Source: a virus
Lineage: Duplodnaviria > Heunggongvirae > Uroviricota > Caudoviricetes
DNA: 64,000 nucleotides
IMG/VR virus record: IMGVR_UViG_3300022871_000010
Strand: one strand, 5' to 3'
Below, piece after piece: positions 1-64,000 of the stretch (positions are counted from its first letter, which is position 1; each line of letters begins with the position of its first letter). Below the pieces are notes generated by a model, which did not search any database, was not told the DNA's origin, and saw only the letters and a list, made by a program, of their open reading frames with translations. Both the position numbers and the translations under genes were made by a program.

Positions 1-302
1 GTGTTCTTACAATTGATATTTCTTTTCGTAATATTCTTGATGTATATCCTTTTAATTGTTGAACTATCCAATGAACTGCTTGTGTTGGACTGGCACTAAT
101 AAACAAATGTATGTGGTCTTTATCAGTTTCCATTTTTTTAATTGTTATATTAATATTTTTTGCTTTTTCTTTTAATAATTGTTTTAATCTAATATCCACA
201 TAATCAACTAATAATTTTTTACGATATTTAACACACCAAATAATATGATAATTAATATTATAAACGGTTGTTTTTGATTTTTTCCATCTTTCTATTGCCA
301 TT
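1..302 (-). mobile_element. tnpA: IS200/IS605-family TnpA (Y1/HUH transposase). The gene runs off the window edge; the ATG is the reverse complement of CAT at 300-302.
   Basis: Minus-strand translation MAIERWKKSKTTVYNINYHIIWCVKYRKKLL...HIHLFISASPTQAVHWIVQQLKGYTSRILRKE matches the TnpA N-terminus and the HxH-hydrophobic HUH motif. Confidence 0.75.
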
Positions 303-349
303 ATGTATACACCATGTATCTAATATATAAATGTTGCGGTCTAAATTCT

Positions 350-393
350 TCCCACCACTAAAGATAGTGGGATTGCTTTAGACATTAATTTTC
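350..393. repeat. 44-46 bp element with the hairpin CCCACTAAAGATAGTGGG, in a candidate IS200/IS605 left-end subterminal position (copy 1). It overlaps the last codons of the 378..4604 gene.
   Basis: An exact copy sits in the same transcriptional orientation at about 33955-34010. An internal 6-7 bp stem-loop is visible. Confidence 0.55.
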
Positions 394-3300
394 ATGCTCA
401 TGATGTTTTTTAATTTATTTTTTAATGATAACGATTTAGTTTTAGATACTTTATTTGCTGTGGACTTTTTTAATCCTGTATTAACTACACTAGGGACTTT
501 GTTAGTCATTGGCATTTTAAACCCTTGATTAACTGCTTTAGGTGTTTGCATTGCCATAGCATTTTTCATTGTTCCCATAATGTTTGGTTTAGCTGTAGTT
601 ATTGGGTTTTTATAAGTATCTCTAAAACTATTTCCTGAAGCAATATTTTTTCCGAACAATCTATCGACTGCATTGTTTGCTTTATCATAACTTGATTGTT
701 GTGGTTTTTTTTCAAAAAAAGTTTTTGCATAATTTTGTATTTTGTTATCTACTAACCAACTATCCATATAATTTCCACCATTACCTCGACCATACTTTTT
801 AGGTAAAGATACTTTCCCATAAGGCAAAATCATCGCACTAGAAAATACTCCAGTCATTGTGTTTGTATTTGCAAGAACATTGGTATATGTGTTTGCCTGT
901 GCTTGTGTTTGTGCTTGTGCTTGTGCTTGTGCCTGAGCTTGTGCTTGAGCTTGTGCTTGTGTTTGTGCCTGAGCTTGTGTATTTGGGTTTGCTTGTGCCT
1001 GAGCTTGTGCTTGAGCTTGGGCTTTTGTTTGTTCCTGAGATTGTGTATTGAGTATTTCTTGAATTTTTGTGTCCATAGCAGTCTCTTGTGATTGTTGAGA
1101 TGCCCCTGTATTAAACATATTAATTAAATTTTTATTTGCCGCAAAAGTTTCTTTTGAAGATATATAAGAATTTGTTTTAGATTTAGCTTGTGTGCTGGTT
1201 TGAATTTGTTCTGCAATACTAGCTGTACGAACCTTTGCTGTTTCGGCTTTCATATAAGTTTTCATTTGTGTTAAAGATTTTACATTCGTTGGGCTTGCAT
1301 CAAACGTTTGTATTCCAGTAAAAGTATTTACTTTAATTTTGTTTCCTTCAATTGAAACATCTTTAACATCTGAAACTTCTATAGTATTTGAATCCGTAGA
1401 CCCACCGACAGTGTTCACAAAAGTAAATACTTTAGGTTTCATTCTCATTGTAACTTTAGAAGCTATCCCGGGAATATATTTTTCCATGGCATCACCAATC
1501 TTATCTCCACCTTTTTCAAACCAATCAGTCCAATACCCTGTTTTTTCCAAAATTTTATTTATCTTACCGCCTGCCCCAGATTTCGTCATAGCCCCACCTA
1601 TTAATCCTGATGTCACTGCACCCCATGTTGCGGCACTTACTAAACCACTAGGTGTAACTTCTTTATGAGCTCTATATCTATTAGTTGCATAAACAGCTAT
1701 ACCTTCTGGAACTCCTGCTTTTGCTATTGTGGTGGCACCAGTCCAAAAAGATTTTTCTGGGGCCCCTGCTAATACTGCTCTGGAATAAGTTCCTCTACCT
1801 ATAATTTCTGACGCTGCATTCGCAGAAAATAATGCTCCTACTTCAGCCAATCTTCCTGTCCATCTATCTTTTACAGTAGCACTTACTGCACTGTCTGCTT
1901 CTGCATCTGAATATCCTAAACTTAAATAATAATCTTTTGTACCTTTTGTAAAATCTTTACCTGATGCTGAAACTCCTGGAATCCATCCAGCTACTGGAAG
2001 GTCTCCTAGGAAACTTCTAGCAACTCCATCCCATCCGCCACCAGTTAATTTTCCTTTATCATCATATTTATCATTATAATCAAACCAACCTTTACTTTGT
2101 TCTAAATCTTCTAAAATATCTCCTGCTTGAAAACCCTTATCAAATTGTTCCGGGTTCATTCTAAAGTCTTTTTCTTTATCAGTACTTATACCATAACTTG
2201 TAACTCTTCCGCCTTCCATCCATAATGGTGCCCCGGTCGCATATTTGGCTGCGAAAGTTAATAATGCTGGTGGGGCTGTTGCTGCTACTAGTAATGCTCC
2301 TCCTGCTACAGTTGTAAATTCTGTGGCTTTACGTAAAGGTGTTTTTCCTAAACCATAAAATTCTGCAGTATCTGCGCGTTCACCATAATCTAATGTATAC
2401 GGGGTTTCTTCAACCACTGCTTGCTTTACAGTTTCTGTCCCAAGTTGTCCTATTCCTTGAACTCCTTTAGTTGCCATGCTACCAAATAATTTAACACCTC
2501 TATCTTTTATTAAATTTCCAACATTTAATAAAACCCTTGCAGCATCTCCTTTCTCACTTAAAACATTTTTTGGAACTTCTTTATCTGCAACAACAATTTT
2601 ATCTGACATTAACTGGTCCCATGCTGAAAATACTTTTTTTTCACTTTCCACAACCTTTGAGGCTGCTACAATATCTCCTTTATTTGTTATATCTGCTTCT
2701 CTAATAATTGGTAATGTATAATCAATAAAATCATCTCTAATTTTAGTTTTTTCTTTTTCTGCTTTATTATATTTATCACTTTCTTCTTTAGTAAAATCTA
2801 AATTTTCTACACTTGTACTAAAATCACTCCAAAACTTATTATCTGCTGCGTCTACTTCTTCACCTATTTTTTTATAATATTTTTCGGCCGCATCTACTCC
2901 TTCTTGAGTTCTATAGACAAATTTATTAGTTTTAGTTCCATCGTCACCTACATATGTTTGCATATAACCATCTGCGGTTTGTTGATATTCTGTTATTTTG
3001 TTTTCAACAATTTCTTTTCCTGTTTCATACCTAGACTCAGAACCCATATTTCCGATAAGCATTGCTCCTACTTTTGCAGGTGTAAGCTTTGAAATATCTA
3101 CATCCGAAGGTTTTATAATTGGAGTTGTTGTATCTGCGTTTGATTCTTCCGCTACAGCTTCTTGATATAATCTAGCCCCTTTATCATATGTTACTGGGTT
3201 ATCAATCATATCTCCAACACGTTCATCACCAATCATTGTATTTAATATTTTTTCTGAATTAATTTTTGTATCTTTATCCTGATTTTTTTTTAAATCAAGT

Positions 3301-4604
3301 TGTATATTTAGAGGGGCTTGTGCTAATTCTATACTTCTTTTATCTAATGCTTTTGCGAACCATGCATTTTCTTTATCATCCCCAAAAAATTTATTGTCTA
3401 TTGCTGCATCATGTTCTATTGCTAATGATTGTAAATCAAGTGAACTTGTTCCTGCATTAATTCTAGTTTGCCAATCTTGTTGGTGTGCATATTCTTTAGT
3501 ATCTTTAGCATCTGTTGGTTTTCCAAATATTTTATCTCTCCAGGACTCGGCTTTTTTATATGGTGATATAAGTGAATTAATAGTATTTGTTGCTTTATCT
3601 TGTCTCAACTCTGCGGCTCTTTGTTCAGAAGCTTTTATATCTATAAAGGTTCTATCATTTGGTATTCTTGGCCCAGGCATTATAGCCCCTGTTGGCGCGT
3701 CAGCTGTTGCTAAACGTTCAATAATTGTGTCAGGGATTGTTCCTGTAGGCGTTTCCACTATAAAAGACCCTGGCATAGAAGTTGTATCTTTAGGGGTTGT
3801 TGGATATAATGTTGTGTTTAAAAAATCTTTAGTTGCCACTTTAGTTTTAATTCCTGAATTTTTATTTGTTGGATAACGGTTACTTAAAAAACTTACTGGT
3901 TCTTTTTGAATATATGAACTAACAACTGAAGATGCTATAGCCTGTCTTTGTTTTTCATTAATTGCATTATTTCTATTAGCAACAATGTTCATTCTATCCT
4001 TAGCGCCTTTAGTGTCTATGATGGACATGCTGTTTATAAAGCTTTGTGAATTTTGTTGTATTCTAGGACCAACTTGTGAGGCCATTTTATTTTGCACTGC
4101 CATAGCTTGTTGTAGTTGTTTATTTGATATTATAGCTGCTTGTTGTTTAGCTTTTATTTGTGCTTCTTTAGCCCGTGCTTTATTTTGTAAAGCCACCAAC
4201 TGATTGTTTGTTACTGCATTATGAATTTCATTAGGTGTTGCAATAGTTCTTCCAGAAGAATCAACATAACCAAACTCTCTACTTGAAGTTCCTGCCACGC
4301 CCATATTTATACTATTACTCGATTGAAGATTATTAAAAAAATTCATTGCAGGGTCAAATGATTGTGGAACTGCATTATTAGAAGAAGTTTTTCCAGAAAT
4401 TTTTTTGGCTTTAGCCTGTGCAGCTGCAATCTTTCTCGCCCTAGTGGCATTGTTGTCTCCAGGGTTAATTGTAGTACTGCTACCACGATTACTTGAAGAA
4501 CCTGAACTACTAGATGAAGAACTTGAAGATGCTTTAGCCGTACTCTGTTGCTGATTACTAGTCATTAAACTTCTAAGATAATCAGCATTATTCATAGCTG
4601 TCAT
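378..4604 (-). CDS. Large (1408 aa) low-complexity, coiled-coil, Gly-rich protein. It is possibly tail tape-measure-like or structural; function uncertain.
   Basis: Long ORF with a Ser-rich N-terminus, a (QA)n/(QT)n repeat, and a Gly/Ala/Trp-rich C-terminal half (GGGWDGVARSFLGDLPVAGWIPG). No catalytic motifs were recognised. Confidence 0.35.
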   Translation of the reverse strand: MTAMNNADYLRSLMTSNQQQSTAKASSSSSSSSSGSSSNRGSSTTINPGDNNATRARKIAAAQAKAKKISGKTSSNNAVPQSFDPAMNFFNNLQSSNSINMGVAGTSSREFGYVDSSGRTIATPNEIHNAVTNNQLVALQNKARAKEAQIKAKQQAAIISNKQLQQAMAVQNKMASQVGPRIQQNSQSFINSMSIIDTKGAKDRMNIVANRNNAINEKQRQAIASSVVSSYIQKEPVSFLSNRYPTNKNSGIKTKVATKDFLNTTLYPTTPKDTTSMPGSFIVETPTGTIPDTIIERLATADAPTGAIMPGPRIPNDRTFIDIKASEQRAAELRQDKATNTINSLISPYKKAESWRDKIFGKPTDAKDTKEYAHQQDWQTRINAGTSSLDLQSLAIEHDAAIDNKFFGDDKENAWFAKALDKRSIELAQAPLNIQLDLKKNQDKDTKINSEKILNTMIGDERVGDMIDNPVTYDKGARLYQEAVAEESNADTTTPIIKPSDVDISKLTPAKVGAMLIGNMGSESRYETGKEIVENKITEYQQTADGYMQTYVGDDGTKTNKFVYRTQEGVDAAEKYYKKIGEEVDAADNKFWSDFSTSVENLDFTKEESDKYNKAEKEKTKIRDDFIDYTLPIIREADITNKGDIVAASKVVESEKKVFSAWDQLMSDKIVVADKEVPKNVLSEKGDAARVLLNVGNLIKDRGVKLFGSMATKGVQGIGQLGTETVKQAVVEETPYTLDYGERADTAEFYGLGKTPLRKATEFTTVAGGALLVAATAPPALLTFAAKYATGAPLWMEGGRVTSYGISTDKEKDFRMNPEQFDKGFQAGDILEDLEQSKGWFDYNDKYDDKGKLTGGGWDGVARSFLGDLPVAGWIPGVSASGKDFTKGTKDYYLSLGYSDAEADSAVSATVKDRWTGRLAEVGALFSANAASEIIGRGTYSRAVLAGAPEKSFWTGATTIAKAGVPEGIAVYATNRYRAHKEVTPSGLVSAATWGAVTSGLIGGAMTKSGAGGKINKILEKTGYWTDWFEKGGDKIGDAMEKYIPGIASKVTMRMKPKVFTFVNTVGGSTDSNTIEVSDVKDVSIEGNKIKVNTFTGIQTFDASPTNVKSLTQMKTYMKAETAKVRTASIAEQIQTSTQAKSKTNSYISSKETFAANKNLINMFNTGASQQSQETAMDTKIQEILNTQSQEQTKAQAQAQAQAQANPNTQAQAQTQAQAQAQAQAQAQAQAQTQAQANTYTNVLANTNTMTGVFSSAMILPYGKVSLPKKYGRGNGGNYMDSWLVDNKIQNYAKTFFEKKPQQSSYDKANNAVDRLFGKNIASGNSFRDTYKNPITTAKPNIMGTMKNAMAMQTPKAVNQGFKMPMTNKVPSVVNTGLKKSTANKVSKTKSLSLKNKLKNIMSMKINV
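893..1045. repeat. In-frame imperfect hexanucleotide tandem repeat (gcttgt/gcctga units) encoding (QA)n/(QT)n in the minus-strand ORF.
   Basis: Direct reading of the sequence. The spurious plus-strand ORFs 857..1051 and 903..1091 (LVLV / CLCL) are artefacts of this repeat. Confidence 0.9.
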
Positions 4605-4606
4605 AT

Positions 4607-6061
4607 TTACCAGAACCTCTCGGAAGTAGTTTTACCAGTATCTGGGTTTAAAAATGAATAACCTCTAACTCCATAGTTGTAACGATAATCATCTTTGTAT
4701 ATAGGTTTAGCATTTGGGTCTAACACCATTTCATAAGATGGTGAACTACCATAAGCATTAGTTGGATGGTCTTCACTCAATGTATTTTTAATGTAAGAAT
4801 CTCTATCAAAATTAACTTTTCTAAAAGTATTTCCTTTAGCTGCGCCATAATCTATTTGGCCAATGTTTTTATCACCGACAAAATATTGTTCTGATTTTAA
4901 CTGAGCCTTTTGGTTTATATCTCTAACAACAGTTCTTCCGCCATCACTATAATTACCTTGTTGGGTTCTTTTATAATTAGTTATGAAAGGTGAATAAGTC
5001 TTAACCACAGATGTTGCGTTGTTTGGAGAGTAAACACTTTCTTTTTTCAAATAAGCTTCTCTACGAGTATTCTCAAAATCACTACTGTTTCCTCTAGCAT
5101 AACGATTTTTTTCATAATTAGATTTTGCATAATCACCATACAAACTTTTTTTAAGTAACCCGCCAGTAGCAGCATATTCACTAACCTTATCTAAACGCAC
5201 AGCTCTTTTTTTATCTCTTTTAGTATCATCATCATCTGAATCTTCACGATAATAACTTTCAAAAGTTGTTCTTCCAAGAATTTTTTTTGTTATTCCAGTC
5301 TTGTAATAATCTTTTTCAGAAGATACATAAGGAGTATATTCTTTATCATATCTTTTATATCTATCATCTTTATCAGTATATTCATACAAGTTATTGTTTA
5401 TTCCTCTTTTAACTATTCTAGAAATTTTATTAGTTTCTGGGTTTATATAAACTTCTGCAGGAACATAAGTTTTATTAGTTATTTCTTTTTTAGTCTCTCC
5501 GCCATCTCTTTTATAATAATGCTTTTTAGCTAAATACTCCTGCGTTGGAGCTTTATACACATTACCTGTTTTAATAAAATTATCAGGAATATCTAACTTC
5601 CATCCCTTATTAATTAATTTAGTAGATGTGGGGGCTAAAGAAAAAGTTCCTTTTTGATAATCACTACGTACTGTCAAATTATCGCCTTTCTTTGAAAACC
5701 CAGAAATAAGTTCTGAACCTTTAAGTTTTGTTAAGAAAGTATTTTGTGCTACTGCTATTTGTTTTTTCCCTGCTATACCTGTTAAAGTATCTGGCATGAA
5801 AGACTTCAGACTAATATTTTTTCCTGAATATAGTGAATAATTTAAATTGTCAAACGGAGTTGCTTTGGATAACGTGTTTGCACTATGTTGCATTCTAGCC
5901 ATTTTTGAACTGAAAGAACCAGATTTTGTTGGAGTGTTAGTTTTATAACTTGGAAGCCTAGAAGACGATTTTGAAGCCGAACTACTCTTTCCTCGTTTAC
6001 CTTGATTTTGCATCATTTTGAATACCTCATTAAACATAGCTACTATTGGGCGGCTACTCAT
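4607..6061 (-). CDS. Hypothetical Y/K/D/N-rich protein (484 aa). Its stop abuts the start of the 1408-aa gene, so the two are probably co-transcribed.
   Basis: Long ORF with a 3-nt gap to the downstream gene. Confidence 0.6.
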   Translation of the reverse strand: MSSRPIVAMFNEVFKMMQNQGKRGKSSSASKSSSRLPSYKTNTPTKSGSFSSKMARMQHSANTLSKATPFDNLNYSLYSGKNISLKSFMPDTLTGIAGKKQIAVAQNTFLTKLKGSELISGFSKKGDNLTVRSDYQKGTFSLAPTSTKLINKGWKLDIPDNFIKTGNVYKAPTQEYLAKKHYYKRDGGETKKEITNKTYVPAEVYINPETNKISRIVKRGINNNLYEYTDKDDRYKRYDKEYTPYVSSEKDYYKTGITKKILGRTTFESYYREDSDDDDTKRDKKRAVRLDKVSEYAATGGLLKKSLYGDYAKSNYEKNRYARGNSSDFENTRREAYLKKESVYSPNNATSVVKTYSPFITNYKRTQQGNYSDGGRTVVRDINQKAQLKSEQYFVGDKNIGQIDYGAAKGNTFRKVNFDRDSYIKNTLSEDHPTNAYGSSPSYEMVLDPNAKPIYKDDYRYNYGVRGYSFLNPDTGKTTSERFW

Positions 6062-6384
6062 TTATATATATATTTTTTATAACGAGTGGTATATAAGAAA
6101 ATGCTTGGGGAGGAAAAAGAAAGAATTGGATAAAACTTAAAAACCTCCCCAAGGCTAAAAGACATTCCGAGGTCGAAACGATTATTGAATACCAGAGACA
6201 CAAATGTTTTCTTTGGAGGAAAATGATGCCCTCTGATAAAAATAATTATAAAGTGCCAGGGAATTAATTAGGGTTAACATCCCTGGCTAGGTTTGATTTT
6301 ATGAAAAGAGTATGATATCATTAATATGATTTCATAAGTTTCTAAAAAGTATTAGGGTATATAAACCTTTCGATTTACAACCAA

Positions 6385-6903
6385 TTAATACATCTTTGAA
6401 TAAGGCACTCGCTCATCAAAATCTTTTTTCCAATCAATATGTGTTAAAATTCCCATCTCTAAAAGTTTGTCTGAAATAGATTGTTCTTTAACAACACCAT
6501 AACCTTCCTTGTAACACTCATCAACTTTCTTCATTGACATTACTTTTGTTTTAAACTGTTTAGACAACCGCTCATCTTTAGGAAAATCCTTCTTGAAATG
6601 CGCAGACAGCTTGTCATACATTTTTAGACTATCTTTATATTCTTCTTCTTCCATCTCTTCAGTCCCACGAATAAATATAGTTTTCCATTCTAGATAAAAA
6701 TGCAAATCCTCACGTTCTCTGTCAGACTGTAAAACAAATTGTAACCGCCCATCAGCATTAGCTTTACGCTTTGCCTTGATAAAACTCTGGGTAATAATTT
6801 GCCAAATGTTTTCTTGAAATGTCATTAAGCCTTTAACCTTTACTGCAGTTCTTCTGAACCAACTTTGGGGAACTCTACGTCCCACTCTAACTACTACTGT
6901 CAT
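6385..6903 (-). CDS. Hypothetical protein (172 aa).
   Basis: ORF with an acidic stretch (EEMEEEEY). No recognisable motif. Confidence 0.5.
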   Translation of the reverse strand: MTVVVRVGRRVPQSWFRRTAVKVKGLMTFQENIWQIITQSFIKAKRKANADGRLQFVLQSDREREDLHFYLEWKTIFIRGTEEMEEEEYKDSLKMYDKLSAHFKKDFPKDERLSKQFKTKVMSMKKVDECYKEGYGVVKEQSISDKLLEMGILTHIDWKKDFDERVPYSKMY

Positions 6904-6918
6904 CTTATCTCCTCCTGG

Positions 6919-7335
6919 TCATTTAAAAAATATTGAAAAATCATCATCTTCTAAATGAAATTTTTTTAATACAAAATTAACTATCATCGGTAAACCGATT
7001 GCATACAATACTATCATCCACAAAGAAAATTGATAAACAATATAATGCGCCCATAAGCGTTTAGTCGAAATGAACACTGCAACAACTAAAGCAATTTTTA
7101 ATATTACTTTACTGGCTGAATTAATAGTTATCTTTTGTGGAATCTTTTTTGGATACTTTAAATCTAAAAACCTTTTCTGGTCCTCAATAGTTTTATGCTC
7201 TTGATTACGCAACATGTTCATTTCTTCACGTTTCACTTTATGTTCTTCACGACTCTTTTTAGAAAACAATCGTTTCACTACATTATACACATAGGACAAA
7301 GTAAAAATTATAAAAAGATTAGTTGCAAGGTTCAC
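6919..7335 (-). CDS. Hypothetical membrane protein (138 aa).
   Basis: Two to three hydrophobic helices (LATNLFIIFTLSYVY; ILKIALVVAVFI; MIVLYAIGLPMIVNFVL). Confidence 0.5.
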   Translation of the reverse strand: MNLATNLFIIFTLSYVYNVVKRLFSKKSREEHKVKREEMNMLRNQEHKTIEDQKRFLDLKYPKKIPQKITINSASKVILKIALVVAVFISTKRLWAHYIVYQFSLWMIVLYAIGLPMIVNFVLKKFHLEDDDFSIFFK

Positions 7336-7337
7336 AA

Positions 7338-7658
7338 TCAGTAAACCTCCATAAGATTATATTTGCTAATAAAATAATCTTTGCATGATGGTTTAATATC
7401 ATACCAAACTCTATATTTTCCAAACGTAAAAACTACTTCAAAAAAATCCTTTTGTTCAAACTCATTTCTTCCTGAAGAAATTTCTATATTATCATGGCAA
7501 GTACATTGTTCCACAACCCAATCAATCGACTTAGGAAAGTCTATTATTGGTTGGCATTTATGTCTATCAATACTATGTGTTTTTATATTATTATGAAAAT
7601 GTTTAATATCTTTCAATACTGCAGTTCCATCATATTTTGTTTTTTTCAGTTCCGTCAT
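7338..7658 (-). CDS. Hypothetical protein (106 aa).
   Basis: ORF in a tight operon-like arrangement with its neighbours. Confidence 0.45.
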   Translation of the reverse strand: MTELKKTKYDGTAVLKDIKHFHNNIKTHSIDRHKCQPIIDFPKSIDWVVEQCTCHDNIEISSGRNEFEQKDFFEVVFTFGKYRVWYDIKPSCKDYFISKYNLMEVY

Positions 7659-7956
7659 CTTTAATCGTCTCTATTAAATAATTTTTAATACTTTCAACAT
7701 CAACCTTAACCAAATCAAAATTTACTGGTTTGGTAAAGTTCGCAACAATTATATCAGGTTGTGCTTTTGGAAAATAATTTTTAACCAAAATACAATACCT
7801 ATTAAACCCGTTGTCTAAGGTGTCTGTAATTTTTTTTGTAACATGAGTTAACATTCTTTTTCTATAATAAATAACTTCCGCATTATACAATGCAATCATA
7901 CGAGCAACATGTGTTGCCCTAACTTCTATTTTTATTTTTATATCCTTCACTCCCAA
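7630..7956 (-). CDS. Hypothetical protein (108 aa).
   Basis: ORF with small overlaps to the flanking genes. Confidence 0.45.
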   Translation of the reverse strand: MGVKDIKIKIEVRATHVARMIALYNAEVIYYRKRMLTHVTKKITDTLDNGFNRYCILVKNYFPKAQPDIIVANFTKPVNFDLVKVDVESIKNYLIETIKDDGTEKNKI

Positions 7957-8228
7957 ATTCTAGCACCCGAATCTCTGATACTATAACTAGGAACTAAAAA
8001 TGGTTCATCACTAAAAACCCACCTAGACCAATTAGGCCCTTGGAGTTCCCAATAATTTTCTAACAAAATACTTCCTTCTTTATTTTTATATTCGTGAGTA
8101 TAAAAAATTCTTATTCCAGTAACATGCCTAATGACAATAATTTTGTAATCTCTATCTGGAGTACAAAACATTGACAACCCAAAACGAGTTCCAGGAATTT
8201 TTAGTTTCCAAATTTTATTTTCTTTCAA
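7947..8228 (-). CDS. Hypothetical protein (93 aa).
   Basis: ORF only. Confidence 0.4.
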   Translation of the reverse strand: MKENKIWKLKIPGTRFGLSMFCTPDRDYKIIVIRHVTGIRIFYTHEYKNKEGSILLENYWELQGPNWSRWVFSDEPFLVPSYSIRDSGARIWE

Positions 8229-8386
8229 AAGACGAGATACTCTTCTACGTAAAATAACTTGTAAAGTTCCCTCATCTTTTAAAAATTGTAAAATACTATT
8301 ATAAGTTTGTGGAGCATTTTTTATTACTGCAGCAATGTCTTCATCATTATGAACTGTCGCTCTTATTACTTCCTCTTTATTGTTAA

Positions 8387-10687
8387 TTATACATCACCCT
8401 GTTCTTCCCTGATTTTCATAATTAATTGTTTTGCATCAGTCATGATTTGTTGCACTTGTTTTTTTGATATAGGAATGTCATACTGGTTCTTTACGTGAAG
8501 AGTAATTCTATTCATAGTCAGTGTCGTGTCATTAACCATAATATCTTGTAATGCAAGTAACAACAAAGACTTGTAAATATCTGTTGAAGAAACTTCACTA
8601 CGAACGACATCTTCATCATACACATTTCTTTCCCTAACCTTCAAGTATTTTGTGTACAACCAATTTGGAACTTTAGGAAATTTTATTATTTTCCAAAAAT
8701 TTGGATGTTTTTTTAGTTTCTTTTCAATCTCAGTTAATGAAGTGAACTCAGTATATGAGCCAACGTTTTTAAAATCTTTAAGTCTCCATGGGTCGTTACT
8801 TGGATTTTTATCTTTAACATAAATTGCGCCAAGACCTCTACCAAATAAATCTATCCAGTAATTTACGAAAGAATTATGAACCAATAGATTATTTGCAACA
8901 TAATTTTTGTTTTTGTTTACATTTAATATATCATAAACATCCACATTTGGTTCTTTATTTATTTGTATTATTGATTCAAACTTATTTGATATTGTAAAAA
9001 TTTTATGATTATGTGTTAATTCATGTAATTGTTTCCATCCATCATTTGTAAAAAAACTATGATTTTTTGTGGCCTTAATTTTATTATTTGTTGTAATAAT
9101 TTCAAAGACTATATCATTTTTTGTTTTTACACAAGCTTCAGCAAATTGATATTCATACTTTTTATTTTTTATATCATAGCTTAATACTTCAATGTTTGAT
9201 TTATTTTCTAAATGTTTTATTTTTTGTAAACCCTGTCTAGTATGTATTAAAGTGTCCCCATGTAAACATTCTAAATAATTTTTTTCTATCTTAACAATTT
9301 TTAATGGAAAACATAAAATAAATAATAAATGTTTTGTTCTAACTTCCGCTAACCGTTTTTTTAATTCTTTAGACTCTTTTTTTGCCCAATCCGCAGAACT
9401 ATTATGTACAACAAAATTATTAGCAATATAATTATTATTATCTTCAACATTAATTATATCATAAACATCTATTTTTTCTTTTTTTGTTATGCTTTTAATT
9501 TTTATAAATTTATTATTAAAACATACTAACATATTTTTATTAATATGTTGCAATTCTTTCCATCCATTATTTGTTAAAAATTTATGTTCTTTAGTGGCTC
9601 TTATAATGTTTTCATTTTCGATTTCTAATTCATATACATAATCTGTTTTTGTTTTAATTATTGTTTTGGCTTTTTTAAATTCTGTTTGTTTATTTTTTAT
9701 ATTATATGATAATACTTTAATATTTTTTTTATTTACTAAAGTGCTTATTTTTTTAGGACCTTCTAAGGTTTGAATAATTGTGTTTCCACAAATACACGCA
9801 AACCTTACCGCTTCATCTGCGATTATTGGTTCGAACGCATTTAATTTATTAATTTTATCCATAACGTCTTTATTGTTATAGGCTAAATGTCTATTGGGGT
9901 CAAATCTTATTCCAATTAATTTACACCATTCTCTAGCTAACATTATTGAGGCAGACGATTTTCCAGTATTTGAAACAACAAACCCGTTAGCTATAAAATT
10001 ATGATTATCTCTAACATTAACTACATCATAAACATTTTGTTTTCCTAAATGTTTTATTGATTTTATTATATTATTTATTATTTTTTTATTATTATCAACT
10101 GTCACAATTTTTTTAGTTTTATCATTTATTTTCAAATCTTTTAATTCTTTATATGTTCCGTCCATTAATAAAAACGGATGGTCTGCAGTGGCCTTTATAA
10201 TTTGACCAGTTATTAATTCTAATTCATATACATCATCATACTTAGCAAACTCTACACCGTCAGAATCTTTTATTTCTAATTTTTTAGTATCCTTATTAAA
10301 TGAATAAACTTTTATTGGACCTTTATTTATTAGTTCTTTTAATGGAACTCCAACCGGATATTTTGTTAAATCTCTAGGCATCATCAATAAAGAATCATCT
10401 GTCAAACATCCTTTCTCAGAAGTCATTAGTACCATACTATCGTAGTTGGCTAAATTTCTATAAAGTAAATGTTTTGCAAACATTCTAAATATGTTGAAAC
10501 CTCTGTTGTTTGGTTTTTCTCCTTCAACATATTTTTTACCTTCTTCATTGTGCATTTCTTGAATTATAAATAGAATATCATTTAACCCAAGCTTGACACT
10601 ACTTGGATTGTCTGTCTTAAAAGATTCTTTAATTATGTTTTCTACTAATCTCCTAGTACCAAAACCTAACTCTTTTGCGTCAGCCAT
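8387..10687 (-). CDS. AAA+/P-loop ATPase interrupted by three mini-inteins. The extein is about 355 aa and is Orc1/Cdc6-like or packaging-ATPase-like.
   Basis: The spliced extein reads SEKG|TGKSSASIML (Walker A), then about 50 aa later EPIIADEAVRFA (Walker B). Three inserts each start with Cys and end in (H/S)N followed by Ser or Thr. Confidence 0.7.
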   Translation of the reverse strand: MADAKELGFGTRRLVENIIKESFKTDNPSSVKLGLNDILFIIQEMHNEEGKKYVEGEKPNNRGFNIFRMFAKHLLYRNLANYDSMVLMTSEKGCLTDDSLLMMPRDLTKYPVGVPLKELINKGPIKVYSFNKDTKKLEIKDSDGVEFAKYDDVYELELITGQIIKATADHPFLLMDGTYKELKDLKINDKTKKIVTVDNNKKIINNIIKSIKHLGKQNVYDVVNVRDNHNFIANGFVVSNTGKSSASIMLAREWCKLIGIRFDPNRHLAYNNKDVMDKINKLNAFEPIIADEAVRFACICGNTIIQTLEGPKKISTLVNKKNIKVLSYNIKNKQTEFKKAKTIIKTKTDYVYELEIENENIIRATKEHKFLTNNGWKELQHINKNMLVCFNNKFIKIKSITKKEKIDVYDIINVEDNNNYIANNFVVHNSSADWAKKESKELKKRLAEVRTKHLLFILCFPLKIVKIEKNYLECLHGDTLIHTRQGLQKIKHLENKSNIEVLSYDIKNKKYEYQFAEACVKTKNDIVFEIITTNNKIKATKNHSFFTNDGWKQLHELTHNHKIFTISNKFESIIQINKEPNVDVYDILNVNKNKNYVANNLLVHNSFVNYWIDLFGRGLGAIYVKDKNPSNDPWRLKDFKNVGSYTEFTSLTEIEKKLKKHPNFWKIIKFPKVPNWLYTKYLKVRERNVYDEDVVRSEVSSTDIYKSLLLLALQDIMVNDTTLTMNRITLHVKNQYDIPISKKQVQQIMTDAKQLIMKIREEQGDV
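8873..9268 (-). mobile_element. Mini-intein 3 (aa 474-605, 132 aa).
   Basis: Starts CLHGDTLIHT. Ends KNYVANNLLVHN|S. It is paralogous to intein 2: both have EVLSY / KATK(E/N)H / VYDI(I/L)NV. Confidence 0.8.
9401..9796 (-). mobile_element. Mini-intein 2 (aa 298-429, 132 aa), inserted just after Walker B.
   Basis: Starts CICGNTIIQT. Ends NNYIANNFVVHN|S. Confidence 0.8.
9968..10408 (-). mobile_element. Mini-intein 1 (aa 94-240, 147 aa), inserted inside the P-loop between G and TGKS.
   Basis: Starts CLTDDSLLMM. Contains the block-B-like TADHPFLL. Ends DNHNFIANGFVVSN|T. Confidence 0.8.
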
Positions 10688-10694
10688 TTAAGGA

Positions 10695-11090
10695 TTATTT
10701 ATTTCCTGGTTTTAATTTTAATAACGCTGTTATTTCATTACTATATTTTGATAGCTCTGCTTGTATTGCATCATTGATTACGTTGGCTTTTGTTTTATCT
10801 GTTATTGCCGCTAGTGCTGATATCTTTTCTTTCATTCCAAGTCTTAAATGAAACCCATAAAATGTTTTTTCTTTAACTTGAACTACTGGTTCTTCAACTG
10901 CAGCCATTATTTTTTCAGCTACTTGTATTTTAATTGGTGGCTCAACTACTTCAAAATCAAAATTTGTTTCTGTTTCGGTAAGAGGTTCTTCGTCTTTATT
11001 TACTTGTTCTACAATAGATTCTTGTTCTAGCTTTAGTTCTTGCATTGGTGTTTCTATTTCTTCAATTTGGTTGTTTTCTTGTTCTGTCAT
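10695..11090 (-). CDS. Acidic protein with a C-terminal ribbon-helix-helix (CopG/ParG/Arc-like) DNA-binding domain.
   Basis: C-terminus KEKTFYGFHLRLGMKEKISALAAITDKTKANVINDAIQAEL fits the RHH beta-alpha-alpha pattern. The N-terminus is E/Q-rich. Confidence 0.45.
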   Translation of the reverse strand: MTEQENNQIEEIETPMQELKLEQESIVEQVNKDEEPLTETETNFDFEVVEPPIKIQVAEKIMAAVEEPVVQVKEKTFYGFHLRLGMKEKISALAAITDKTKANVINDAIQAELSKYSNEITALLKLKPGNK

Positions 11091-11160
11091 TTTTGTACCC
11101 TCTTAGATTAAGATATTGATATATCTTCTTAATTTTTACTCCTTTATATATTTAACCATT

Positions 11161-12393
11161 CTATAAACATTTTAACTCTTTATACTCTTGTGCCATTAAT
11201 TGTAAAAACTTCTTTCTACTGTCTGCGTTTGCTGATTCAATAGTATCCTCACAGTATATTTGATATATACGGCTTACACTATCTTCTTTCTTTCTTAGCG
11301 TTCTTCCCATACGTTGAATGGTTTGTTTCTGTGAAGATTCTCCCGCCATTATTATTGCTAAATCTATTTTTGGTAAATTGTATCCTTCATCTAAAACTTT
11401 ACTAGCCAGCAATATGTTATACTTGTCATTTTTGTAATCCATCAAATTTTTTTCTCTAACTGCATCTGATATTCCACTATGTATGATTCTACAATTAATA
11501 CCCAAATCTAGTAGATGCCAGTATAGTTTTGATGTCTGTGAATTATATTGATTAAACACTATGATTTTTTTATGCTTATATTTATTTATTATCTTTTTTG
11601 CCACTATAAATTTTTTATAGAAATTGTTTACTAACTGTTTTCTTGCATTTAACATTGCTAAATATTTTGGTTTGGTTGGTGTCTTCAACATCATTATTTG
11701 TTTATGACCTCCATGTATTTTCATCAGCGATGATATTTGATGTGTTACTCTGTCATATTCTATTTTTGTTTTATCATCCAGGTTTACTGAAATGCTTGTG
11801 AATATAAATGGATTTAATATGTCATCATCTAATGCTTGCTTTAAATCATATTTAAACACGTTGTAATCAAATATTTTCATAAGGTCATAATGTTTATCAT
11901 CCAAACGCTTTAGAGTGGCTGTGAGTCCTAATTTGTATTTAAACTTATGTTCTAATACTTCCAATAATCTTTCAGATGCAAAATTATGGACCTCGTCCAC
12001 AATTAACATATCAAATATTTCTAAAGGTAACTTGGTTATTGATTGCATATTGGTTAATGTAATTTTTGTTATTTCTTTAATCTTCCCATAAAATACTCCT
12101 ACGTCTTGAATCTTTAATCCTTGGTCTATCAACTCTTTATACCATCCTGTTTCTAGAATAACATTTTTTGGTACCACCACTAAAATTTTAATATCTGGAT
12201 GTTTTTTAATTATTGATTTTATTATATCAACTGCTATCAAGGTTTTACCACTACCTGTGGCTACTTCAAAAATGGCGTTGTTATGTTTTAAAAAATATTT
12301 TTTTGATTCAGTTTGCCATTTATGCAGTTCTTTTTTATTCTTTTTGAGATTTTTTATTTTCTCTTCTAATTCGTCTATGTCTGTATCTTCCAT
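11161..12393 (-). CDS. Superfamily-2 DEAD/DEAH-type helicase (410 aa).
   Basis: Motif I ATGSGKT, motif II IVDEVHNF, motif III LGLTATL, and motifs V/VI LLASKVLDEGYNLP...QRMGRTLR. Confidence 0.8.
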   Translation of the reverse strand: MEDTDIDELEEKIKNLKKNKKELHKWQTESKKYFLKHNNAIFEVATGSGKTLIAVDIIKSIIKKHPDIKILVVVPKNVILETGWYKELIDQGLKIQDVGVFYGKIKEITKITLTNMQSITKLPLEIFDMLIVDEVHNFASERLLEVLEHKFKYKLGLTATLKRLDDKHYDLMKIFDYNVFKYDLKQALDDDILNPFIFTSISVNLDDKTKIEYDRVTHQISSLMKIHGGHKQIMMLKTPTKPKYLAMLNARKQLVNNFYKKFIVAKKIINKYKHKKIIVFNQYNSQTSKLYWHLLDLGINCRIIHSGISDAVREKNLMDYKNDKYNILLASKVLDEGYNLPKIDLAIIMAGESSQKQTIQRMGRTLRKKEDSVSRIYQIYCEDTIESANADSRKKFLQLMAQEYKELKCL

Positions 12394-12462
12394 TTTAGTT
12401 TTAAGAAAAAAGGTTATACCACACGAATGCAGTATAACCCGGTGATAGGTGATAAGTATTGT

Positions 12463-12586
12463 TTTAAATGAACTGTTTGTAGTTTGTTTAAACCTGAAGT
12501 TTAAATGAACTGTTTGTAGTTTGTTTAAACCTGAAGTTTAAATGAACTGTTTGTAGTTTGTTTAAACCTGAAGTTTAAATGAACTC
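12463..12586. repeat. Perfect tandem direct repeat: a 37-bp unit (tttaaatgaactgtttgtagtttgtttaaacctgaag) in about 3.3 copies, in the upstream region of the helicase gene.
   Basis: Units begin at 12463, 12500, 12537 and 12574 and are identical. Confidence 0.9.
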
Positions 12587-12677
12587 TTTAATTTTTATTC
12601 TTACATACCATAGTTTACTTAATTCATCAATGTGGTCTACAGCTTTACTATTAACTAATATATCTCTAATTCTTGCT

Positions 12678-13238
12678 TCAATTTCTCCTACTTGAACTTT
12701 TAGTATTTTTTTGTTTATTTCTATTTTTATTCACCCTCTTTAGTTTTTGTTGTTGTGGTTGTGGTCTTGATATACCTAAAGCTCTTTCTAGTCTATCGTT
12801 ATATACTCCGCCTCTAGATTGATTATTGTTGTTATTGTTTTGATTGTTGTTGTTATTGTTTTGATTGTTATTTGAATTATTGTTTGATACTCCTAACATT
12901 CTATTAATTTTATCTGAAATACTATTCCCGCCATTTTGACCACCATTAGACATTCCACCAAAACTAAAGGCTTTAGCTAACTTTTCTAGTTTGTCGGTTT
13001 TGTCTTGACCTGTCATCTTCTTAATTTCTTGTTCTTTAATATGTTTTACCATTTCAGGTCTTAATTCTAATAATGCTTGTTCTCTTGCTTCCGTCATTAT
13101 CTTATTTTTGAATTCTTTTTCTTTACGTTTTGTTTCTAACCTATTTTTTATTTTTGTTATAAGTTTTGATATTAATCCAGGCTTCTTAACTTCAACCTTT
13201 TCTTCAATTCCATATCTTTCTAATTCTTCCATATTCAT
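12678..13238 (-). CDS. Hypothetical Lys-rich coiled-coil protein with a poly-Asn/Gln low-complexity tract (186 aa).
   Basis: ORF with NNNSNNNQNNNNNNQNNNNNNQ, encoded by imperfect nucleotide repeats at about 12790-12880. Confidence 0.5.
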   Translation of the reverse strand: MNMEELERYGIEEKVEVKKPGLISKLITKIKNRLETKRKEKEFKNKIMTEAREQALLELRPEMVKHIKEQEIKKMTGQDKTDKLEKLAKAFSFGGMSNGGQNGGNSISDKINRMLGVSNNNSNNNQNNNNNNQNNNNNNQSRGGVYNDRLERALGISRPQPQQQKLKRVNKNRNKQKNTKSSSRRN

Positions 13239-13454
13239 TTTATTTCACCTATCATAATTGTTTATATTAATATAATTAATAATGATATATATAAATGTTT
13301 TGTTTTACCATTATCCCTTATCATATTCAAAGTCACCTGACACTGGTTACAGTGACACTCATAATATATTCTTAAAGTCTATATATATAAAATTGTTATA
13401 TATATACACTCTCTGAAGGCTTTTAGAAATGCACAATATTTATTAGAAAAAACA

Positions 13455-13997
13455 TTTGTCAGTGACTGTATATATTTATTACTTTAATATACAATTATAT
13501 TATTATATCATATATACAGTCACTGCGTCAGTATACACATGTGTATACTCGAACGCGTTTTAGGCTTTTTTGAACTGTAAATGGCTGTACTTTTTTATAC
13601 CTAAAAGCCATACTAAAACTTCTTATAATAACAACACAAGGTCTGTATGTATATATATGGTGTATATGGGTTATACTTCTATCTCTATATGTATTATATT
13701 AACTACTCAGAGAGTATATATATTTTTTAATTTTATATTTTCATTATTTATGATATTTTCTTTGGCTTTTTCTTGGCTTTTTTTGGCTAAAATGGCTTTT
13801 TTTGGCTTTCCTTTATAAAAGGATTGGCTATATTGTGGCTTTTTTATAATATTTTTTAGCCATTATGGCTAAAATTTTAGCCAAAATCACTGAAAACCTG
13901 AAAAATAATTAGTGACTGTATATACAGTCACTATTTGTAAATTCAATAAATCACAATAAATTATGTTAAAAGTTCAGTGACTATATATATAGTCACT
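13455..13997. promoter_or_regulatory. Palindrome cluster in the divergent strand-switch intergenic region. It is a candidate operator array and/or replication origin.
   Basis: Inverted repeat CAGTGACTGTATATA (13460-13474) with TATATACAGTCACTG (13511-13525). 20-bp perfect palindrome AGTATACACATGTGTATACT (13530-13549). 22-bp perfect palindromes AGTGACTGTATATACAGTCACT (13911-13932) and AGTGACTATATATATAGTCACT (13976-13997). Confidence 0.6.
13762..13886. repeat. Array of TTGGCT direct repeats ending in the palindromes TAGCCATTATGGCTA and GGCTAAAATTTTAGCC. This is a candidate protein-binding iteron field.
   Basis: At least six copies of TTGGCTTTTT-like units, then a perfect palindrome at 13857-13871 and a 16-bp one at 13867-13882. 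Confidence 0.55.
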
Positions 13998-14152
13998 ATC
14001 TTGTCACATTTTTTCAGTGACACTTTTCCAATATTATGATAGGGTTGTGCAAAATAAAAACATTTATATATATCAAAGAAAATAATAATATTCATATAGA
14101 AAAAAAGGAATTAATTTTTAACAATTCTTTTTTGTAAATAGGTGATATATTT

Positions 14153-14539
14153 ATGACATATGAAAAAAACAATAAACATTTATACTTAGGGATAACAAAA
14201 GACCTACTGGTCAAAATAAAAAAAATTAATCAATTCTTAGAAATACCCCAACATATCATTATTAATTCTGCATTAAAATCTCAATTAAACATTTTATCAA
14301 GTGCTGAAGATGTTATTAATCTTAAACCATATTTTGAACAACATATAAAATTTATAAGATATGATAATAACATTATGACACATATTAGTCAAATTAAAAG
14401 ATTAAGTCAAATGGCTTTTTTATTAGATACCACCAAAGCGCAATGCATATATATTTTAGTTAATAAAGGTTTAGATGAAAAATTAAAGCTAATGAATTTA
14501 AAACAACAATATGTGGTATCTAATAATAGGGGGTACTAA
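14153..14539 (+). CDS. Hypothetical protein (128 aa). First gene of the plus-strand block.
   Basis: ORF preceded by a TATA-like aaaacatttatatata and the SD aggtga. Confidence 0.5.
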   Translation: MTYEKNNKHLYLGITKDLLVKIKKINQFLEIPQHIIINSALKSQLNILSSAEDVINLKPYFEQHIKFIRYDNNIMTHISQIKRLSQMAFLLDTTKAQCIYILVNKGLDEKLKLMNLKQQYVVSNNRGY

Positions 14540-16738
14540 ATGACTCCGACTAATTTTCAGATATTAACTCCCAGTCAAATAAATATATTATCTTCACATG
14601 ATTTAATTAATAAACAAATAGATAAAGTTTTTAATAGAATCTTTAATGCTTCATCAAAAAAATTAGCCAGTATATTATTAACAGGTGATTATATTGATAT
14701 TAACATTTTATCATTCAAACCTAATTATGAAGCATTCATTAAACGAAATTCTGGATTATTTAATTCAATGGAATCAAATGGTACAACAATTTATTTATTA
14801 AATAATGATGTAGCTAAAAATTTACATACAGAATTATTAAAAACTTTACAAAAGATAGGTACAGCCATTGTAGATGCAGATGAAGATGATTCTGAAAAAT
14901 GGACTAAAAAACAAATTAATGGTCAAGAGTTTTATGAAGTTAATGAAGCAACAACTTTTCAAGATATAAGACAAATTCTTGGTAAGGAAGGAAAAAATAT
15001 AAATTTTCGTTATCCATTTAGAAAAGCTGATATGAAAGCAGCAGTGTTTGAGAATAAGAATACTCTACAAATGGTTAATGTACACATTAATAATGATGGT
15101 GAATATTTTGGTTACCCAGTAACTTATACATATATATGTCCTGAGTGTAGAGAAATCTTTACATGCCCGGAATATGAAACGAGTTCTAAGCAGGCTAATA
15201 AGATGGCTTGCACTGGAGAAGTAACTACTATAGATAGTCATAATGTAGAAAAATTAAAGAGATGTAATAATAGTTTAATTCCGGATAATAATAGGACTGA
15301 AACTAAAGACTCATTTATTTATGATGTATCATTCATTAATGAAGATGGTAATAATCAAAAGGCTGAAGCTATATCATTCATTCAATTACCCAAAGGAAAC
15401 ATCCGTGTAGTATTACAAAAGATACCTAGGGCTTTCGGAATACAATTAGTTCACATTGTAGATTATGAAGAAATAGAAAAGAAATCTTTAGAACTACCTC
15501 CAAGAAAATCTAAACATTATATGTTTGATTTAATAAAAGCTATAGATGATTATATTTTAAAAATAACCAATTATAAACATTATGGGTTTTTATCAATGAA
15601 GATGTCTATGCTATTACAATTTTTTGCTAGATATAATAGGGATATAAAAAATAATTATAACATGGCATTATCCGGGACTATGTCTTCAGGTAAATCTCAG
15701 TTCTCTAGATATTGGGGACTAACTTTATATTCACAAAGTTGTTGGAGCAGCAATGCAACAAGTATTAGTATACCAAAACTTCGTGGAACAATGGAATCAT
15801 TTCATTTGTTTGGTAAAGATTATCGTTATCAATATAAAGGTTTATTTGGAGAAAAAGATTTAATCATAATTGATGAAGTTAAAGAAGCCCCTGATGTAAA
15901 AAACAATTTGAAGCAGTATGCTTTAGAACCAACTTATGAATATTCCAAACAAGGAAGTAATAATCAAACTTATGAAAGAACCGCTCAATTAATAATTACG
16001 CAAAACATCGATACAAAACATTTGGATAGATATGCTAAGGCTGTACAGAAAATTTATATGTCCGACTCTTTAGTGGTTGATGATGAAAGCGTTGGGCCTA
16101 AACCAGCCTGGGGGTTTTCTGAAGATTTAACTCTGCCATTGTATGCTTATGCAAATCCTTATTTACAGTATGCAGTTCAAAAGGCCAGAGATGAATATGA
16201 AAGAAGTCAAATCAATTGGATTGATGGTTCTGAACTTGCACTGAAACAAAGGTTTTTCTTTTATTTTTATTTAAGTTCTGAAGAAAGCAATCATGAATTA
16301 AAAACAGTAATCCAGGAAAACAGTGTTAACAAAATTATATCAAACAACACAAACATTGTTAAATTAATGAATTGTGATAAGTTAGTTAAGTATGTTAAAG
16401 ACCAGGAACACTTGTTTGAAAATTATAATGATATAAAATATTTTAACAAAGTTGATGATATTTTAAAAACTTATAAGAAACGAAATGACGCAAGGACCAA
16501 AGAAATGGCTTACATGATAATTAAAATGTTAAGAATGATTGATGGGCGTAAAGAATGTAATGATACAGATTTAGAAATTTTTACTTACATTATAGAAAAC
16601 ATAGATAACAAAATAGAAATTATTAACACAAATAATTTTGTCATTAAAGGAGCGCACTCAGTGGTTTTAAAAGTAGATGAAAGAAACGCTGAAGATGACG
16701 AATGGGAAAACAATAACAATAAAGGAAACTTTTTTTAG
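14540..16738 (+). CDS. AAA+ replicative-helicase candidate (MCM-like or SF3/D5-like) with an N-terminal Cys-cluster zinc module (732 aa).
   Basis: Zn module ICPECREIFTCPEY...MACTGE...KRCNN. Walker A LSGTMSSGKSQF (MCM-type GKSQ). Walker B LFGEKDLIIIDEVKEA about 60 aa later. Sensor-1 / motif-C-like TAQLIITQN. Confidence 0.5.
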   Translation: MTPTNFQILTPSQINILSSHDLINKQIDKVFNRIFNASSKKLASILLTGDYIDINILSFKPNYEAFIKRNSGLFNSMESNGTTIYLLNNDVAKNLHTELLKTLQKIGTAIVDADEDDSEKWTKKQINGQEFYEVNEATTFQDIRQILGKEGKNINFRYPFRKADMKAAVFENKNTLQMVNVHINNDGEYFGYPVTYTYICPECREIFTCPEYETSSKQANKMACTGEVTTIDSHNVEKLKRCNNSLIPDNNRTETKDSFIYDVSFINEDGNNQKAEAISFIQLPKGNIRVVLQKIPRAFGIQLVHIVDYEEIEKKSLELPPRKSKHYMFDLIKAIDDYILKITNYKHYGFLSMKMSMLLQFFARYNRDIKNNYNMALSGTMSSGKSQFSRYWGLTLYSQSCWSSNATSISIPKLRGTMESFHLFGKDYRYQYKGLFGEKDLIIIDEVKEAPDVKNNLKQYALEPTYEYSKQGSNNQTYERTAQLIITQNIDTKHLDRYAKAVQKIYMSDSLVVDDESVGPKPAWGFSEDLTLPLYAYANPYLQYAVQKARDEYERSQINWIDGSELALKQRFFFYFYLSSEESNHELKTVIQENSVNKIISNNTNIVKLMNCDKLVKYVKDQEHLFENYNDIKYFNKVDDILKTYKKRNDARTKEMAYMIIKMLRMIDGRKECNDTDLEIFTYIIENIDNKIEIINTNNFVIKGAHSVVLKVDERNAEDDEWENNNNKGNFF

Positions 16739-16984
16739 GTGAAACAAATGGCATTAAGCGAAATAAAACAAAACATAAATAAATTAGAATCATTGGATAC
16801 AACAACTCTTATTAGATATATCAATGAATTATATTTACAAGAAAGAAAACAAACAAACAAAATTATTGGGTTACAAGGAAAAATTAAAAATTATAAAAGA
16901 AAAATATTAAAGGTTGTAACTTTATTAAACAAAGTGTTTGAAACAGAAGAACCAGTAAAGCTATGGAGAAAACAAAATGATTGA
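16739..16984 (+). CDS. Hypothetical small coiled-coil protein (81 aa).
   Basis: ORF abutting the upstream stop. Confidence 0.4.
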   Translation: MKQMALSEIKQNINKLESLDTTTLIRYINELYLQERKQTNKIIGLQGKIKNYKRKILKVVTLLNKVFETEEPVKLWRKQND

Positions 16985-17612
16985 AACCATTCCAGAACAG
17001 GACTTATCAAATATTAAAATTGTAACTATAGAGGATTTGTTGGTGTATTGTAAAAAAACCCTTACATTTTTTTCAAAAACTTTATTATTAAAACACGGGT
17101 TTACACCTGTAGAAATAAATATTCTTAATGGAATATATGACATGGAGATTAAAATGATTAACGAATTAGTTGAACAAAACTTAAAAAATAAGATTAAAAA
17201 CTTAACACTACAATTAAAAGACTGTAAGATTAAACTGCCACAAGTAGTTAAATCAAAAAATATTTTATCCTTTAATAAAACAAAGATGGGATATCAATGT
17301 ATTGCCTCTAGAGAAGGTAAAGATAAAACAACAAGAATACATAATAATTTTTGTTACATTGAGGACCTAGAATTAATGGAACAAATATTGAAAGAAGGAA
17401 CTACTAAAGAACATCCACAAATGGTATACAGAGACATTGTGGCAAAAATAATTAAGTCATATAACTTAAAATGTTCAGTGGATGCATTCAATGGTGGAAA
17501 AAATAGAAGTATGTATTATTTTGAAATATATTATTATCCACTAAAAGTATTAGAACATTTAAGAAAAGTTAAATTAAATAAGAGAGGAACAACCACGTTA
17601 ATTTACAGATGA
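16977..17612 (+). CDS. Hypothetical protein (211 aa).
   Basis: ORF only. Confidence 0.5.
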   Translation: MIETIPEQDLSNIKIVTIEDLLVYCKKTLTFFSKTLLLKHGFTPVEINILNGIYDMEIKMINELVEQNLKNKIKNLTLQLKDCKIKLPQVVKSKNILSFNKTKMGYQCIASREGKDKTTRIHNNFCYIEDLELMEQILKEGTTKEHPQMVYRDIVAKIIKSYNLKCSVDAFNGGKNRSMYYFEIYYYPLKVLEHLRKVKLNKRGTTTLIYR

Positions 17613-17899
17613 ATAAGACTAAGAGTGTAAAGTTCCAACGACTCGGGAAATATAACTGCAGAGTGCTTTCATTAAATGGGGCAATCTTTGGTTTAATAAA
17701 AAAGAGTAAAGTTGGCATATACTTTTATTGGGTATTCATTCCTGCAAATGTAAAGACCTTCGGGGACTTATGTTTTACAACAAGAAAAATTAGGGAAATC
17801 CACGACAAAGTTGTGGAGTGCCAAAAAAATAATAATGTAGTTATTGACGAACCAAACGAGTATGAATATTATCTTAAAGAAAAAAACGGTGAAATATAA
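17609..17899 (+). CDS. Hypothetical protein (96 aa).
   Basis: ORF with a 4-nt overlap to the upstream gene. Confidence 0.45.
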   Translation: MNKTKSVKFQRLGKYNCRVLSLNGAIFGLIKKSKVGIYFYWVFIPANVKTFGDLCFTTRKIREIHDKVVECQKNNNVVIDEPNEYEYYLKEKNGEI

Positions 17900-17900
17900 A

Positions 17901-19475
17901 ATGAAATGGTATGAATATAATAATATAGAAAGAAAAAAAGAAGTGTATGATAAACATACTACTGCGGACTTCTGGGACTGGTGGTCTGGTGGGGAACCTG
18001 CAGTTATGGAAGTTAGAATTATGAAGGATTATAAAGAAATTAAAAAATTTGCCCAATCAGTTAAATTACCTTTTTCGGCTAGTGGAGTTTATGTTAAGTC
18101 CGCTTATGAATTATCTTTTGTTATTAATAAATTTAAAGACACCCACACTATTTGGTTTGGTGCAAATCCTAAAAGACAAATTATAAGTCCTAGAGGATGG
18201 AAGACTTTTTCCGGGAAAGATATTGGTATAGATAAAATTAAATATTTGTTTATAGATATTGATAGAGTTACAAAAGAAGGTGCTGCATCGACTAAAGATT
18301 TGTTGAGTGCAGATTTTTTGGCTGAAAAGGTATTGGAAGAATTACACAAAAATAAGTTTGCCGAAAAATATTGTAAAATTTGTTCCGCTAACGGATTACA
18401 ATTATTAATAGAACTTGATGAACCAATAGTAATGCCCCCACTAGTATTAAATGATAAAGGAAAATATGAACCATCGCCTATTTTTGAACAGTACAAAAAG
18501 GTAATAAAAAATGGTATAGGTAAAGTGTTATGTAAATTTTCAAAAAAATTCAATGATGAATATAATGTAGAGATTGATTCAACAGGATTTAATATGGGAA
18601 GAGTTATGGCCTTACCTGGAAGCTTTAATTTTAAGCATGGTCTAAAAGTTCCTAGAGGACTTATTGAATTACGTGATGGAAAAAATAAAGGTTTTTCCGA
18701 TTACTTAATGGAGTTATTTAAATCAAAAAAAATTAAAACAAAAGTGCAGGACCAATACAACAATAAATCCGCTGAAGTAATGCTTAAAGAATATAACTTA
18801 GATATAACTAAAGCCAAACAAAACATTATAGTTAATTTAATGATGGATTATGAATTTCCAGACGGAGGAATAAATAATACTTTATGGTATGCACTAAAAA
18901 TATTATTGCACAACCAAGGAATTTGTAGAGACACAGAACACTATAATGAATTGCACAATATATTAAAAATAAAGCACGACAGAGCATTTCCGGATAATGG
19001 TTTAGAAACAGAATACTTAAATAATTATGATGGAACTTTCAAGAAGAACCATATTGATATGGTTCCAACCATAGTAAACAAATATCTTAGGTGCCACAAA
19101 ATAGTTAGGGATTCAGATAAAAAGGAACTATATTTAAAACCAATATTTCCAGTATCCCCTAATGGTAAAAGTAAAGCAAAAATACAAATACCTATAGACC
19201 CTAAATTGTTCAAGTATGATAAGACTGAAGCTTATGAATTAACAGAAGACACTAATGACTTTTTGTTTGATGTAAAAAAGTTAGGTAAAGAATTATTGTA
19301 TAGAGAATTATCAATACAACAAGCATCCACTATAGAAATGATTTTTTCTTCAAACACGGAGAGACAGATTGTTATAAACTTTTTACACAGTTTCAGAAGT
19401 AAGTGGGGGGACCACACAACAATTTATATGATGAAATATTATTTAGATGATTTTATCAATTACAAAAGATGGTGA
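17901..19475 (+). CDS. Archaeo-eukaryotic primase (AEP/PrimPol-like) domain protein. The start is revised to the internal ATG at 17901, which follows the SD ggtga.
   Basis: Motif I YLFIDIDRV (DxD). Motif II SANGLQLLIELDEP (sGnGlHh). Motif III NMGRVMALPGSFNFKHG (R..GS.N.K.G). Confidence 0.55.
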   Translation: MKWYEYNNIERKKEVYDKHTTADFWDWWSGGEPAVMEVRIMKDYKEIKKFAQSVKLPFSASGVYVKSAYELSFVINKFKDTHTIWFGANPKRQIISPRGWKTFSGKDIGIDKIKYLFIDIDRVTKEGAASTKDLLSADFLAEKVLEELHKNKFAEKYCKICSANGLQLLIELDEPIVMPPLVLNDKGKYEPSPIFEQYKKVIKNGIGKVLCKFSKKFNDEYNVEIDSTGFNMGRVMALPGSFNFKHGLKVPRGLIELRDGKNKGFSDYLMELFKSKKIKTKVQDQYNNKSAEVMLKEYNLDITKAKQNIIVNLMMDYEFPDGGINNTLWYALKILLHNQGICRDTEHYNELHNILKIKHDRAFPDNGLETEYLNNYDGTFKKNHIDMVPTIVNKYLRCHKIVRDSDKKELYLKPIFPVSPNGKSKAKIQIPIDPKLFKYDKTEAYELTEDTNDFLFDVKKLGKELLYRELSIQQASTIEMIFSSNTERQIVINFLHSFRSKWGDHTTIYMMKYYLDDFINYKRW

Positions 19476-19479
19476 ACGA

Positions 19480-19962
19480 ATGAGAACAGCAATATTTATT
19501 GATGGGCTAACATTATTTTATATGTTGGATGGTAAAAGAATTAACTTTGTTAATTTCAAGAAGTGGTTATTAGGTGAAGACACTGGAGTATATAATGCTT
19601 ACTTTAATAACATGAAAGAGGTTGATTCAAAAAACAAGTTTTTTTCTCACATAGAAAAATCTGGTTTTACCCTATACATTAATAAAATAGAGTTTGATTC
19701 TAGATTTAACAATAATGAACAAAAAAATATTGATATGAACATAACTATTGAAGCTCTTAAAAGAGTTAATGATTTTGACAAAATAATTATTGTTTCAGGA
19801 AAAAGCAATCTGTTACAATTATGTGAATCTTTAACGCTCCAGGGTAAACAAATACTTATTGTCGCCACACAAAAAAATATTAGTAAATCTTACAATAAAT
19901 ATGAAAAAAAGTATTTATCAGAATACTTTGAAACCCCAGAGGTGCTAATACATGAAATGTGA
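19480..19962 (+). CDS. NYN/LabA-like (PIN-fold) domain protein, a putative nuclease. The start is probably the internal ATG at 19480.
   Basis: N-terminus TAIFIDGLTLFYML. Core IIIVSGKSNLLQLCESLTLQGKQILIVAT (hhhVSGD.D..PL...L...G..V.V). Confidence 0.5.
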   Translation: MRTAIFIDGLTLFYMLDGKRINFVNFKKWLLGEDTGVYNAYFNNMKEVDSKNKFFSHIEKSGFTLYINKIEFDSRFNNNEQKNIDMNITIEALKRVNDFDKIIIVSGKSNLLQLCESLTLQGKQILIVATQKNISKSYNKYEKKYLSEYFETPEVLIHEM

Positions 19963-20431
19963 TACAGTAATACAAATAGTGATTGTACTAAATATAACAT
20001 TTCTTATAGCAGCGTCCGGCATGTATGTGGCTGACAACTATAGCAGTAAATATCCAACACACATAACAATAGTCAATAACGTGACATCAGAAAGAGCGAC
20101 ATTAAATGAGTATTTAGAATATTGTAGTGAAAACCTTAATAACTCTAATGACAAAATACGGTGTATGCAACCACTTATAGAAAAGCATTATAAATATATC
20201 AGTAGAAATGATAGTGATATTATAACACACGAAGAATTATTTGTTGAAGGTGGAGATTGTCAGTTTTGGTCTGAATTATGGGAAGAAATTTTTATTTATA
20301 TGGATATAGATTATGAACGACAATTAATACACGTTGAAGATAATAGATATCATCAGTTCGATATAGCATATTCAAGTTATGGATATTGTCGTGTAGACCA
20401 GATACAAGTTGAATGTTTCGCATATGGATAG
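19952..20431 (+). CDS. Hypothetical membrane-anchored Cys/His protein (159 aa). A transglutaminase-like Cys-His-Asp arrangement is possible but unproven.
   Basis: N-terminal transmembrane helix. Then GGDCQFWSELW...HVED...D. Confidence 0.3.
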   Translation: MKCDTVIQIVIVLNITFLIAASGMYVADNYSSKYPTHITIVNNVTSERATLNEYLEYCSENLNNSNDKIRCMQPLIEKHYKYISRNDSDIITHEELFVEGGDCQFWSELWEEIFIYMDIDYERQLIHVEDNRYHQFDIAYSSYGYCRVDQIQVECFAYG

Positions 20432-20501
20432 GTCTATAAAAAATATATATATAAAGCATTAATGGTTTAGTTTAGGTATTAACATACTACTAGGCCAAAT
20501 A

Positions 20502-23500
20502 ATGTTAGATATAAAAAAATTAATCAAAAATAAAACCAACAGGGTAAACTTTGGTGGTCCTCTTTCTAAAAATTTAAACAAATTTAATCTAAAGGCTTTC
20601 GGTGGAAAGAAAGATTTAGATTTTGATGGAATACTTAACAAGTTTGATTGTAAACCAAAAAACACTATGAGACAAGATTATATTCCTTTCAAGCTGGCTA
20701 GTGCTTCTAAACTACCCCAAGTGCCTAGACATAAACAACATTTTCAAACAAGGTTTGAAAAGAACAAGGCACCTAAAAGAAAAATTTCTAAAACAAAATA
20801 TACACCCCCTGTTTCATTAATTAAAGAATTTTCTATGAATCCAACAGTTAAACGTGGGTCTTTAAATATTGGGCGTTGTGGGGATGCAGCTTCATGCATT
20901 GTTACAGACGCAGTAAATAGTGGAGTTCCAATGTCGGACATTGAAGTGTTTGGTGTAAGAGCACCTAATCTTAATAAAGGCGAAGATATTTATTCTAATC
21001 ATATGATAACTAAAGTTCAAGATAAATATTATGACCCAACCAAAACACAGTTCGGATATAAAGATAATGAACTAATAACTGATTCTATAGATTCAAGATA
21101 TAATACTCCAGTAATACAACCGACAAGTGCATATGTTAAAAAAGGGGCTTCATTAAAAAAACAAGATGAATGGGCTTATATGACAGGAGCACAAAAAGAT
21201 ATAGAACGGGCTGTATATATAGATACTGATGGGGATAGAGTCCCGGATGATTATGATTGTCAAATTAATAATACCATGCGCCAAGATTTCACACCATTCA
21301 AATGGGATGTAAATAAAGCTTCAAAACTTTCTGCAGCTAAAAGATTTGGTGGAAAGAACTTGGCAAAATTACAAAAGATAGGTTCCGGTAGAGATAGAAA
21401 TGTTTATGCTATAGATAAAGATAAAGTATTAAAGGTTGCTAAAAATCCTGGTGGGCTAACTCAAAATACTTCTGAATCAGATTTAGATTGGTTAACAGGC
21501 CAAATCAAACATTATGAAACTGGATTGGATTATGTAGTTATGGAACGAGCACAACCTCCAGGTAAAGCTACGGCTAAAATGATGAGACATTTGAAGAAAG
21601 CAAGAAGCGATACTAATATGATGCAGTCAGTTCATTCACAAAGAGCAGACTTTTTTAATTCTCCACACTTCGAAAAATCAGGTTTAGACGCTTCAGATTT
21701 TTCAAGCCATGATGTAAACCCAATGGAATTTACGGCAAGAAAACAGTGGGGAGAAAAAGATGGTCAGCCAGTACTTGTTGATGGAGGAGCATTAATGGGT
21801 GGTGATGATTTATCAAATCATAGAATTAAAGATTTTAAACAAAACGCTTGGCAACTTAATGAATGGCAAGATACTCAAAATCAACGTAAAGAATTTAAAC
21901 ATAAAGGTAATGTAAAAACCCACTATCCTAAAAGTAATCCAGTAGAAAACTTATCAAACTTCCCATTAAACAATGGTGCTTCTTTAGCTAAACAAAATGA
22001 ATGGAAAGAAATGTCTGGGGAACAAAGAGATGCTCAAAGACAAACCAGCCATGACACAGATGGAGATAGAGTCCCGGATGAATATGATTGTCAACCAGAA
22101 AATACAATGCATCAAGATACTAATATATATTTAAGTAAACGTAAAGATAAGACTAAACATTCTATGTATACATATAGTCCTACAAAAAATCAGATAAAAA
22201 AAAATACTAAAAACATATTTATTGGGTCAGAATATAAGAATGTTGATTTTAACAAACAACAAAATATAAATCAGTTGTCAGCAATATTAGGGCATGAAGA
22301 ACAACACAGTATTTTGGATGTAGAACATAATAGTGATACTTCCGCAAAGTTAGATAATATAGCCATTAAAACACTTTTTGTTGATTATGACGATGAAACA
22401 TTATTGTTAAACACATCTGTGCAACCAAAAGAAATTGTTGGTTATGCAAATAAAAATAAACATTGCGATGATTCAAAAAATGCTTTTAAATTTATCTTTA
22501 ATAAAGGTGCGTCATTACAAAAACAAAACGAGTGGAAAGAAATGTCTGGAGAACAACGAAACATTGTTAGACAATTCAAAGAAGACATAGACGGGGATAG
22601 AGTCCCGGATGATTATGATTGTCAACCAGAAAATACAATGCATCAAGATTTCAGTATATCCCCAGACCAGTATGATTTTGATAAAAAAGAATTTAAGTTT
22701 GATAATAAACGAAAAGTAGTTATGATGCCGGTTGAAGAATTATATCATAAACGTGGTAAATATAATTTAGGTGGAACAACCACGATGCAGGATGATTATA
22801 CCAAACGTAAAACGGTGGGCAAGAATATCACAAAAGCCGCCGGGAGACCTGCAACATATGATGAAGTAACAAAACATATGATTAAAAATCGTAATGAAGA
22901 TTTAAAACAACAAGGATATAAACCTTCACCACACAAATTAAATAAAGATGATAGTGTAACAATTAAGTATCGAAGGTCTCCACAAAAATATAAGTATGAC
23001 ATGGGAATAATAATGAGCCCAACAAATACTGATTCTGAACGGAGTGGAAGTCTTGGGGATTTAAAAATAGCCCAAGGAGCAAGTCGTAAAGAAGCAGGAC
23101 AGGCAGAAGTAATGTTTCACGCTAACAGTATGAGAGATGCAGTGATGAAAGATTCTGCAGAAGTCCCAATGATAACAGTTCATGGTTCAGATTTTAACCC
23201 AGGAGCAACTATAGGGGAAGGGAGACATAGAATCATTGCCGCTAAAGCCGCAGGATTAACAGAGGTCCCAGTGTTTATTGAACCAAATAATAGATTACCT
23301 GAAGGGGCTTTAGATAAGTATAGAGAATTATCTACTGATGAAATACAACAATTTTCTTCAGACCATAGAGTTCCAGGAAAAACCGTTAACACTAATAAAC
23401 CTAAAAACATAGAATATAAAGAATATGATAAGAGTTCTAAATTTAAACCAACTAAAGATTTTGATGTAGGCTATGATGAGTATGTAGATAAACGAACCCC

Positions 23501-23570
23501 TGAAGAAAAAGAAGAAGAAGACGAACTTAGATTAGCAAATTTAACCTATGAAATTTTAGGACACTATTAA
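20502..23570 (+). CDS. Giant multidomain protein (1022 aa). It carries at least four thrombospondin-type-3-like Ca-binding repeats, a eukaryotic-like protein-kinase-like domain, and a C-terminal ParB/Srx-like nuclease domain.
   Basis: Four copies of DTDGDRVPDDYDCQPENTM(H/R)QD. Kinase-like G-loop IGSGRDRNVYAI, VLKVAK lysine, YVVMER hinge, catalytic loop SSHDVNPMEF, VDGGALMG in place of DFG. ParB-like HGSDFNPGATIGEGRHRIIAAKAAGLTEVPVFIEP. Confidence 0.55.
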   Translation: MLDIKKLIKNKTNRVNFGGPLSKNLNKFNLKAFGGKKDLDFDGILNKFDCKPKNTMRQDYIPFKLASASKLPQVPRHKQHFQTRFEKNKAPKRKISKTKYTPPVSLIKEFSMNPTVKRGSLNIGRCGDAASCIVTDAVNSGVPMSDIEVFGVRAPNLNKGEDIYSNHMITKVQDKYYDPTKTQFGYKDNELITDSIDSRYNTPVIQPTSAYVKKGASLKKQDEWAYMTGAQKDIERAVYIDTDGDRVPDDYDCQINNTMRQDFTPFKWDVNKASKLSAAKRFGGKNLAKLQKIGSGRDRNVYAIDKDKVLKVAKNPGGLTQNTSESDLDWLTGQIKHYETGLDYVVMERAQPPGKATAKMMRHLKKARSDTNMMQSVHSQRADFFNSPHFEKSGLDASDFSSHDVNPMEFTARKQWGEKDGQPVLVDGGALMGGDDLSNHRIKDFKQNAWQLNEWQDTQNQRKEFKHKGNVKTHYPKSNPVENLSNFPLNNGASLAKQNEWKEMSGEQRDAQRQTSHDTDGDRVPDEYDCQPENTMHQDTNIYLSKRKDKTKHSMYTYSPTKNQIKKNTKNIFIGSEYKNVDFNKQQNINQLSAILGHEEQHSILDVEHNSDTSAKLDNIAIKTLFVDYDDETLLLNTSVQPKEIVGYANKNKHCDDSKNAFKFIFNKGASLQKQNEWKEMSGEQRNIVRQFKEDIDGDRVPDDYDCQPENTMHQDFSISPDQYDFDKKEFKFDNKRKVVMMPVEELYHKRGKYNLGGTTTMQDDYTKRKTVGKNITKAAGRPATYDEVTKHMIKNRNEDLKQQGYKPSPHKLNKDDSVTIKYRRSPQKYKYDMGIIMSPTNTDSERSGSLGDLKIAQGASRKEAGQAEVMFHANSMRDAVMKDSAEVPMITVHGSDFNPGATIGEGRHRIIAAKAAGLTEVPVFIEPNNRLPEGALDKYRELSTDEIQQFSSDHRVPGKTVNTNKPKNIEYKEYDKSSKFKPTKDFDVGYDEYVDKRTPEEKEEEDELRLANLTYEILGHY

Positions 23571-23586
23571 TTAATGAGGAATAAAA

Positions 23587-24456
23587 ATGTTTGATATAAA
23601 TAAAATGTTAGGAAAAAAGAAAAATAAGATGCCATCTTTTGGTAGTATGAATATGTCTAATACTTTTGGAAAGAATCCTTTATCAAAAATGATTGGCGGA
23701 ATAACTAAGAATCCATTAAAAACTTTTGGGGCTTCACCTAAACTACAGAATCAATGGAAAAATTTCTCGGTTAAAACCAAAAATAATTTGCGAAAACAAT
23801 TCAAAGATACTGATGGTGATAGAATTCCAAACAAATGGGATTGCCAACCTAAAAACCCTATGAGACAAGATACTGTATATCATGGCACCACTCCTTTAGC
23901 CGCTATGAGAATTAAAAAAACTGGTATATTAACCAGTAACGAATTAAAAAATAAAGGTAATCCTGAATTTGTTCAGAGTGATAAAACTCGTCCTGATAAA
24001 ACTTATTTTTTTAAAGATAAAGCAAGAGCTGAAAGTTGGGCGAATGTGGTTACGGCAGGGTCTATGTTTCCAGACGCAAATCCTACAGTGGTGGTTGCAG
24101 ATGTTCCAGGGGATGAATTATTTCCAGATGGAGAAATGGAAACCGGTGGAGCGTTTTATAAAGAAGGTTCTGTTCCAGCTTCACAAATAAAAAAATCTTA
24201 TGAAATTAAACCAAAATATTCAGCAAAAGATATTGCGGCAGCGGATGCGATAATGAATCCTAAACAAACCCAAACATTAGCAGTTTCTTCTGATGGAAGA
24301 AAACAAAAAACTATGAATGGAAGTTTAATGAAAAAAGTTATAAAAGACTCTAATGGGAATATGATAATAAATGAAAAAACTGGAAGCCCATTAACTACTC
24401 CAATATTTGAAGGAGACCCTTACACTGTTAATAAATATGGAAGAAAAATATATTAG
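23587..24456 (+). CDS. Protein with one TSP3-like repeat plus a possible H-Y-E ADP-ribosyltransferase-like (PARP/Tpt1-like) core (289 aa).
   Basis: KDTDGDRIPNKWDCQPKNPMRQD. Then VYHGTTPLAAMRIKKTGIL, TYFFKDKARAESWA and GEMETG / AFYKEG, which resemble the HG(S/T)...Y(F)...E triad. Confidence 0.3.
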   Translation: MFDINKMLGKKKNKMPSFGSMNMSNTFGKNPLSKMIGGITKNPLKTFGASPKLQNQWKNFSVKTKNNLRKQFKDTDGDRIPNKWDCQPKNPMRQDTVYHGTTPLAAMRIKKTGILTSNELKNKGNPEFVQSDKTRPDKTYFFKDKARAESWANVVTAGSMFPDANPTVVVADVPGDELFPDGEMETGGAFYKEGSVPASQIKKSYEIKPKYSAKDIAAADAIMNPKQTQTLAVSSDGRKQKTMNGSLMKKVIKDSNGNMIINEKTGSPLTTPIFEGDPYTVNKYGRKIY

Positions 24457-24465
24457 AGGATAACA

Positions 24466-24921
24466 ATGAGTGATTGGCGTGGACATTTAAAGTTTGGATA
24501 TTCTATTCAGTTACCAGTATTTATTATTTTATTTCTAACAGCATATTTTGTCGATAATCCTTATTTAGTTTTTTCTTTAGCAGAAGTTGTTGCAGGAATA
24601 ACACTATTTATTATAGCGCCATTGATTCCTGACTTGGACCATCGTAGTTCTAAAATAACTAATACCAGTACAGTACTATTATTATTAACTGTATGGGTTT
24701 CTATATATTTTGAGAGTGTAATGTTTATGTATTCTTTAGTAGCTTTAACTCTTGTGGTTCTTATTTCTACATTTACTAAACATCGAGGAATAACTCATCG
24801 TGTTTGGTTATATTTTCTTTTAGGGTTAATATTGTTTTTAACTACAGGATTAGTTGTGGCTGCAGTAATATTAATTGTGGGTGCCTGGTCCCACATTTGG
24901 TTAGACAATAGACATCATTAA
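24466..24921 (+). CDS. Integral membrane protein with His-rich motifs (151 aa). A DUF457/YdjM-like membrane hydrolase is possible.
   Basis: Four hydrophobic helices. Motifs PDLDHRSSK, KHRGITHR and SHIWLDNRHH. Confidence 0.35.
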   Translation: MSDWRGHLKFGYSIQLPVFIILFLTAYFVDNPYLVFSLAEVVAGITLFIIAPLIPDLDHRSSKITNTSTVLLLLTVWVSIYFESVMFMYSLVALTLVVLISTFTKHRGITHRVWLYFLLGLILFLTTGLVVAAVILIVGAWSHIWLDNRHH

Positions 24922-25541
24922 AAATAAACAAATTTTAATATTGTCACAACAGTTGTTAGTATTAGTAATATTATTGCAATCATCCAAAGCCAAGTATATG
25001 AATTATTTGTGTCTACTATTATTGGAGTAACCACTTTATCTACAGGAGCAGGCGTGGGGATGTTATCATTAATGCCTTCGTGTTCACTTTCATTTAATAC
25101 AACTGGAACGGTTTCTAGTTCAGGAATTATTACAAGCATTGGTTCAGTAGCGTTTATAGAATTATTAAAGTTAACTACTGGTTGTTGATAATAAGACCTA
25201 CTTCGGCTTCCACTGCTTCCACCACTGCTTGTTGCAGTTATTGTTTCACCTTTGTAAAAAGAAGTCATTACCATAGTGTAATTATTTTGTGTTAATAAAT
25301 CAGTTTTTAGTGTCAGATTGTAATTATTGTAACAGTCACAAAACCAAGAATTATTAAATATTTCTGTGCATCCTTCAAAAGAATATTCTCCAGCATCAAT
25401 AGTGTAAAGCCCAGTTACTGTAACTTTTAAAGTTTCACACTTATCAAAAGTATGTATTGTTTCAGTGCTTCCAGCAGTTACGGCTCCAACAATATTTATT
25501 GTTAGTAGAATCATTAGTATCATTAAAATAGTTTTTTTCAT
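24918..25541 (-). CDS. Secreted, C-terminally anchored Cys-motif protein (207 aa). Paralog of 46388..46894.
   Basis: Signal peptide, C-x7-W-x-C-x-C motif (GCTEIFNNSWFCDC), Ser/Gly linker, and a C-terminal transmembrane helix. Confidence 0.55.
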   Translation of the reverse strand: MKKTILMILMILLTINIVGAVTAGSTETIHTFDKCETLKVTVTGLYTIDAGEYSFEGCTEIFNNSWFCDCYNNYNLTLKTDLLTQNNYTMVMTSFYKGETITATSSGGSSGSRSRSYYQQPVVNFNNSINATEPMLVIIPELETVPVVLNESEHEGINDNIPTPAPVDKVVTPIIVDTNNSYTWLWMIAIILLILTTVVTILKFVYF

Positions 25542-25606
25542 TTCGTATACCTCATATTATAGTTTAATCAAAAAAAAATAAAAAAAAATAATAATTAAGT
25601 GTTAAC

Positions 25607-26254
25607 TTAATTATTTAAAACTGCGCTAACTACATAAGTAGATGGTGCTACATTACCAAAGGACATAGTTACTGGATATTTATTAACATCTCCAGGAGCT
25701 AAAGAATTGATTGGTACTGCAAAATCTATTGTGCCATCAACATTTTCTGTACATAACCCTATACCAGTTAGTTCTTGAACTACATGATAATATGCTGAAG
25801 TTGAAGAAACACCTACATCAATAAAAGTTAGGCTAGTTAAATCTGCACAAGTTACATCATTAAGGTCGTTGGATAGACTCACTAATAATATTTTATTAGT
25901 AATGTCTTCATCAATAGTATCAGATACTTCTACACTTAGTCCTAAGTCTAAAGTACTTAATCCAGTTATTGCACCAGCAGTTAATGTTGGGCTCCAAGTT
26001 ACGGAACCATCTCTGGTATTTACAATTGCTGAAGTTACTGTTTCTCCATGGTCTACTTCTGCGAAACCTATAACAATAGGACTTTCTACATCAACAGACA
26101 TGGTTGCTGTGTTTGATAAGTAACCAACTATAACGGCACTTACCCCTCCAATAATCATTAAACCCATTAATAAGGCAACTATTGGTATTCCAAAAATTTT
26201 TTTAGTATTCATATTAAAGATATATTTATTTAGGTGACTTATAAATGTTTTCAT
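25607..26254 (-). CDS. Secreted or membrane-anchored Thr/Val/Ser-rich protein (215 aa).
   Basis: N-terminal transmembrane/signal segment FGIPIVALLMGLMIIGGVSAVIVG followed by beta-rich low-charge sequence. Confidence 0.5.
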   Translation of the reverse strand: MKTFISHLNKYIFNMNTKKIFGIPIVALLMGLMIIGGVSAVIVGYLSNTATMSVDVESPIVIGFAEVDHGETVTSAIVNTRDGSVTWSPTLTAGAITGLSTLDLGLSVEVSDTIDEDITNKILLVSLSNDLNDVTCADLTSLTFIDVGVSSTSAYYHVVQELTGIGLCTENVDGTIDFAVPINSLAPGDVNKYPVTMSFGNVAPSTYVVSAVLNN

Positions 26255-26327
26255 TTTATATACATTATATATTTTTTAACGTTATAATTCGGAACATTTA
26301 AATACTAGTTAAGGTTTTTACTTTACT

Positions 26328-26969
26328 ATGCTTAATAAAGTATTGAGCACTAAACGAAAAGGTATATACACCATGACAGAAAACGAATTTGATAAATTAT
26401 ACAAACAGGATGACTCCGCGGAGACATCAAACAACACAGCTAATTCTGAAGTAAAAGAAGAAATTGTAGTAAGTGGAGACGCTGGTTTAGAGTACGATTT
26501 TAACAAAGCTTCAAAAACTACTAAAGGTCCAGAACGAGAAAACTTGGATGGTAAAACTGTAACTATTACAGATATGAAAATAATTTTACCAAAACCTGAA
26601 AAACCTTGGGACTTATCTAGAGATAAAAAAACTAAATACAAAAGTTGTGTGTTTATATTATTTTATGATAATGAAGGACAGAGAGAATATTATTCTGGAG
26701 TAAAAGTTTTTGAAAGAGAAGTTAATGGAGTATTCTCATATTCAGACCCTAACATTCAAAATAGTGGAAAAACACAAATCACTGGTTTGAAAACACTTTA
26801 TGCTGCATACAAAAATAAAAAGCCTGAAGAAGTTAGCATGTTCGAATTTTTATCGTTCCTTAAAAGTCAACCAAAAGTTGAACTTAAATGGACACCTATA
26901 GAATGGAACAACTCTGAAACTGGTAAAGACGAAATTTCACATAAGAATTTTGTTGCTAAGTTTATTTAA
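26328..26969 (+). CDS. Hypothetical protein (213 aa). The start may be the internal ATG at 26373.
   Basis: ORF only. Confidence 0.5.
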   Translation: MLNKVLSTKRKGIYTMTENEFDKLYKQDDSAETSNNTANSEVKEEIVVSGDAGLEYDFNKASKTTKGPERENLDGKTVTITDMKIILPKPEKPWDLSRDKKTKYKSCVFILFYDNEGQREYYSGVKVFEREVNGVFSYSDPNIQNSGKTQITGLKTLYAAYKNKKPEEVSMFEFLSFLKSQPKVELKWTPIEWNNSETGKDEISHKNFVAKFI

Positions 26970-27149
26970 ATATTTTTTTTATTTTTTTAATAATTATTAT
27001 CAAGCATTATTACACAGGGCTATTTGATATATTCAATTGATTTTTTCGTTGTGTAATAATATTAATATTTACGTGCGGTTGGTTGGAGTTATTCAGCAGA
27101 ACTATGGTTTTTGTATATGAATAAAAAGACCCATACATCCGCATTACTA

Positions 27150-27222
27150 GGGCTCGTAGCATAACGGCTAATGCAGTCGCCTTGCAAGCGAAAGACTTTG
27201 GGTTCAAATCCCAACGGGTCCA
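27150..27222 (+). tRNA. tRNA-Ala (anticodon TGC).
   Basis: Cloverleaf read by hand: acceptor GGGCTCG/CGGGTCC with the G3:U70 Ala identity pair, D-arm GCAT/ATGC, anticodon loop CTTGCAA, T-arm TTGGG-TTCAAAT-CCCAA. No encoded CCA. Confidence 0.8.
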
Positions 27223-27509
27223 TTCATACCAGAAACAAAGACAGAACAATATAGCTAACATACGATGTTGTAAGGAAAACCAGGTACTCTGGCAACCTAT
27301 ATCTGTAGTCGCAACAGACTATCCTGCCAGGGGTAAATGAAATACAAGTAACGATGAGATTAGTAAATAATGAAAACTTTAAATGAACCTTTTTGGAATG
27401 TTTAATGTTGAGTAATTGTTTAAAATTGTTTGAGTCACTCAACTGGTTTCAAGGTTTATTGCTCTTTGCTGGATAAAGGTAGTTTCCGCCTAAAAGGGAA
27501 CATTCAATT

Positions 27510-27598
27510 TGGGGCATAGCTCAGTATGGTAGAGCAGGTTAATGGGATAATTTAATTATTCAATCTATCAGTCGGGGGTTCGAATCCCTCTGCCCTTA
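27510..27598 (+). tRNA. tRNA-like gene with about 14-20 extra nucleotides in the anticodon arm (possible archaeal intron) and a mismatched 1:72 pair. The anticodon could not be assigned.
   Basis: Acceptor and D-arm (T)GGGGCA-TA-GCTC-AGTATGGTA-GAGC. T-arm GGGGG-TTCGAAT-CCCTC. 3' acceptor TGCCCTT-A. The middle region AGGTT...AATCT can pair around a 21-nt insert. Confidence 0.5.
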
Positions 27599-27599
27599 T

Positions 27600-27870
27600 T
27601 CAATAATCACACTTAACCATACTCCGTAGCTGATGAAAAGGTTATCTAGGTTTGGACGAACGAAAGCGGAGATAATTGTCGTCTCTCAATTGTGCACGAG
27701 TAGAGTGGAAAGGGTGTTAGACAACATAAATTCAAGCAGCACATAAAGCATGAACATGTCAAGAAGGTGTGAATCCTTCAAATATTTCCATAATCGGGCT
27801 TCGCTCGAGAAGATATATACCGGGAAGATGTTCTTTAAAAAGGGGCACGCCCGCCGGTATTTAATTATTG
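27600..27870 (+). ncRNA. Candidate structured noncoding RNA: a GC-enriched island next to the tRNAs.
   Basis: Local GC is far above the 30% background. Codon content (CGA, ACG, GCG) is atypical for this genome. GC-rich helices are possible (GGGCTTCGCTCGAG..., GGGGCACGCCCGCCGG). No confident family assignment. Confidence 0.3.
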
Positions 27871-27894
27871 CACATAAATATTTAGGTAAAAAAA

Positions 27895-28008
27895 ATGAAA
27901 ATAGATATAATTTGTAATGATTGTTTAAAGATAATCAGGACTGAAGAAAAAGACACATTTGATTATCATCATAAAGATTATTGCAAAGAGTGTGAGGAAA
28001 ACAAATGA
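27895..28008 (+). CDS. Zinc-ribbon mini-protein (37 aa). Not in the ORF track.
   Basis: MKIDIICNDCLKIIRTEEKDTFDYHHKDYCKECEENK with two CxxC pairs, preceded by an A-rich RBS. Confidence 0.45.
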   Translation: MKIDIICNDCLKIIRTEEKDTFDYHHKDYCKECEENK

Positions 28009-28028
28009 ATTAATAGAAGGGATAAATA

Positions 28029-28559
28029 ATGACAATACTAAATTATACAACAAAAATTTCTGTTGATAAAACAATTATGGAAATAGAAAAAATGTTAGCA
28101 CAAAGTGGCGCATCAAAGATATTAAAAGATTATGATATTAATGGCGATGTAGAAACAATATCTTTTAAGATAGTAACCGAAAAAGGAGAGTTACCTTTTA
28201 GATTACCAATGAATGGCAAAGCCGTACTGCAATCTTTAAAAAATCAATCAGAACAATTTAATAAAACAAAATATGGTTCAAAGCGTTTAGTTCCTAAAAG
28301 TATGGTTAATAAAGAACAGGCCGATAGGGTTGGGTGGAGAATAATAAAGGATTGGTTAGAAGCTCAATTAGCATTATTCTTTTTACAAATGGTTAAGATG
28401 GAAGAAATATTTTTACCTTACATGTATAATGAAGTAACTGGGCAAAACGTATTCAGTATGTTAGAATCAGAGAATTTTAATTTTCAGTTAGAAAATGAAT
28501 CTAAACCTAAAGTAGCGTATAGAAAAATATTGCAAAACCAACAGGAGTTTGAACAATGA
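28029..28559 (+). CDS. Hypothetical protein (176 aa).
   Basis: ORF preceded by GAAGGGA. Confidence 0.5.
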   Translation: MTILNYTTKISVDKTIMEIEKMLAQSGASKILKDYDINGDVETISFKIVTEKGELPFRLPMNGKAVLQSLKNQSEQFNKTKYGSKRLVPKSMVNKEQADRVGWRIIKDWLEAQLALFFLQMVKMEEIFLPYMYNEVTGQNVFSMLESENFNFQLENESKPKVAYRKILQNQQEFEQ

Positions 28560-28771
28560 AAAAAAATTATAAATACATGCACATATTAAATGGCAGACCT
28601 GCGCATTACGTAAATAATAGACAAATAGTTTTTTCTTGTGGGGTTGTAGAAAATCTTTGTGATACACTAAAACAACTCAAAAAACAACAATTATTAAGTG
28701 AAGCCTGGAGATTAAGCAAAGGGTGGATAGAAACAAAAGATTACGGGCATCTTAGAGTTGTGGTGGATTAA
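28556..28771 (+). CDS. Hypothetical protein (71 aa).
   Basis: ORF with a 4-nt overlap, so translationally coupled. Confidence 0.45.
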   Translation: MKKNYKYMHILNGRPAHYVNNRQIVFSCGVVENLCDTLKQLKKQQLLSEAWRLSKGWIETKDYGHLRVVVD

Positions 28772-28774
28772 ATA

Positions 28775-30943
28775 ATGGTTAGACAAATATCTTTTTCTCA
28801 AATGAATTTATTCTGGACTTGTCCTAAAACTTGGTACTTAAAATATATACAGAAAGTTCCAACCAAAGATAATTTAGTTTATGCTTTTAGAGGCAGTGTG
28901 GTTCATCATTGTTTAGAAACTTATTTTCCAAAAAAAACAATGACGATGGAAGAACTTAGACAGTTCTTTGATGATGAATGGAAAAAATATAAATTGTATG
29001 ATAGTAAATTACGTAATGCTAAAGAAGAAACTTGGCAGATGGTAATGAGAGGAGTAGATATTGGTTTAAATATTACAGATGTAGAATTAGCGGTTAGCTT
29101 TGATGATATCCGGGGCTTTATTGATGTTGTGGATAAAGAGAATTTAGAGATATGGGATTGGAAAACTAGCACTAGAAGTCAACATAATGAATTAGAATAT
29201 ATGGCCCAAGTAAAATTGTATGCATACTTGTATCACAGAAAGTTCGGAGTACTACCAAAATATACTGGAGTTAAGTATCTAAAGTATTCAGGTAAAGATG
29301 CATCGTTAGGTTGCGTTCCAACAATGGAAGATATAAAAATAGTTGGTCAATGGTTACAAAAAACCCAGGACAAAATGGAGTTCTATAAAAACAATGTTCA
29401 TAAGCTTCCAAGGTTTAATAAAGATTATTTCTTTTGTCCATACAAGCATCTGTGGGTTTTAAGTGATGAAGACACAATGGATTTTACTATAGAAGTTTAC
29501 GGTAATTTTATTAATGTTTCAGGAACTGACGAGTATCTTAATAATTATTTATATGATAAATATACTTATGAATTAGATGATGCAGTCGTTAAAGAAAAAA
29601 TGATTAAACGAAAGGCGGCAAGAAACAATAAAACCGTTAATATTAATTTAAGTAATACTAAAGTGCATTTGTGGGATAAATATAAAAAGCAAACATACAT
29701 AGGATTTTTGAATGCTGTAAAACAAACCTTAAATGATTATGCAGTAATAAAGAAAAAGAGCCCAATGATTCAAATTAAAGATATGAGAATATTTGATGAG
29801 ACTGTAGCGAAGATGCCAGAGAAACTTTTAACTGGAAAAATATTAATGGAACATCAAGATGCAGGAATTACATCATTCGTTAAAGAAGAACGAGGGTGTG
29901 TTGAAGCGGCAACTGGCGGCGGAAAGAGTTTAATTATTGCAGATTTTATTAGACGAAAACCTTTCAAGACATTAATAGTTATTCACACTAAAGAATTATT
30001 GTATCAGTTAAAGGACACTATAGAAGAAGAGCTTGGAGTAAAGTGCGGAGTAGTTGGTGATGGGGTTATAGATATACAACATATTACTGTGGCAACTATT
30101 CAAACACTTAATAGAAACTTAGGAGAATTTGCTGATTGGTTACAGTCAATAAGAAACATAATAATTGATGAAGCACATCATGCCGCCAGCGATAGTTATT
30201 TTAATTTGTTTACTAAACTAAAAAATGTTCAGTATCGTTTAGGAACCACAGCCACGTTTGATAGAGATGATGGCCACGAAATGAAACTTAAAGCCATTAT
30301 AGGAACTGAGGTATATTCTATAAAGAGTCAAGCATTAATTAAAAAAGATTTATTGATGAACCCAGATATTATGTTTATTAAGTATGAAGTACCTAAAGAA
30401 CAAAAAGAACTAATGGAACAAAAAGCTTTAGGGCAAAATATTAATCCAATACCAGAATACTTACCTTTCTATAAAACTAAAGTTATAGAGAATAATTTCC
30501 GTAACGCCCAGATACAAAAGATTGTAAATAAGCACGAGGACCAGTCAGTATTAATTTTAATAAAAAATATAGCCCACGGAGAACTATTAAATGAATTGAT
30601 TGAGGGGAGCGAATATATTAATGGAACTTCACCAAAAAAGTTCAGGGAAACAACCCTGGATAATTTTAAGAGTAAAAAACTTAGGGTTCTAGTATCTTCA
30701 GTAGGAATACTTAGTGAAGGGTTTAACATGCCGTCACTATCTATAATAGTTAATGCATCCGCCAACGTGGGGGATATTAAAACAGTTCAGATAATTGGGC
30801 GTATTTTGCGAAAACACAAGGATAAAACTATGGCAATATACTATGACTTTATGGACGAGGGGACATTCTTAGCTAGAGCTTCACTGGATAGAATGAAAAA
30901 ATTCAAGTCTGAAGGATATAAAATTAACTTAAACACATTGTAA
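28775..30943 (+). CDS. Nuclease-helicase fusion: an N-terminal PD-(D/E)xK (Cas4/RecB-like) nuclease joined to a C-terminal SF2 DEAH helicase (722 aa).
   Basis: Nuclease part has GFIDVVDKE...LEIWDWKTS (D...ExK-like) plus Cys residues (WTCPKT, FFCPYKH). Helicase motif I AATGGGKSL, motif II IIIDEAHHAAS, motif III LGTTATF, motifs V/VI VSSVGILSEGFNMP...QIIGRILR. Confidence 0.7.
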   Translation: MVRQISFSQMNLFWTCPKTWYLKYIQKVPTKDNLVYAFRGSVVHHCLETYFPKKTMTMEELRQFFDDEWKKYKLYDSKLRNAKEETWQMVMRGVDIGLNITDVELAVSFDDIRGFIDVVDKENLEIWDWKTSTRSQHNELEYMAQVKLYAYLYHRKFGVLPKYTGVKYLKYSGKDASLGCVPTMEDIKIVGQWLQKTQDKMEFYKNNVHKLPRFNKDYFFCPYKHLWVLSDEDTMDFTIEVYGNFINVSGTDEYLNNYLYDKYTYELDDAVVKEKMIKRKAARNNKTVNINLSNTKVHLWDKYKKQTYIGFLNAVKQTLNDYAVIKKKSPMIQIKDMRIFDETVAKMPEKLLTGKILMEHQDAGITSFVKEERGCVEAATGGGKSLIIADFIRRKPFKTLIVIHTKELLYQLKDTIEEELGVKCGVVGDGVIDIQHITVATIQTLNRNLGEFADWLQSIRNIIIDEAHHAASDSYFNLFTKLKNVQYRLGTTATFDRDDGHEMKLKAIIGTEVYSIKSQALIKKDLLMNPDIMFIKYEVPKEQKELMEQKALGQNINPIPEYLPFYKTKVIENNFRNAQIQKIVNKHEDQSVLILIKNIAHGELLNELIEGSEYINGTSPKKFRETTLDNFKSKKLRVLVSSVGILSEGFNMPSLSIIVNASANVGDIKTVQIIGRILRKHKDKTMAIYYDFMDEGTFLARASLDRMKKFKSEGYKINLNTL

Positions 30944-30947
30944 AATA

Positions 30948-30986
30948 CAAACATTTATATAGTTAAAGAATATATAGATATATACA
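30948..30986 (+). promoter_or_regulatory. Archaeal BRE/TATA promoter element, 39 bp, identical to 34203..34241.
   Basis: aaacatttatatagttaaagaatatatagatatatacaa occurs upstream of both 31008 and 34255. Confidence 0.55.
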
Positions 30987-31007
30987 ATTAACATTTCGAG
31001 GCAAAAA

Positions 31008-31250
31008 ATGGTAAAAAAATCTAAATTATTAAAGAAACAAATTAGGTCTGAAGTATTTAACACATTAAGACAAATATTATTAACTGTAATATTTTTAATT
31101 GCTTATGTGGTTGTAATGGCATTAATTCTTAAAAAAATTGTTTCCGGGACTATAACAACATACGATGAAGCAATAGGAATAGTGGCCTCAATATTAGCAA
31201 GTATATTTATTTTAGTTGGGCTTTTAGCATGGGCCTGGACAGAGGTATAA
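31008..31250 (+). CDS. Small membrane protein (80 aa).
   Basis: Two transmembrane helices (ILLTVIFLIAYVVVMALIL; IVASILASIFILVGLLAWAW). Confidence 0.5.
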   Translation: MVKKSKLLKKQIRSEVFNTLRQILLTVIFLIAYVVVMALILKKIVSGTITTYDEAIGIVASILASIFILVGLLAWAWTEV

Positions 31251-31255
31251 AAAGA

Positions 31256-31543
31256 ATGACAAAAAAGAAAAATAAACAATTTATAACAACCGAACAGATG
31301 GTTGGGGTGCTATTGGCAGTAGCTTTTTTAACTTTAGCACTACCCACAATAACAAGTGCTTTATGTGAGGACAACACAAGAACCTTATTAAAAGATACAA
31401 CACTTTCAATAAAGTTTAATGACTGCATTGAAAATTACCATAACATTGTAGCTGAAAGTCCATATAATTATGAATTAAGTAAAAGTGTTTACGAACCATT
31501 ATGCGTGGATATCATTACAATAAATAAATTAAAATTAGAATAA
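31256..31543 (+). CDS. Hypothetical secreted or membrane protein. The start is revised to the internal ATG at 31256.
   Basis: MTKKKNKQFITTEQMVGVLLAVAFLTLALPTITSALCED. Signal-peptide-like. Confidence 0.45.
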   Translation: MTKKKNKQFITTEQMVGVLLAVAFLTLALPTITSALCEDNTRTLLKDTTLSIKFNDCIENYHNIVAESPYNYELSKSVYEPLCVDIITINKLKLE

Positions 31544-31565
31544 ACATATAGGAGAATATAGAAAA

Positions 31566-32465
31566 ATGAAATACAAAAAAGGAAGCGGAGAAATCGCAGC
31601 AATATTTGGAGTAGTAATATTCATAATTATTGCAGTAGCAGCAACAGTAGGATTTGACTCAGTTGACGCAAGTCATAAAGGAGTCAAAGTTAGACTAGGA
31701 AAAATTACAGGAACAATGGAACCAGGAATGCAATGGACTGGATTATTAACAGATGTATATCAATACGATTTAAGAGTTAGAAAAATGACTGTAGATATGA
31801 CTGGGATTCAAGGGGCAGTTGATAAAGATGGACAAAGTGTTTATGCCACTATAGAAATCAATTATAAACTAAACCCATTGAATGTAGATAGAGCATATGC
31901 AGAAATTGGTACAGACGCATATTTAGCAGATACTTTAAGACTTGAAGGAATAGTTAAGGAAGGATTTAAAACTGTAACAAGTAAGTACAGCAGTATTGAA
32001 ATATTCCAAAAACGTCAAGAAGTTAAAGAAGCCGCTATTGAACAAATTCAAAGTAAATTTCCTCAAGAGTTTTTTAATATAGAAAACGTAATCTTATCAA
32101 ACATAGATTTCAACCCAGCATTTAAAGCAGCTATCGAGCAAAAAAAAGTAGCTGAAGAAATGGCTAAAGCGGCAGAACAAGAAGTACAAGTTAATAAGTT
32201 CGAGGCCAATAAACAGATTGAAACAGCTAGAGGATTAGCAGAAAGTAAAAAACTACAAGCAGAAGCAGACGCATATTTAATTGAAGTAATGGCATCAGCA
32301 GAAGCTAGAGCATTAGAATTAAAAGCTAAAGAATTAACTCCAATGATGATTCAAAACAACTGGATTGATGCATGGGGTAACGGCGCTAAAGTTCCAATGT
32401 ATGTAGCTGGAAGTGGTGGAGATAACTTTTTAATGGAAATGCCAGCAATGGTAGGGGCCCAATAA
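31566..32465 (+). CDS. SPFH/band-7 (stomatin/prohibitin-like) membrane protein (299 aa).
   Basis: N-terminal transmembrane helix, PHB-like core, and the characteristic A/E/K-rich coiled coil AIEQKKVAEEMAKAAEQEVQV...AEADAYLIEVMASAEARALELKA. Confidence 0.7.
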   Translation: MKYKKGSGEIAAIFGVVIFIIIAVAATVGFDSVDASHKGVKVRLGKITGTMEPGMQWTGLLTDVYQYDLRVRKMTVDMTGIQGAVDKDGQSVYATIEINYKLNPLNVDRAYAEIGTDAYLADTLRLEGIVKEGFKTVTSKYSSIEIFQKRQEVKEAAIEQIQSKFPQEFFNIENVILSNIDFNPAFKAAIEQKKVAEEMAKAAEQEVQVNKFEANKQIETARGLAESKKLQAEADAYLIEVMASAEARALELKAKELTPMMIQNNWIDAWGNGAKVPMYVAGSGGDNFLMEMPAMVGAQ

Positions 32466-32466
32466 A

Positions 32467-32742
32467 ATGGTTAGAATGCTTTTGTTTATTATATTATTTT
32501 CAATACCATTAGCATTTTTTGTTAAATGGCTTGTGGCTTTTTTAAAGCCCGCCTATGACAAAGAAGAAAAAGCGTTTGAAAAGAATATAATGAACGCATC
32601 ATTTGAAAAAAAACGATGCACCACAAATATAAACACCCATGAATTTATTGTAAAAAATAAAGTTAAAACATGCAAGTGGTGTGGAAAAACAGTTAACGAT
32701 ATAGCTGAAGAAGCTAAAAAAGAAATCATTGCTAAATCATAA
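32467..32742 (+). CDS. Small membrane protein with a C-terminal CxxC (91 aa).
   Basis: N-terminal transmembrane helix. KTCKWCGK. Confidence 0.45.
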   Translation: MVRMLLFIILFSIPLAFFVKWLVAFLKPAYDKEEKAFEKNIMNASFEKKRCTTNINTHEFIVKNKVKTCKWCGKTVNDIAEEAKKEIIAKS

Positions 32743-32744
32743 CA

Positions 32745-33218
32745 ATGGAATTTAATGTATTAATTGGTATGGGTAGTGCTGGGATAGCGCTAAGTATATT
32801 ATTTTTTTATTTATATAAAAACTATAAGAATGCAACAAAACAAAACGCAGGATTAGCAAAAGATAGAATAACCACAGAAATAACTATATTTAAGAGCGCC
32901 TGGAAAAAATTAAAACACGATGGTGGAATAACTTTAACTAAACCAGAAGAAACTAGAGTATGGATAGGAGCAATAACCATAGTGTTGGCAAGTATCGGTT
33001 TATTAATTATATTTATTATGGGTGCGTATTCACTTGCAGAAACCGCGTTTTCAGATACAGGTGATTCAGGAACAATTAACGCAACCGGAATGACAGACGA
33101 TGATATAGTGGATTCTATTGCATCTCTTGTTACGTGGGGAGTATTTTTAACTGTGGGCGCATCAGTGGTTGGCACCATTATACAATTTGCTAAAATTATG
33201 AAAAAAGATGAGGACTAA
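32745..33218 (+). CDS. Membrane protein (157 aa).
   Basis: Three hydrophobic helices. Confidence 0.5.
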   Translation: MEFNVLIGMGSAGIALSILFFYLYKNYKNATKQNAGLAKDRITTEITIFKSAWKKLKHDGGITLTKPEETRVWIGAITIVLASIGLLIIFIMGAYSLAETAFSDTGDSGTINATGMTDDDIVDSIASLVTWGVFLTVGASVVGTIIQFAKIMKKDED

Positions 33219-33221
33219 AAA

Positions 33222-33653
33222 ATGAAATTAAATATATTAGTGAGCATGATAAGTGGTTTAGTAATACTTTTAATTTTAGGTTTTTATTTATTTAAAAACC
33301 ATAAATCAACAATAACAAATAAAATTAAGGGTATAACTGGCGGATATAGTCAATCAATAATATCACGGGTGCTTATAATAATTATTATTATGGTTGCAAC
33401 TATAACAATTATTATTAATATAGTAACCCCAAATGAAATTGTAGACGGGTCTATAGAAGATATAATAACACCAGAAACAGTATCAACAAATGAAACTAAT
33501 ATCAATAATGTAACAACCATACAAGATTTTTTAGAAGGAGATGATATTATAGCAAATATAGCATACGGGCTATCAAATAATACATTTTTGATAATAATGT
33601 TATTAACCCCAGTATTTTGGTTGAGTAGAAGATTTATTCGTGATTTAATGTGA
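33222..33653 (+). CDS. Membrane protein (143 aa).
   Basis: Three hydrophobic helices. N-terminus resembles the preceding gene (MKLNILVSMISGLVILLILGFYLFKN versus MEFNVLIGMGSAGIALSILFFYLYKN), so probably a tandem paralog. Confidence 0.5.
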   Translation: MKLNILVSMISGLVILLILGFYLFKNHKSTITNKIKGITGGYSQSIISRVLIIIIIMVATITIIINIVTPNEIVDGSIEDIITPETVSTNETNINNVTTIQDFLEGDDIIANIAYGLSNNTFLIIMLLTPVFWLSRRFIRDLM

Positions 33654-33663
33654 GGACTAAAAA

Positions 33664-33834
33664 ATGAGCACAAAACGTTCAATAAAATATGTAGATACAA
33701 AAAAGTTCGAGTTGCATTTATATGATGATTGTTGTGGGCCTTCAGCAATAACAATAAGAATAAACGACAATGAAACAACACTAGAATTGACACAAGCAGA
33801 AGTCAAAGATATAAAAAAACAATTAGAGGCCTAA
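33664..33834 (+). CDS. Small protein with a CC pair (56 aa). Not in the ORF track.
   Basis: aggactaaaaaATG start, the same RBS context as the two upstream genes. Confidence 0.4.
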   Translation: MSTKRSIKYVDTKKFELHLYDDCCGPSAITIRINDNETTLELTQAEVKDIKKQLEA

Positions 33835-33954
33835 AAAAATGGTTAAAAAAATTATTAAAACAAAAAAAGATATAGAATTAGAAAAGATTACAGAGTTTTT
33901 ATTAGACATGTCATAAGTGGTGATAAACAATGATAAAAAAACAAAGCTATAAAA

Positions 33955-34010
33955 AAGCAGCATATGATGAAAATTAATGTCTAAAGCAATCCCACTATCT
34001 TTAGTGGTGG
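33955..34010. repeat. Copy 2 of the 46-bp IS-end-like element (atgaaaattaatgtctaaagcaatcccactatctttagtggtggga).
   Basis: Exact match to the reverse complement of about 350-398, including the codons MKINV*. Confidence 0.6.
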
Positions 34011-34106
34011 GAGTATCAAATATCTAAGAAGAAATTAGAATTAATAGAAGACAAATATAAAGAGCTTTACACTTCAGGATTTTTTAGACGAATTACAAGG
34101 GTTATA

Positions 34107-34193
34107 ATGAAAAATGGATGGTACAAATACAAAAAGCGTGTACCCTTTAAGTTATATTCTAATAACTTATCAATGGTTAATACCACAGAATAA
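34107..34193 (+). pseudogene. Possible decayed tnpA-like remnant downstream of element copy 2.
   Basis: MKNGWYKYKKRVPFKLYSNN... is only weakly like the TnpA N-terminus (W.K.K...Y). It is short, and the inference rests on position. Confidence 0.2.
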
Positions 34194-34202
34194 CTACAAA
34201 AA

Positions 34203-34241
34203 CAAAACATTTATATAGTTAAAGAATATATAGATATATAC
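34203..34241 (+). promoter_or_regulatory. Second copy of the 39-bp BRE/TATA promoter element.
   Basis: Identical to 30948..30986. Confidence 0.55.
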
Positions 34242-34254
34242 AAGGGTGTCTTAA

Positions 34255-34956
34255 ATGAAAATTAAACAAAACTTACTAAACAATTTTTTAAATATAATGC
34301 AACTAGATACAGTGTACTCTACCAAATTAACATTTGGGTCTGAAGGATTGTATTCTAGAACTATGTGTGAAGCAGAAACACACTTCGCCGAAGGACTATT
34401 AAAAAAAGAATCCTTTGAAGATTATGAAGAAATAGGAGTTATAGCCATAGATGATTTACCGCAATTAGTTAAAGCGCTGAAACGCCTAGGAAATAAAACT
34501 GAAGTAACCATAAAAACTCTGAAGAATGAATTAATCTTTGAAACTTCAAAAAAGCATTTAAATGTTAAATTGACTGAAGAAAAATTTATTAAAGATATAA
34601 GAGAGTTCCCGGACATTAAATATGAAGAAAGTTTTATTATAGATTGTAAAGATATTAAAGAGTTTATTACAGATGTTAAAATAAACAAAGACTTCACAAT
34701 AATAATAAAAACTGACAAGAATAAAGCAGAACTTACCAATACTGGGGACTACAAGTTTTCACACATAATTATAGATGAAAACATTAAAGGCGGGCAACTA
34801 ATAAAGTTTGGGTCCCCACTAATTGCAGCACTGCAGAATTTTAAAGACGGTAGTATTACAGTTACAGTAGAAACAGATGAACCATTAACGGCAAATCATA
34901 CTACAGAACATTATAGTATATCTCTGTTAGTAGCCCCTTACGTATCAAACTCCTGA
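34255..34956 (+). CDS. PCNA-like sliding clamp (233 aa).
   Basis: Size and pattern F..Y......GVIAIDDLPQLVKALKRL resemble PCNA domain 1. The C-terminal LLVAPYVSNS resembles the PCNA YYLAPK tail. It lies directly upstream of the clamp loader. Confidence 0.55.
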   Translation: MKIKQNLLNNFLNIMQLDTVYSTKLTFGSEGLYSRTMCEAETHFAEGLLKKESFEDYEEIGVIAIDDLPQLVKALKRLGNKTEVTIKTLKNELIFETSKKHLNVKLTEEKFIKDIREFPDIKYEESFIIDCKDIKEFITDVKINKDFTIIIKTDKNKAELTNTGDYKFSHIIIDENIKGGQLIKFGSPLIAALQNFKDGSITVTVETDEPLTANHTTEHYSISLLVAPYVSNS

Positions 34957-35210
34957 ATAAGGAATAGCTGTAGAAGTTTTAAGACACCTCTTTTCTCTTC
35001 TACAGCAACTTTAAATATAAAATAAAAAGGTGAAACTTATGAAACTAAAAATTATAGAAACCAAAAATAGTATTAAAAAACATGAAACTAAAATTAACGA
35101 GTATTTAGATAAACTAGATAGCGATATGGAATTAACATCTAATAAAATATTACACTTTGAAGATGATATATATTATACTACATTTTTATATCACCAATAG
35201 GTAAAATAAG

Positions 35211-36107
35211 ATGAATGACATAAATAAAGTATGGACGGAAAAGTATAGACCAAAACAAATGAGCGATATAGTTGGTGGGTTTAAAGATGAAATAAACAAC
35301 ATGCTTAAAGAACCACAATTAATGCAGCACTTACTATTTCATTCAAGAAGCCCTGGAGTGGGTAAAACAACTTTAGCTAGAATAATATCAAAACAGTTAG
35401 AAGCAGATGTCCTGGAAATAAATTCTTCAGATGACAGAAGCATAGAGACTGTTAGAACTAAAATAATAGCTTTTGCGAGGACTAAATCATCAAACCCTAA
35501 TACGAGAAGGATAGTTATCTTAGATGAAGCAGATGGCCTTACAGGGATATCACAGAAAGCATTGATTAATCCAATGGAATCATATGTTCACAATGTATTA
35601 TTCATATTAACTTGCAATGATATAACAAAAATTATAGATACATTACAATCAAGATGCAATATCATAAATTTTGATAATCCCGATAGAGGAGACATATATG
35701 AATATTTAGTTAAAGTATGTAAACAAGAGAAAATAACATTTACAGAAAAAGGGTTATTTAGTATAATAAAATATAATTATCCAAGTATAAGAAATTGTAT
35801 TATAGCAATACAAAAGACAGTTATGAAAAAAGGAGTTGTCACAGAAGACTCTTATGAAATATTCAATGAACAACATGAACACATATGGAATTTAGTAACT
35901 AAAGAAAAAAATTATGAAGTTGTTAAAGATTTCATATTATCAATAGATATTAATATTAAACAATTAAACAATTATTTATGGGATAAAGCCGTAAAGACTT
36001 CAAACCCTAAATTAATAAAAATAACTTGTATGAACGAGATACTAATGTCCCGGGGAGCGGATGATAAAATAGTTTTTATTACATCGTTGTTGGAGATGGT
36101 TAAGTGA
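35211..36107 (+). CDS. rfc: Replication factor C small-subunit-like clamp loader (AAA+) (298 aa).
   Basis: RFC box II WTEKYRP. Walker A SPGVGKTTLA. Walker B ILDEADGLT. SRC motif LQSRCNIINF. Confidence 0.85.
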   Translation: MNDINKVWTEKYRPKQMSDIVGGFKDEINNMLKEPQLMQHLLFHSRSPGVGKTTLARIISKQLEADVLEINSSDDRSIETVRTKIIAFARTKSSNPNTRRIVILDEADGLTGISQKALINPMESYVHNVLFILTCNDITKIIDTLQSRCNIINFDNPDRGDIYEYLVKVCKQEKITFTEKGLFSIIKYNYPSIRNCIIAIQKTVMKKGVVTEDSYEIFNEQHEHIWNLVTKEKNYEVVKDFILSIDINIKQLNNYLWDKAVKTSNPKLIKITCMNEILMSRGADDKIVFITSLLEMVK

Positions 36108-36487
36108 TTTTGTTTAAACAAATAGGAAAATTGTTTTCTAGTGAATCCAGTGAATGGATATCAAAGCTAGAAAATAAACAAATTAGTCCTGTTGTTATTC
36201 AGAAGTATCTAAGCCAGTATCAAAAGTCAGAACATGTAGCTAGAGCTTTAAACGAGCATGTATATACATTACAGCCAAAACAGTATTTAAGTTTAGCCTG
36301 GAGCATGCTTTTTTGGAATGGAAAAAAATTAGCTAAAGCACCATTCATCAAATATAAAAAAGTAGAAACTCCACACACAGTTTCGCCAATGCAGAAACAA
36401 TTACATATGGCAACAAACGATTATTGTTTGCTGGACGGGCTATTAGATTATCAAGCACCACAAATTTTAGAGGTTAAAACAAAATGA
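36104..36487 (+). CDS. Hypothetical protein (127 aa).
   Basis: ORF with a 4-nt overlap to rfc. Confidence 0.45.
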   Translation: MILFKQIGKLFSSESSEWISKLENKQISPVVIQKYLSQYQKSEHVARALNEHVYTLQPKQYLSLAWSMLFWNGKKLAKAPFIKYKKVETPHTVSPMQKQLHMATNDYCLLDGLLDYQAPQILEVKTK

Positions 36488-36795
36488 CAGAAAGATGGTG
36501 GAATAGATACATTTTTGAGAATTTTATTTTTTACATAATTGCGGCAATTACAGTAGGGTTTGTTTTTTTAATGTCATGGGTTGCAGCAACATCAACATAC
36601 ACTGAATTTTTATGTAAAGATGCAGACAATATAGAAAATTTAAATGTAGTAAGCTTTAATGACGATGGAGAATTAGTATGTTTAAACACAACATATAGCA
36701 ATACGACTAAATCAAACATTATAGCAGGAGTAGGAATTTTACTATTTTTTACTATTATATTTACAGGGAGTGGGTATATACCAATATGGTGCTGA
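36484..36795 (+). CDS. Small membrane protein (103 aa).
   Basis: Two transmembrane helices. Confidence 0.45.
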   Translation: MTERWWNRYIFENFIFYIIAAITVGFVFLMSWVAATSTYTEFLCKDADNIENLNVVSFNDDGELVCLNTTYSNTTKSNIIAGVGILLFFTIIFTGSGYIPIWC

Positions 36796-36807
36796 GGAGA
36801 AAACAAA

Positions 36808-37410
36808 ATGAAAGTCATATCAACTAAAGAGGAATTTTTAAGACACACATATATAGGAAAGAAAGTTTTCATTATAGAAGTAGGGAAGACAGGATACACT
36901 GCTAAGTTTGAAGAACTAAAGCAAACAGCATTATTGTATGACACATTAATGATTAAAGGAAACGATGTATTCGAGCAAGGAAAAGATATTAGCGATTTCC
37001 TTAAAGAAATAAAACAAGACAATCCTTTAATACAAATATTAATTCAAACAAAACCGCTATCAACACCAGTATATATGGGAGCTATAACGGATGTTACATA
37101 TATAGTTATGATAGAATCATGCAGAGTTGAAGGAAACAAAAATAAAATATATTCAGAAAAAGCTTTAGATTGGCACATTAATACTGGGGCAAGATTCATA
37201 TTTAATGTAAAAGACGAAGATGATTATGACAACATGGTTGTTCTCGCAGGAAAAAATAATATGAAAAAATACAATATGTATATTCATGTTATCAGCGAAG
37301 ATTTTTATCAATATAGTAACTGGGCTAATGCTCACGATTATAACTTGTTTATAGAATTTACAGGTTCATGGCTTGGAGAAAACGATGGCGAAGAAGAAAC
37401 AACTGAGTGA
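36808..37410 (+). CDS. Hypothetical protein (200 aa).
   Basis: ORF with the SD gaggag. Confidence 0.5.
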   Translation: MKVISTKEEFLRHTYIGKKVFIIEVGKTGYTAKFEELKQTALLYDTLMIKGNDVFEQGKDISDFLKEIKQDNPLIQILIQTKPLSTPVYMGAITDVTYIVMIESCRVEGNKNKIYSEKALDWHINTGARFIFNVKDEDDYDNMVVLAGKNNMKKYNMYIHVISEDFYQYSNWANAHDYNLFIEFTGSWLGENDGEEETTE

Positions 37411-37900
37411 ACTAGACGAATTAGTCTACCATAGACAGGAGTTATATAAAACTTTAGATAATGAGAAAGATGATTATGACAAAAAGCGTAAAATTATTGA
37501 TGAAATAAATAGAGATATAATAAAATTATCAAGACTTAAAGCTGCAGAAATGGCTGAAGAAGTTGATGAAAAAACTAAGAAAATAATAAAAAAGCGTGAA
37601 GCCATAACCCAAGAGCTTAAAGATATTAAAGCAAAAAACATAGTGGTTAAAGAAACAATCACAGACTCACAAACTGAAAAACTTATAGTTATATTATTAT
37701 CACATAGAAAATATGACACTATAGAAAAAGTAGTTAAAGTATTAAAAAATCACACTGACGAACAACCAGAAGCATTACAAATAACGGTTGAACGATTTAT
37801 TAAAAAAGTTATAGCACAAAAAGCAATAAAGTATAATAAGTATGAATGGAACGATGTGAAATATTTATTAACAATGGAGGTAACAAAAAATGAAAAATAA
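37385..37900 (+). CDS. Coiled-coil K/E-rich protein. The start is probably the ATG at 37385.
   Basis: ORF only. Confidence 0.45.
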   Translation: MAKKKQLSELDELVYHRQELYKTLDNEKDDYDKKRKIIDEINRDIIKLSRLKAAEMAEEVDEKTKKIIKKREAITQELKDIKAKNIVVKETITDSQTEKLIVILLSHRKYDTIEKVVKVLKNHTDEQPEALQITVERFIKKVIAQKAIKYNKYEWNDVKYLLTMEVTKNEK

Positions 37901-38037
37901 ATTAAATAAAGAAACAGTTATATATATGACAATAGGAATAGCACTAGGAATCATAATTGCGAACATAATTACTTGGGTAATAAAACACTTATTAAATACA
38001 TTAATATAAAATGAATTAACTATGGCGGTGAAACAAA

Positions 38038-38295
38038 ATGAAAAATAATTTAACAAATAATGCATTGGTGTTTGCAAGCGTGATATTCGGGGTTTTAACA
38101 ATACTTATATTATGTATAGGAGTACTAAAACTTGGAAATTTTATTGTTGACACTTCAATATCACAACGCGCAGAAGTTGAGTGCAAAAATATATGTGATG
38201 TTCACGGGTTATATTTTACAGGGGATATACAACAAAATGTTTGTGTATGCAGTATAAATAACCCAGATTTAAAACCAATAATAATAGAGGAATAA
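38038..38295 (+). CDS. Small membrane protein with four Cys (85 aa).
   Basis: N-terminal transmembrane helix. CKNICDVHG...CVCS. Confidence 0.45.
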   Translation: MKNNLTNNALVFASVIFGVLTILILCIGVLKLGNFIVDTSISQRAEVECKNICDVHGLYFTGDIQQNVCVCSINNPDLKPIIIEE

Positions 38296-38298
38296 AAA

Positions 38299-38505
38299 AT
38301 GAATGAAGAAATGTTAAGTGAAGGTGGGTATTCAAACTTGAACCCAATACTAATTATTGGTATAGTATTAATGGTTATACCAACAATAACAACGATAGCG
38401 CATTACACTATGCCAGGATGGGCGAGTGGAGCGTGTAGAATAATAGGATTAATAGGAATATTAGTTGGCGCAGTTATGTCAATAATGAGTGCATCACAAA
38501 ACTAA
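38299..38505 (+). CDS. Small membrane protein (68 aa).
   Basis: Two transmembrane helices. Confidence 0.45.
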   Translation: MNEEMLSEGGYSNLNPILIIGIVLMVIPTITTIAHYTMPGWASGACRIIGLIGILVGAVMSIMSASQN

Positions 38506-38514
38506 GAGGACAAA

Positions 38515-38757
38515 ATGGCTAAAGAAAGAATACAAATAATTAAAGTAGTAACAAAACATTTTTTAGCAGACTTTTGGTCTGGATTACAAAACATTGTTGG
38601 CGCAAATTTAAGTCAGTACGAACAAATGGTCCAACAAGGGATAGACCAGATAGAATTAGAACTTAAAGAAAAAAAGATTAAGCTAAAATGGTATCGTTAC
38701 GAAATGACACAATTAACTAACGGCGCTTTAGCAATAATGCTTTACGGGGAGAAATAA
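38515..38757 (+). CDS. Hypothetical protein (80 aa).
   Basis: ORF with the SD gaggac. Confidence 0.45.
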   Translation: MAKERIQIIKVVTKHFLADFWSGLQNIVGANLSQYEQMVQQGIDQIELELKEKKIKLKWYRYEMTQLTNGALAIMLYGEK

Positions 38758-38759
38758 GT

Positions 38760-39212
38760 ATGAGCCCTTTAAGATTATTGTTTTTTATGGTGTGCACGAG
38801 TTTATTCATGCTTGGTGGAATAGCAGGCACAGGAATAAATATACAAAACCAAGCATGCTTAGATGCTGGTGAAACCGTAGAAACTTGCGGAATGCAAGAA
38901 GTAGAAACACTATATACTTTAAGCGGTCTCGCAGAATATATGACTTTAGAAAAATATGGATATAGTGACCCAACAACTTTTGTGGAATTGATTGTGATTA
39001 TAGCATTGGTTGGAATTATTTTAACATTAAAGATTGTAGTATATGTCACGCTTTATGGGATACATTTTTCTATAGCCCAAGGGTATACAAGTATGTTAGC
39101 ATGGACTATATTAGCATACACAACAATTGGTTTAATGATAGCAATAGTTTTTAGAGACTTAATAATATTAGCAGGATATACAATATATAAAAAAATAAAA
39201 AAATTGGTGTAA
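38760..39212 (+). CDS. Membrane protein (150 aa).
   Basis: Four hydrophobic helices. Confidence 0.5.
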   Translation: MSPLRLLFFMVCTSLFMLGGIAGTGINIQNQACLDAGETVETCGMQEVETLYTLSGLAEYMTLEKYGYSDPTTFVELIVIIALVGIILTLKIVVYVTLYGIHFSIAQGYTSMLAWTILAYTTIGLMIAIVFRDLIILAGYTIYKKIKKLV

Positions 39213-39220
39213 TATAAAAA

Positions 39221-42200
39221 ATGATTAGAGAAAAAGAATATGTTTGTCCTCCAAATTTTGAGGATGTATTAATATACGATATAGAGACAGCGGCATTCGG
39301 GGATTCGCCTAATGCACAAAAAAATGATTTAAGAGTATTTGGGTATTATTCATTTAATACAGATACTCTAGGAACATTACCGTATTATGATAAAGAAGGT
39401 ATTCAGAAACTTATTGATGAACATAAATTCTTAGTAGGTTATAATAATATAGAATATGATAATCCAATATTAGAGAGAGAAGGAATTTCTTTAGAGTATA
39501 AACGAATGGTTGATTTGATGAAAATATTATTAAATAGGGCCGGCGGAATGAAAACAAATAAAGGAATGGTTGGGCAAGAACTATTAAGATATTCGTTAGA
39601 CGCAGTGACAAGATTCTTTGACTTAGTAAATGATGAAACAGCAAAAGGAGATTTAGATTATTCAATATTGAAAAAAACTAAATGGACTAAAGAAGAAAAA
39701 GATGATATAATAAAATATACTAAAAGAGATATTGAAATAACTAAAAAGCTTTATTTATTTATGGAAAAATATTTTGAAGGATTTAAAGACTTCGTTCCAG
39801 AAAAAGATATTAAAGGAAAATATTATTTAACTGACAGTATGGCAAAAGTTGTATACAAAGCAATATGTCACGCCCTTAAATGGGAACCAGAATATGATAA
39901 AGACTTCACTCCAGAACTTGCGAAAGATAGAATTGACGGCGGATATGTATCATACCCGGCTGGAGAAAAGTTTGTAGGAAATATTTATTGCCTGGATTAT
40001 AACAGCCTTTATCCATCAATTATGATGATGTGTAACCTTTACGGAAGAAACAAGACTACATTCAAAGGATGGAATGGTGATAACTATTTTGATGTAAAAG
40101 GGTTTTATGATAGTGAAAACCAAAGTGAAACTTCAGTACTATTACAAAACTTATATTTATTAAGAATGATGTATAAACGAAAACTATTATTAGAAGACGG
40201 ACACATCATTAAAATGATAGACAAAAAGAATGGGAAAAGTGTTTATGATTATATAGGACAAAAATATCATCACGTAAGTAAACACGCAGGTGGGCAGATT
40301 TGTTCCTCTTTAGAATTATTAACCAAAGCGCAAGCAGACCATTTCTATAAAATAACTTTAGAAGGAATGGACCCAAGAGAGTACACTATTAAAATAATTA
40401 TTAATTGCTTTGATGAGACAGGACAAGTAATGACCCCCGAAGGAATTAAGTATATCAAAGATTGCAAAGTCGGTGATATGGTTTATTCTATTAATCCAAA
40501 AAATTCATTATTAGAAGTAAAACCAATAATCGATGTAACTAAAAGAGAATACACTGGGAGTTTTCACAATTACAGAAGCAACGGATATAATTTTAGAATA
40601 ACCCCGAATCATAAGTTATTATTAAATAACAAACATCAAAAACAAGGCGACAGTGTATTTTTAAAATCTGTAAGTTTAAGAGACCAAAGAATTATTCCAT
40701 CCGCCAAACCTAATTTTCCGGAACAACCAGAATTTATTTATTTAGACGATGTATACCATGAAAATTTTATGGTAGCTATAAGACCTAAAGACAATGAACA
40801 ATTGTTTTTCACAGATAATAATTTAGATATTAATGATTTCAGGTACAGTACAGTATTGAAGGCATACATAATTAAATACAGTGAAATAAAAAAAACTTTA
40901 AGAACATTAGAAAATTGTGATATAAAATGTTATCACGAAGACACAATCATTAGAGATTGCAATGCAATGGATTATAAAATGGATAGAAAAACTTTTATGG
41001 AATTGATTGGATGGTTAATATTCAGAGGAAATATTCATAAAGTTAAAACATACACTACAATAAATCCTAGAACACTAAAAGTAAAAAAAGTTGCGGAAAG
41101 ACAGTTCATGACAATTAAAGGAACACATAGTTGGTCTGAAACAATAACAGTTAAAGCAATATTTGATTTGTGTAAATCTCTGGGGTTGCATCCAGTAAAA
41201 CAAGGAAAAATAATATTATGTCATAATCAGATTTTAGTAAATATGATGTTACCATATAAAGTTGACGACACCCTAATGAATTTAGAAGGGTTCCTAAAAT
41301 ATTTAGATGCTGAAACCGCGCACTTAATAATTAAAACGATGATAAAATTTTCTCAAGAAAATTCATCAACAGACATATGTGTTTGGGATGAAGGAGCAAA
41401 AATAGCAGTATGCAAACTTATAACTTTAGCTGGAGGAACTTTTGTTTTAACACCAAAAAAGAATTTTACTAGAATAAGAACATCTTTTGTTCCAACGCTA
41501 ATAGGACCAAAAAATAAAAAATCATATCAACACAGTGGACCAATATATAACATTCATGTAAAAGATAACCATACTATACTTGCGGGGAGCTATGGGAAAT
41601 TTAATTGGATAGGGCAAACATCCTACGGGATTTTAGATAAGAAGTACTACAAATTAGTATATGATAAAGTTGCCGCAGGAGATTGTACCAGATTAGCCAG
41701 ACAATGGGTTAAGTTAGCAAGAAAAAGGTTTAAGGCCGAAGGATACAAAATCATATATACAGATAGTGTAACTAAAGATATGAAAGTAACTTTACAGAAT
41801 GACGAACAAATAACGGTTGAAGAATACTGGAATAAGTATGCGGCAAATAAAGAGTTAGTTGCAGAAACAAAATTTAGACATGAAGACAAAGAATATGGTG
41901 ATTGTATCAAACCAATACTAACATGCAACGATTTATACAAGAACGAGTTTCAAACACCAGTACAAATAATAAGGCACAAGAAAGCTGATAGAATTTATGA
42001 ATTTCATACAGAATCAGGTAAAGTATTAAAATGTACAGCAGACCATTCAATAATAACATTAGACTTAGACACCATGCAATATAAGACAATAACACCAGAA
42101 GAAGCAAAAGAAGTAGGGTTTTTATTAATTGACGTTAGAACGCACGGAATGGCTCCTGATGATATGACTTTAGAGGAAGCAGATTTCACAATGGATGCAA

Positions 42201-43021
42201 TAGTTAAAACAGAAGAATATTTCGAGAATGATTATGTTTATGACTTTTCAATAGATGATTACGAAAAGTTCTATGCCAACGATGTATTAGTACATAATAC
42301 TGATTCATGGTATTTTGAAGATGTGTACGACGACCCACAAAGATTCCTGGAATTAAAGGACAAATTAATTGAGGAAATAAAAACACACACACCATTCCCA
42401 TCGGCAACATTTGATGCAGGAGTAGATGATGAAATTAAAGCAATGTTCTTTTTTCAAGCAAGAAAAGGTAAAGCTGCTAAAGAAGAAGATGAAAGCGAAT
42501 TAGATGATGATGACCGAATGTATAAACCTTTAGGCCTAATGAAAAAGAATTACATTTATGTAACCCAGAAAGACAAATTAGTATTAAAGAATTTAGGGAT
42601 AAAGAAAAAAAGTATCAGTGCATTATCTAAAAAGATATTTTGGGAATACATGGTTCCAATAATAAAGAAAGACTTTGTAGTAAAGTTTTCTAAAGTAAAG
42701 ATAGATAACTTAATGATTGAATATTTATCTGAAAATATAGAGTTAGCCTATATGAGAAAGAAAGTTAAATCATATGGGGCGTATAAGAAATCAAACACAA
42801 TAATTCAAGCACAGATAGCTAAGAAGTATGGCCCAGGAATACATTTTTTAATACCAAACAAAAGACATATTGGTGTTGGAAAAGGAGTAACTTATTGTTC
42901 AGACAAAGAATTCAAAGAGACAGGAATGAGCATAGCAGATATAGATTTAGAATATTATCGTAAAGAATTAGCTTATTTTGCAGTAGATAACAGACAACAA
43001 AAGTTGTTTGATATGTTTTAG
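39221..43021 (+). CDS. polB: Family-B DNA polymerase with a 3'-5' exonuclease domain, interrupted by two inteins. The extein is about 694 aa, or about 740 aa if intein 2 takes the shorter Cys-start boundary.
   Basis: Exo I IYDIETAA, Exo II YNNIEYDNPIL, Exo III YTKRDIEIT. Motif A LDYNSLYPSI. Motif B KIIIN-[intein]-SYGKF. Motif C GYKIIYTD-[intein]-TDSWYFE. KxY motif KKNYIYV. Confidence 0.85.
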   Translation: MIREKEYVCPPNFEDVLIYDIETAAFGDSPNAQKNDLRVFGYYSFNTDTLGTLPYYDKEGIQKLIDEHKFLVGYNNIEYDNPILEREGISLEYKRMVDLMKILLNRAGGMKTNKGMVGQELLRYSLDAVTRFFDLVNDETAKGDLDYSILKKTKWTKEEKDDIIKYTKRDIEITKKLYLFMEKYFEGFKDFVPEKDIKGKYYLTDSMAKVVYKAICHALKWEPEYDKDFTPELAKDRIDGGYVSYPAGEKFVGNIYCLDYNSLYPSIMMMCNLYGRNKTTFKGWNGDNYFDVKGFYDSENQSETSVLLQNLYLLRMMYKRKLLLEDGHIIKMIDKKNGKSVYDYIGQKYHHVSKHAGGQICSSLELLTKAQADHFYKITLEGMDPREYTIKIIINCFDETGQVMTPEGIKYIKDCKVGDMVYSINPKNSLLEVKPIIDVTKREYTGSFHNYRSNGYNFRITPNHKLLLNNKHQKQGDSVFLKSVSLRDQRIIPSAKPNFPEQPEFIYLDDVYHENFMVAIRPKDNEQLFFTDNNLDINDFRYSTVLKAYIIKYSEIKKTLRTLENCDIKCYHEDTIIRDCNAMDYKMDRKTFMELIGWLIFRGNIHKVKTYTTINPRTLKVKKVAERQFMTIKGTHSWSETITVKAIFDLCKSLGLHPVKQGKIILCHNQILVNMMLPYKVDDTLMNLEGFLKYLDAETAHLIIKTMIKFSQENSSTDICVWDEGAKIAVCKLITLAGGTFVLTPKKNFTRIRTSFVPTLIGPKNKKSYQHSGPIYNIHVKDNHTILAGSYGKFNWIGQTSYGILDKKYYKLVYDKVAAGDCTRLARQWVKLARKRFKAEGYKIIYTDSVTKDMKVTLQNDEQITVEEYWNKYAANKELVAETKFRHEDKEYGDCIKPILTCNDLYKNEFQTPVQIIRHKKADRIYEFHTESGKVLKCTADHSIITLDLDTMQYKTITPEEAKEVGFLLIDVRTHGMAPDDMTLEEADFTMDAIVKTEEYFENDYVYDFSIDDYEKFYANDVLVHNTDSWYFEDVYDDPQRFLELKDKLIEEIKTHTPFPSATFDAGVDDEIKAMFFFQARKGKAAKEEDESELDDDDRMYKPLGLMKKNYIYVTQKDKLVLKNLGIKKKSISALSKKIFWEYMVPIIKKDFVVKFSKVKIDNLMIEYLSENIELAYMRKKVKSYGAYKKSNTIIQAQIAKKYGPGIHFLIPNKRHIGVGKGVTYCSDKEFKETGMSIADIDLEYYRKELAYFAVDNRQQKLFDMF
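40406..41587 (+). mobile_element. PolB intein 1 (about aa 396-789), carrying a LAGLIDADG-type endonuclease, at the motif-B (pol-b) site. The C-terminal junction is non-canonical.
   Basis: Starts CFDETGQVMTPEGIKYIKDCKVGDMVYSI. LAGLIDADG-like LIGWLIFRGN and LITLAGGTF. Block F-like IYNIHVKDNHTILAG. No His-Asn immediately before the SYGKF that restores motif B. Confidence 0.6.
41765..42298 (+). mobile_element. PolB mini-intein 2 at the motif-C (pol-c) site. The preferred boundary is a Ser-1 start (aa 849-1026), giving the spliced motif YTDTDS. The alternative is a Cys start at 41903 after EYGD.
   Basis: Block A SVTKDMKVTLQNDEQITVEEY. Block B VLKCTADHSIITLD. C-terminus ANDVLVHN|TDS. Confidence 0.65.
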
Positions 43022-43032
43022 GTGATAAAAAA

Positions 43033-43323
43033 ATGGAGATAAAAAAAATGAATTTTAAATATATGAGTTTTGTAATAGTTTTAATAATAATAGCAATGTT
43101 TGGCACGAATTTAATTATGGGTTCAGCGGACGATTACACATATTGTGAAGTTGGAAACATGATAAATGGCACAAACGGAGAACCTTCATATTGTGACATT
43201 GGAGAATATGGAACAACAGAGGTTTCTTATCATGATGATAACATTAAAATACTTATGTTATTACCAATGTTTATGATTATATTGGCGGCATTTTTAATGG
43301 CTAATGTAGTTGTTGGAGAGTGA
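43033..43323 (+). CDS. Small membrane or secreted Cys protein (96 aa).
   Basis: Hydrophobic helices at both the N- and C-termini. CEVG...YCDIGEY. Confidence 0.45.
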   Translation: MEIKKMNFKYMSFVIVLIIIAMFGTNLIMGSADDYTYCEVGNMINGTNGEPSYCDIGEYGTTEVSYHDDNIKILMLLPMFMIILAAFLMANVVVGE

Positions 43324-43826
43324 AAAATACAATGGTAAACACAATAGGAATAGATGGTGGAGTTAATGGTGGGATTGTAGTATTAGATGAAAACAAACAA
43401 ATAATATTTAAAACAATAATGCCTGCGATTGGAAAAACAAGAAAAGAATTTGATATTAAAGCACTATATATAATATTAAGAGGATTCTTTGATGCAGACT
43501 TAATTATAGAAAAAGCACAACCAAGATATAGAGATGGAAGTAAATCAGCATTCAAAACAGGATTCGGTTATGCAGTACTTCAGTCTTTAGCCATAGCATT
43601 ACATATGCCTTACAGAATAGTACCTGCTAAAGAATGGCAGCAACATATTTTTAAAAGTAAAAAAGTAGAAAATACAAAAACATCAAGTATAGTATTTTGT
43701 AAAAAAAAGTGGAAAGACGAAAAATGGCTTAGAACACCAAGATGCCAAAATGAACACGATGGAATGACAGATGCAGCATGCATAGCATATTATGGGATGA
43801 TAACTAAAGAGGTAGACAAAAAATGA
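43320..43826 (+). CDS. RuvC-like Holliday-junction resolvase (RNase H fold) (168 aa).
   Basis: N-terminus TIGIDGGVNGGIVVLDEN and C-terminus HDGMTDAACIAYYG match the RuvC/A22 catalytic D...E...D(A) pattern. Confidence 0.55.
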   Translation: MKNTMVNTIGIDGGVNGGIVVLDENKQIIFKTIMPAIGKTRKEFDIKALYIILRGFFDADLIIEKAQPRYRDGSKSAFKTGFGYAVLQSLAIALHMPYRIVPAKEWQQHIFKSKKVENTKTSSIVFCKKKWKDEKWLRTPRCQNEHDGMTDAACIAYYGMITKEVDKK

Positions 43827-44110
43827 TTAATGATAAAGTTATAAGTACGTTATATGTAATAGTAGTTTTTGCAATAGTCTGGGGGGTAATATATTCTTTA
43901 AAATATTTTAAACTATTAGATAATACACAACATAAAGAGCCAGTGATAAAACTTGAACCCATAAATAGGTTTGAAGTAATAAACTATACGGGAAGAATTA
44001 TGGTAATGAATGGTACGATGCATTATGATATTCAAGATAACAGAAACACTTTAAAAGTTTTTTTAGGAGATAAAAAACTTACATTAGTAGAGGATGAACA
44101 AAATGTATGA
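43823..44110 (+). CDS. Small membrane protein (95 aa).
   Basis: N-terminal transmembrane helix. Confidence 0.45.
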   Translation: MINDKVISTLYVIVVFAIVWGVIYSLKYFKLLDNTQHKEPVIKLEPINRFEVINYTGRIMVMNGTMHYDIQDNRNTLKVFLGDKKLTLVEDEQNV

Positions 44111-44414
44111 TGATGAAGGCATTGGGACAATTGGGAAGTCGATAATAGGAGTAGTAGTAACAATAGCAGTTTTTGGGCTACTAGTGTTTTTAATGTCACT
44201 AGTATTAAAAGGAACCGTTGAAGCGAGAAAAACATGGTTTACAGAAAAAGAATGGATTACTTTAGAACAAGCATATTGCGCAGACTTTGGAATGACTACA
44301 GAACACTATATTGATGACAGTTATAAAGGAATACCATTAACAAAAACAAAATGTGTAGGGTCACAAGGCGAAAGAACAATAGATTATAACCACGAACTAT
44401 TTTATAAAAGGTGA
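44094..44414 (+). CDS. Small membrane protein (106 aa).
   Basis: Transmembrane helix IIGVVVTIAVFGLLVFLMSLVL. Confidence 0.45.
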   Translation: MNKMYDDEGIGTIGKSIIGVVVTIAVFGLLVFLMSLVLKGTVEARKTWFTEKEWITLEQAYCADFGMTTEHYIDDSYKGIPLTKTKCVGSQGERTIDYNHELFYKR

Positions 44415-44420
44415 TTAACC

Positions 44421-44588
44421 ATGGGTTTTAAACAATTAATCAGAAATTTGAGAAACAATAGTTGCGCAGTGTGTGGTAAATTTATGCCCAATTATTGTGT
44501 TGAACATAAAACCATTGGAAACGTTACAGTCCCGTGTCATAAGGAATGTGAGTTAAGAAATGAACATTTGAAAAAAGGTGATGAATGA
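44421..44588 (+). CDS. Zinc-ribbon mini-protein (55 aa). Not in the ORF track.
   Basis: MGFKQLIRNLRNNSCAVCGKF...VPCHKEC. The stop overlaps the next start. Confidence 0.5.
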   Translation: MGFKQLIRNLRNNSCAVCGKFMPNYCVEHKTIGNVTVPCHKECELRNEHLKKGDE

Positions 44589-44591
44589 ATG

Positions 44592-44747
44592 ATGGAAACA
44601 ATAGAAACTAAATGTCAACAATGTGGGAAAACAGTTACAATAGAAGCCAATGGAGTATATTTCGGAATATTATGTTCTGAATGTATAAAAGGAACAAAGT
44701 TTATTAAAACAAGAAATGATTTTTTATGCAAGGAGACAAAAAAATGA
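44592..44747 (+). CDS. Zinc-ribbon mini-protein (51 aa).
   Basis: CQQCGK...CSEC. Confidence 0.5.
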   Translation: METIETKCQQCGKTVTIEANGVYFGILCSECIKGTKFIKTRNDFLCKETKK

Positions 44748-44800
44748 AATATCTTATATTTATTGCAGAAATTATTGATAAAAAATGTTAATATAAAATT

Positions 44801-44968
44801 ATGAACAACGAGCGAGAACATTTAGGAAGAATAGAAAAATTAAGAGTCGGGCAATGGATGTCATGGTGTTTGTTTTTAAATATGGATTGTTACATGTCTG
44901 CATCATGTATTGATGAAGTAAGAGAAAAAATAAGGAAATTGAACTCTAATAAGGTGATGTATAAATGA
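44801..44968 (+). CDS. Small Cys-containing protein (55 aa).
   Basis: ORF whose stop overlaps the next ATG (TAAATGA). Confidence 0.4.
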   Translation: MNNEREHLGRIEKLRVGQWMSWCLFLNMDCYMSASCIDEVREKIRKLNSNKVMYK

Positions 44969-45129
44969 ATAAACTTATTTGCGGTATCTGCAAAAAAGAA
45001 GTAAAAGGTTTAGCAGTGCTTAGTCCAACACTTAATGAATCTGAAAGATGTATGTGCCCAAGTTGTTTTAAAAAGAAATATCCCGTTAATAAAAAAGAAT
45101 TAGCCAAAATGATAGGTGATGACGAATGA
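44965..45129 (+). CDS. Zinc-ribbon mini-protein (54 aa).
   Basis: CGICKK...CMCPSC. ATGA overlap with the upstream stop. Confidence 0.5.
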   Translation: MNKLICGICKKEVKGLAVLSPTLNESERCMCPSCFKKKYPVNKKELAKMIGDDE

Positions 45130-45302
45130 ATGAGTTTTTTGAAAAAAGAATGTTAATAGAAACAAAGAAAGAAATAACAATAGAACTAGAAAATGAAATT
45201 ACTGCGGCCTTAAAGAAAGTATTTAAAAAACACAAAAATGAGTTTAGATACATTGTAGATTTTGAGTACGGAATATGGGTTACAGACGGGGGCATAGAAT
45301 GA
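45126..45302 (+). CDS. Small protein (58 aa).
   Basis: ORF with ATGA coupling at both ends. Confidence 0.4.
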   Translation: MNEFFEKRMLIETKKEITIELENEITAALKKVFKKHKNEFRYIVDFEYGIWVTDGGIE

Positions 45303-45421
45303 AAATAAAGTGTAAATGCTGTGGTTTAGATATTGACGATAAATGGATTTATTACGAATATGGTAATTTGATAATATGTCATTTTTGTTATAAAATGTTA
45401 GAAAGAAAAGGTGAGGAATAA
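45299..45421 (+). CDS. Zinc-ribbon mini-protein (40 aa).
   Basis: CKCCGL...CHFC. Its stop at 45419-45421 abuts the ATG of the next gene at 45422 (TAAATG). Confidence 0.5.
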   Translation: MKIKCKCCGLDIDDKWIYYEYGNLIICHFCYKMLERKGEE

Positions 45422-45628
45422 ATGAAAACAACAAAAGAAATATTATATGACAATTACGATATAAATATTACTAATGAACCAATAGCAGATTGCCCTAATA
45501 CTAAATGGTATTCTGAAGAAGAAATAATGAAAGCCATAAAAAATACTAAATATAGTCAAACACAATTACCTTACAAAATAGATTTATTTGAAGATTTTTT
45601 AAACAGATTATTAGGTGATAAGAAATGA
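45422..45628 (+). CDS. Hypothetical protein (68 aa).
   Basis: ORF only. Confidence 0.45.
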   Translation: MKTTKEILYDNYDINITNEPIADCPNTKWYSEEEIMKAIKNTKYSQTQLPYKIDLFEDFLNRLLGDKK

Positions 45629-46029
45629 ATAAAAAATATTTAAAATATATGAGATGTGAATTATGTAAGGGTAATAATTTTAAATGTTTTGAATTTGAAG
45701 ATATTGTTACAATTTTTTGTTGTAAAGATTGTGGTGGGCATGAATTTAGTAGAAAAACCAATAAATTAATAATGCCTTATACTTCTCCTGGAAAAGCTGT
45801 TTGTTTTCGTGATTATTATTCAGACTATCCTAGATTTGAAGGAACCAAAACAGGAGACATAATTCAAATAAATGGGACAAGCTTTTGGACAAAAAATAAA
45901 ATGGCAAAGAAAAAAGTTTATGATATGCCAAAAGGGGTAGTTATAAAACAATATAAGTTCATGATTAAAAACCTTAAAAAAGACCTTGAAGTTACTGAAA
46001 AAAGATTAAACAAACTAAAGCTGAAATAA
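45625..46029 (+). CDS. Zinc-ribbon domain protein (134 aa).
   Basis: CELCKGNNFKC...CCKDCGGHEF. Confidence 0.5.
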   Translation: MNKKYLKYMRCELCKGNNFKCFEFEDIVTIFCCKDCGGHEFSRKTNKLIMPYTSPGKAVCFRDYYSDYPRFEGTKTGDIIQINGTSFWTKNKMAKKKVYDMPKGVVIKQYKFMIKNLKKDLEVTEKRLNKLKLK

Positions 46030-46061
46030 ATGAAATTTGTAGTTATAGGGAGAAATAAACA

Positions 46062-46385
46062 ATGACTGAAAAAAAACAATTAGAAGAAATAATAATATAC
46101 ACAACGCCTTCGTGCCATAAGTGTTTAGACGTAAAGAATCAAATGAACGCAAAGAACATGGTTTATACTACAGTAATGATTGGAATAAACATTAAAATTC
46201 AAGAGTTTGCTAATAAATTTCATGTTCAGTATGTGCCAGTATTAGAAGTAGACGGAGTAGTATATAAATATTATGCAGACATAAAAAAGTTTGTAAACGA
46301 TTTCAATGTTGAGTCTGGAGATAATAATCAAAAGTATTCACAGCGTGAAGAAGCTAATAGAATAATGCAAAAGCGTGGGGAATAA
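46062..46385 (+). CDS. Glutaredoxin/NrdH-like thioredoxin-fold redoxin (107 aa).
   Basis: IIIYTTPSCHKCLDVK has the CxxC motif after beta-1. VPVLEVDGVVY is the cis-Pro/GG-like motif. Confidence 0.55.
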   Translation: MTEKKQLEEIIIYTTPSCHKCLDVKNQMNAKNMVYTTVMIGINIKIQEFANKFHVQYVPVLEVDGVVYKYYADIKKFVNDFNVESGDNNQKYSQREEANRIMQKRGE

Positions 46386-46387
46386 TA

Positions 46388-46894
46388 ATGAATAAATATA
46401 TCCTGTTGATAGTTGTATTATTATTGTGTATTAACATAGCTTCAGCAATGGATATAGTTTCTGGAGAAATAAACACAATAACTTCCATCAATCAATGCCA
46501 AGGCCCATTAATTATAAAATTAACGTCAGAAAGTGGAATAACCCCAGGGGAAGTAATGATTGATAAGTGTAGTACGGCTGACGATAGATTATGGCGCTGC
46601 AAATGCCGTAATGGGTTTGAAGTAAAAATGAAACCAATAGAGAAGGCTTTAAACATATATGATATGACAATACAGTATTATATCAATTATGATAGTTCGT
46701 ATGACGCGATTAACATAACTGAAGATGCAGCACTATTAAAAGAGCAAAACCAGAGGACAAAAAAAGTTATTGACATATTCACACAAGAGCCTAAAACAAT
46801 AAAATCATACTTTCGTATAGATATGCAAATGAAAAATGTTATAATGTCAATTATAGGGTTAGTATTATTATTAACAATAGTAGTGTTTAAGTAG
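46388..46894 (+). CDS. Secreted, C-terminally anchored Cys-motif protein. Paralog of 24918..25541.
   Basis: Signal peptide, then KCSTADDRLWRCKC (C-x7-W-x-C-x-C), then a C-terminal transmembrane helix. Confidence 0.55.
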   Translation: MNKYILLIVVLLLCINIASAMDIVSGEINTITSINQCQGPLIIKLTSESGITPGEVMIDKCSTADDRLWRCKCRNGFEVKMKPIEKALNIYDMTIQYYINYDSSYDAINITEDAALLKEQNQRTKKVIDIFTQEPKTIKSYFRIDMQMKNVIMSIIGLVLLLTIVVFK

Positions 46895-47042
46895 ACAAAA
46901 AATAAATTATTAGATGGAGAATACGCAGAAAAAGATTCACTCAATTATGCAGTTACAGAAGAAGAATTCAATAAACTATTTAATAAATAATTAAAAAATA
47001 AAAACATTTATAAACATTAAGAATAAATATAATAGTGATATA

Positions 47043-47396
47043 ATGGGTAAGAAGATAAACGTCTTAATTGACGGGTTGGATATGAACAGTTTTGAATCAA
47101 TGGCCAGAACATTTGTGGAGCTAAGGGATATTAGTAAAGAAATGGCAACACAGATGGAAGCCATTGAGGACCGTATAAAATATATGCTTAAAGAAAAAAA
47201 ATGGGAAGACTATAAGACCCCATCAAACATTCATTTAAAGCGTTTTACAGTAAAGAAAGAAAGAATTAATAAAAACTTATTATCAATGTTACTTCCACAG
47301 GAAAAATTGCAAAAAGTATTAACGACTACACATGTAGAAACATTGAGTATACTATCTCCAAAGGATAGAGTGAGGCTAAAAAAATATGTCAATTAA
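47043..47396 (+). CDS. Hypothetical protein (117 aa).
   Basis: ORF preceded by the TATA-like aaacatttataaa. Confidence 0.5.
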   Translation: MGKKINVLIDGLDMNSFESMARTFVELRDISKEMATQMEAIEDRIKYMLKEKKWEDYKTPSNIHLKRFTVKKERINKNLLSMLLPQEKLQKVLTTTHVETLSILSPKDRVRLKKYVN

Positions 47397-48417
47397 AAAT
47401 ATATTTTCAAAAATGCTTGGACCAGAAGCTACATTGAAAAAGGAACTAAAAAAGTATAAAAAACTTAAAGCAACGCATGATAAATTAGATAAGGAATTAT
47501 CTACAGGAAAGATAAGCAACAAAGCTCTAAAAAAATTAACATTATTACAAGAGGAACTAGAGAAAATGGGAAAAAAATTTAAATTAGAAAAAGGCAATTT
47601 AGTATTAAATACGCCTTCCAATGCTACTACTGCAGCAACTCCGCAGGAAACCATACAAAACAAAGATGACTTTTTAAAATCTTACAAAAATAAGATGCAA
47701 GATAAAGATGATGCGTTTAATGATAAACAAAAGACTGAAGAAATAGAATACATGGAAAGAATGAATCAGCAGTATGAAGAAGAAGTTTATAAACAGGCAC
47801 AATTAAAAGACGCACAAATAAGTCAACAACGAAATTTAGAATTAAAAGCACGCCAAGAACAACAATATCAGGCGCAACAAATACAGGCAGAACAAATGCA
47901 AGCACAACAACAATCACAACAACATCAAGCACTTCAACAACAAGCACAGCAAGATGCTTATAGAGCAGAGTTAGCACAACGACAACACGCACTTCAACAA
48001 CAAGCATATGAAACAGAAGTTGCTAGACAAGTTCAGGAGCAAGCTATTGATGAACAAACAATGCAGCAAGTAGCTGCAGAACAACAATTATACGCAATTC
48101 GGCAAGAACAAAAACACGCAGTACAACAAGGTCAAGCACCATATAGAGATGAACGAGCTGAAGAATTAGAACAACAAATTAGGCAACAACAGGCCCAGGT
48201 AGAACAACCACAACAGCAACGTGCATTGTCTAAAGTTACGGCATTATTACCAGATGGTATTGAATTACCTATAATGATGTCACCTCAAGACATAGCAGAG
48301 TTTATGGTAGAAATCCATAAAAGTATGAAAACAAATGAGTTCTTTAATATTAACGGATTGTTAGTTAATCCAAATCAAATACTGACAATACACATTGAAG
48401 AGCCTCAAAATATATAA
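47386..48417 (+). CDS. Gln-rich coiled-coil protein (343 aa). Scaffold-like; function unknown.
   Basis: Long Q/A/E low-complexity core with LQQQAQQD repeats. Confidence 0.5.
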   Translation: MSIKNIFSKMLGPEATLKKELKKYKKLKATHDKLDKELSTGKISNKALKKLTLLQEELEKMGKKFKLEKGNLVLNTPSNATTAATPQETIQNKDDFLKSYKNKMQDKDDAFNDKQKTEEIEYMERMNQQYEEEVYKQAQLKDAQISQQRNLELKARQEQQYQAQQIQAEQMQAQQQSQQHQALQQQAQQDAYRAELAQRQHALQQQAYETEVARQVQEQAIDEQTMQQVAAEQQLYAIRQEQKHAVQQGQAPYRDERAEELEQQIRQQQAQVEQPQQQRALSKVTALLPDGIELPIMMSPQDIAEFMVEIHKSMKTNEFFNINGLLVNPNQILTIHIEEPQNI

Positions 48418-48428
48418 AGGTGAAAAAT

Positions 48429-48563
48429 ATGGTAAACTTTAAAGAATATATGACAGACAAAAATTTAGTATCAAGAAGTAAAGTATTAGTTATTGGTTTA
48501 ACTGGTGCATTATTTGGTGCAATATTAATGTATATATTTATGCTAGCTGGTCTAGTAATGTAA
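48429..48563 (+). CDS. Tiny single-TM membrane protein (44 aa). Not in the ORF track.
   Basis: VLVIGLTGALFGAILMYIFMLAGLVM after the SD aaggtga. Confidence 0.4.
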   Translation: MVNFKEYMTDKNLVSRSKVLVIGLTGALFGAILMYIFMLAGLVM

Positions 48564-48565
48564 AT

Positions 48566-48700
48566 ATGAACAACACAACTAGATTGGTAGTAGAAGCCGG
48601 CATGAACAACATAGGGTCTGCTATCAATTATGTTTTTTTATTTTTAATCATAGGAGTAATATTGGGTGGAATAATAATAGCATATTATTCTGATAACTAA
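48566..48700 (+). CDS. Tiny single-TM membrane protein (44 aa).
   Basis: IGSAINYVFLFLIIGVILGGIIIAYY. Immediately follows the previous one. Confidence 0.4.
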   Translation: MNNTTRLVVEAGMNNIGSAINYVFLFLIIGVILGGIIIAYYSDN

Positions 48701-48704
48701 TACC

Positions 48705-49124
48705 ATGGTCACTATTTCTTTTTTTTTAATTTTTCAAATTTTAATGATGCTAGCCATAGTAATACTTGGAGGGTATGTTTTAATTAAAGCAGCAAAGTAT
48801 GCAGACGAACAACAAAAGCTTAAACCTGCTAGAGTAAAGAAACCGATAACAATTACACAAAAAGTGCTTATTATAGGGTTTTTATTGATGGTATTATGTA
48901 TAGCTGCATACATGTATCATAAAATAAGCTTTTATCAAATAGACTATACAATATCAGGAACATTAATATGTTCAGAAAATTATTCATTTTTTAATTTAGT
49001 ATCAACACCTTGTCCAGTTAAGGCAATACAGGAGAGTCCAAGATTATGTTACATGATACATCAAGCAAAACAAGACGGAATGGAAATAAGCGAGAAGATA
49101 TTAGGAAACATCTCTCTATGCTGA
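48705..49124 (+). CDS. Membrane protein (139 aa).
   Basis: Two transmembrane helices. C-terminal Cys residues. Confidence 0.5.
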   Translation: MVTISFFLIFQILMMLAIVILGGYVLIKAAKYADEQQKLKPARVKKPITITQKVLIIGFLLMVLCIAAYMYHKISFYQIDYTISGTLICSENYSFFNLVSTPCPVKAIQESPRLCYMIHQAKQDGMEISEKILGNISLC

Positions 49125-49309
49125 ATATACCTCCAGATTCTGACGTGGGTCAAATGCTCATTAAGTTAGATGAAGCTTATTCTTTAGTGGTAACTAAAAA
49201 GAATATGTTACGGAAGTCTAAACTTGAAATTTCAAACCTAGAAGAACAAATAGAATTAATGGAACTAGCAATAATGCACAGGGTCAATAAGAATGCAAGG
49301 GGTGTATAA
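49118..49309 (+). CDS. Small protein (63 aa). The start is revised to the ATG at 49118, which is ATGCTGA-coupled to the upstream stop.
   Basis: ORF only. Confidence 0.4.
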   Translation: MLNIPPDSDVGQMLIKLDEAYSLVVTKKNMLRKSKLEISNLEEQIELMELAIMHRVNKNARGV

Positions 49310-49483
49310 ATGTCAATAAGAGTTATTGCGGGAGTATTAATGATTCTAATGACCATGCTCATGACGTGGCGTGAAGGTATGATTAAATTTATAGCAATAG
49401 GTATAGGCATTGTAATATGTCTATATATTATCAGAAAGATTGCGGACCTATATTGGTATGGCAAAGACAAGAACGAGTGGTAA
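49310..49483 (+). CDS. Small membrane protein (57 aa). Not in the ORF track.
   Basis: MSIRVIAGVLMILMTMLMTW...IAIGIGIVICLYII. Confidence 0.4.
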   Translation: MSIRVIAGVLMILMTMLMTWREGMIKFIAIGIGIVICLYIIRKIADLYWYGKDKNEW

Positions 49484-49494
49484 TATTTCTAAAT

Positions 49495-50320
49495 TAATTA
49501 AATTATAGCACTGACTTAATTGTCGCACTCTTTTATAAAGTAGTCAGGGCTATATATAAATGAACTGACTTAATTGTTTCACATCTATATTCTCTAAACT
49601 ATATGTTGTAAACTATATGTTGTAAACTATATGTTCTAACCTATATGTTGTAACCTATATGTTCTAAACTATATGTTCTAAACTATATGTTGTAACCTAT
49701 ATGTTGTAAACTATATGTTCTAAACTATATGTTCTAAACTATATGTTCTAAACTATACTTCATTCTTGTTATTTACTTGACTGACAAAAATGTCTCACTC
49801 CTTTTATAAAGAAACACAGTTCATATATAAAGGACTGACTTAATTGTCTCACATCTATATTCTCTAACCTATATGTTGTAACCTATATGTTGTAACCTAT
49901 ATGTTGTAACCTATATGTTGTAAACTATATGTTGTAACCTATATGTTGTAGACTATATGTTTCCAACAAGTTACTTTTATCGGGACTGACAAAAATGTCT
50001 CACTCCTTTATAAAAGAAGTTACTATATATATAAATGGACTGACTTTTTTGTCTCACATCTATATTCTCTAACCTATAGGTTGTAACCTATATGTTGTAA
50101 CCTATATGTTGTAACCTATATGTTGTAACCTATATGTTGTAACCTATATGTTGTAACCTATATGTTGTAGACTATATGTTTCCAACAAGTTACTTTTATC
50201 GGGACTGACAAAAATGTCTCACTCCTTTATAAAAGAAGTTACTATATATATAAATGGACTGACTTTTTTGTCTCACATCTATATTCTCTAACCTATAGGT
50301 TGCAGACTATACCTTTTATA
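49495..50320. repeat. Higher-order repeat locus. Four roughly 110-bp leaders, each with two TATA-like boxes and duplicated GACTGAC...GTCTCAC elements, are each followed by an array of 14-bp direct repeats (CTATATGTTGTAAC or CTATATGTTCTAAA).
   Basis: Arrays span about 49597-49757 (11 or more units), 49867-49958 (about 6.5), 50071-50178 (about 7.5) and 50291-50312 (truncated). The leaders at 49981-50070 and 50181-50290 are identical. There are no spacers, so this is not a CRISPR. Confidence 0.9.
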
Positions 50321-51975
50321 AAGGATACTATAAAATGTTGTATAAAATTGATAAAATATCAAAAAATGAGATTTTTGGATTTACAATTTTGAAAGGCTAA
50401 AAAATTTTTTAGCTTCGTGAAAAAACCAATTCGTTTCTCGGTAAAACTCATATGAAACTTTTTTCTCTATATACAAATACGCATAATATTTTATTTGCTT
50501 AAAGTAACATTATGTTTAATTGTTTAACTAATCTAACACGCAGACACCCCCAATTAGGGTAGTGTTTTTGGAAGAATCGGACCATCTAGAATACTTAGCA
50601 TCTTAAACATACTATCCCTTTATAAAGGAAATATATATTTCTGAAAAAAAATTATATATTTATTCTGAGAATTATATATTTCTTTTATATACTTTATAAA
50701 CAAATCTAAATTAATTAACAACAGGTATATACATTTCAGTAATTCATATACATCTATATGTTTTTTATTAATTCATATACATTTGGGGTTAACAGAACAT
50801 GCCAGATGATACAGGTATTCTCTGATGGTATCTTTTAGATACTAAGTATACAAAAGATACTATGGTTTTATTTTTATAATTATATATTTCTTTTATATCC
50901 CAAAAAGTATGCAGTGCATTACATACATTGTATACATTGTATGCATTGTATACATGTAACACTTAGGAACTTAAACGCGGGTAATAAATGATACAGACCG
51001 GCACAATATATAACAGATGTGTTGCGTGTAACACATGGGGTCTAAAAGATACTAGGGATATTTCTGGTAACACACTGGACTTCAATTTTGAATTTTGAAA
51101 TTTGAATATATAAAAGAATAAAAATTAAACAGGTAATAAAAATATAGGTCATGCCACATTGCGCACAGTTCAACCACCCGATGTGTTACCACCCAAATTT
51201 CAAATCAGGTAACACGGAACAGCATATTTGAAATTTTATATATGATATTTGGATAATTTCAATTTTTAAGAATTTAAAGCGTAATATTTGAAATTTTTAA
51301 ACTAGTTGAAAATCCCTATATTTCAAAATTCAAATATAGCTTTAAATTCAAATTTCAAAATTCAAATATAGCTTTAAATTAAATATTTCAAATATTGTTT
51401 ATATATAGGCGTAAATTTCAAATATTCAATTTTTAAACAGGATAATTTTAAATATTCAATTAGAACATATTTAAATTTTAAAATTAACGTGGTTTATTTG
51501 AATTTTAAGAACTTATTTGAATTAGTATATAGATATATTTGAAATTATTTTAAAGTTCTTTAAAACGCTTAATATTTGAAATTCTTTTATAAAGGACTTT
51601 TGGTTTTTAAAAAATTGAATTTTCTTTATATACTAATTGAATACAACCTGTTTATTAGTAGAATTTAAGGGGGTAATATTTAGGGGGTATATAGGTTTTA
51701 AAAAAAATACATTATTTCATTTAAAAGGAAATAGGGTACAGCCTCTCTACTATCCGAATTAAAGCATATTAACTTTTTTACTATTTATAAAGGTTTCTAT
51801 CTGTTTAAAAGGTTATTTTTTTACTTTATAAATAAAATTTTTAGTCTTTATAAAGGGTTTCGGTTTATATGTTTAATAGAGGTTTCAGGGTATTTACTAC
51901 TAAAAAATTACAAAGAAAGTTTATATACATTTTTTACTTTCTTACATCATAAGGTAAATAAAAACCTTAAAAAAA
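50321..51975. promoter_or_regulatory. 1.65-kb AT-rich noncoding region dense in ATTTGAAAT/ATTTCAAAT motifs and short direct repeats. Candidate replication origin or unwinding region.
   Basis: No ORF of 60 aa or more. More than 15 copies of the 9-mer in both orientations at 51060-51620. A roughly 31-bp tandem duplication at 51330-51390. CATTGTATAC x3 at 50920-50955. GTGTTAC/GTAACAC operator half-sites at about 51020-51216. Confidence 0.5.
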
Positions 51976-52206
51976 ATGGAGTTAAAAAAAATGGAAAACC
52001 AAGAAAATTTAAAAATAATTTATAAAACAATTACAGACAATTTTGAAGGCGATATAAAAAACTTTATTACTGAAAAAATTATTAAACCACAGGATTTAAG
52101 CGAGTGGATAAAAAATTTAAATAATAATAGTGACGGCGAAATGGCTCACGAAATTTTATATATTGTTGATAGTAAAACAGGCGAAATATTACCAATCATT
52201 TTTTAA
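51976..52206 (+). CDS. Hypothetical small acidic protein (76 aa). An alternative start is at 51991.
   Basis: First ORF after the noncoding region. Followed by a T-run. Confidence 0.45.
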   Translation: MELKKMENQENLKIIYKTITDNFEGDIKNFITEKIIKPQDLSEWIKNLNNNSDGEMAHEILYIVDSKTGEILPIIF

Positions 52207-52221
52207 ATTTTAAATTTTAAT

Positions 52222-52368
52222 TTTTTTTTATTGTTTAGGTGTGTTACTTTAATAGATACTACAAAGTAACACGCAAGAGCCATTTTACAAAACCGAAAGG
52301 TTTATATATAAGCTATGCTTTTAGTAATTATAAGGAATTAAACCTTAAAAAAATTAATAGAGGAAAAA
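52222..52368 (+). promoter_or_regulatory. Promoter cassette copy 1: oligo-T terminator, 10-bp perfect inverted repeat GTGTTACTTT-N12-AAAGTAACAC (52241-52272), BRE/TATA AAAGGTTTATATATA (about 52296-52312), conserved leader TTATAAGGAATTAAACCTTAA, then SD GAGG.
   Basis: Almost identical cassettes at 53606, 55798 and 58705. Confidence 0.75.
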
Positions 52369-52806
52369 ATGAAAGAACTAAAATCTGGAACTTATTTAAT
52401 AAAAAATAATAAAGCAGAATTAACAACATTAGAACCTAAAGGGTGCGTTAGATTTGTAACAAAAGATGAAACTAAAATTAATCTTAATAAATTTGATAAT
52501 TGTATAATGTATATATCTAATACTCCATTGAATCAAGATATTTCTATTTATCAACTCGAAGACAAAGGGGGTATAAAAATTAATATAAATACAATAAAAG
52601 AAATAAAAAAAGATTTAAAAATAAAAAATAGATGGGTATATGAAACATATTTTTTTAATGGCGAAATTTACGAAACTAAAAGGTATAACAATTGGTTTCA
52701 GATTTTCAGAAATGCAAAAACTAAAATTAATATTCCTTTTGCACATTTTGAAACCCAAAAAGCAGTAATAAACAATTTATTACAATATGCAAAAGAGGGG
52801 TTTTAA
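52369..52806 (+). CDS. Hypothetical protein (145 aa).
   Basis: ORF driven by cassette 1. Confidence 0.55.
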   Translation: MKELKSGTYLIKNNKAELTTLEPKGCVRFVTKDETKINLNKFDNCIMYISNTPLNQDISIYQLEDKGGIKININTIKEIKKDLKIKNRWVYETYFFNGEIYETKRYNNWFQIFRNAKTKINIPFAHFETQKAVINNLLQYAKEGF

Positions 52807-52807
52807 A

Positions 52808-53041
52808 ATGATATCAAAACAATATATAAAAGATTTAGAATTTAGCACTATTGAAGATATTTATACTTATATTGTAGATAGTGAAATAAACGGGGCGATT
52901 AATCAATTTAAGGAACTGATAAATAAATTATCGGGGCAACAATTTTTAAACTTTTTAAAGTTTTTAAATAACCAAGATTATGGGAATGCAGAAGAAACAG
53001 AACTTTTTAAAATTAAAGTTTTAAATGCAAGGGGGGTATAA
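52808..53041 (+). CDS. Hypothetical protein. The start is revised to the ATG at 52808 after the SD agagggg.
   Basis: ORF only. Confidence 0.45.
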   Translation: MISKQYIKDLEFSTIEDIYTYIVDSEINGAINQFKELINKLSGQQFLNFLKFLNNQDYGNAEETELFKIKVLNARGV

Positions 53042-53043
53042 AA

Positions 53044-53280
53044 ATGGTTATACCACAAAGTAAAACTAAAAAAGTTGTAGTTATGTTTAATAAAAAATTT
53101 GAAAGAATAACCATAAAAAACAATGAATCAATTTTTAAATTATTACGACAAGCCGAACAATTAAGAAAACAAGCAAACAAATATCAAAATAAAAAATTTT
53201 GGGTTTTGCACGAAGTTAGAAAACAACAAAAACAAATTGCAATAGAACAATTAAAAAAATTAGAGAAAAAAAATGGATAA
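53044..53280 (+). CDS. Hypothetical basic protein (78 aa).
   Basis: SD aggggggta. Confidence 0.45.
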   Translation: MVIPQSKTKKVVVMFNKKFERITIKNNESIFKLLRQAEQLRKQANKYQNKKFWVLHEVRKQQKQIAIEQLKKLEKKNG

Positions 53281-53408
53281 TAAAACAGGATTAAAAAAAG
53301 GGGATTATATAGAAAATTATAAAGAAACCAAAGAAAACGAAGTATTTATATTTATGTATATTAACGGAGTTGAATATAAAGGATTATTAAACGCAGAGGA
53401 ATATTAAA
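53274..53408 (+). CDS. Mini-protein (44 aa). Not in the ORF track.
   Basis: ATG overlaps the upstream stop. Confidence 0.3.
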
Positions 53409-53409
53409 A

Positions 53410-53601
53410 ATGAATTTTAAAATAGATATTAACGAAATTAAAACACAGGGCGAAGCTAGAAGTTTAGGAATGGAGTTTCAAGAGTGGAGTAGCAAACAAA
53501 GTTTAAGTTATGGAGAATTAATAAATTATCAAAATGATTTAATGACAATAGCAGAAAAATTTGATTTAATCGAAGAATTTAAAGAGAATGGAATAATTTA
53601 A
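53410..53601 (+). CDS. Hypothetical acidic protein (63 aa).
   Basis: ORF followed by a T-run. Confidence 0.45.
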   Translation: MNFKIDINEIKTQGEARSLGMEFQEWSSKQSLSYGELINYQNDLMTIAEKFDLIEEFKENGII

Positions 53602-53605
53602 TTAT

Positions 53606-53752
53606 TTTTTTTTATTCTTTACGTGTTACTTTAATAGATACTACAAAGTAACACATAAGAACTATTTTACAAAAACGAAAGGTTTATATATAAGCTATAC
53701 TTTTAGTAATTATAAGGAATTAAATCTTAAATAAATAAATACAGGTGGAAAA
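53606..53752 (+). promoter_or_regulatory. Promoter cassette copy 2. Inverted repeat at 53623-53654; TATA at about 53678-53692.
   Basis: Same architecture as copy 1. Confidence 0.75.
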
Positions 53753-54652
53753 ATGGAATTTAAAACACAAATATATAAGGAAGCACAGCAGACACAAACA
53801 AAAGTTTATGATTTGCAGAAAGTAGAAAGCAAAAGACACAGCGAAAAGAAAAACGAAATTTATTTTAAATATTCTAATTTAGAAAGAGAATTAAACAGCA
53901 AAAAATACGCAGAAGAAAGAGAAGCAGAAGCACAGCACGACAAAGAAAAAGAAGCTTTAAAAAATCAAAGAGCAGACGCAGACACACAACAAAAAACATT
54001 TAAAAAAATTATTGCTTATATGGATATCCTTAAAGCAGAAGCAGACTTTAAAAAAGATGATTTTGGGGCGTATATTTATGATTACCCAAAGGACAAACAA
54101 GGCGAAATTTTAAGAGTTATGAAAGATAATTGTTCTTGTTATCCTGAAAAAGAAAAAGTTTTCTTAAAACCTATTGATACATTACACGAAGATAAAAATT
54201 TAATTCTAAAAGTTTATATTGGCGACAATACCAAACCAAAAAACAAAAAAAGTTTATTTGTTCTTGGAAAAAGTGTTTTAAATTTAAATCATTATGAAAG
54301 CAAAGTTTTAACATTGCCCCACGATTACGGCATAAATTCCAATGAAGAAAACGCAAGTATTAGAAGCATATTAAAGGACTTTCCGACTGAAAAAGAAGCA
54401 AAGGCGTATTATGAGAAGAATAAAACAAAAGTGCTTAAAAGCTTCTTAATAGAGCATAAAAACGCAGTTGCAGAACTGGAAGAAGTGCGAAAAAATACAA
54501 CTTCTTACGATTGGAAACTTTTATATTTAGAATCTAAAAGAGATTATTACATAAATTCTTATAGTGGATACGAAGAAAACGAAGACTATAACAAAGTTTT
54601 AAAAGAACTTGAAGAATTAAAAAAAAGAGGTTTAATAAATGATAGAAAATAA
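53753..54652 (+). CDS. Hypothetical K/E-rich protein (299 aa).
   Basis: SD aggtgg. Confidence 0.55.
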   Translation: MEFKTQIYKEAQQTQTKVYDLQKVESKRHSEKKNEIYFKYSNLERELNSKKYAEEREAEAQHDKEKEALKNQRADADTQQKTFKKIIAYMDILKAEADFKKDDFGAYIYDYPKDKQGEILRVMKDNCSCYPEKEKVFLKPIDTLHEDKNLILKVYIGDNTKPKNKKSLFVLGKSVLNLNHYESKVLTLPHDYGINSNEENASIRSILKDFPTEKEAKAYYEKNKTKVLKSFLIEHKNAVAELEEVRKNTTSYDWKLLYLESKRDYYINSYSGYEENEDYNKVLKELEELKKRGLINDRK

Positions 54653-54995
54653 AGAGCCAATAACAAGAATACAATTAGGAAATATTTTAAGAAAATTAAG
54701 TAAACAATATAACTATAAATATTATAGTAGTTTTGAATGTTGTAATAATTGTTTTACGAGTGGATTACCGGACGGCGAAGACTATGTTTATTTAAAATAT
54801 TGCAATAAAGGAATGAATCGCGAACCATTAGAAAGTTTTAAATATTCTAAAAGGTGGTGGTTAGTTTATGGTTTAAAATTTGAAACAAATGAGTTTTTTA
54901 AAATTTTAAAAACAGAAATTCAAAAAATTTCAAGTTCAATAATGGAAATACCAAAAGATAAAACAAAATGTATTATTATAATAAGGGAGATTTAA
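54639..54995 (+). CDS. Hypothetical Cys-containing protein (118 aa).
   Basis: ECCNNCF...YLKYCNKG. Confidence 0.45.
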   Translation: MIENKEPITRIQLGNILRKLSKQYNYKYYSSFECCNNCFTSGLPDGEDYVYLKYCNKGMNREPLESFKYSKRWWLVYGLKFETNEFFKILKTEIQKISSSIMEIPKDKTKCIIIIREI

Positions 54996-54998
54996 AAA

Positions 54999-55217
54999 AT
55001 GGGTGCTAATACATTCAGAAAAATAATAGAACAGACCGATTTGATTTATGATGATGTAGATTTGAATATTTTTTTAACAAACCACTATCTGAATATTTTA
55101 AGTTATGTAGAAAACAAGAAAAACTTTTTAAATTATATAGAAGATAACGAAAATATAGAAGAATTATGCACAGATAAAGACGGATTTGACAACCCGTTTA
55201 TAATTGGGGAAAAATAA
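54999..55217 (+). CDS. Hypothetical acidic protein (72 aa).
   Basis: ORF only. Confidence 0.45.
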   Translation: MGANTFRKIIEQTDLIYDDVDLNIFLTNHYLNILSYVENKKNFLNYIEDNENIEELCTDKDGFDNPFIIGEK

Positions 55218-55218
55218 A

Positions 55219-55404
55219 ATGGAATTAAACGAAAAACAACAGGAAAAATTACAAAAATTATTAATGGAATTTATGACAGAAAAAAATATTAAAATTCCAG
55301 ATGAAACTGATTTTGTTTTAGATACTATTTATTATGAAATGGTTAGTAGTATAGAGGAATATTTAAAAAGAATAAACAATATAGAGGTGCAACAAAATGA
55401 ATAA
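55219..55404 (+). CDS. Hypothetical protein. The start is revised to the ATG at 55219 after the SD gggga.
   Basis: ORF only. Confidence 0.4.
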   Translation: MELNEKQQEKLQKLLMEFMTEKNIKIPDETDFVLDTIYYEMVSSIEEYLKRINNIEVQQNE

Positions 55405-55792
55405 GAAAGATTTAATAACTAAAAATTTAAATAAGGTGTTTTCATATAAAACAGAATCAGAAGCAATAGGAGAAATTAAAGAAGAAAATTTAAAAGGATT
55501 TATGGACGAAAGCAACGCTTTTATGATTATTCCAAAATATGAAACACTTAAAACATATATTGTAAATACTTTTAATGTGCAAGAAACAAAAATTCCCGAA
55601 TTGAGTTATAACCACGACCACCCGACAAAATCAAGTTTTTCAAGAGAATATTTAAACGTGTTGTTTAGTATAGCAAAAAATACTAAAGGAGAAAAATTTA
55701 AAATTTCAGTTGGAAACACTTATCCTTTGAAAATTGAAACCAAAGAGTTTATATTTATTTTAGCCCCAGTTGTTGATAACGAACTAAATTAA
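55397..55792 (+). CDS. Hypothetical protein (131 aa).
   Basis: ORF followed by a T-run. Confidence 0.5.
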   Translation: MNKKDLITKNLNKVFSYKTESEAIGEIKEENLKGFMDESNAFMIIPKYETLKTYIVNTFNVQETKIPELSYNHDHPTKSSFSREYLNVLFSIAKNTKGEKFKISVGNTYPLKIETKEFIFILAPVVDNELN

Positions 55793-55797
55793 TTTTT

Positions 55798-55941
55798 TTT
55801 TATTCTTTATGTGTTACTTTAATAGATACTACAAAGTAACACACAAGAACTATTTTACAAAAACGAAAGGTTTATATATAAGCTATGCTTTACTATATTT
55901 ATAAGGAATTAAACCTTAACAAAAATTTAATGAGGAAAAAA
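55798..55941 (+). promoter_or_regulatory. Promoter cassette copy 3. Inverted repeat at 55811-55842; TATA at about 55866-55880.
   Basis: Same architecture as copy 1. Confidence 0.75.
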
Positions 55942-56784
55942 ATGACTACTAAAAAAATACAACCAAAACAACAAGAACAGATTAATAAAAAACTTAACGA
56001 ATTTATAGAAAAAGAATATAAAACATATTTTAAAGAAGTTTCTTCTGATTATGTAGAGCTATTTAAAAATGTTGATTTTAAAGAGTTTTCTGAAAGAGTT
56101 TCTGAATTGATTTTAGAGGGTTTTGAGTTTGAGCAACCTTTTATATCACGAAACGATTATTATAGTTGTAGTGGATTTTATGACGATTTAACAAGGTTTG
56201 ATGAAGAATTAAGTGATAAAGATACAACTGATTTAATAGATTATAGTTTAGAAAAAATAGAACTAAAAAGTTATGAATATAGCGAGGATTTTTTATCTGA
56301 ACAAATTAAGGAATGTTTTTCAACACTTTTTAATGGCGTAGATATTTTTAAAATAATTAAAATAAGCAGAGATGACGCTTATATTGTTATTAGTGATGAA
56401 GATGTAAAGATAAACATTCCCGAAGAAATTAATAATTATGATAAGTTTGAAGACTTTTTAGACGAGTTAGAAGACAGATTAGAGGATATAAATAAAGACA
56501 ATTTAATAATGGGATATTTTGCAAATTTCCACAGAGAAGTATTTAAATGGTTTTGTGATACAACAGAATTAGATAAAAATATTAAAGATTTAGATTTACA
56601 AATTCAAATAAATATAAAAGAAGAATTAAAAAATAGAAAACTTAATTTAATGATAACAAAACACAACGAACACGAAATTTTAAAAATTTTAAAACAGGAA
56701 TTTAAAAATGCTTTAAAATATAAAGAAGATTATATTAAAATAATTGATGAAGAAATTAAATCAATTAAAAACGAGGGAAAATAA
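55942..56784 (+). CDS. Hypothetical acidic protein. The start is revised to the ATG at 55942; the track's start at 55885 lies inside the promoter cassette.
   Basis: GAGGAAAAAAATG context identical to the other cassette-driven genes. Confidence 0.55.
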   Translation: MTTKKIQPKQQEQINKKLNEFIEKEYKTYFKEVSSDYVELFKNVDFKEFSERVSELILEGFEFEQPFISRNDYYSCSGFYDDLTRFDEELSDKDTTDLIDYSLEKIELKSYEYSEDFLSEQIKECFSTLFNGVDIFKIIKISRDDAYIVISDEDVKINIPEEINNYDKFEDFLDELEDRLEDINKDNLIMGYFANFHREVFKWFCDTTELDKNIKDLDLQIQINIKEELKNRKLNLMITKHNEHEILKILKQEFKNALKYKEDYIKIIDEEIKSIKNEGK

Positions 56785-56785
56785 A

Positions 56786-56944
56786 ATGATAGTAAAAATA
56801 GTAGAAGATACAAGAAATAATTTATATGAAGTATTTGTTTCAGAAATAAATCATAATTATAACGCTTATAATAATTATTTAGGAATATTTGATATAACAG
56901 AATTAAAGCGAGAAATTAAAAATAATAATTGGGTGGTGGATTAA
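56786..56944 (+). CDS. Small protein. The start is revised to 56786 after the SD gaggga.
   Basis: ORF only. Confidence 0.4.
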   Translation: MIVKIVEDTRNNLYEVFVSEINHNYNAYNNYLGIFDITELKREIKNNNWVVD

Positions 56945-56945
56945 A

Positions 56946-57155
56946 ATGGAAAACGAAGAATTAAGAGATTTTGTATTAAATTATAGAGATGAATTTAGTA
57001 TAACACTAAAAGCAAAAAATAAAAATGAAGCTATAAGTTTAGCGAATAAAAATAAAGGTCATATAGAATGTATTGGGGATTTATGGGAAGAATTTTTTAC
57101 TATTGAAGAAGAAGGAATCGATTTTGAAATTGAAAAAGGTGTCAATAATGCATAG
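56946..57155 (+). CDS. Hypothetical protein (69 aa).
   Basis: ORF only. Confidence 0.4.
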   Translation: MENEELRDFVLNYRDEFSITLKAKNKNEAISLANKNKGHIECIGDLWEEFFTIEEEGIDFEIEKGVNNA

Positions 57156-57285
57156 AATTATAATAGAAGTTGAAGACGATATTACTTTACAGGCAGGTAT
57201 CGAAAAAGAAAAATTAAAAGAATTAATATCATCTTTTAATTATAGTGTTAAAAATATAATTTATTCAACAGAAGAAGTAGTTTGA
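57148..57285 (+). CDS. Small protein. The start is revised to 57148 after the SD aaggtg.
   Basis: ORF only. Confidence 0.35.
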   Translation: MHRIIIEVEDDITLQAGIEKEKLKELISSFNYSVKNIIYSTEEVV

Positions 57286-57308
57286 AACAATAAACGAGGA
57301 AAAATAAA

Positions 57309-57497
57309 ATGATAAAAATGATTAAAGGAACAAATGTTAAAGGATTAATCGCAGAACTAGAAAAATTACCAAAACTATTACCTGTTTTGATAGCTAGTGA
57401 TGAAGAACAAAATCAAGTTTTCAAAGGGTTTTTTTTAGAAACGTATAATGACGGGGTAATAATCGCAGGGTTAAGTGGTTGCGAATTAGAGGACTAA
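57309..57497 (+). CDS. Hypothetical protein (62 aa).
   Basis: SD gagg. Confidence 0.4.
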   Translation: MIKMIKGTNVKGLIAELEKLPKLLPVLIASDEEQNQVFKGFFLETYNDGVIIAGLSGCELED

Positions 57498-57501
57498 TAA
57501 A

Positions 57502-57627
57502 ATGGTTCAATTAGAAAATGTTAGTGATGAATTTATGGAGTGGTTAGATACTTGTCCTGTTAAATGGTTTTTAGTAGGTCAAGATAGCGAAAGTGTAGAT
57601 TACAGCTTTACCAAACAGGTGGAATAA
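57502..57627 (+). CDS. Mini-protein (41 aa). Not in the ORF track.
   Basis: Its stop abuts the next ATG (TAAATG). Confidence 0.3.
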   Translation: MVQLENVSDEFMEWLDTCPVKWFLVGQDSESVDYSFTKQVE

Positions 57628-57879
57628 ATGACAGAAAAAATACAGGAAACTTTATTTGAAAATTTTTTAATGTATTGTGCAGAAGATAACGAACCATTAA
57701 AAATAGAAATACAAACGTGGTTAGCAGATTATTTTGATTTATCAAATAGAACCATTAAAATAGAAGAATATGAAAAAAAATGGATTACAGAAAATTTAAC
57801 TCCAAAAACTCAAATATTACTTTTTGGTTATACATTAGAGCAATGGGAAAAAGAATATAATAATAGGGTAGATAAATAA
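57628..57879 (+). CDS. Hypothetical protein (83 aa).
   Basis: ORF only. Confidence 0.45.
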   Translation: MTEKIQETLFENFLMYCAEDNEPLKIEIQTWLADYFDLSNRTIKIEEYEKKWITENLTPKTQILLFGYTLEQWEKEYNNRVDK

Positions 57880-57880
57880 A

Positions 57881-58018
57881 ATGGAATCTGGAACAGAACA
57901 TAAAACAGCAAGATGTGAAGATAAAAATTGTCAAAGATACGGGGAAAAACTACAATACTCAAAAAAATATAAGAGTTTTGTTTGCCCCGATAGTTTAGTT
58001 GCAAATGGAGAAATGTAA
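57881..58018 (+). CDS. Cys-cluster mini-protein (45 aa). Not in the ORF track.
   Basis: ARCEDKNCQRY...FVCPDS. Confidence 0.35.
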   Translation: MESGTEHKTARCEDKNCQRYGEKLQYSKKYKSFVCPDSLVANGEM

Positions 58019-58020
58019 AA

Positions 58021-58305
58021 ATGGCTAAAGGAACATTAAAACATAATAAATTTTTTGGAACAATGGAACAAAAAAGATTTAAGGATTTGGAAGATATTAA
58101 AGCATTTTTGCAAAAAGAATTTATAGGTGCGACAATTAGTGCAGAATTTAAATCTTACGAAGACACCGATTATTTTTGTAGTGATTATGAAATAATTTGC
58201 ACAATACAGAAAGGTTTTGATTATTTAATAGATTTAGATTTATATTTTTTATATGATAGAAGAAATATGCTATTAATTACAGAATTTGGATTTGAGGAAG
58301 AATAA
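58021..58305 (+). CDS. Hypothetical protein (94 aa).
   Basis: ORF only. Confidence 0.45.
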   Translation: MAKGTLKHNKFFGTMEQKRFKDLEDIKAFLQKEFIGATISAEFKSYEDTDYFCSDYEIICTIQKGFDYLIDLDLYFLYDRRNMLLITEFGFEEE

Positions 58306-58306
58306 A

Positions 58307-58705
58307 ATGGGAATGAACCAAGATGAATTAAACGCTTTATCAGACGAAGAAATAGAAAGGCAGGGATTTAATCGTTGCGATAAATGTAATGCCGTAGAAC
58401 GCACCAATACGCTTATATGGATAACATCAGAAGACTTTGAACCAAAAGAAAACGAGATTATTCCCGAAGACTTATATTCAAAGTATGATTGCTTATGTGA
58501 AAGTTGTTATTTGGAAGAAATTACAATAAAAACTAAGGGGTTTAATTCAAATAAATTAGCAAATGCTTTTTATGATGAAGATTATACTTATATAGAATTT
58601 ATCACAAAAGAAAGACCTACTAATCAAGTAGAAGCAGAAAAAATCATTAATAATTATATAGATAATTATTATGAAAATAAAAAAGAAGACCAAAAAAGCG
58701 AATAA
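58307..58705 (+). CDS. Hypothetical Cys-containing acidic protein. The start is revised to 58307 after the SD gaggaag.
   Basis: CDKCNAVER...CLCESC. Confidence 0.45.
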   Translation: MGMNQDELNALSDEEIERQGFNRCDKCNAVERTNTLIWITSEDFEPKENEIIPEDLYSKYDCLCESCYLEEITIKTKGFNSNKLANAFYDEDYTYIEFITKERPTNQVEAEKIINNYIDNYYENKKEDQKSE

Positions 58706-58786
58706 AAACGATACATTTATATATAAGCTATACTTTACTATATTTATAAGGAATTTAAACCTTAATAAAAATTTAATGAGGAAAAA
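58705..58786 (+). promoter_or_regulatory. Promoter cassette copy 4: TATA plus conserved leader only, without the inverted-repeat operator.
   Basis: atacatttatatataagctata...ttataaggaatttaaaccttaa...gaggaaaaaATG. Confidence 0.65.
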
Positions 58787-59248
58787 ATGGAATTAACCAA
58801 AGCAAAAAAATTAGCAGAAGAACTACTAGAAAAACATAATCCCGATTATACATTACGTTTTGATAATGCAAAAATAAGACTGGGGTGTTGTAATGTTTCT
58901 AAAAAATATATTTCTTTATCAAGACCTTTTATTTTGTTGAATAATGAAGAAGCCATAAAAGACACTATATTACACGAAATTGCACATTCTTTAACACCAC
59001 AACATAATCATAATAATATTTGGAGAGCAAAAGCCATCAAAATAGGGTGTAATGGAAATAGAATTTGTAATGATGAAAATGTTATTATCCCAAAAGGAAA
59101 ATATGTTTTTCAATGCCCAAAATGTAAAAAAAAAGTTTTTGCACATAGAAAACAACGTATAGAAAAGTCTTGTGGAAAATGTTGCAAAGCATATAATAAT
59201 AATAAATTTTCAAAAGATTACGTATTAGAATTAATAGAGGTGCAATAA
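58787..59248 (+). CDS. SprT-like zinc metallopeptidase with a C-terminal zinc ribbon (153 aa).
   Basis: HExxH: ILHEIAHSLTPQH. Ribbon FQCPKCKK...CGKCC. Confidence 0.5.
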   Translation: MELTKAKKLAEELLEKHNPDYTLRFDNAKIRLGCCNVSKKYISLSRPFILLNNEEAIKDTILHEIAHSLTPQHNHNNIWRAKAIKIGCNGNRICNDENVIIPKGKYVFQCPKCKKKVFAHRKQRIEKSCGKCCKAYNNNKFSKDYVLELIEVQ

Positions 59249-59440
59249 ATGATGAAAGATACAAAAATGGTTTATGGTTATGGATTATTTTATAATGGCG
59301 AACAAATAGACCAAACAGAAATAGACGAATTAAACGAAAATTTGGCGTGGGATATTATGATTGAAGACCACGAAAACAAAGATAAAAATTTAATGACAAT
59401 ACAATTAAATTACGAAAAAGAAGACCTAGAGGAAAAATAA
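59249..59440 (+). CDS. Hypothetical acidic protein (63 aa).
   Basis: ORF only. Confidence 0.4.
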   Translation: MMKDTKMVYGYGLFYNGEQIDQTEIDELNENLAWDIMIEDHENKDKNLMTIQLNYEKEDLEEK

Positions 59441-59441
59441 A

Positions 59442-60563
59442 ATGAATACAGATAAAAAAACAAGTGTAAAATTTAAAGATAAAAATAATAATTTATGTTC
59501 AGTAGATATTGAAATAACCCACAGAAACGGATATCCCGAATTTTCAATGACAGGAGAAATGGGTAGTAGTGGAGGGCAATGTTATGATAGTATAGTTACG
59601 GCAGATAGCAAACAAAAAAAATTAATTGAATTTTGGAAAACTTACCATTTAAACGGAACAAACACAGGGAACAAAAAACAAACAGCCCAAATTAAATTAA
59701 TGGAAGAAAAAACAACCTATGATTATGATAAAGCAAAAAGCTATTTAAATAGTTTAGATACAGACGGAAAACCATTAAGCACATTTGAAGTTGAAGAAAT
59801 AGATGCAGAGAGAAAAAATATTAAAGCAAAAATTACTGAAATGCAGAAAGAAATACAAATTTTAGCAGACACAAAAGCAAAAAATAATGTTTTATTTAAT
59901 AGTAATGCATATAGAATTAATATTAAAGAATTAAACATTATTAATAAAATTTTTAATACAGACAAACAAATGAAAAACTTTTTTACACAAGAAACTACCA
60001 ATAGAACAACCAAACTTGATGATTTAAAAAAAATTTTAGAAATAGCAAACGAAAAAACAATGCTTTTCGGTAGAGATAACGAGGGAGTGTTATATAGTTA
60101 TGGGGCAACGTGGTTTAGAGAAGATTTACCTAGTGATTTATGGGAACAGGTAGAAACATTAGTTAAAGATATTAATGCAATAGAAGACCTTAAAAAAGCT
60201 AATGGTGGAGATTGGGAAGACATTGATGATTACAAAATTAGAGCGTTAGGCAAATTTTTAAAAATTGAACCAAACGAAGCAAAAGAAGATATTACAGAAC
60301 AAGAAAGTGATATGTTTTCTTATTGTGGAACAGACTATTTAGTAATGACTTGTTCAGAAGCAGATGACAGAATGGACAACTATTTTGAAGAAACAGGTAA
60401 AGACTACTGGAAAGCACAGGTTGAAAACAACCAAACAGAAGAAAGTTTTAAAGAATGGAAAAAAGCACAAATTTATCACGCAAAATATGGAGAATGCTTA
60501 AATGGTTATGACGGAACAGAATATCACGACAGCGAAGCAAATTTATACATAATGAGAGGATAG
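59442..60563 (+). CDS. Hypothetical protein (373 aa).
   Basis: Long ORF with no recognised motif. Confidence 0.55.
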   Translation: MNTDKKTSVKFKDKNNNLCSVDIEITHRNGYPEFSMTGEMGSSGGQCYDSIVTADSKQKKLIEFWKTYHLNGTNTGNKKQTAQIKLMEEKTTYDYDKAKSYLNSLDTDGKPLSTFEVEEIDAERKNIKAKITEMQKEIQILADTKAKNNVLFNSNAYRINIKELNIINKIFNTDKQMKNFFTQETTNRTTKLDDLKKILEIANEKTMLFGRDNEGVLYSYGATWFREDLPSDLWEQVETLVKDINAIEDLKKANGGDWEDIDDYKIRALGKFLKIEPNEAKEDITEQESDMFSYCGTDYLVMTCSEADDRMDNYFEETGKDYWKAQVENNQTEESFKEWKKAQIYHAKYGECLNGYDGTEYHDSEANLYIMRG

Positions 60564-60566
60564 AAA

Positions 60567-60863
60567 ATGAAAGACCACAGAAAAAGACCACTAAAACCTT
60601 TATTAGAAATTACTGCAAAACATCAAGTAAATAAAAAAACGGCAGTAGTGTTTTTTAAAAGTATAGCACAAGCAGAATTTTATAATCCCGAACTTACAGA
60701 TTTTAGAATTGTAGGGGTTGCTGACGAAAAAATACAACCACATAACATAATAAATTGTTGTGTAGAATGCTATGAAGACTGCAAATTTGAAGTTAAAATT
60801 GGCGATACTATAAATATTGTTGATGTAGAACAATGCGAAATGTCTAACAAGGGGAAAAAATGA
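60567..60863 (+). CDS. Hypothetical Cys-containing protein (98 aa).
   Basis: NCCVECYEDC. Confidence 0.45.
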   Translation: MKDHRKRPLKPLLEITAKHQVNKKTAVVFFKSIAQAEFYNPELTDFRIVGVADEKIQPHNIINCCVECYEDCKFEVKIGDTINIVDVEQCEMSNKGKK

Positions 60864-61039
60864 CTGAAAAACAATTTACATTTAGTGTTAAAAAATTAAT
60901 TGAGGAACTGCAAAAAATAGAAGACAAAACAAAAAGCATTTATATTTATGTTCCAAATATAGAAGAAATAAACTGCGAAATTATGCCCATTGTATTAGTA
61001 GATGATAGCATAACAGACAGAGTAGATATAAATATTTAG
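60860..61039 (+). CDS. Small protein with N-terminus MTEKQ (59 aa). Not in the ORF track.
   Basis: Shares its first 15 nt (atgactgaaaaacaa) with the next gene. Confidence 0.35.
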   Translation: MTEKQFTFSVKKLIEELQKIEDKTKSIYIYVPNIEEINCEIMPIVLVDDSITDRVDINI

Positions 61040-61047
61040 AGGAAAAA

Positions 61048-61206
61048 ATGACTGAAAAACAAGCAGGAGAATGCAAAATTTGTGGAAAAAAATTTACACA
61101 AAAAGATTATGACAATGCTTCAAAGGGAGTGTGTGGAGATGAATGTTTAGTTGGAGATTATGACGATATTTGTTATCCTTGTCAATTTAAACAAATGGAA
61201 AAATAA
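61048..61206 (+). CDS. Zinc-ribbon mini-protein with N-terminus MTEKQ (52 aa).
   Basis: ECKICGKK...CGDEC...CYPC. Confidence 0.4.
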   Translation: MTEKQAGECKICGKKFTQKDYDNASKGVCGDECLVGDYDDICYPCQFKQMEK

Positions 61207-61207
61207 A

Positions 61208-61486
61208 ATGAATAAAGAAATGATAACAATCAGTAAAGACAAATTAGTATTATTAAGTCAATTACTTAAAGAAGTAAAAAATCAATGTAGCGAAATACAA
61301 GGTAAAGAATTAACAACTTATGCTTACAAATCACAACGAGCAATTGTTGAAACAATTTTAAATGATGCAGTAGATAAAACTATTGATACACTAAAAAGAT
61401 TTCAAGCAAAAGAACAATTAAAAGCATTAGCAAAAGAAGATATACGAGGGAAAAAAGCCGAAGAGGAGAGAGAAAATGGAGAATAA
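61208..61486 (+). CDS. Hypothetical coiled-coil protein. The start is revised to 61208.
   Basis: ORF only. Confidence 0.4.
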   Translation: MNKEMITISKDKLVLLSQLLKEVKNQCSEIQGKELTTYAYKSQRAIVETILNDAVDKTIDTLKRFQAKEQLKALAKEDIRGKKAEEERENGE

Positions 61487-61622
61487 AAAAGTTGAAGTAA
61501 ATTTTGAAAAAGAAGCAGAAAAATACAAAAAAGGATTTGATATATTGATGGACTATTTTGATAGTATTCCAGATGAAGAACAGATTATTGTTGATGAACA
61601 ATTAGAAGAACTGGGGCTATAA
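61476..61622 (+). CDS. Mini-protein (48 aa). Not in the ORF track.
   Basis: ORF only. Confidence 0.3.
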   Translation: MENKKVEVNFEKEAEKYKKGFDILMDYFDSIPDEEQIIVDEQLEELGL

Positions 61623-61624
61623 CA

Positions 61625-61918
61625 ATGAAATCAATTAAAGAAATTAAAAAAATGAAGTTTCAAGAAGCCTATGCTTATTTACAAGAAGAAGATAAGGGCG
61701 ACTGGGATAATGTAAATTCAGAAGGAATTGTAAAACAATATTGCAAAGAAATGATAGATGCAGATATTAATATAAGCCACATTTTAGAAGCTTTAGAACA
61801 AAACCAATCTAGTGAGGGGTTATATTGTATATGGCTAGGAAATAGTATGGAAACGCCAACACCAATAAACAATGTTGAAGAATTATTACAAGCTTTAGGC
61901 TTAGAAGACGAGGAATAA
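61625..61918 (+). CDS. Hypothetical acidic protein (97 aa).
   Basis: ORF only. Confidence 0.45.
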   Translation: MKSIKEIKKMKFQEAYAYLQEEDKGDWDNVNSEGIVKQYCKEMIDADINISHILEALEQNQSSEGLYCIWLGNSMETPTPINNVEELLQALGLEDEE

Positions 61919-61920
61919 AA

Positions 61921-62100
61921 ATGACAAAATATGTAGTTAATTTTGAAAAAGTATTTACTTTAAGTATATCTATTGAAGCAAAAGATAAAGATGAAGCTTT
62001 AGAAAAAGCCCACGCTAAAATGGAAACACAAACAAAGAGAGATTTAGTAAACAAATGTCAAGAAGGATATTTTGAATACACATACACAGACGAGGAATAA
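61921..62100 (+). CDS. Mini-protein (59 aa). Not in the ORF track.
   Basis: ORF only. Confidence 0.35.
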   Translation: MTKYVVNFEKVFTLSISIEAKDKDEALEKAHAKMETQTKRDLVNKCQEGYFEYTYTDEE

Positions 62101-62106
62101 AATAAG

Positions 62107-62256
62107 ATGAATGAAGAAGACTTTATGGAAGAACACGGAGTAAAACCAACAATAAACATTTATTATTATGCAGATGATGACGGAAATGTTGTAATAGACG
62201 AAGAAAGAATATTAGAAGAATTAGAACAACTAAAATTAAATTGTGAAATGGCATAA
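62107..62256 (+). CDS. Acidic mini-protein (49 aa).
   Basis: ORF only. Confidence 0.3.
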   Translation: MNEEDFMEEHGVKPTINIYYYADDDGNVVIDEERILEELEQLKLNCEMA

Positions 62257-62277
62257 AAAAAATGGAGATAAAAGAAA

Positions 62278-62550
62278 ATGATTGACGAAATACAAACACC
62301 AAAAACATTCAGAACAACAAAAACTGATAACACTAAAAAAGATTTTGAAGCAAGAAAAGAATACGCAATACAACAAATTAAAAATAAAACTTTTACAGCA
62401 ACAAAAAATACGCAATATTATTTTACAGAAAAACAATTAAGAGAAGAATTTGAGTATGACGATTTACACCAGTTATACGATAAATTTGACAATGTATTTA
62501 CAGACGCAAACTTTATTTTATATCCACAAAGTAAAGTTATAGAGGTATAA
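62278..62550 (+). CDS. Hypothetical protein (90 aa).
   Basis: ORF only. Confidence 0.45.
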   Translation: MIDEIQTPKTFRTTKTDNTKKDFEARKEYAIQQIKNKTFTATKNTQYYFTEKQLREEFEYDDLHQLYDKFDNVFTDANFILYPQSKVIEV

Positions 62551-62552
62551 AA

Positions 62553-62876
62553 ATGGGTTGGTCAGTTATAGCATTCGGAGAAATAGAAGTAGAAAAACAA
62601 TACAACGCAGTAGTAATGGTAAAACTTAAAGAATTGGTAAAACAATCTGATAGCGTTTTTACAAAAGTCAGTTATGAAGATTTAAACTTTGAAATGCAAG
62701 GAAATAAAGGCGTGGATTATACACAATTAAAAAAATTAAGTGATTGGTCAATAAAAATGGATATACCAATGACAATATCAACATCAGAATATTCTGAAAG
62801 TGATGGTGGATTTTATTTTGATACAGAGGAAAACAAAGCCGAATTAGAACAAGACGAAAAAAGAATGAGTGATTAA
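62553..62876 (+). CDS. Hypothetical protein (107 aa).
   Basis: ORF only. Confidence 0.45.
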   Translation: MGWSVIAFGEIEVEKQYNAVVMVKLKELVKQSDSVFTKVSYEDLNFEMQGNKGVDYTQLKKLSDWSIKMDIPMTISTSEYSESDGGFYFDTEENKAELEQDEKRMSD

Positions 62877-62877
62877 A

Positions 62878-63009
62878 ATGATTAATGAAATTAGTGTGGC
62901 AATAATTTTTATAACTTTTGCGTGGGTTTTAAAGAAAACCCCAAGTGCAGAGGAGAAAAAAAATGCAAATCAAATATCAATAAATACAATAAGACAGGTG
63001 CAAAAATGA
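62878..63009 (+). CDS. Mini membrane protein (43 aa). Not in the ORF track.
   Basis: VAIIFITFAWVL. Confidence 0.3.
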   Translation: MINEISVAIIFITFAWVLKKTPSAEEKKNANQISINTIRQVQK

Positions 63010-63365
63010 ATATAGAAAAGTGTGATAGAATAGCAAACACCATAATGGATAACGGATTTAATGATTTAAGTGTTGAGGATTTAAATTTAGTTATTAATCA
63101 TTGTAAAGAAATATTAAATAATCGAGAAGCAGGATATACAATACCATCAATGATTATAACAAAAGACGACCTTAAAACAAGATTTGAGGGTAAAGTTGAT
63201 GAAAAAGAAACTAGCACAGACATTGATTTAATACCATCAGAAGATATGAAATGGATGGCTTATAGAATGTCAGACAAAATGATGGAAACCTACTGGGACG
63301 CTTTAGAAGAAGCATACGAAGACCTTAAAGAACATAAAATACACGAGGAACAAAAAAATGGTTAA
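63006..63365 (+). CDS. Hypothetical acidic protein. The start is revised to 63006 after the SD aggtg.
   Basis: ORF only. Confidence 0.45.
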   Translation: MNIEKCDRIANTIMDNGFNDLSVEDLNLVINHCKEILNNREAGYTIPSMIITKDDLKTRFEGKVDEKETSTDIDLIPSEDMKWMAYRMSDKMMETYWDALEEAYEDLKEHKIHEEQKNG

Positions 63366-63786
63366 AAAAGAATTATTGGAAAAACTTAAAACGCCAAAAT
63401 CTAAAAACTTTGAACTTACAATTTTACCAAAAAAATTTACAAAGTTTAAGCCACTTTTAAGATTTGGGAAAGATATATTTAATGATGAAAAATTAATAGA
63501 ACTTAAATTTTCAAACAAAATATATTTAGGAAAGTGTTTTATAGACACAACTAAACGTGGTATGGATTGGAATCCGATGCACCAATGTTATGTATTTATA
63601 TCAGAACTGGATAGTGCATTTTCATATGATTTATTACGTCAAAAAAAAATTAAATTAGTAGCCACAGACATTGAACTTAAAAAAGTTGTTGATAAAAGAA
63701 TTAATATGCTGATTAAAAAAGGACAATATCATTTTAAAGAAATTGTAGAAACACACAATAAACTTAAAGAGATGCAAAATGGTTAA
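63358..63786 (+). CDS. Hypothetical protein with N-terminus MVKKELLEKLKT (142 aa).
   Basis: ORF only. Confidence 0.5.
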   Translation: MVKKELLEKLKTPKSKNFELTILPKKFTKFKPLLRFGKDIFNDEKLIELKFSNKIYLGKCFIDTTKRGMDWNPMHQCYVFISELDSAFSYDLLRQKKIKLVATDIELKKVVDKRINMLIKKGQYHFKEIVETHNKLKEMQNG

Positions 63787-64000
63787 AAAAGAATTATTGG
63801 AAAAACTTAAAACATCAAAAGTATCAAAAGACAGAAAATGGATATATACGCTTATAACTTGGGCGTTAGAAAATCAAACAAAAGATGTTGCAACATTTCA
63901 ACGAAGAATACAATCATCAGTTCATTATGCTAAAGGAAAATATCAAGAATATTGGGATAACCCACGAACACAAGCACAACATAAAAAAGCACACGCAAAA
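63780..64000 (+). CDS. Hypothetical protein. Partial: it runs off the window. Its N-terminus is identical to the previous gene's.
   Basis: atggttaaaaaagaattattggaaaaacttaaaac is repeated at 63358 and 63780. Confidence 0.45.

Follow-up and report, generated by a model that had tools for sequence, protein, structure and literature searches.

Papillomaviruses and polyomaviruses carry a gene-free region of 0.4-1 kb (the LCR or NCCR) that extends from the end of the late genes to the start of the early genes. The initiator boxes form near-palindromic arrays in an AT-rich core, which the early TATA boxes adjoin, and the papillomavirus E2 sites are regulator palindromes, separate from the initiator boxes, with a further role in early-promoter control. 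In large archaeal viruses for which metagenomes are the only source, both origins and early-gene control are, to our knowledge, essentially unmapped.

The field described here lies in a 64,000-nucleotide stretch of DNA (the window) from a large uncultivated archaeal virus-like element. Judged against the general picture of the LCR and NCCR, the likeness concerns how the region may work rather than membership of those groups, and comprises a late/early junction, a near-palindromic AT-rich box array, E2-like operator palindromes and early TATA boxes. Unlike those viruses, the element has archaeal-type BRE/TATA promoters, a genome more than 10 times larger and an unrelated box sequence; its candidate helicase is MCM-like (AAA+) instead of an SF3 enzyme with a defined origin-binding domain, and its boxes are more numerous (8-23), have no fixed geometry and are accompanied by tandem iteron arrays.

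Among archaeal chromosomal origins, clusters of cooperatively bound 13-bp mini-ORBs are found in Methanothermobacter and Pyrococcus (PMC1904270, PMC4010727), with 'TTCC' and 'GAA' as their core motifs (PMC1904270). The field shares with them an AT-rich unwinding region that contains short repeated boxes, and the element shares an archaeal-type replisome. However, the box matches the GAA half only, ATTTGAAAT being without TTCC; there is no inverted ORB pair flanking a spacer; and no orc1/cdc6 gene adjoins the field or is detectable, no archaeal initiator (Orc1/Cdc6 or WhiP) being recognised by Pfam among the ten flanking proteins. A further likeness is to iteron origins of plasmids and phages and to EBV oriP, with its family of repeats and dyad symmetry, since lineage-specific tandem repeats stand beside AT-rich DNA and beside another site cluster of different organisation, and the copy number of a repeat unit varies among assemblies. 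In contrast to typical iterons of 17-22 bp, the units of the field are 14 bp long and contiguous, each array has a double-TATA cassette flanked by ACTGAC-N6-GTCNCAC, and no rep-like gene stands beside the arrays.

The element and its gene-free field

The element encodes its own archaeal-type replisome, including PolB, an RFC-like clamp loader, an MCM-like helicase and SF2 helicases, and therefore needs an origin. Contigs with identical proteins represent the same virus at 99.99% identity and so offer no comparison, but they give a genome size of at least 95 kb. Its source samples are ENA ERZ27316076 and ERZ27315937 and JGI 3300023292, 3300022890 and 3300022868. The gene content of the element is similar to that of magroviruses (PMC5434244); the deposited magrovirus genomes show no detectable similarity to it, and no head-tail genes were recognised. 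Across 50,697 phage and archaeal-virus records, neither the field (blastn) nor PolB (tblastn) found a usable match. The name MCM-like, used in the preliminary description, can be kept only tentatively for the 732-aa protein encoded at 14540-16738. The same description had called a triple-intein ATPase, encoded at 8387-10687, Orc-like, which found no support, as Pfam, PDB profile search and fold search give no Orc1/Cdc6 signal for it: its extein, to which more than 400 homologues are 50-75% identical, has no Pfam match and one weak VapE-like PDB match (E 0.049), and a fold search with its AlphaFold model (pLDDT 77) retrieved generic RecA/AAA+ folds only, at a TM of ~0.25. The window as a whole yielded no recognisable Orc1/Cdc6. 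The ten proteins flanking the field have no credible Pfam match, the marginal ones (E 0.0075 or weaker) all falling under the curated cut-offs, and one of them, of 343 aa, is an ORFan that finds only itself among 5.8 billion proteins and nothing in IMG/VR.

The largest ORF-free stretch in the window extends over 2.5 kb, from 49484 to 51975. ATG-initiated ORFs of at least 60 aa are absent from 49411-51975, and the resulting gap of 2565 bp is the window's maximum, the runners-up being 914 bp (13239-14152) and 767 bp (27262-28028). The field begins at 49484 with the stop of a 57-aa membrane-protein gene; position 50321 is merely where the tandem arrays end and not the true left edge. The preliminary description, which covered the right-hand 1.65 kb (50321-51975) and regarded it as the largest noncoding stretch, was thus right and in fact understated the length. 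This right-hand part has 24% GC vs 29% in the whole window. Small ORFs (31 of 20-57 aa) were rejected as genes for their odd composition and want of conservation, and a decayed integrase gene was rejected as well, no similarity to the integrases of the relatives L123 and L131 being found. The placement proposed earlier, between a structural and replication block and a block of early mini-genes, also agrees with the gene map: the field is a long control region at the junction of a late-type block, whose last gene encodes a small membrane protein, and small rightward genes on the + strand. The comparative data argue that it is a genuine, non-random cis-acting control region.

Motifs of the field and their conservation

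The left part of the field (49484-50320, + strand) consists of four cassettes, in which ACTGAC-N6-GTCNCAC, TTTATAAA, TATATATAAA, a second ACTGAC-N6-GTCNCAC, the leader ATCTATATTCTCT and a 14-bp tandem array follow one another. The arrays occupy 49585-49757 (12.4 copies), 49865-49961 (6.9 copies) and 50070-50180 (7.9 copies), with a stub at 50290, so that the iteron arrays said to adjoin the field do lie directly left of 50321. The ACTGAC-N6-GTCNCAC motif has 8 sites vs 0.04 expected. A 219-bp unit is present twice in the window vs once in the otherwise 99.99% identical contigs. The cassette motifs are lineage-specific, ACCTATA being common only to L117 and GTGAGAC only to L119. The arrays do not form a CRISPR array, as the 14-bp units are contiguous and no spacers lie between the repeats.

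The main feature of the right-hand part is a cluster of A(A/T)TTGAA(A/T)T boxes at 51087-51590, in which 23 TTGAA cores (23 copies per 516 bp) stand in both orientations, in agreement with the clustered 9-mers of mixed orientation reported earlier at 51060-51620. The consensus of the box in the window, ATATTTGAAATT, is a 9-bp palindrome about a central G/C. All seven exact copies of ATTTGAAAT/ATTTCAAAT in the window fall within 51197-51582, as do all six copies of the 11-mer ATATTTGAAAT, while 16 of the 35 window copies of TTTGAAWT lie in 51087-51582. The count of more than 15 motifs given in the preliminary description therefore stands for the relaxed forms (TTTGAAWT, 16; TTGAA, 23) and fails for the exact 9-mers (7). 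In the field, ATTTGAA occurs 13 times vs 1.2 in dinucleotide shuffles, and none of 500 shuffles reaches 13; TTTGAAAT occurs 10 times, a count likewise reached by none of 500 shuffles. Neither ATTTGAAAT nor ATATTTGAAAT recurs in another 15 kb of this genome (L110, L114), and the array is a single occurrence in at least 79 kb. The cluster contains a tandem duplication at 51318-51392 (2.3 copies, 93% match), whose unit is 32 bp in place of the ~31 bp first estimated.

The array overlaps the least stable DNA of the window: the least stable 200 bp of the 64 kb (51364-51563) lie inside it. The least stable 100 bp (50618-50717; dG/bp -0.969 vs a mean of -1.181) have at their centre a 69-bp AT-rich imperfect palindrome (50621-50689), with 32-nt arms that are 84% complementary and a 5-nt spacer. 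At this palindrome the + strand has a fold z-score of -4.8 and the - strand one of -3.1, and such strongly negative values on both strands indicate symmetry at the DNA level. When 100-bp windows are ranked by stability, the cluster falls in the lowest 0-2% in seven of eight viruses (the window and six of seven relatives). The AT-rich duplex-unwinding property is a matter of computed thermodynamics only, and the low stability is partly trivial, given AT-rich noncoding DNA and a motif that is itself AT-rich.

Several smaller repeats complete the field. The 21-mer AATTATATATTTCTTTTATAT, which is the arm motif of the 69-bp palindrome, is found at ~50670 and at 50878-50898 and corresponds to the 20-mers earlier placed at about 50650 and 50873, and the 9-mer first counted three times is a repeat of CATTGTATA type on the + strand at 50917-50955, with about 3.7 copies (50923-50955 by repeat finder). 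Additionally, there are two copies of a 29-bp tandem repeat (50721-50778, + strand) and an 18-bp perfect palindrome, GCTAAAAAATTTTTTAGC, read directly from the sequence at 50396-50413. Four palindromic TATA-like boxes, TTTATAAA, start at 51586, 51784, 51825 and 51847, mostly in CCTTTATAAAGG-type context. At the right end, the first small gene has its promoter and leader at 51915-51975 on the + strand, with the BRE/TATA element GAAAGTTTATATAC (TATA at 51920-51927) and a leader hairpin, TAAGG-N10-CCTTA, at 51950-51969.

Directly left of the array, a GC-richer island (50956-51215, 32-36% GC) holds five GTGTTAC/GTAACAC half-sites, at 50956 (-), 51028 (-), 51067 (-), 51183 (+) and 51209 (-), and within it 51183-51215 form a complete inverted repeat with a TTGAA box in the spacer. 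The same inverted repeat stands in three early promoter cassettes downstream, at 52241-52272 (as GTGTTACTTT-N12-AAAGTAACAC, after a T9 run and ~30 nt upstream of CGAAAGGTTTATATATAAG), 53623-53654 and 55811-55842, and the earlier report of several such copies at about 51020-51216, equal to the half-site of a downstream operator, is thereby confirmed. Of the 13 window copies of GTGTTAC/GTAACAC, 11 are found in 50956-55842; in the whole window, 5.4 copies would be expected by chance. The arrangement GTGTTACTT...AAGTAACAC upstream of BRE/TATA is found in three early cassettes in the window, five in L126 and one in L116. The inverted repeat probably is a transcription operator of the early promoters, because it lies upstream of them in three viruses, and part of the field would thus serve transcription control. 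A scan of IMG/VR for GTGTTAC-N18-GTAACAC returned 105 stretches; the 84 loci listed were all chance matches, and none encoded relatives of the window proteins.

A gene-poor gap at the equivalent place, between a late block and small + strand genes, is present in seven relatives (43-57% PolB identity), and synteny is kept on both flanks. These relatives are at present mis-binned into bacterial, Pacearchaeota and even giant-virus MAGs. The gaps share the same order, from lineage-specific repeats through GTGTTAC/GTAACAC sites and dense A(A/T)TTGAA(A/T)T boxes to TATA boxes and the first small gene, with no colinear sequence homology among them beyond the motifs. The TTGAA cluster is kept in L116, L117, L119, L123 and L131 and, by direct reading, in L126; L122 uses the variant AATTGAAT, which is also in use in L126. 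The GTGTTAC/GTAACAC cluster stands directly left of it in L116, L119, L126 and L131. Over the family, whose box consensus is A(A/T)ATTTGAA(A/T)TT, the array measures 0.15-0.5 kb and comprises 8-23 near-palindromic boxes in the most easily melted DNA. ATTTGAA reaches 7-13 copies per 600 bp in L116, L117, L119, L123 and L131 and three in L126, where most boxes are variants, and the shuffle result (0/500) also holds in four relatives; 179 unrelated control loci (1.95 Mb) contain no such cluster, with a maximum of four ATTTGAA per 600-bp window. Box orientation is mixed and differs among relatives, with no conserved inverted block pair around a spacer. In more distant PolB relatives (L121, L125, L127-L130, L133-L138), no cluster was found within the 10 kb examined in each, and the cluster may not be universal among PolB relatives or may lie further away in the distant ones.

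Replication origin, early-gene switch and other readings

The motifs are real, non-random and genome-unique, their position and order are conserved, and the operator is linked to early promoters. Several traits of the field are origin-like, namely genome-unique, dense near-palindromic boxes, the 69-bp palindrome, and adjoining iteron-like arrays and early promoters. The preliminary description had proposed a candidate replication origin; what stands of this is a real control region with origin-like properties, no origin-specific mark having been demonstrated. We regard the field as a plausible origin candidate, with a probability of about 40%. The field has four parts in fixed order: lineage-specific tandem iterons, the GTGTTAC/GTAACAC sites, the TTGAA array, and the TATA boxes with the first early promoter. 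In the proposed scheme, a sequence-specific dimeric protein, conserved in the group and of viral or host origin, would coat the TTGAA array, and the coated array would mark the single site at which the duplex opens, the MCM-like helicase is loaded and replication may begin. Through the neighbouring GTGTTAC operators, this site would be tied to the early-transcription regulator, in a way that resembles the papillomavirus LCR or the polyomavirus NCCR.

Against an origin at the field stands the lack of an adjacent initiator gene. The cumulative GC skew, named earlier as a check, was computed over the window and has its minimum at the strand switch at 13-14 kb, with no sign change at 50-52 kb. This pattern is unlike that expected for a bidirectional origin at 51 kb; it was not counted as a refutation, and GC skew is uninformative as an origin test here because GC and AT skew both follow the coding strand and flip at 13-14 kb (coding-strand skew ~0.15 in the left arm, 0.16 at 15-49 kb and 0.24 at 52-64 kb). 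The window also contains a rival site, a second long noncoding control region at 13239-14152, which lies at the divergent strand switch beside the MCM-like gene and in which a palindromic TATA box is surrounded by TTGGCT repeats and AGTGACTGTATATACAGTCACT-type palindromes. L124 and L213 have counterparts of it, with motif arrays of their own, and this conserved, repeat-rich region is an equally good origin candidate.

If the origin lay elsewhere, for instance at 13.2-14.15 kb, the field could be purely a transcriptional switch or enhancer of early genes, which we consider somewhat unlikely. The GTGTTAC inverted repeats would then be operators at which a repressor or activator governs all early promoters, and in three viruses they do stand immediately before early BRE/TATA elements. 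The TTGAA array would be a cooperative platform for a small viral regulator, such as a ribbon-helix-helix or HTH protein binding runs of 7-8-bp units, which sets the first rightward promoter; in all eight viruses the first early promoter indeed follows the cluster at a distance of 70-400 bp, and TRF finds box runs of period 7 and 8. Temperate-phage switches and the ribbon-helix-helix heptad operators (omega, pSM19035) likewise place one operator at several early promoters, with runs of 7-8-bp units in both orientations. The leftward integrase promoter of temperate relatives would be set by the array, too: the L131 cluster lies between a leftward integrase gene and rightward early genes, a divergence that looks like a genetic switch, and an integrase adjoins the cluster in L123 too. 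The field shows a strong enrichment of TATA-like boxes, with 11 of the window's 19 copies of TTTATAAA in 49400-52000, and each of the six exact ATATTTGAAAT sites is followed by a TATA-like element within 0-10 nt. However, the TTGAA box is found at none of the other early promoters, with no ATTTGAAAT outside 51197-51582 in the window, L110 and L114, and 13-23 sites over 500 bp far exceed the need of one promoter. The box persists across viruses that have few small early proteins in common, those encoded at 52369-52806 and 52787-53041 being among the conserved ones, and the window array stops 340 bp short of the TATA box of the first gene. In contrast to known operators, the array is much larger, stands in a single place and has no recognised cognate regulator gene, and no integrase is found in the window's element.

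A genome end or packaging site (pac/cos, or a T7-like direct terminal repeat), or a centromere-like partition site of a carrier-state element, is very unlikely. Such a site would suit a field with a small membrane-protein gene on one side and the early block on the other, a classic setting of phage genome ends; as at T7-type ends, the last late gene is followed by short tandem arrays and then by strong early promoters ahead of the first of the small early genes. The site occurs only once in the genome, the contiguous 14-bp arrays resemble centromere or pac repeats, and some contigs stop inside them. These contig ends lie at differing positions, though, and are accounted for by the 219-bp duplication, which exceeds the assembler's k-mer, whereas three contigs (81.6, 67.4 and 43.2 kb) run straight through the field, which is also mid-contig in the long contigs of relatives; complete contigs of the relatives measure 126.9, 183.1, 109.6, 93.2, 116.0 and 82.6 kb. 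The conserved box cluster has no T7 counterpart, and no terminase (Pfam, PHROGs and PDB sequence search), ParA or ParB was recognised among the flanking proteins or the large proteins examined. Extremely unlikely is the reading of the field as one or more non-coding RNAs, driven from TATA boxes and ended by T-runs, with the repeats as parts of the RNA. Many BRE/TATA-like elements and T-runs are present, some 100-nt windows fold better than shuffles, and the equivalent zone of L119 holds two tRNA genes with their own promoters; yet Rfam gives no match at gathering scores and nothing credible up to E 1, and the inverted repeats and arrays give low fold z-scores on either strand, as DNA symmetry predicts. 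There is also no alignable RNA, because the relatives share nothing but short near-palindromic boxes.

Meaning for the virus group

The relatives belong to a new group of large archaeal virus-like elements. A signature is now available for them, a TTGAA-box cluster preceded by GTGTTAC sites between late and early modules, which locates the main control region across the whole group. A conserved early-promoter operator has been gained as well, together with two concrete origin candidates, the field and the region at 13.2-14.15 kb. The widest form of the origin reading, in which the A(A/T)TTGAA(A/T)T array is the origin of an undescribed, widespread family of large archaeal viruses, where a conserved box-binding protein loads the MCM-like helicase in place of Orc1/Cdc6 and the site is wired to the early-gene operator, is clearly unlikely as a whole. 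In that widest form, the control field would be an archaeal counterpart of the papillomavirus and polyomavirus control region, and its array would provide the first origin signature to hold across a family of archaeal viruses represented in metagenomes alone. An origin at the array would in any case reveal how an MCM-like helicase encoded by a virus finds its target in the absence of Orc1/Cdc6.

Composition of the gene-free region

The longest interval of the window lacking ATG-initiated reading frames of at least 60 aa runs from 49411 to 51975, the runner-up being 914 bp, which upholds the preliminary description of the AT-rich field at 50321-51975 as the largest noncoding stretch; reading frames within the field are short and of odd composition. 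The other repeats described there were also recovered: the tandem duplication of about 31 bp measures 32 bp, the CATTGTATA repeat is present, the repeated 20-mers are 21-mers, and five GTGTTAC/GTAACAC half-sites occur. The field further contains a 69-bp AT-rich palindrome (50621-50689), and duplex stability across the entire 64 kb, which has a GC content of 29%, is lowest within it for segments of both 100 bp and 200 bp.

The reported count of more than 15 motif copies holds in part. The exact 9-mer ATTTGAAAT/ATTTCAAAT is found only seven times, all window copies falling inside 51197-51582, while relaxed motifs reach 13-23 copies within about 500 bp (ATTTGAA 13, TTTGAAWT 16, TTGAA core 23). 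The 11-mer ATATTTGAAAT occurs six times in 51197-51582 and nowhere else, and neither the field's 13 copies of ATTTGAA nor its 10 copies of TTTGAAAT were reached in 500 shuffles preserving its dinucleotide composition. The TTGAA box is a 9-bp palindrome centered on G/C.

To the left of the field, also in gene-free DNA, lie four cassettes (49484-50320), each comprising two ACTGAC-N6-GTCNCAC sites (8 observed, 0.04 expected), a pair of TATA-like boxes, and one 14-bp tandem array. Because a cassette of TATA-like boxes and ACTGAC-N6-GTCNCAC sites precedes each array, transcription could run across the arrays in either direction. A 219-bp unit is present in two copies in the window and one in otherwise identical contigs, a difference due either to genuine copy-number variation or to collapse during assembly.

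The window's promoters are archaeal in type; their consensus, RAAAS-TTTATATA, lies 30-70 nt 5' of start codons. The inverted repeat GTGTTACTTT-N12-AAAGTAACAC is a component of three near-identical early cassettes (52241, 53623, and 55811), laid out as a T-run, the inverted repeat, BRE/TATA, and a leader containing the hairpin TAAGG...CCTTA. Since the same cassettes recur in the relatives L126 (five, with a repeat-to-TATA distance of 5 nt) and L116 (one), the GTGTTAC repeat is an operator, or an upstream site, conserved at early promoters. Its build-up at 50956-51215 ties the field to the early-transcription regulator, and a link with the control of early promoters is demonstrable for part of the field. 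The conserved leader hairpin TAAGG-N7-10-CCTTA, just 5' of the ribosome-binding site, is found four times (51950-51969, 52331-52347, 55902-55918, and 58747-58764) against 0.84 expected; L116 early genes carry similar AAGG...CCTT leaders, and L126 has an analogous GGTTA...TAACC hairpin.

Conservation among relatives

As no full-length relatives were detected for either flanking protein, the 343-aa product directly upstream of the field (47386-48417) or that of the first small gene past it (51976-52206), the extein of the family B DNA polymerase (39221-43021, two inteins) was used as query. At least 253 homologues at 40-57% identity were found, and the DNA around several was retrieved. Seven independent elements (L116, L117, L119, L122, L123, L126, and L131) possess a gene-poor gap 4-8 kb downstream of the polymerase gene, followed by small plus-strand genes, with homologues of window genes on both sides; the left edge of the gap is marked, in L119 and L131 as in the window, by a small membrane protein ending in ...WWGKD..W.

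Direct reading of these gaps revealed the order seen in the window: lineage-specific repeats and palindromes, a GTGTTAC/GTAACAC group (ATGTTACCC instead in L117 and L123), a dense cluster of A(A/T)TTGAA(A/T)T boxes, and 70-400 bp with TATA boxes ahead of the first small gene. In each gap the commonest 8-mers are members of the ATTTGAAA/ATTTCAAA family, with AATTGAAT in L122 and both forms in L126. Beyond these motifs the gaps share no colinear similarity, and selection therefore acts on the boxes rather than on a transcript or coding remnant. ATTTGAA reaches 7-13 copies per 600 bp in five relatives (L116, L117, L119, L123, and L131), compared with a maximum of 4 across 179 unrelated control loci (1.95 Mb, 0.42 Mb of it below 35% GC). 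More distant polymerase relatives show no such cluster within the 10 kb available.

In L119, tRNA-Gln and tRNA-Pro genes (18357-18517), each with its own AAAACATTTATATA promoter, separate the small membrane-protein gene from the control region. The relative that carries L123, L213, has several gene-poor stretches of 0.5-1.5 kb around two HNH endonuclease genes (11887-16081). Contigs of the group (L125, L133, and L135-L138) bear MAG labels as disparate as Thermotogaceae, Bacilli, Planctomycetaceae, Pacearchaeota, and one giant-virus MAG, probably because their low GC led to mis-binning. Among cellular polymerases the nearest, at about 25% identity, are those of DPANN archaea and Thermoplasmatota.

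Replication genes and a second control region

Metagenome contigs of up to 81.6 kb carry the same element at 99.99% identity and extend past both window ends, giving a genome of at least 95 kb; nothing similar was found in a phage and archaeal-virus collection. Just left of window position 1, the same-virus contig L114 contains an IS200/IS605-type insertion (15761-17366; Y1 transposase and TnpB), with a 2568-aa Laminin_G_3 protein farther left. This insertion adjoins a 1408-aa gene in some same-virus contigs, and others break there. A tRNA-like gene at 27509-27599 (Rfam tRNA, 39.7 bits, 91 nt), neighboring tRNA-Ala (27150-27222), has an anticodon not assignable by ARAGORN and may contain an intron.

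Besides the polymerase, the window encodes an RFC-like clamp loader (35211-36107), two SF2 helicases, a P-loop ATPase with three mini-inteins (8387-10687, minus strand), and a 732-aa helicase (14540-16738). The last belongs to a family of about 120 representatives at the 50% identity level and appears MCM-like, not clearly D5-like, because 8 of 33 relatives match the Pfam MCM P-loop domain, four invariant cysteines precede the ATPase, and the family profile weakly matches MCM6, MCM7, and MCM9 in the PDB. The "Orc-like" designation of the triple-intein ATPase was not borne out: its 355-aa extein belongs to no Pfam family, has one weak VapE-like match in the PDB, and shows only generic RecA/AAA+ similarity in a fold search. 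No protein seen here is more conserved than this extein, which has more than 400 homologues at 50-75% identity; the ATPase's inteins occupy the Walker A motif, a position past the Walker B motif, and a third site.

Gene orientation changes from minus (up to 13.2 kb) to plus (from 14.15 kb onward). At this divergent switch, adjoining the MCM-like gene, is a second, conserved noncoding control region (window 13239-14152; L124 6883-7825; L213 1728-2377), which is an equally good origin candidate. Lineage-specific motif arrays surround a palindromic TATA box: TTGGCT repeats and AGTGACTGTATATACAGTCACT palindromes in the window, about 15 copies of TTGCCACA in L124, and ATGTTACA/TGTAACAT in L213. The small protein encoded just 5' of the MCM-like gene (14153-14539; 70 aa in L124) looks, by eye, like a candidate ribbon-helix-helix protein. 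A near-perfect 37-bp tandem repeat (12463-12589; 3.4 copies, 98% match) is located in the short spacer between an SF2 helicase gene and a 186-aa gene.

Origin, switch, or both

Since the element encodes its own replisome, it needs an origin. The TTGAA array (51087-51590) appears just once across at least 79 kb of genome, is associated with no other promoter, overlaps the most easily melted DNA, and is conserved across elements with polymerase identities of only about one half. Such properties characterize a unique cis-acting site, an origin for example. For these reasons a model likened to the papillomavirus LCR and polyomavirus NCCR is favored, at a probability of roughly 0.4: a box-binding protein would mark the array and open it for helicase loading, and the adjacent operators would couple it to early transcription.

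The earlier observation of a control region is real and now backed by conservation; against the origin reading, no initiator gene adjoins the field, and cumulative GC skew, suggested as a check, has its minimum at 13-14 kb and does not change sign at the field. Because GC and AT skew alike track the coding strand, this measure is unable to place the origin; the skews along the coding strand in the three gene blocks (0.15, 0.16, and 0.24) are also not those of a bidirectional origin at 51 kb. The boxes form no inverted blocks around a spacer, differ in orientation among relatives, and match only half of the archaeal mini-ORB core, TTCC...GAA (PMC1904270). Tyrosine integrases of L123 (18360-19433) and L131 (16859-17998, minus) directly adjoin the cluster; they are homologous (34% identity) and lie in opposite orientations, with no homologue in the window's element. 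In L131 the cluster has a leftward integrase gene on one side and rightward early genes on the other, an arrangement like that of a genetic switch. That the field is purely a transcriptional switch is the strongest rival reading, somewhat less probable than the favored model. A packaging, terminus, or partition site is improbable, as contigs run uninterrupted across the field, the 219-bp duplication accounts for contig ends within the arrays, and neither terminase nor Par genes were detected. Non-coding RNA genes are the least credible reading, given an Rfam search without matches, fold signals symmetric on both strands, and nothing alignable among relatives.

The TTGAA-box core is a reasonable candidate for the replication origin, and the most apt description of the region is that of a long control region in a new group of large archaeal virus-like elements.

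Follow-up and report, generated by a model that had tools for sequence, protein, structure and literature searches.

A control cassette of approximately 150 bp is reused in a large, very AT-rich, uncultivated virus whose host is most likely an archaeon, where it heads blocks of tiny genes. We consider it probable that these cassettes are composite transcription-unit boundaries made of two separable modules, and that the virus uses archaeal-type transcription machinery. A full cassette consists, in this order, of a T9 run, a perfect 32-bp inverted repeat, CGAAAGG followed by TTTATATA, a hairpin leader, a Shine-Dalgarno (SD) sequence and ATG.

Cassette copies and their promoter

In the window, that is, the whole stretch of 64,000 nucleotides that was analysed, three near-identical modules of ~150 bp start at 52221, 53605 and 55793, and a fourth, truncated to promoter and leader, is found at 58709. 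A preliminary description had claimed four modules. All four are present, as judged by geometry and exact matches: the 32-bp GTGTTACTTTAATAGATACTACAAAGTAACAC occurs three times (52241, 53623 and 55811; 0 expected), TTTATATATAAGCTAT has four exact matches (52301, 53683, 55871 and 58716) and no other, and TTATAAGGAATTAAACCTTAA is matched three times with at most one mismatch (0.03 expected). The observation of repeated modules is thus confirmed, and the interpretation given with it is partly supported. The third module is real, but its start had been placed at 55798, about 5 nt late; its T9 run (55793-55801) abuts the stop codon of gene 55397-55792. The T9 runs of cassettes 1 (52221-52229) and 2 (53605-53613) are located 14 nt past the stop codon of gene 51976-52206 and 3 nt past that of gene 53410-53601, respectively. 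The T-runs, promoters and leaders described here are all on the plus strand. The inverted repeat, GTGTTACTTT-N12-AAAGTAACAC, starts 11 nt past the T-run in cassette 1 (52241-52272), and the identical 32-mer starts 9 nt past it in cassettes 2 (53623-53654) and 3 (55811-55842). BRE and TATA box follow at 52294-52308, 53676-53690 and 55864-55878. Repeat and TATA box are spaced by exactly 60 bp in each of the three full copies, and the distance from TATA box to ATG is 68-71 bp.

Copy 4 had been described as lacking the inverted repeat, which is true, and it also lacks the T-run. Its promoter, CGATACA with TTTATATA (58709-58723), starts 3 nt past the stop codon of gene 58307-58705, and its homology to the other copies begins ~10 nt 5' of the TATA box, right after this stop codon. 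A fifth promoter with hairpin (51913-51978), overlooked before, has the same geometry without inverted repeat and precedes the gene whose ATG is at 51976; its BRE/TATA, AAGAAAG with TTTATATA, spans 51913-51927 (TATA box 51920-51927). Copy 4 had been proposed to be a constitutive variant; it is instead one example of a common short form, an internal promoter that immediately follows a stop codon and has neither terminator nor repeat.

Homologous cassettes were present in relatives at 50-76% protein identity and at 16 further metagenome loci, giving 40 in all; our tally for the clade is 26 long and 13 short forms (39). The related viruses indicate that each cassette part is conserved and is not the product of recent copy-paste.

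The promoter had been read as an archaeal-type BRE/TATA element, and this holds. AAA-NN-TTTATATA (AAANNTTTATATA) is a window-wide promoter motif (9 against 1.3 expected), with nearly all copies intergenic and oriented toward the downstream gene. The cassette BRE, CGAAAGG in cassettes 1 and 2, carries G at -6 and A at -3, the strongest TFB-binding signature (PMC11065993). Among 19 clade cassettes TTTATATA is unchanged in 17, mostly 68-77 nt from the ATG. Transcription is predicted to start 22-24 nt past the TATA box, in cassette 1 at ~52330-52333. In cassette 3, the ATG at 55885 with which the mechanical ORF begins lies between TATA box and predicted start site, and is therefore not the start codon. 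The start proposed earlier, ATG 55942, is preceded by GAGG at 6 nt, and an independent gene caller also starts the gene at this position (280 aa).

The structured leader

The leader hairpin noted earlier is real and under selection, as seen from its covariation, but it is one helix of a two-helix, pseudoknot-type mRNA leader that is previously undescribed. The first helix, S1, starts 21-27 nt past the TATA end; its stem sequences differ between cassettes and are maintained by covariation across the clade. In most types the S1 loop pairs with bases just 5' of the SD sequence (S2), which gives an H-type pseudoknot topology. In cassette 1 (leader 52331-52371; SD GAGG 52360-52363; ATG 52369), S1 is TAAGG 52331-52335/CCTTA 52343-52347 and S2 is ATTAA 52337-52341/TTAAT 52354-52358. 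The same helices are found in cassette 3 (55902-55944; SD GAGG 55932-55935) as TAAGG 55902-55906/CCTTA 55914-55918 and ATTAAA 55908-55913/TTTAAT 55926-55931, and in cassette 4 (58747-58789; SD GAGG 58778-58781; ATG 58787), whose loop has one T more than those of the other copies, as TAAGG 58747-58751/CCTTA 58760-58764 and TTAAA 58755-58759/TTTAA 58772-58776. Copy 2 (53713-53755; ATG 53753) differs: GGTGG (53744-53748) replaces GAGG, and a C-to-T change turns a G-C pair of S1 (TAAGG 53713-53717/TCTTA 53725-53729) into a single, weakening G.U pair. S1 is present without S2 in copy 2, in the 51913 copy (TAAGGT/ACCTTA, 51950-51969, starting 23 nt past the TATA end; no SD sequence), in the L091 type and in L102.

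In anchor-based permutation tests, S1 was equalled in 4 of 200,000 permutations and S2 in 116 of 200,000; a structure-guided test of S2 gave 0 of 100,000 with 9 distinct types and 0 of 200,000 with 25. G.U pairs in the leader helices occur on the sense strand only. The hairpin is missing in 4 of 29 distinct leaders. In some cassettes (L077) the entire loop of S1 is taken up by S2, or the two overlap, and there S1 and S2 may be alternative helices rather than a pseudoknot. Folding energies of single window leaders were unremarkable (z from -1.8 to +1.3), RNAalifold predicted no structure on a MAFFT alignment, and no Rfam family matched the leader. The leader of T4 gene 32 likewise forms an H-type pseudoknot adjacent to its SD sequence. 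So do preQ1-I translational riboswitches (e.g. PMC9410914). These leaders share with ours a short pseudoknot in the 5'-UTR, a 5-bp stem, and a loop pairing over an A-rich tail with bases adjoining or overlapping the SD sequence. Unlike them, the structure here occupies the very 5' terminus of the mRNA as predicted, and many genes that are unrelated to one another carry it; its loop nucleotides covary with their partner and are not conserved, so that a ligand pocket is unlikely.

The T-run, the inverted repeat and competing explanations

The oligo-T run had been proposed to be a terminator, in agreement with the finding that five of the six sense-strand runs of at least nine T in the window are intergenic and right after a stop codon. 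The repeat half-site had been said to recur in the noncoding field. As a 10-mer it does not do so beyond chance, but its 7-mer core GTAACAC does, with 13 occurrences in the window against 5.4 expected. Five cores (GTAACAC/GTGTTAC) cluster at 50956-51215 with no T-run before them, including an inverted pair, GTGTTAC-N19-GTAACAC, at 51183-51215. In every relative the core is non-coding, with six copies in L081 (0.16 expected) and eight in L077 (2.2 expected). The copies in the noncoding field have no T-run, so the repeat is more than an accessory of the terminator; and since 13 of the 39 cassettes lack T-run and repeat (module A), promoter function does not depend on the repeat. Of 22 cases, 18 have the first half-site 8-11 nt past the T-run. 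Among the 26 long cassettes, a constant ~10 nt separates the repeat from the T-run, whereas anything between 25 and 63 nt separates it from the TATA box, and in none of them does it overlap BRE, TATA box or transcription start site. The repeat is therefore tied to the terminator and not placed like a classical operator. This geometry points to a terminator-coupled site, putatively a roadblock or insulator, with a regulatory role possible besides. No DNA-binding protein was identified among about 76 small proteins, and two structure predictions revealed none.

The repeat had previously been taken as the operator of one repressor or activator governing a regulon of supposedly early genes. On this reading the repeat, as operator or upstream activating site, would switch the downstream promoters on or off and have no role in termination. 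In line with this, it is a perfect palindrome identical in three copies, its core is kept across the clade and clusters in a noncoding control field free of T-runs, both half-sites have changed symmetrically in some relatives (ATGTTAC...GTAACAT), and shared regulatory sequences with repressors at early promoters exist in archaeal viruses (PMC11065993). The spacing described above, however, speaks against an operator; moreover, the repeat is present only where the terminator is, a third of all cassettes do without it although promoter and leader are the same, and its layout is not constant, the half-sites being 11-13 or 17-21 nt apart, arranged as direct repeats, or present as a single copy. 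We consider a pure operator unlikely. Still less probable is a repeat acting as a nucleic-acid structure and not as a duplex binding site, be it an RNA hairpin in read-through transcripts (a 3'-end stabiliser, processing site or back-up terminator) or a DNA hairpin or cruciform for a recombinase moving gene blocks, like integron attC or the stem-loops of PeSLs, the promoter-early stem-loops of T4-type phages (Arbiol et al. 2010, PMC2839356; Comeau et al. 2014, PMC4122927). Folding does predict a strong hairpin (-14.4 kcal/mol, z = -4.5), the arms outside the 7-mer core are complementary while differing in sequence (TTT/AAA, TATA/TATA, TAT/ATA, TTTT/AAAA), the variable spacer would fit a loop, and gene-block shuffling coincides with cassette boundaries. 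On the other hand, the stem GTGTTAC/GTAACAC is conserved and does not covary, and the direct-repeat and single-copy layouts of L078, L079, L082, L093 and L102 cannot form a hairpin. The T-run precedes the hairpin instead of following it, and there is thus no bacterial-type intrinsic terminator on either strand. A search of the window for a recombinase or integrase detected none, and the mosaic breakpoints fall outside the repeat, close to the TATA core and at the 5' border of the promoter module.

The cassette might also be a true PeSL, with a sigma-70 promoter and an upstream operator, in a phage of an AT-rich bacterium, which we regard as very improbable. TTTACA-N17-TATAAG does score 10/12 in window copies 1-3, tightly packed, SD-led genes are just as compatible with bacteria, bacterial phages give the closest protein matches among cultured viruses, and recognisable proteins of the virus are also 23-34% identical to bacterial-phage proteins. 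However, the -35 element is missing in copy 4, the 51913 copy and all relatives (2-4 of 6 matches) while TTTATATA is kept, and the -10 hexamer would have G as its last base. Neither sigma-70-like sites (83 against 98 expected) nor hairpin-plus-T terminators (3 against 2.6) are enriched in the window, no hairpins precede the T-runs, and PHROGs recognises almost no large proteins. In its clamp loader the virus comes nearest to the RFC small subunits of archaea and eukaryotes, with archaeal RFC a closer match than T4 gp44 or DnaX; from such sequence comparisons we infer an archaeal host domain. Recent segmental duplication, with internal parts devoid of individual function, would account for the 86-94% identity of the window copies over about 150 bp, spacers included. 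It can hardly be maintained, as it is already contradicted by the comparative data: substitutions avoid the 32-bp repeat and the 23-bp BRE/TATA block (no variable site in either, against five in the 28-bp spacer between them), the architecture is kept with different sequences in relatives at 50% protein identity, and compensatory changes keep both stems.

Known systems and the proposed role of the cassettes

Like PeSLs, the cassettes are compact composites of terminator and promoter that recur in hyperplastic regions, flank ORFan gene blocks and differ slightly between related viruses, and recombination between copies reshuffles genes. Here this appears as long and short forms, shuffled gene order around the cassettes of relatives, and mosaic copies: upstream, copy 3 is nearest to copy 2 (92%), and downstream to copy 4 (94%, against 75% to copy 2), while L081 and L082 have promoter and gene in common and differ upstream of AAAAACGAAACA. 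There is no sequence homology to PeSLs, whose promoter is of the sigma-70 type rather than BRE/TATA and whose G/C-rich stem-loop is itself the terminator, a role taken here by the oligo-T run; our palindrome comes after the T-run and is conserved in sequence, not merely complementary, and a structured leader is added. The regulatory sequences shared by early and anti-defence genes of SIRV2 and other archaeal viruses have virus-specific flanks, and in some of these are inverted repeats to which a repressor is presumed to bind (Bhoobalan-Chitty et al. 2024, PMC11065993). They mostly serve single genes of crenarchaeal viruses, their palindromes overlap the BRE and a wHTH regulator, Aca8, is known, whereas our cassettes head multi-gene blocks, have a palindrome upstream of the promoter and tied to the T-run, include a covarying leader and yielded no regulator. 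Halovirus HF2, an archaeal tailed virus, also has repeated intergenic sequences, of 58 and 29 bp, in which promoters have been demonstrated (Russ, Pfeiffer and Dyall-Smith 2021, PMC8707807); across the genus they are conserved both in sequence and in position. They are shorter, unrelated in sequence and not described as composites of terminator, palindrome and structured leader. In geometry only, module A resembles Pol I terminators (Reb1/Nsi1/TTF-I site), where a T-rich tract precedes the site of a roadblock protein at a fixed short distance and the polymerase pauses within this tract, 15 bp ahead of the site (PMC12366685); here, counted from the first half-site, the T9 run covers about -18 to -10. 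Polymerase and factors differ, Pol I terminators additionally need an upstream RNA hairpin, and the palindrome here is a putative binding site.

We therefore return to the composite boundary as our preferred reading. Module A would end the upstream unit, with the T9 run after the stop codon as archaeal oligo-T terminator and the palindromic GTGTTAC...GTAACAC at its fixed distance behind. A sequence-specific protein presumably binds this palindrome and acts together with the T-run: the polymerase would be halted while its active site is within the run, and read-through into the next promoter, which the protein may also regulate, would be blocked. Module B would start the next unit from a strong promoter, with the G -6/A -3 BRE ahead of TTTATATA, and a leader of ~40 nt that opens with S1, whose loop would pair over an A-rich linker to form the pseudoknot. 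The latter probably shields the 5' end of the mRNA, tunes ribosome access, or both. Alone, as in copy 4 and the 51913 copy, module B may act as an internal booster promoter. As repeated sequences, the cassettes would in addition be recombination substrates, through which the virus may shuffle its blocks of small ORFan genes.

Repeated cassettes in the window and its relatives

The preliminary description had claimed four modules in which an oligo-T run, an inverted repeat, a BRE/TATA promoter and a leader follow one another, and all four were located in the sequence. A repeat search of the window placed 151-nt repeats at 52213, 53595 and 55783, with 58704 joining them in a second, 86-nt family. 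The three long cassettes (copies 1-3, from 52221, 53605 and 55793) contain the 32-bp palindrome GTGTTACTTTAATAGATACTACAAAGTAACAC, identical at 52241, 53623 and 55811 (expected number, 0) and placed exactly 60 bp from the TATA box in each. TTTATATATAAGCTAT is present in four exact copies in the window, none of them outside the cassettes, and the leader hairpin sequence occurs three times at ≤1 mismatch (0.03 expected). Copy 4, at 58709, lacks the inverted repeat, as had been stated; the T-run is absent there too, and homology is confined to a segment beginning ~10 nt 5′ of the TATA box, directly after the upstream stop codon. A fifth promoter lies ahead of the gene at 51976 (TATA at 51920, TAAGGT/ACCTTA at 51950-51969), with the same TATA-to-hairpin geometry as the cassettes.

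Among copies 1-3, substitutions were found at 0 of 32 positions in the palindrome, 0 of 23 in BRE/TATA and 5 of 28 in the spacer between them. As the substitutions spare the palindrome and BRE/TATA, mere duplication was rejected as an explanation of the modules. The cassette is a genuine regulatory unit under selection. The copies are also mosaic, copy 3 being nearest to copy 2 upstream (92%) and nearest to copy 4 downstream (94%, vs 75% to copy 2).

The cassettes belong to a 12-kb run in which tiny, SD-led genes of the + strand follow one another closely. A SprT-like protein is the only one of the 37 predicted proteins of this run with a significant Pfam match. The run begins just downstream of a 2.5-kb repeat-rich noncoding field (49480-51975), which holds tandem copies of the 14-bp AACCTATATGTTGT in three to four arrays (about 25 units), with motifs of the type GGACTGAC(TT/AAAAA)TGTCTCAC ahead of each, as well as many CTTTATAAAGG palindromes, TTTCAAAT/ATTTGAA repeats and a GTAACAC cluster. 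The field could be a replication origin or control region. An analogous field with motifs of the same kinds is present at 7371-8448 in L077, one of the related contigs described below. Elsewhere in the window, a 45-nt direct repeat (96% identical, 63355-63399 and 63776-63820) covers the starts of two consecutive genes, whose N-termini are therefore paralogous.

A DNA similarity search of a phage collection with 52000-59300 gave no match, and exact cassette patterns searched in IMG/VR gave only chance matches in unrelated GC-rich contigs (L001, L035). Relatives were found through the 299-aa protein encoded by the first gene of block 2, whose homologues grade from 76% to 30% identity. The five contigs with proteins 50-76% identical to it (L077, L078, L079, L081 and L082) carry homologous cassettes with the parts in the order T-run, GTGTTAC/GTAACAC element(s), GAAA-NN-TTTATATA, box TAGTTAGTATATACTAAT, hairpin, A-rich linker, SD and ATG; the contigs with distant homologues (L083-L086, 30-33%) have no such cassettes. 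A metagenome scan with box TAGTTAGTATATACTAAT added 16 loci, bringing the comparative set to 40 cassettes with 29 distinct leaders. Ace Lake in Antarctica is the source of one relative, at 76% protein identity. Extremely low G+C contents are found in the clade (19.4% in L081, 20% in L097).

L081 and L082 have gene, promoter and leader in common, but their similarity breaks off sharply upstream of AAAAACGAAACA, at the boundary where the homology of copy 4 also stops. Conserved proteins also stand in a different order relative to the cassettes in the relatives. The same virus is present in several public assemblies at 99.5-100% identity, including L074-L076, which, being nearly identical, give no comparative depth. 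Two of these contigs, the short L075 and L076, stop exactly within cassettes, indicating that the cassette repeats break assemblies. A 2.8-kb contig in an 'uncultured Rhodobacter sp.' MAG (L072, CAYXXQ010000435.1) is 99.96% identical to window 53983-56769 and, judged by this identity, is a misbinned fragment of the window virus.

Promoter, oligo-T run and palindrome

The cassette contains TTTACA-N17-TATAAG, which is readable as a sigma-70 promoter, and both the archaeal and the bacterial reading were tested. A TATA box of the form TTTAWATA, TTTATATA, is exact in all five window copies and invariant in 17 of the 19 clade cassettes. The preceding BRE elements (CGAAAGG, CGATACA, CGAAACA and TAGAAACA) are purine-rich, and all have G at -6 and A at -3, a combination cited as the strongest TFB-binding signature in a 2024 study of archaeal-virus early promoters (PMC11065993); the BRE deviates in the 51920 copy and in some L077 copies. 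In the window, AAANNTTTATATA occurs nine times (1.3 expected), almost always in intergenic regions and oriented toward the downstream gene, upstream of operons on both strands, in keeping with a general promoter of the genome. AAAACATTTATATA precedes other operons of the window. The putative -35 element is found in window copies 1-3 only, being absent from copy 4, the 51920 copy and all relatives, and sigma-70-like sites in the window are at or below shuffled expectation. The sigma-70 reading was rejected because the -35 element is missing outside these three copies and TTTATATA is invariant in 17 of 19. Other repeated promoter elements were seen in the window. Module AAACATTTATATAGTTAAAGAATATATAGATATATACAA (30949-30990 and 34205-34246) stands in identical form before the genes at 31008 and 34255 and has another class of leader, without the S1 hairpin considered in the next section. 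The divergent promoters at 13288 (-) and 14058 (+) have AAAACATTTATATATATCA in common.

With about 29% GC, the window comes from a large, virus-like dsDNA genome. Among its products are a family-B DNA polymerase that bears inteins, an RFC-like clamp loader and several SF2 helicases, along with two tRNAs. Most of the large proteins have no match in Pfam or PHROGs. The polymerase (39221-43021) contains intein and Hint modules in at least two insertions; neither it nor a 732-aa protein has a sequence match in the PDB. A 766-aa helicase-like protein (8387-10687, - strand) also bears inteins. The clamp loader matched archaeal/eukaryal RFC small subunits in the PDB at 1e-37 to 1e-35, T4 gp44 at 2e-26 and E. 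coli gamma at 1e-7; in NCBIfam it matched archaeal RFC at 2e-51 and DnaX at 6e-29. The helicases and the clamp loader are 23-34% identical to assorted bacterial-phage proteins too. From the expression signals and the RFC-like clamp loader, the host is quite probably an archaeon. The tRNA-Ala(UGC) gene (27150-27222) is normal, with G3:U70 and no encoded CCA. In a tRNA-like gene at 27510-27598 (39.7 bits in Rfam), about 17 nt are inserted in the anticodon/variable region, and ARAGORN with intron search assigned no anticodon and called no intron there.

In copies 1-3, a T9 run lies 0-14 nt 3′ of a stop codon, and five of the six sense-strand runs of T≥9 in the window are intergenic and directly follow a stop codon. 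The long cassettes of the relatives have T7-10 runs. Archaeal RNA polymerase terminates at oligo-T without a hairpin, and the position of the T≥9 runs after stop codons fits this mode. A terminator scan found three hairpin-plus-T terminators in the window against 2.6 expected, none at the cassettes. A bacterial intrinsic terminator was rejected, as the T-run lies 5′ of the palindrome and is an A-run on the opposite strand. Terminator-like T tracts with no GTGTTAC palindrome following were observed immediately 3′ of the stop codons of the genes at 25607-26254 (T9-A-T9 on the sense, -, strand, 25570-25588) and 26328-26969 (T8-A-T7, 26973-26988).

The 7-mer core of the palindrome (GTAACAC/GTGTTAC) occurs 13 times in the window (5.4 expected). 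Six of these are within the three palindromes, and five are at 50956-51215 in the noncoding field, including one GTGTTAC-N19-GTAACAC pair. In the relatives the core is strongly enriched and all copies are non-coding. Across the clade, the cores of an inverted pair are 11-13 or 17-21 nt apart; additional direct copies also occur, as do lone ones, and some relatives have the symmetric variant ATGTTAC...GTAACAT. A core that is kept while its arrangement varies argues for sequence-specific recognition, most simply by a putative protein.

The preliminary description had taken the inverted repeat for the operator of a repressor or activator. The conserved core fits the specific recognition which this reading presumes, and a pure operator remains a serious rival. 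What the geometry does not bear out is the link to the promoter: in 18 of 22 cases the first half-site follows the end of the T-run by 8-11 nt (median 10), whereas anything from 25 to 63 nt separates the repeat from the TATA box, so that the palindrome is phased to the terminator and not to the promoter. The repeat was found only in cassettes with a T-run, and it is missing from 13 of 39 cassettes, whose promoter and leader are the same. In eukaryotic Pol I transcription, the polymerase comes to a pause within a T-rich tract, at a point 15 bp upstream of a bound roadblock protein (PMC12366685). The cassettes have a comparable layout, with T9 at about -18 to -10 from the putative binding site. 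On this geometry, which is the central result, we favour the palindrome being a roadblock or insulator site, at which a bound protein would halt the polymerase in the T-run, possibly with regulation in addition.

No candidate DNA-binding protein was found, in that no HTH, RHH or wHTH domain was detected among about 76 small proteins, a failure of detection that does not prove such proteins absent. TFB cores are cyclin folds, and a 117-aa protein with its own promoter (47043-47393) was considered as a regulator on a sub-threshold Cyclin_C_2 match (E = 8e-4). This unsupported match was dropped because no homologues were found and the AF2 pLDDT was 50; a 36% identical counterpart is present in L077. 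A conserved 84-aa protein gave a four-helix predicted model with no significant fold match. Separately, in the L077, L078, L079 and L081 cassettes the interval from the TATA box to the predicted TSS (TATA end +2 to +20) contains TTAGTATATACTAA, a perfect palindrome of 14 bp, and L077 and L078 have GTATATACTAGAG just upstream of the BRE. This region is the classical site of an archaeal repressor operator. The TTAGTATATACTAA palindrome has been lost from the window cassettes, which have TAAGCTATGCTTTTAGTAATTA there.

A structured leader

Folded singly, the window leaders are unremarkable (z from -1.8 to +1.3); the evidence for structure comes from comparison between cassettes. In the hairpin-bearing cassettes, a hairpin (S1) begins 21-27 nt past the end of the TATA box, at the predicted TSS. 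Its stem differs by cassette: TAAGG/CCTTA, GAGTT/AACTC, GTGTT/AACAC, CGAAT/ATTCG, TAAGTT/AACTTA and ATGAG/CTCAT, and further TGTG/CACA, AAAGGTT/AACCTTT, AGTGTTT/AAACACT, GTTGTT/AACAAC and GCTTA/TAAGC. Bases of the S1 loop can, in most types, pair with a stretch of 4-8 nt that lies past the A-rich linker and borders the SD on its 5′ side; the pairs of this second helix (S2) are ATTAAA/TTTAAT, TGTGA/TCACA, GTTGAA/TTCAAC, GCGA/TCGC, AATTATTT/AAATAATT, TAGTT/AACTA, TTTGA/TCAAA and TTATAT/ATATAA.

The helices were tested by permuting pairing partners between cassettes, and in the anchor-based version segments were cut only at MAFFT landmark columns. S1 scored 132 in the anchor-based test (expected, 85), a value reached by 4 of 200,000 permutations; S2 scored 117 (expected, 87), reached by 116 of 200,000. 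When S1 was chosen by algorithm, no permutation reached the S2 score (0/100,000 for nine distinct types, 0/200,000 for 25 types). A plain stem-length statistic against shuffles gave no discrimination in this AT-rich sequence. RNAalifold predicted no pairs on the MAFFT alignment because the stems are out of register in its columns, and column-wise pair counting was therefore left aside. The structure belongs to the + strand RNA, as G·U pairs are confined to the sense strand.

With the 5′ strand of S2 inside the S1 loop and covariation for each helix, the leader has the layout of an H-type pseudoknot. Its loops are feasible in window copies 1, 3 and 4, where L1 is 1 nt and the A-rich L3 is 6-7 nt. 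In L077, S2 takes the whole S1 loop or the strands overlap, so its two helices may be alternatives. The structure is not universal: four leaders have no hairpin, and S1 is found without S2 in window copy 2, the 51920 copy, the L091 type and L102. Rfam gave no match at gathering score for the leader and, at E up to 5, chance-level matches only. A preQ1-I or other known riboswitch was rejected, as no family model matched and the loop sequence is freely variable. We infer that the leader would protect the mRNA 5′ end and/or control access to the SD.

Comparison with known systems and significance

T4-type phages, rudiviruses and haloviruses all offer earlier examples of repeated promoter cassettes ahead of small genes of early or accessory function, so the basic idea has precedents. 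Functionally, the cassette groups with the promoter-early stem-loops (PeSLs) of T4-type phages (PMC2839356, PMC4122927), with archaeal-virus early/anti-defence regulatory sequences and with the intergenic repeats of HF2 (PMC8707807), but shares sequence with none of them. PeSLs have a sigma-70 early promoter, whereas here a -35 element is seen only in window copies 1-3. They also have a terminator stem-loop upstream of the promoter; a palindrome stands upstream of the promoter here too, but the oligo-T run is 5′ of it and its sequence is conserved. Lacking the sigma-70 promoter, and with at most a putative terminator hairpin in the palindrome, the cassette is not a member of the PeSL family. 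Like the hyperplastic regions in which PeSLs reside, the cassette region is rich in ORFans (no Pfam matches), with mosaic copies and shuffled order pointing to recombination between copies. This mosaicism and the shuffled gene order parallel those of the T4-type cassettes. The five window promoters have the strong BRE/TATA and the flanking sequence shared within a genome that are described for archaeal-virus early promoters (PMC11065993), but those systems have a virus-encoded regulator (Aca8-like wHTH or other) and none was detected here.

What looks new is an undescribed clade of large AT-rich viruses (19-33% GC), with relatives in Ace Lake and other metagenomes, whose fully modular unit joins a terminator, a putatively bound palindrome, a strong promoter and a structured leader. 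The palindrome fixed in phase to the T-run also looks new and suggests that, in an archaeal-type system, a factor assists termination or insulation, a mechanism otherwise documented for eukaryotic Pol I (PMC12366685). If the roadblock reading is true, the T-run and GTGTTAC...GTAACAC module would be the counterpart, in an archaeal virus, of the T-rich/Reb1-TTF-I terminators of Pol I. The cassette consensus could be used to spot the accessory, possibly anti-defence, genes of the clade in metagenomes, and the cassettes could serve as compact, portable expression parts for AT-rich archaea.

The two-helix covarying leader of pseudoknot type, without a match in Rfam, likewise looks new. To our knowledge, cis-regulatory RNA structures have hardly been studied in archaeal viruses. 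We consider it possible rather than probable that either the leader represents a new class of cis-acting RNA, or the T-run with GTGTTAC...GTAACAC a protein-roadblock terminator/insulator. Such an RNA class would be a 5′-terminal, SD-abutting H-type pseudoknot, portable across many unrelated genes of an archaeal virus clade, and would shield the mRNA from 5′-to-3′ decay or gate its translation.
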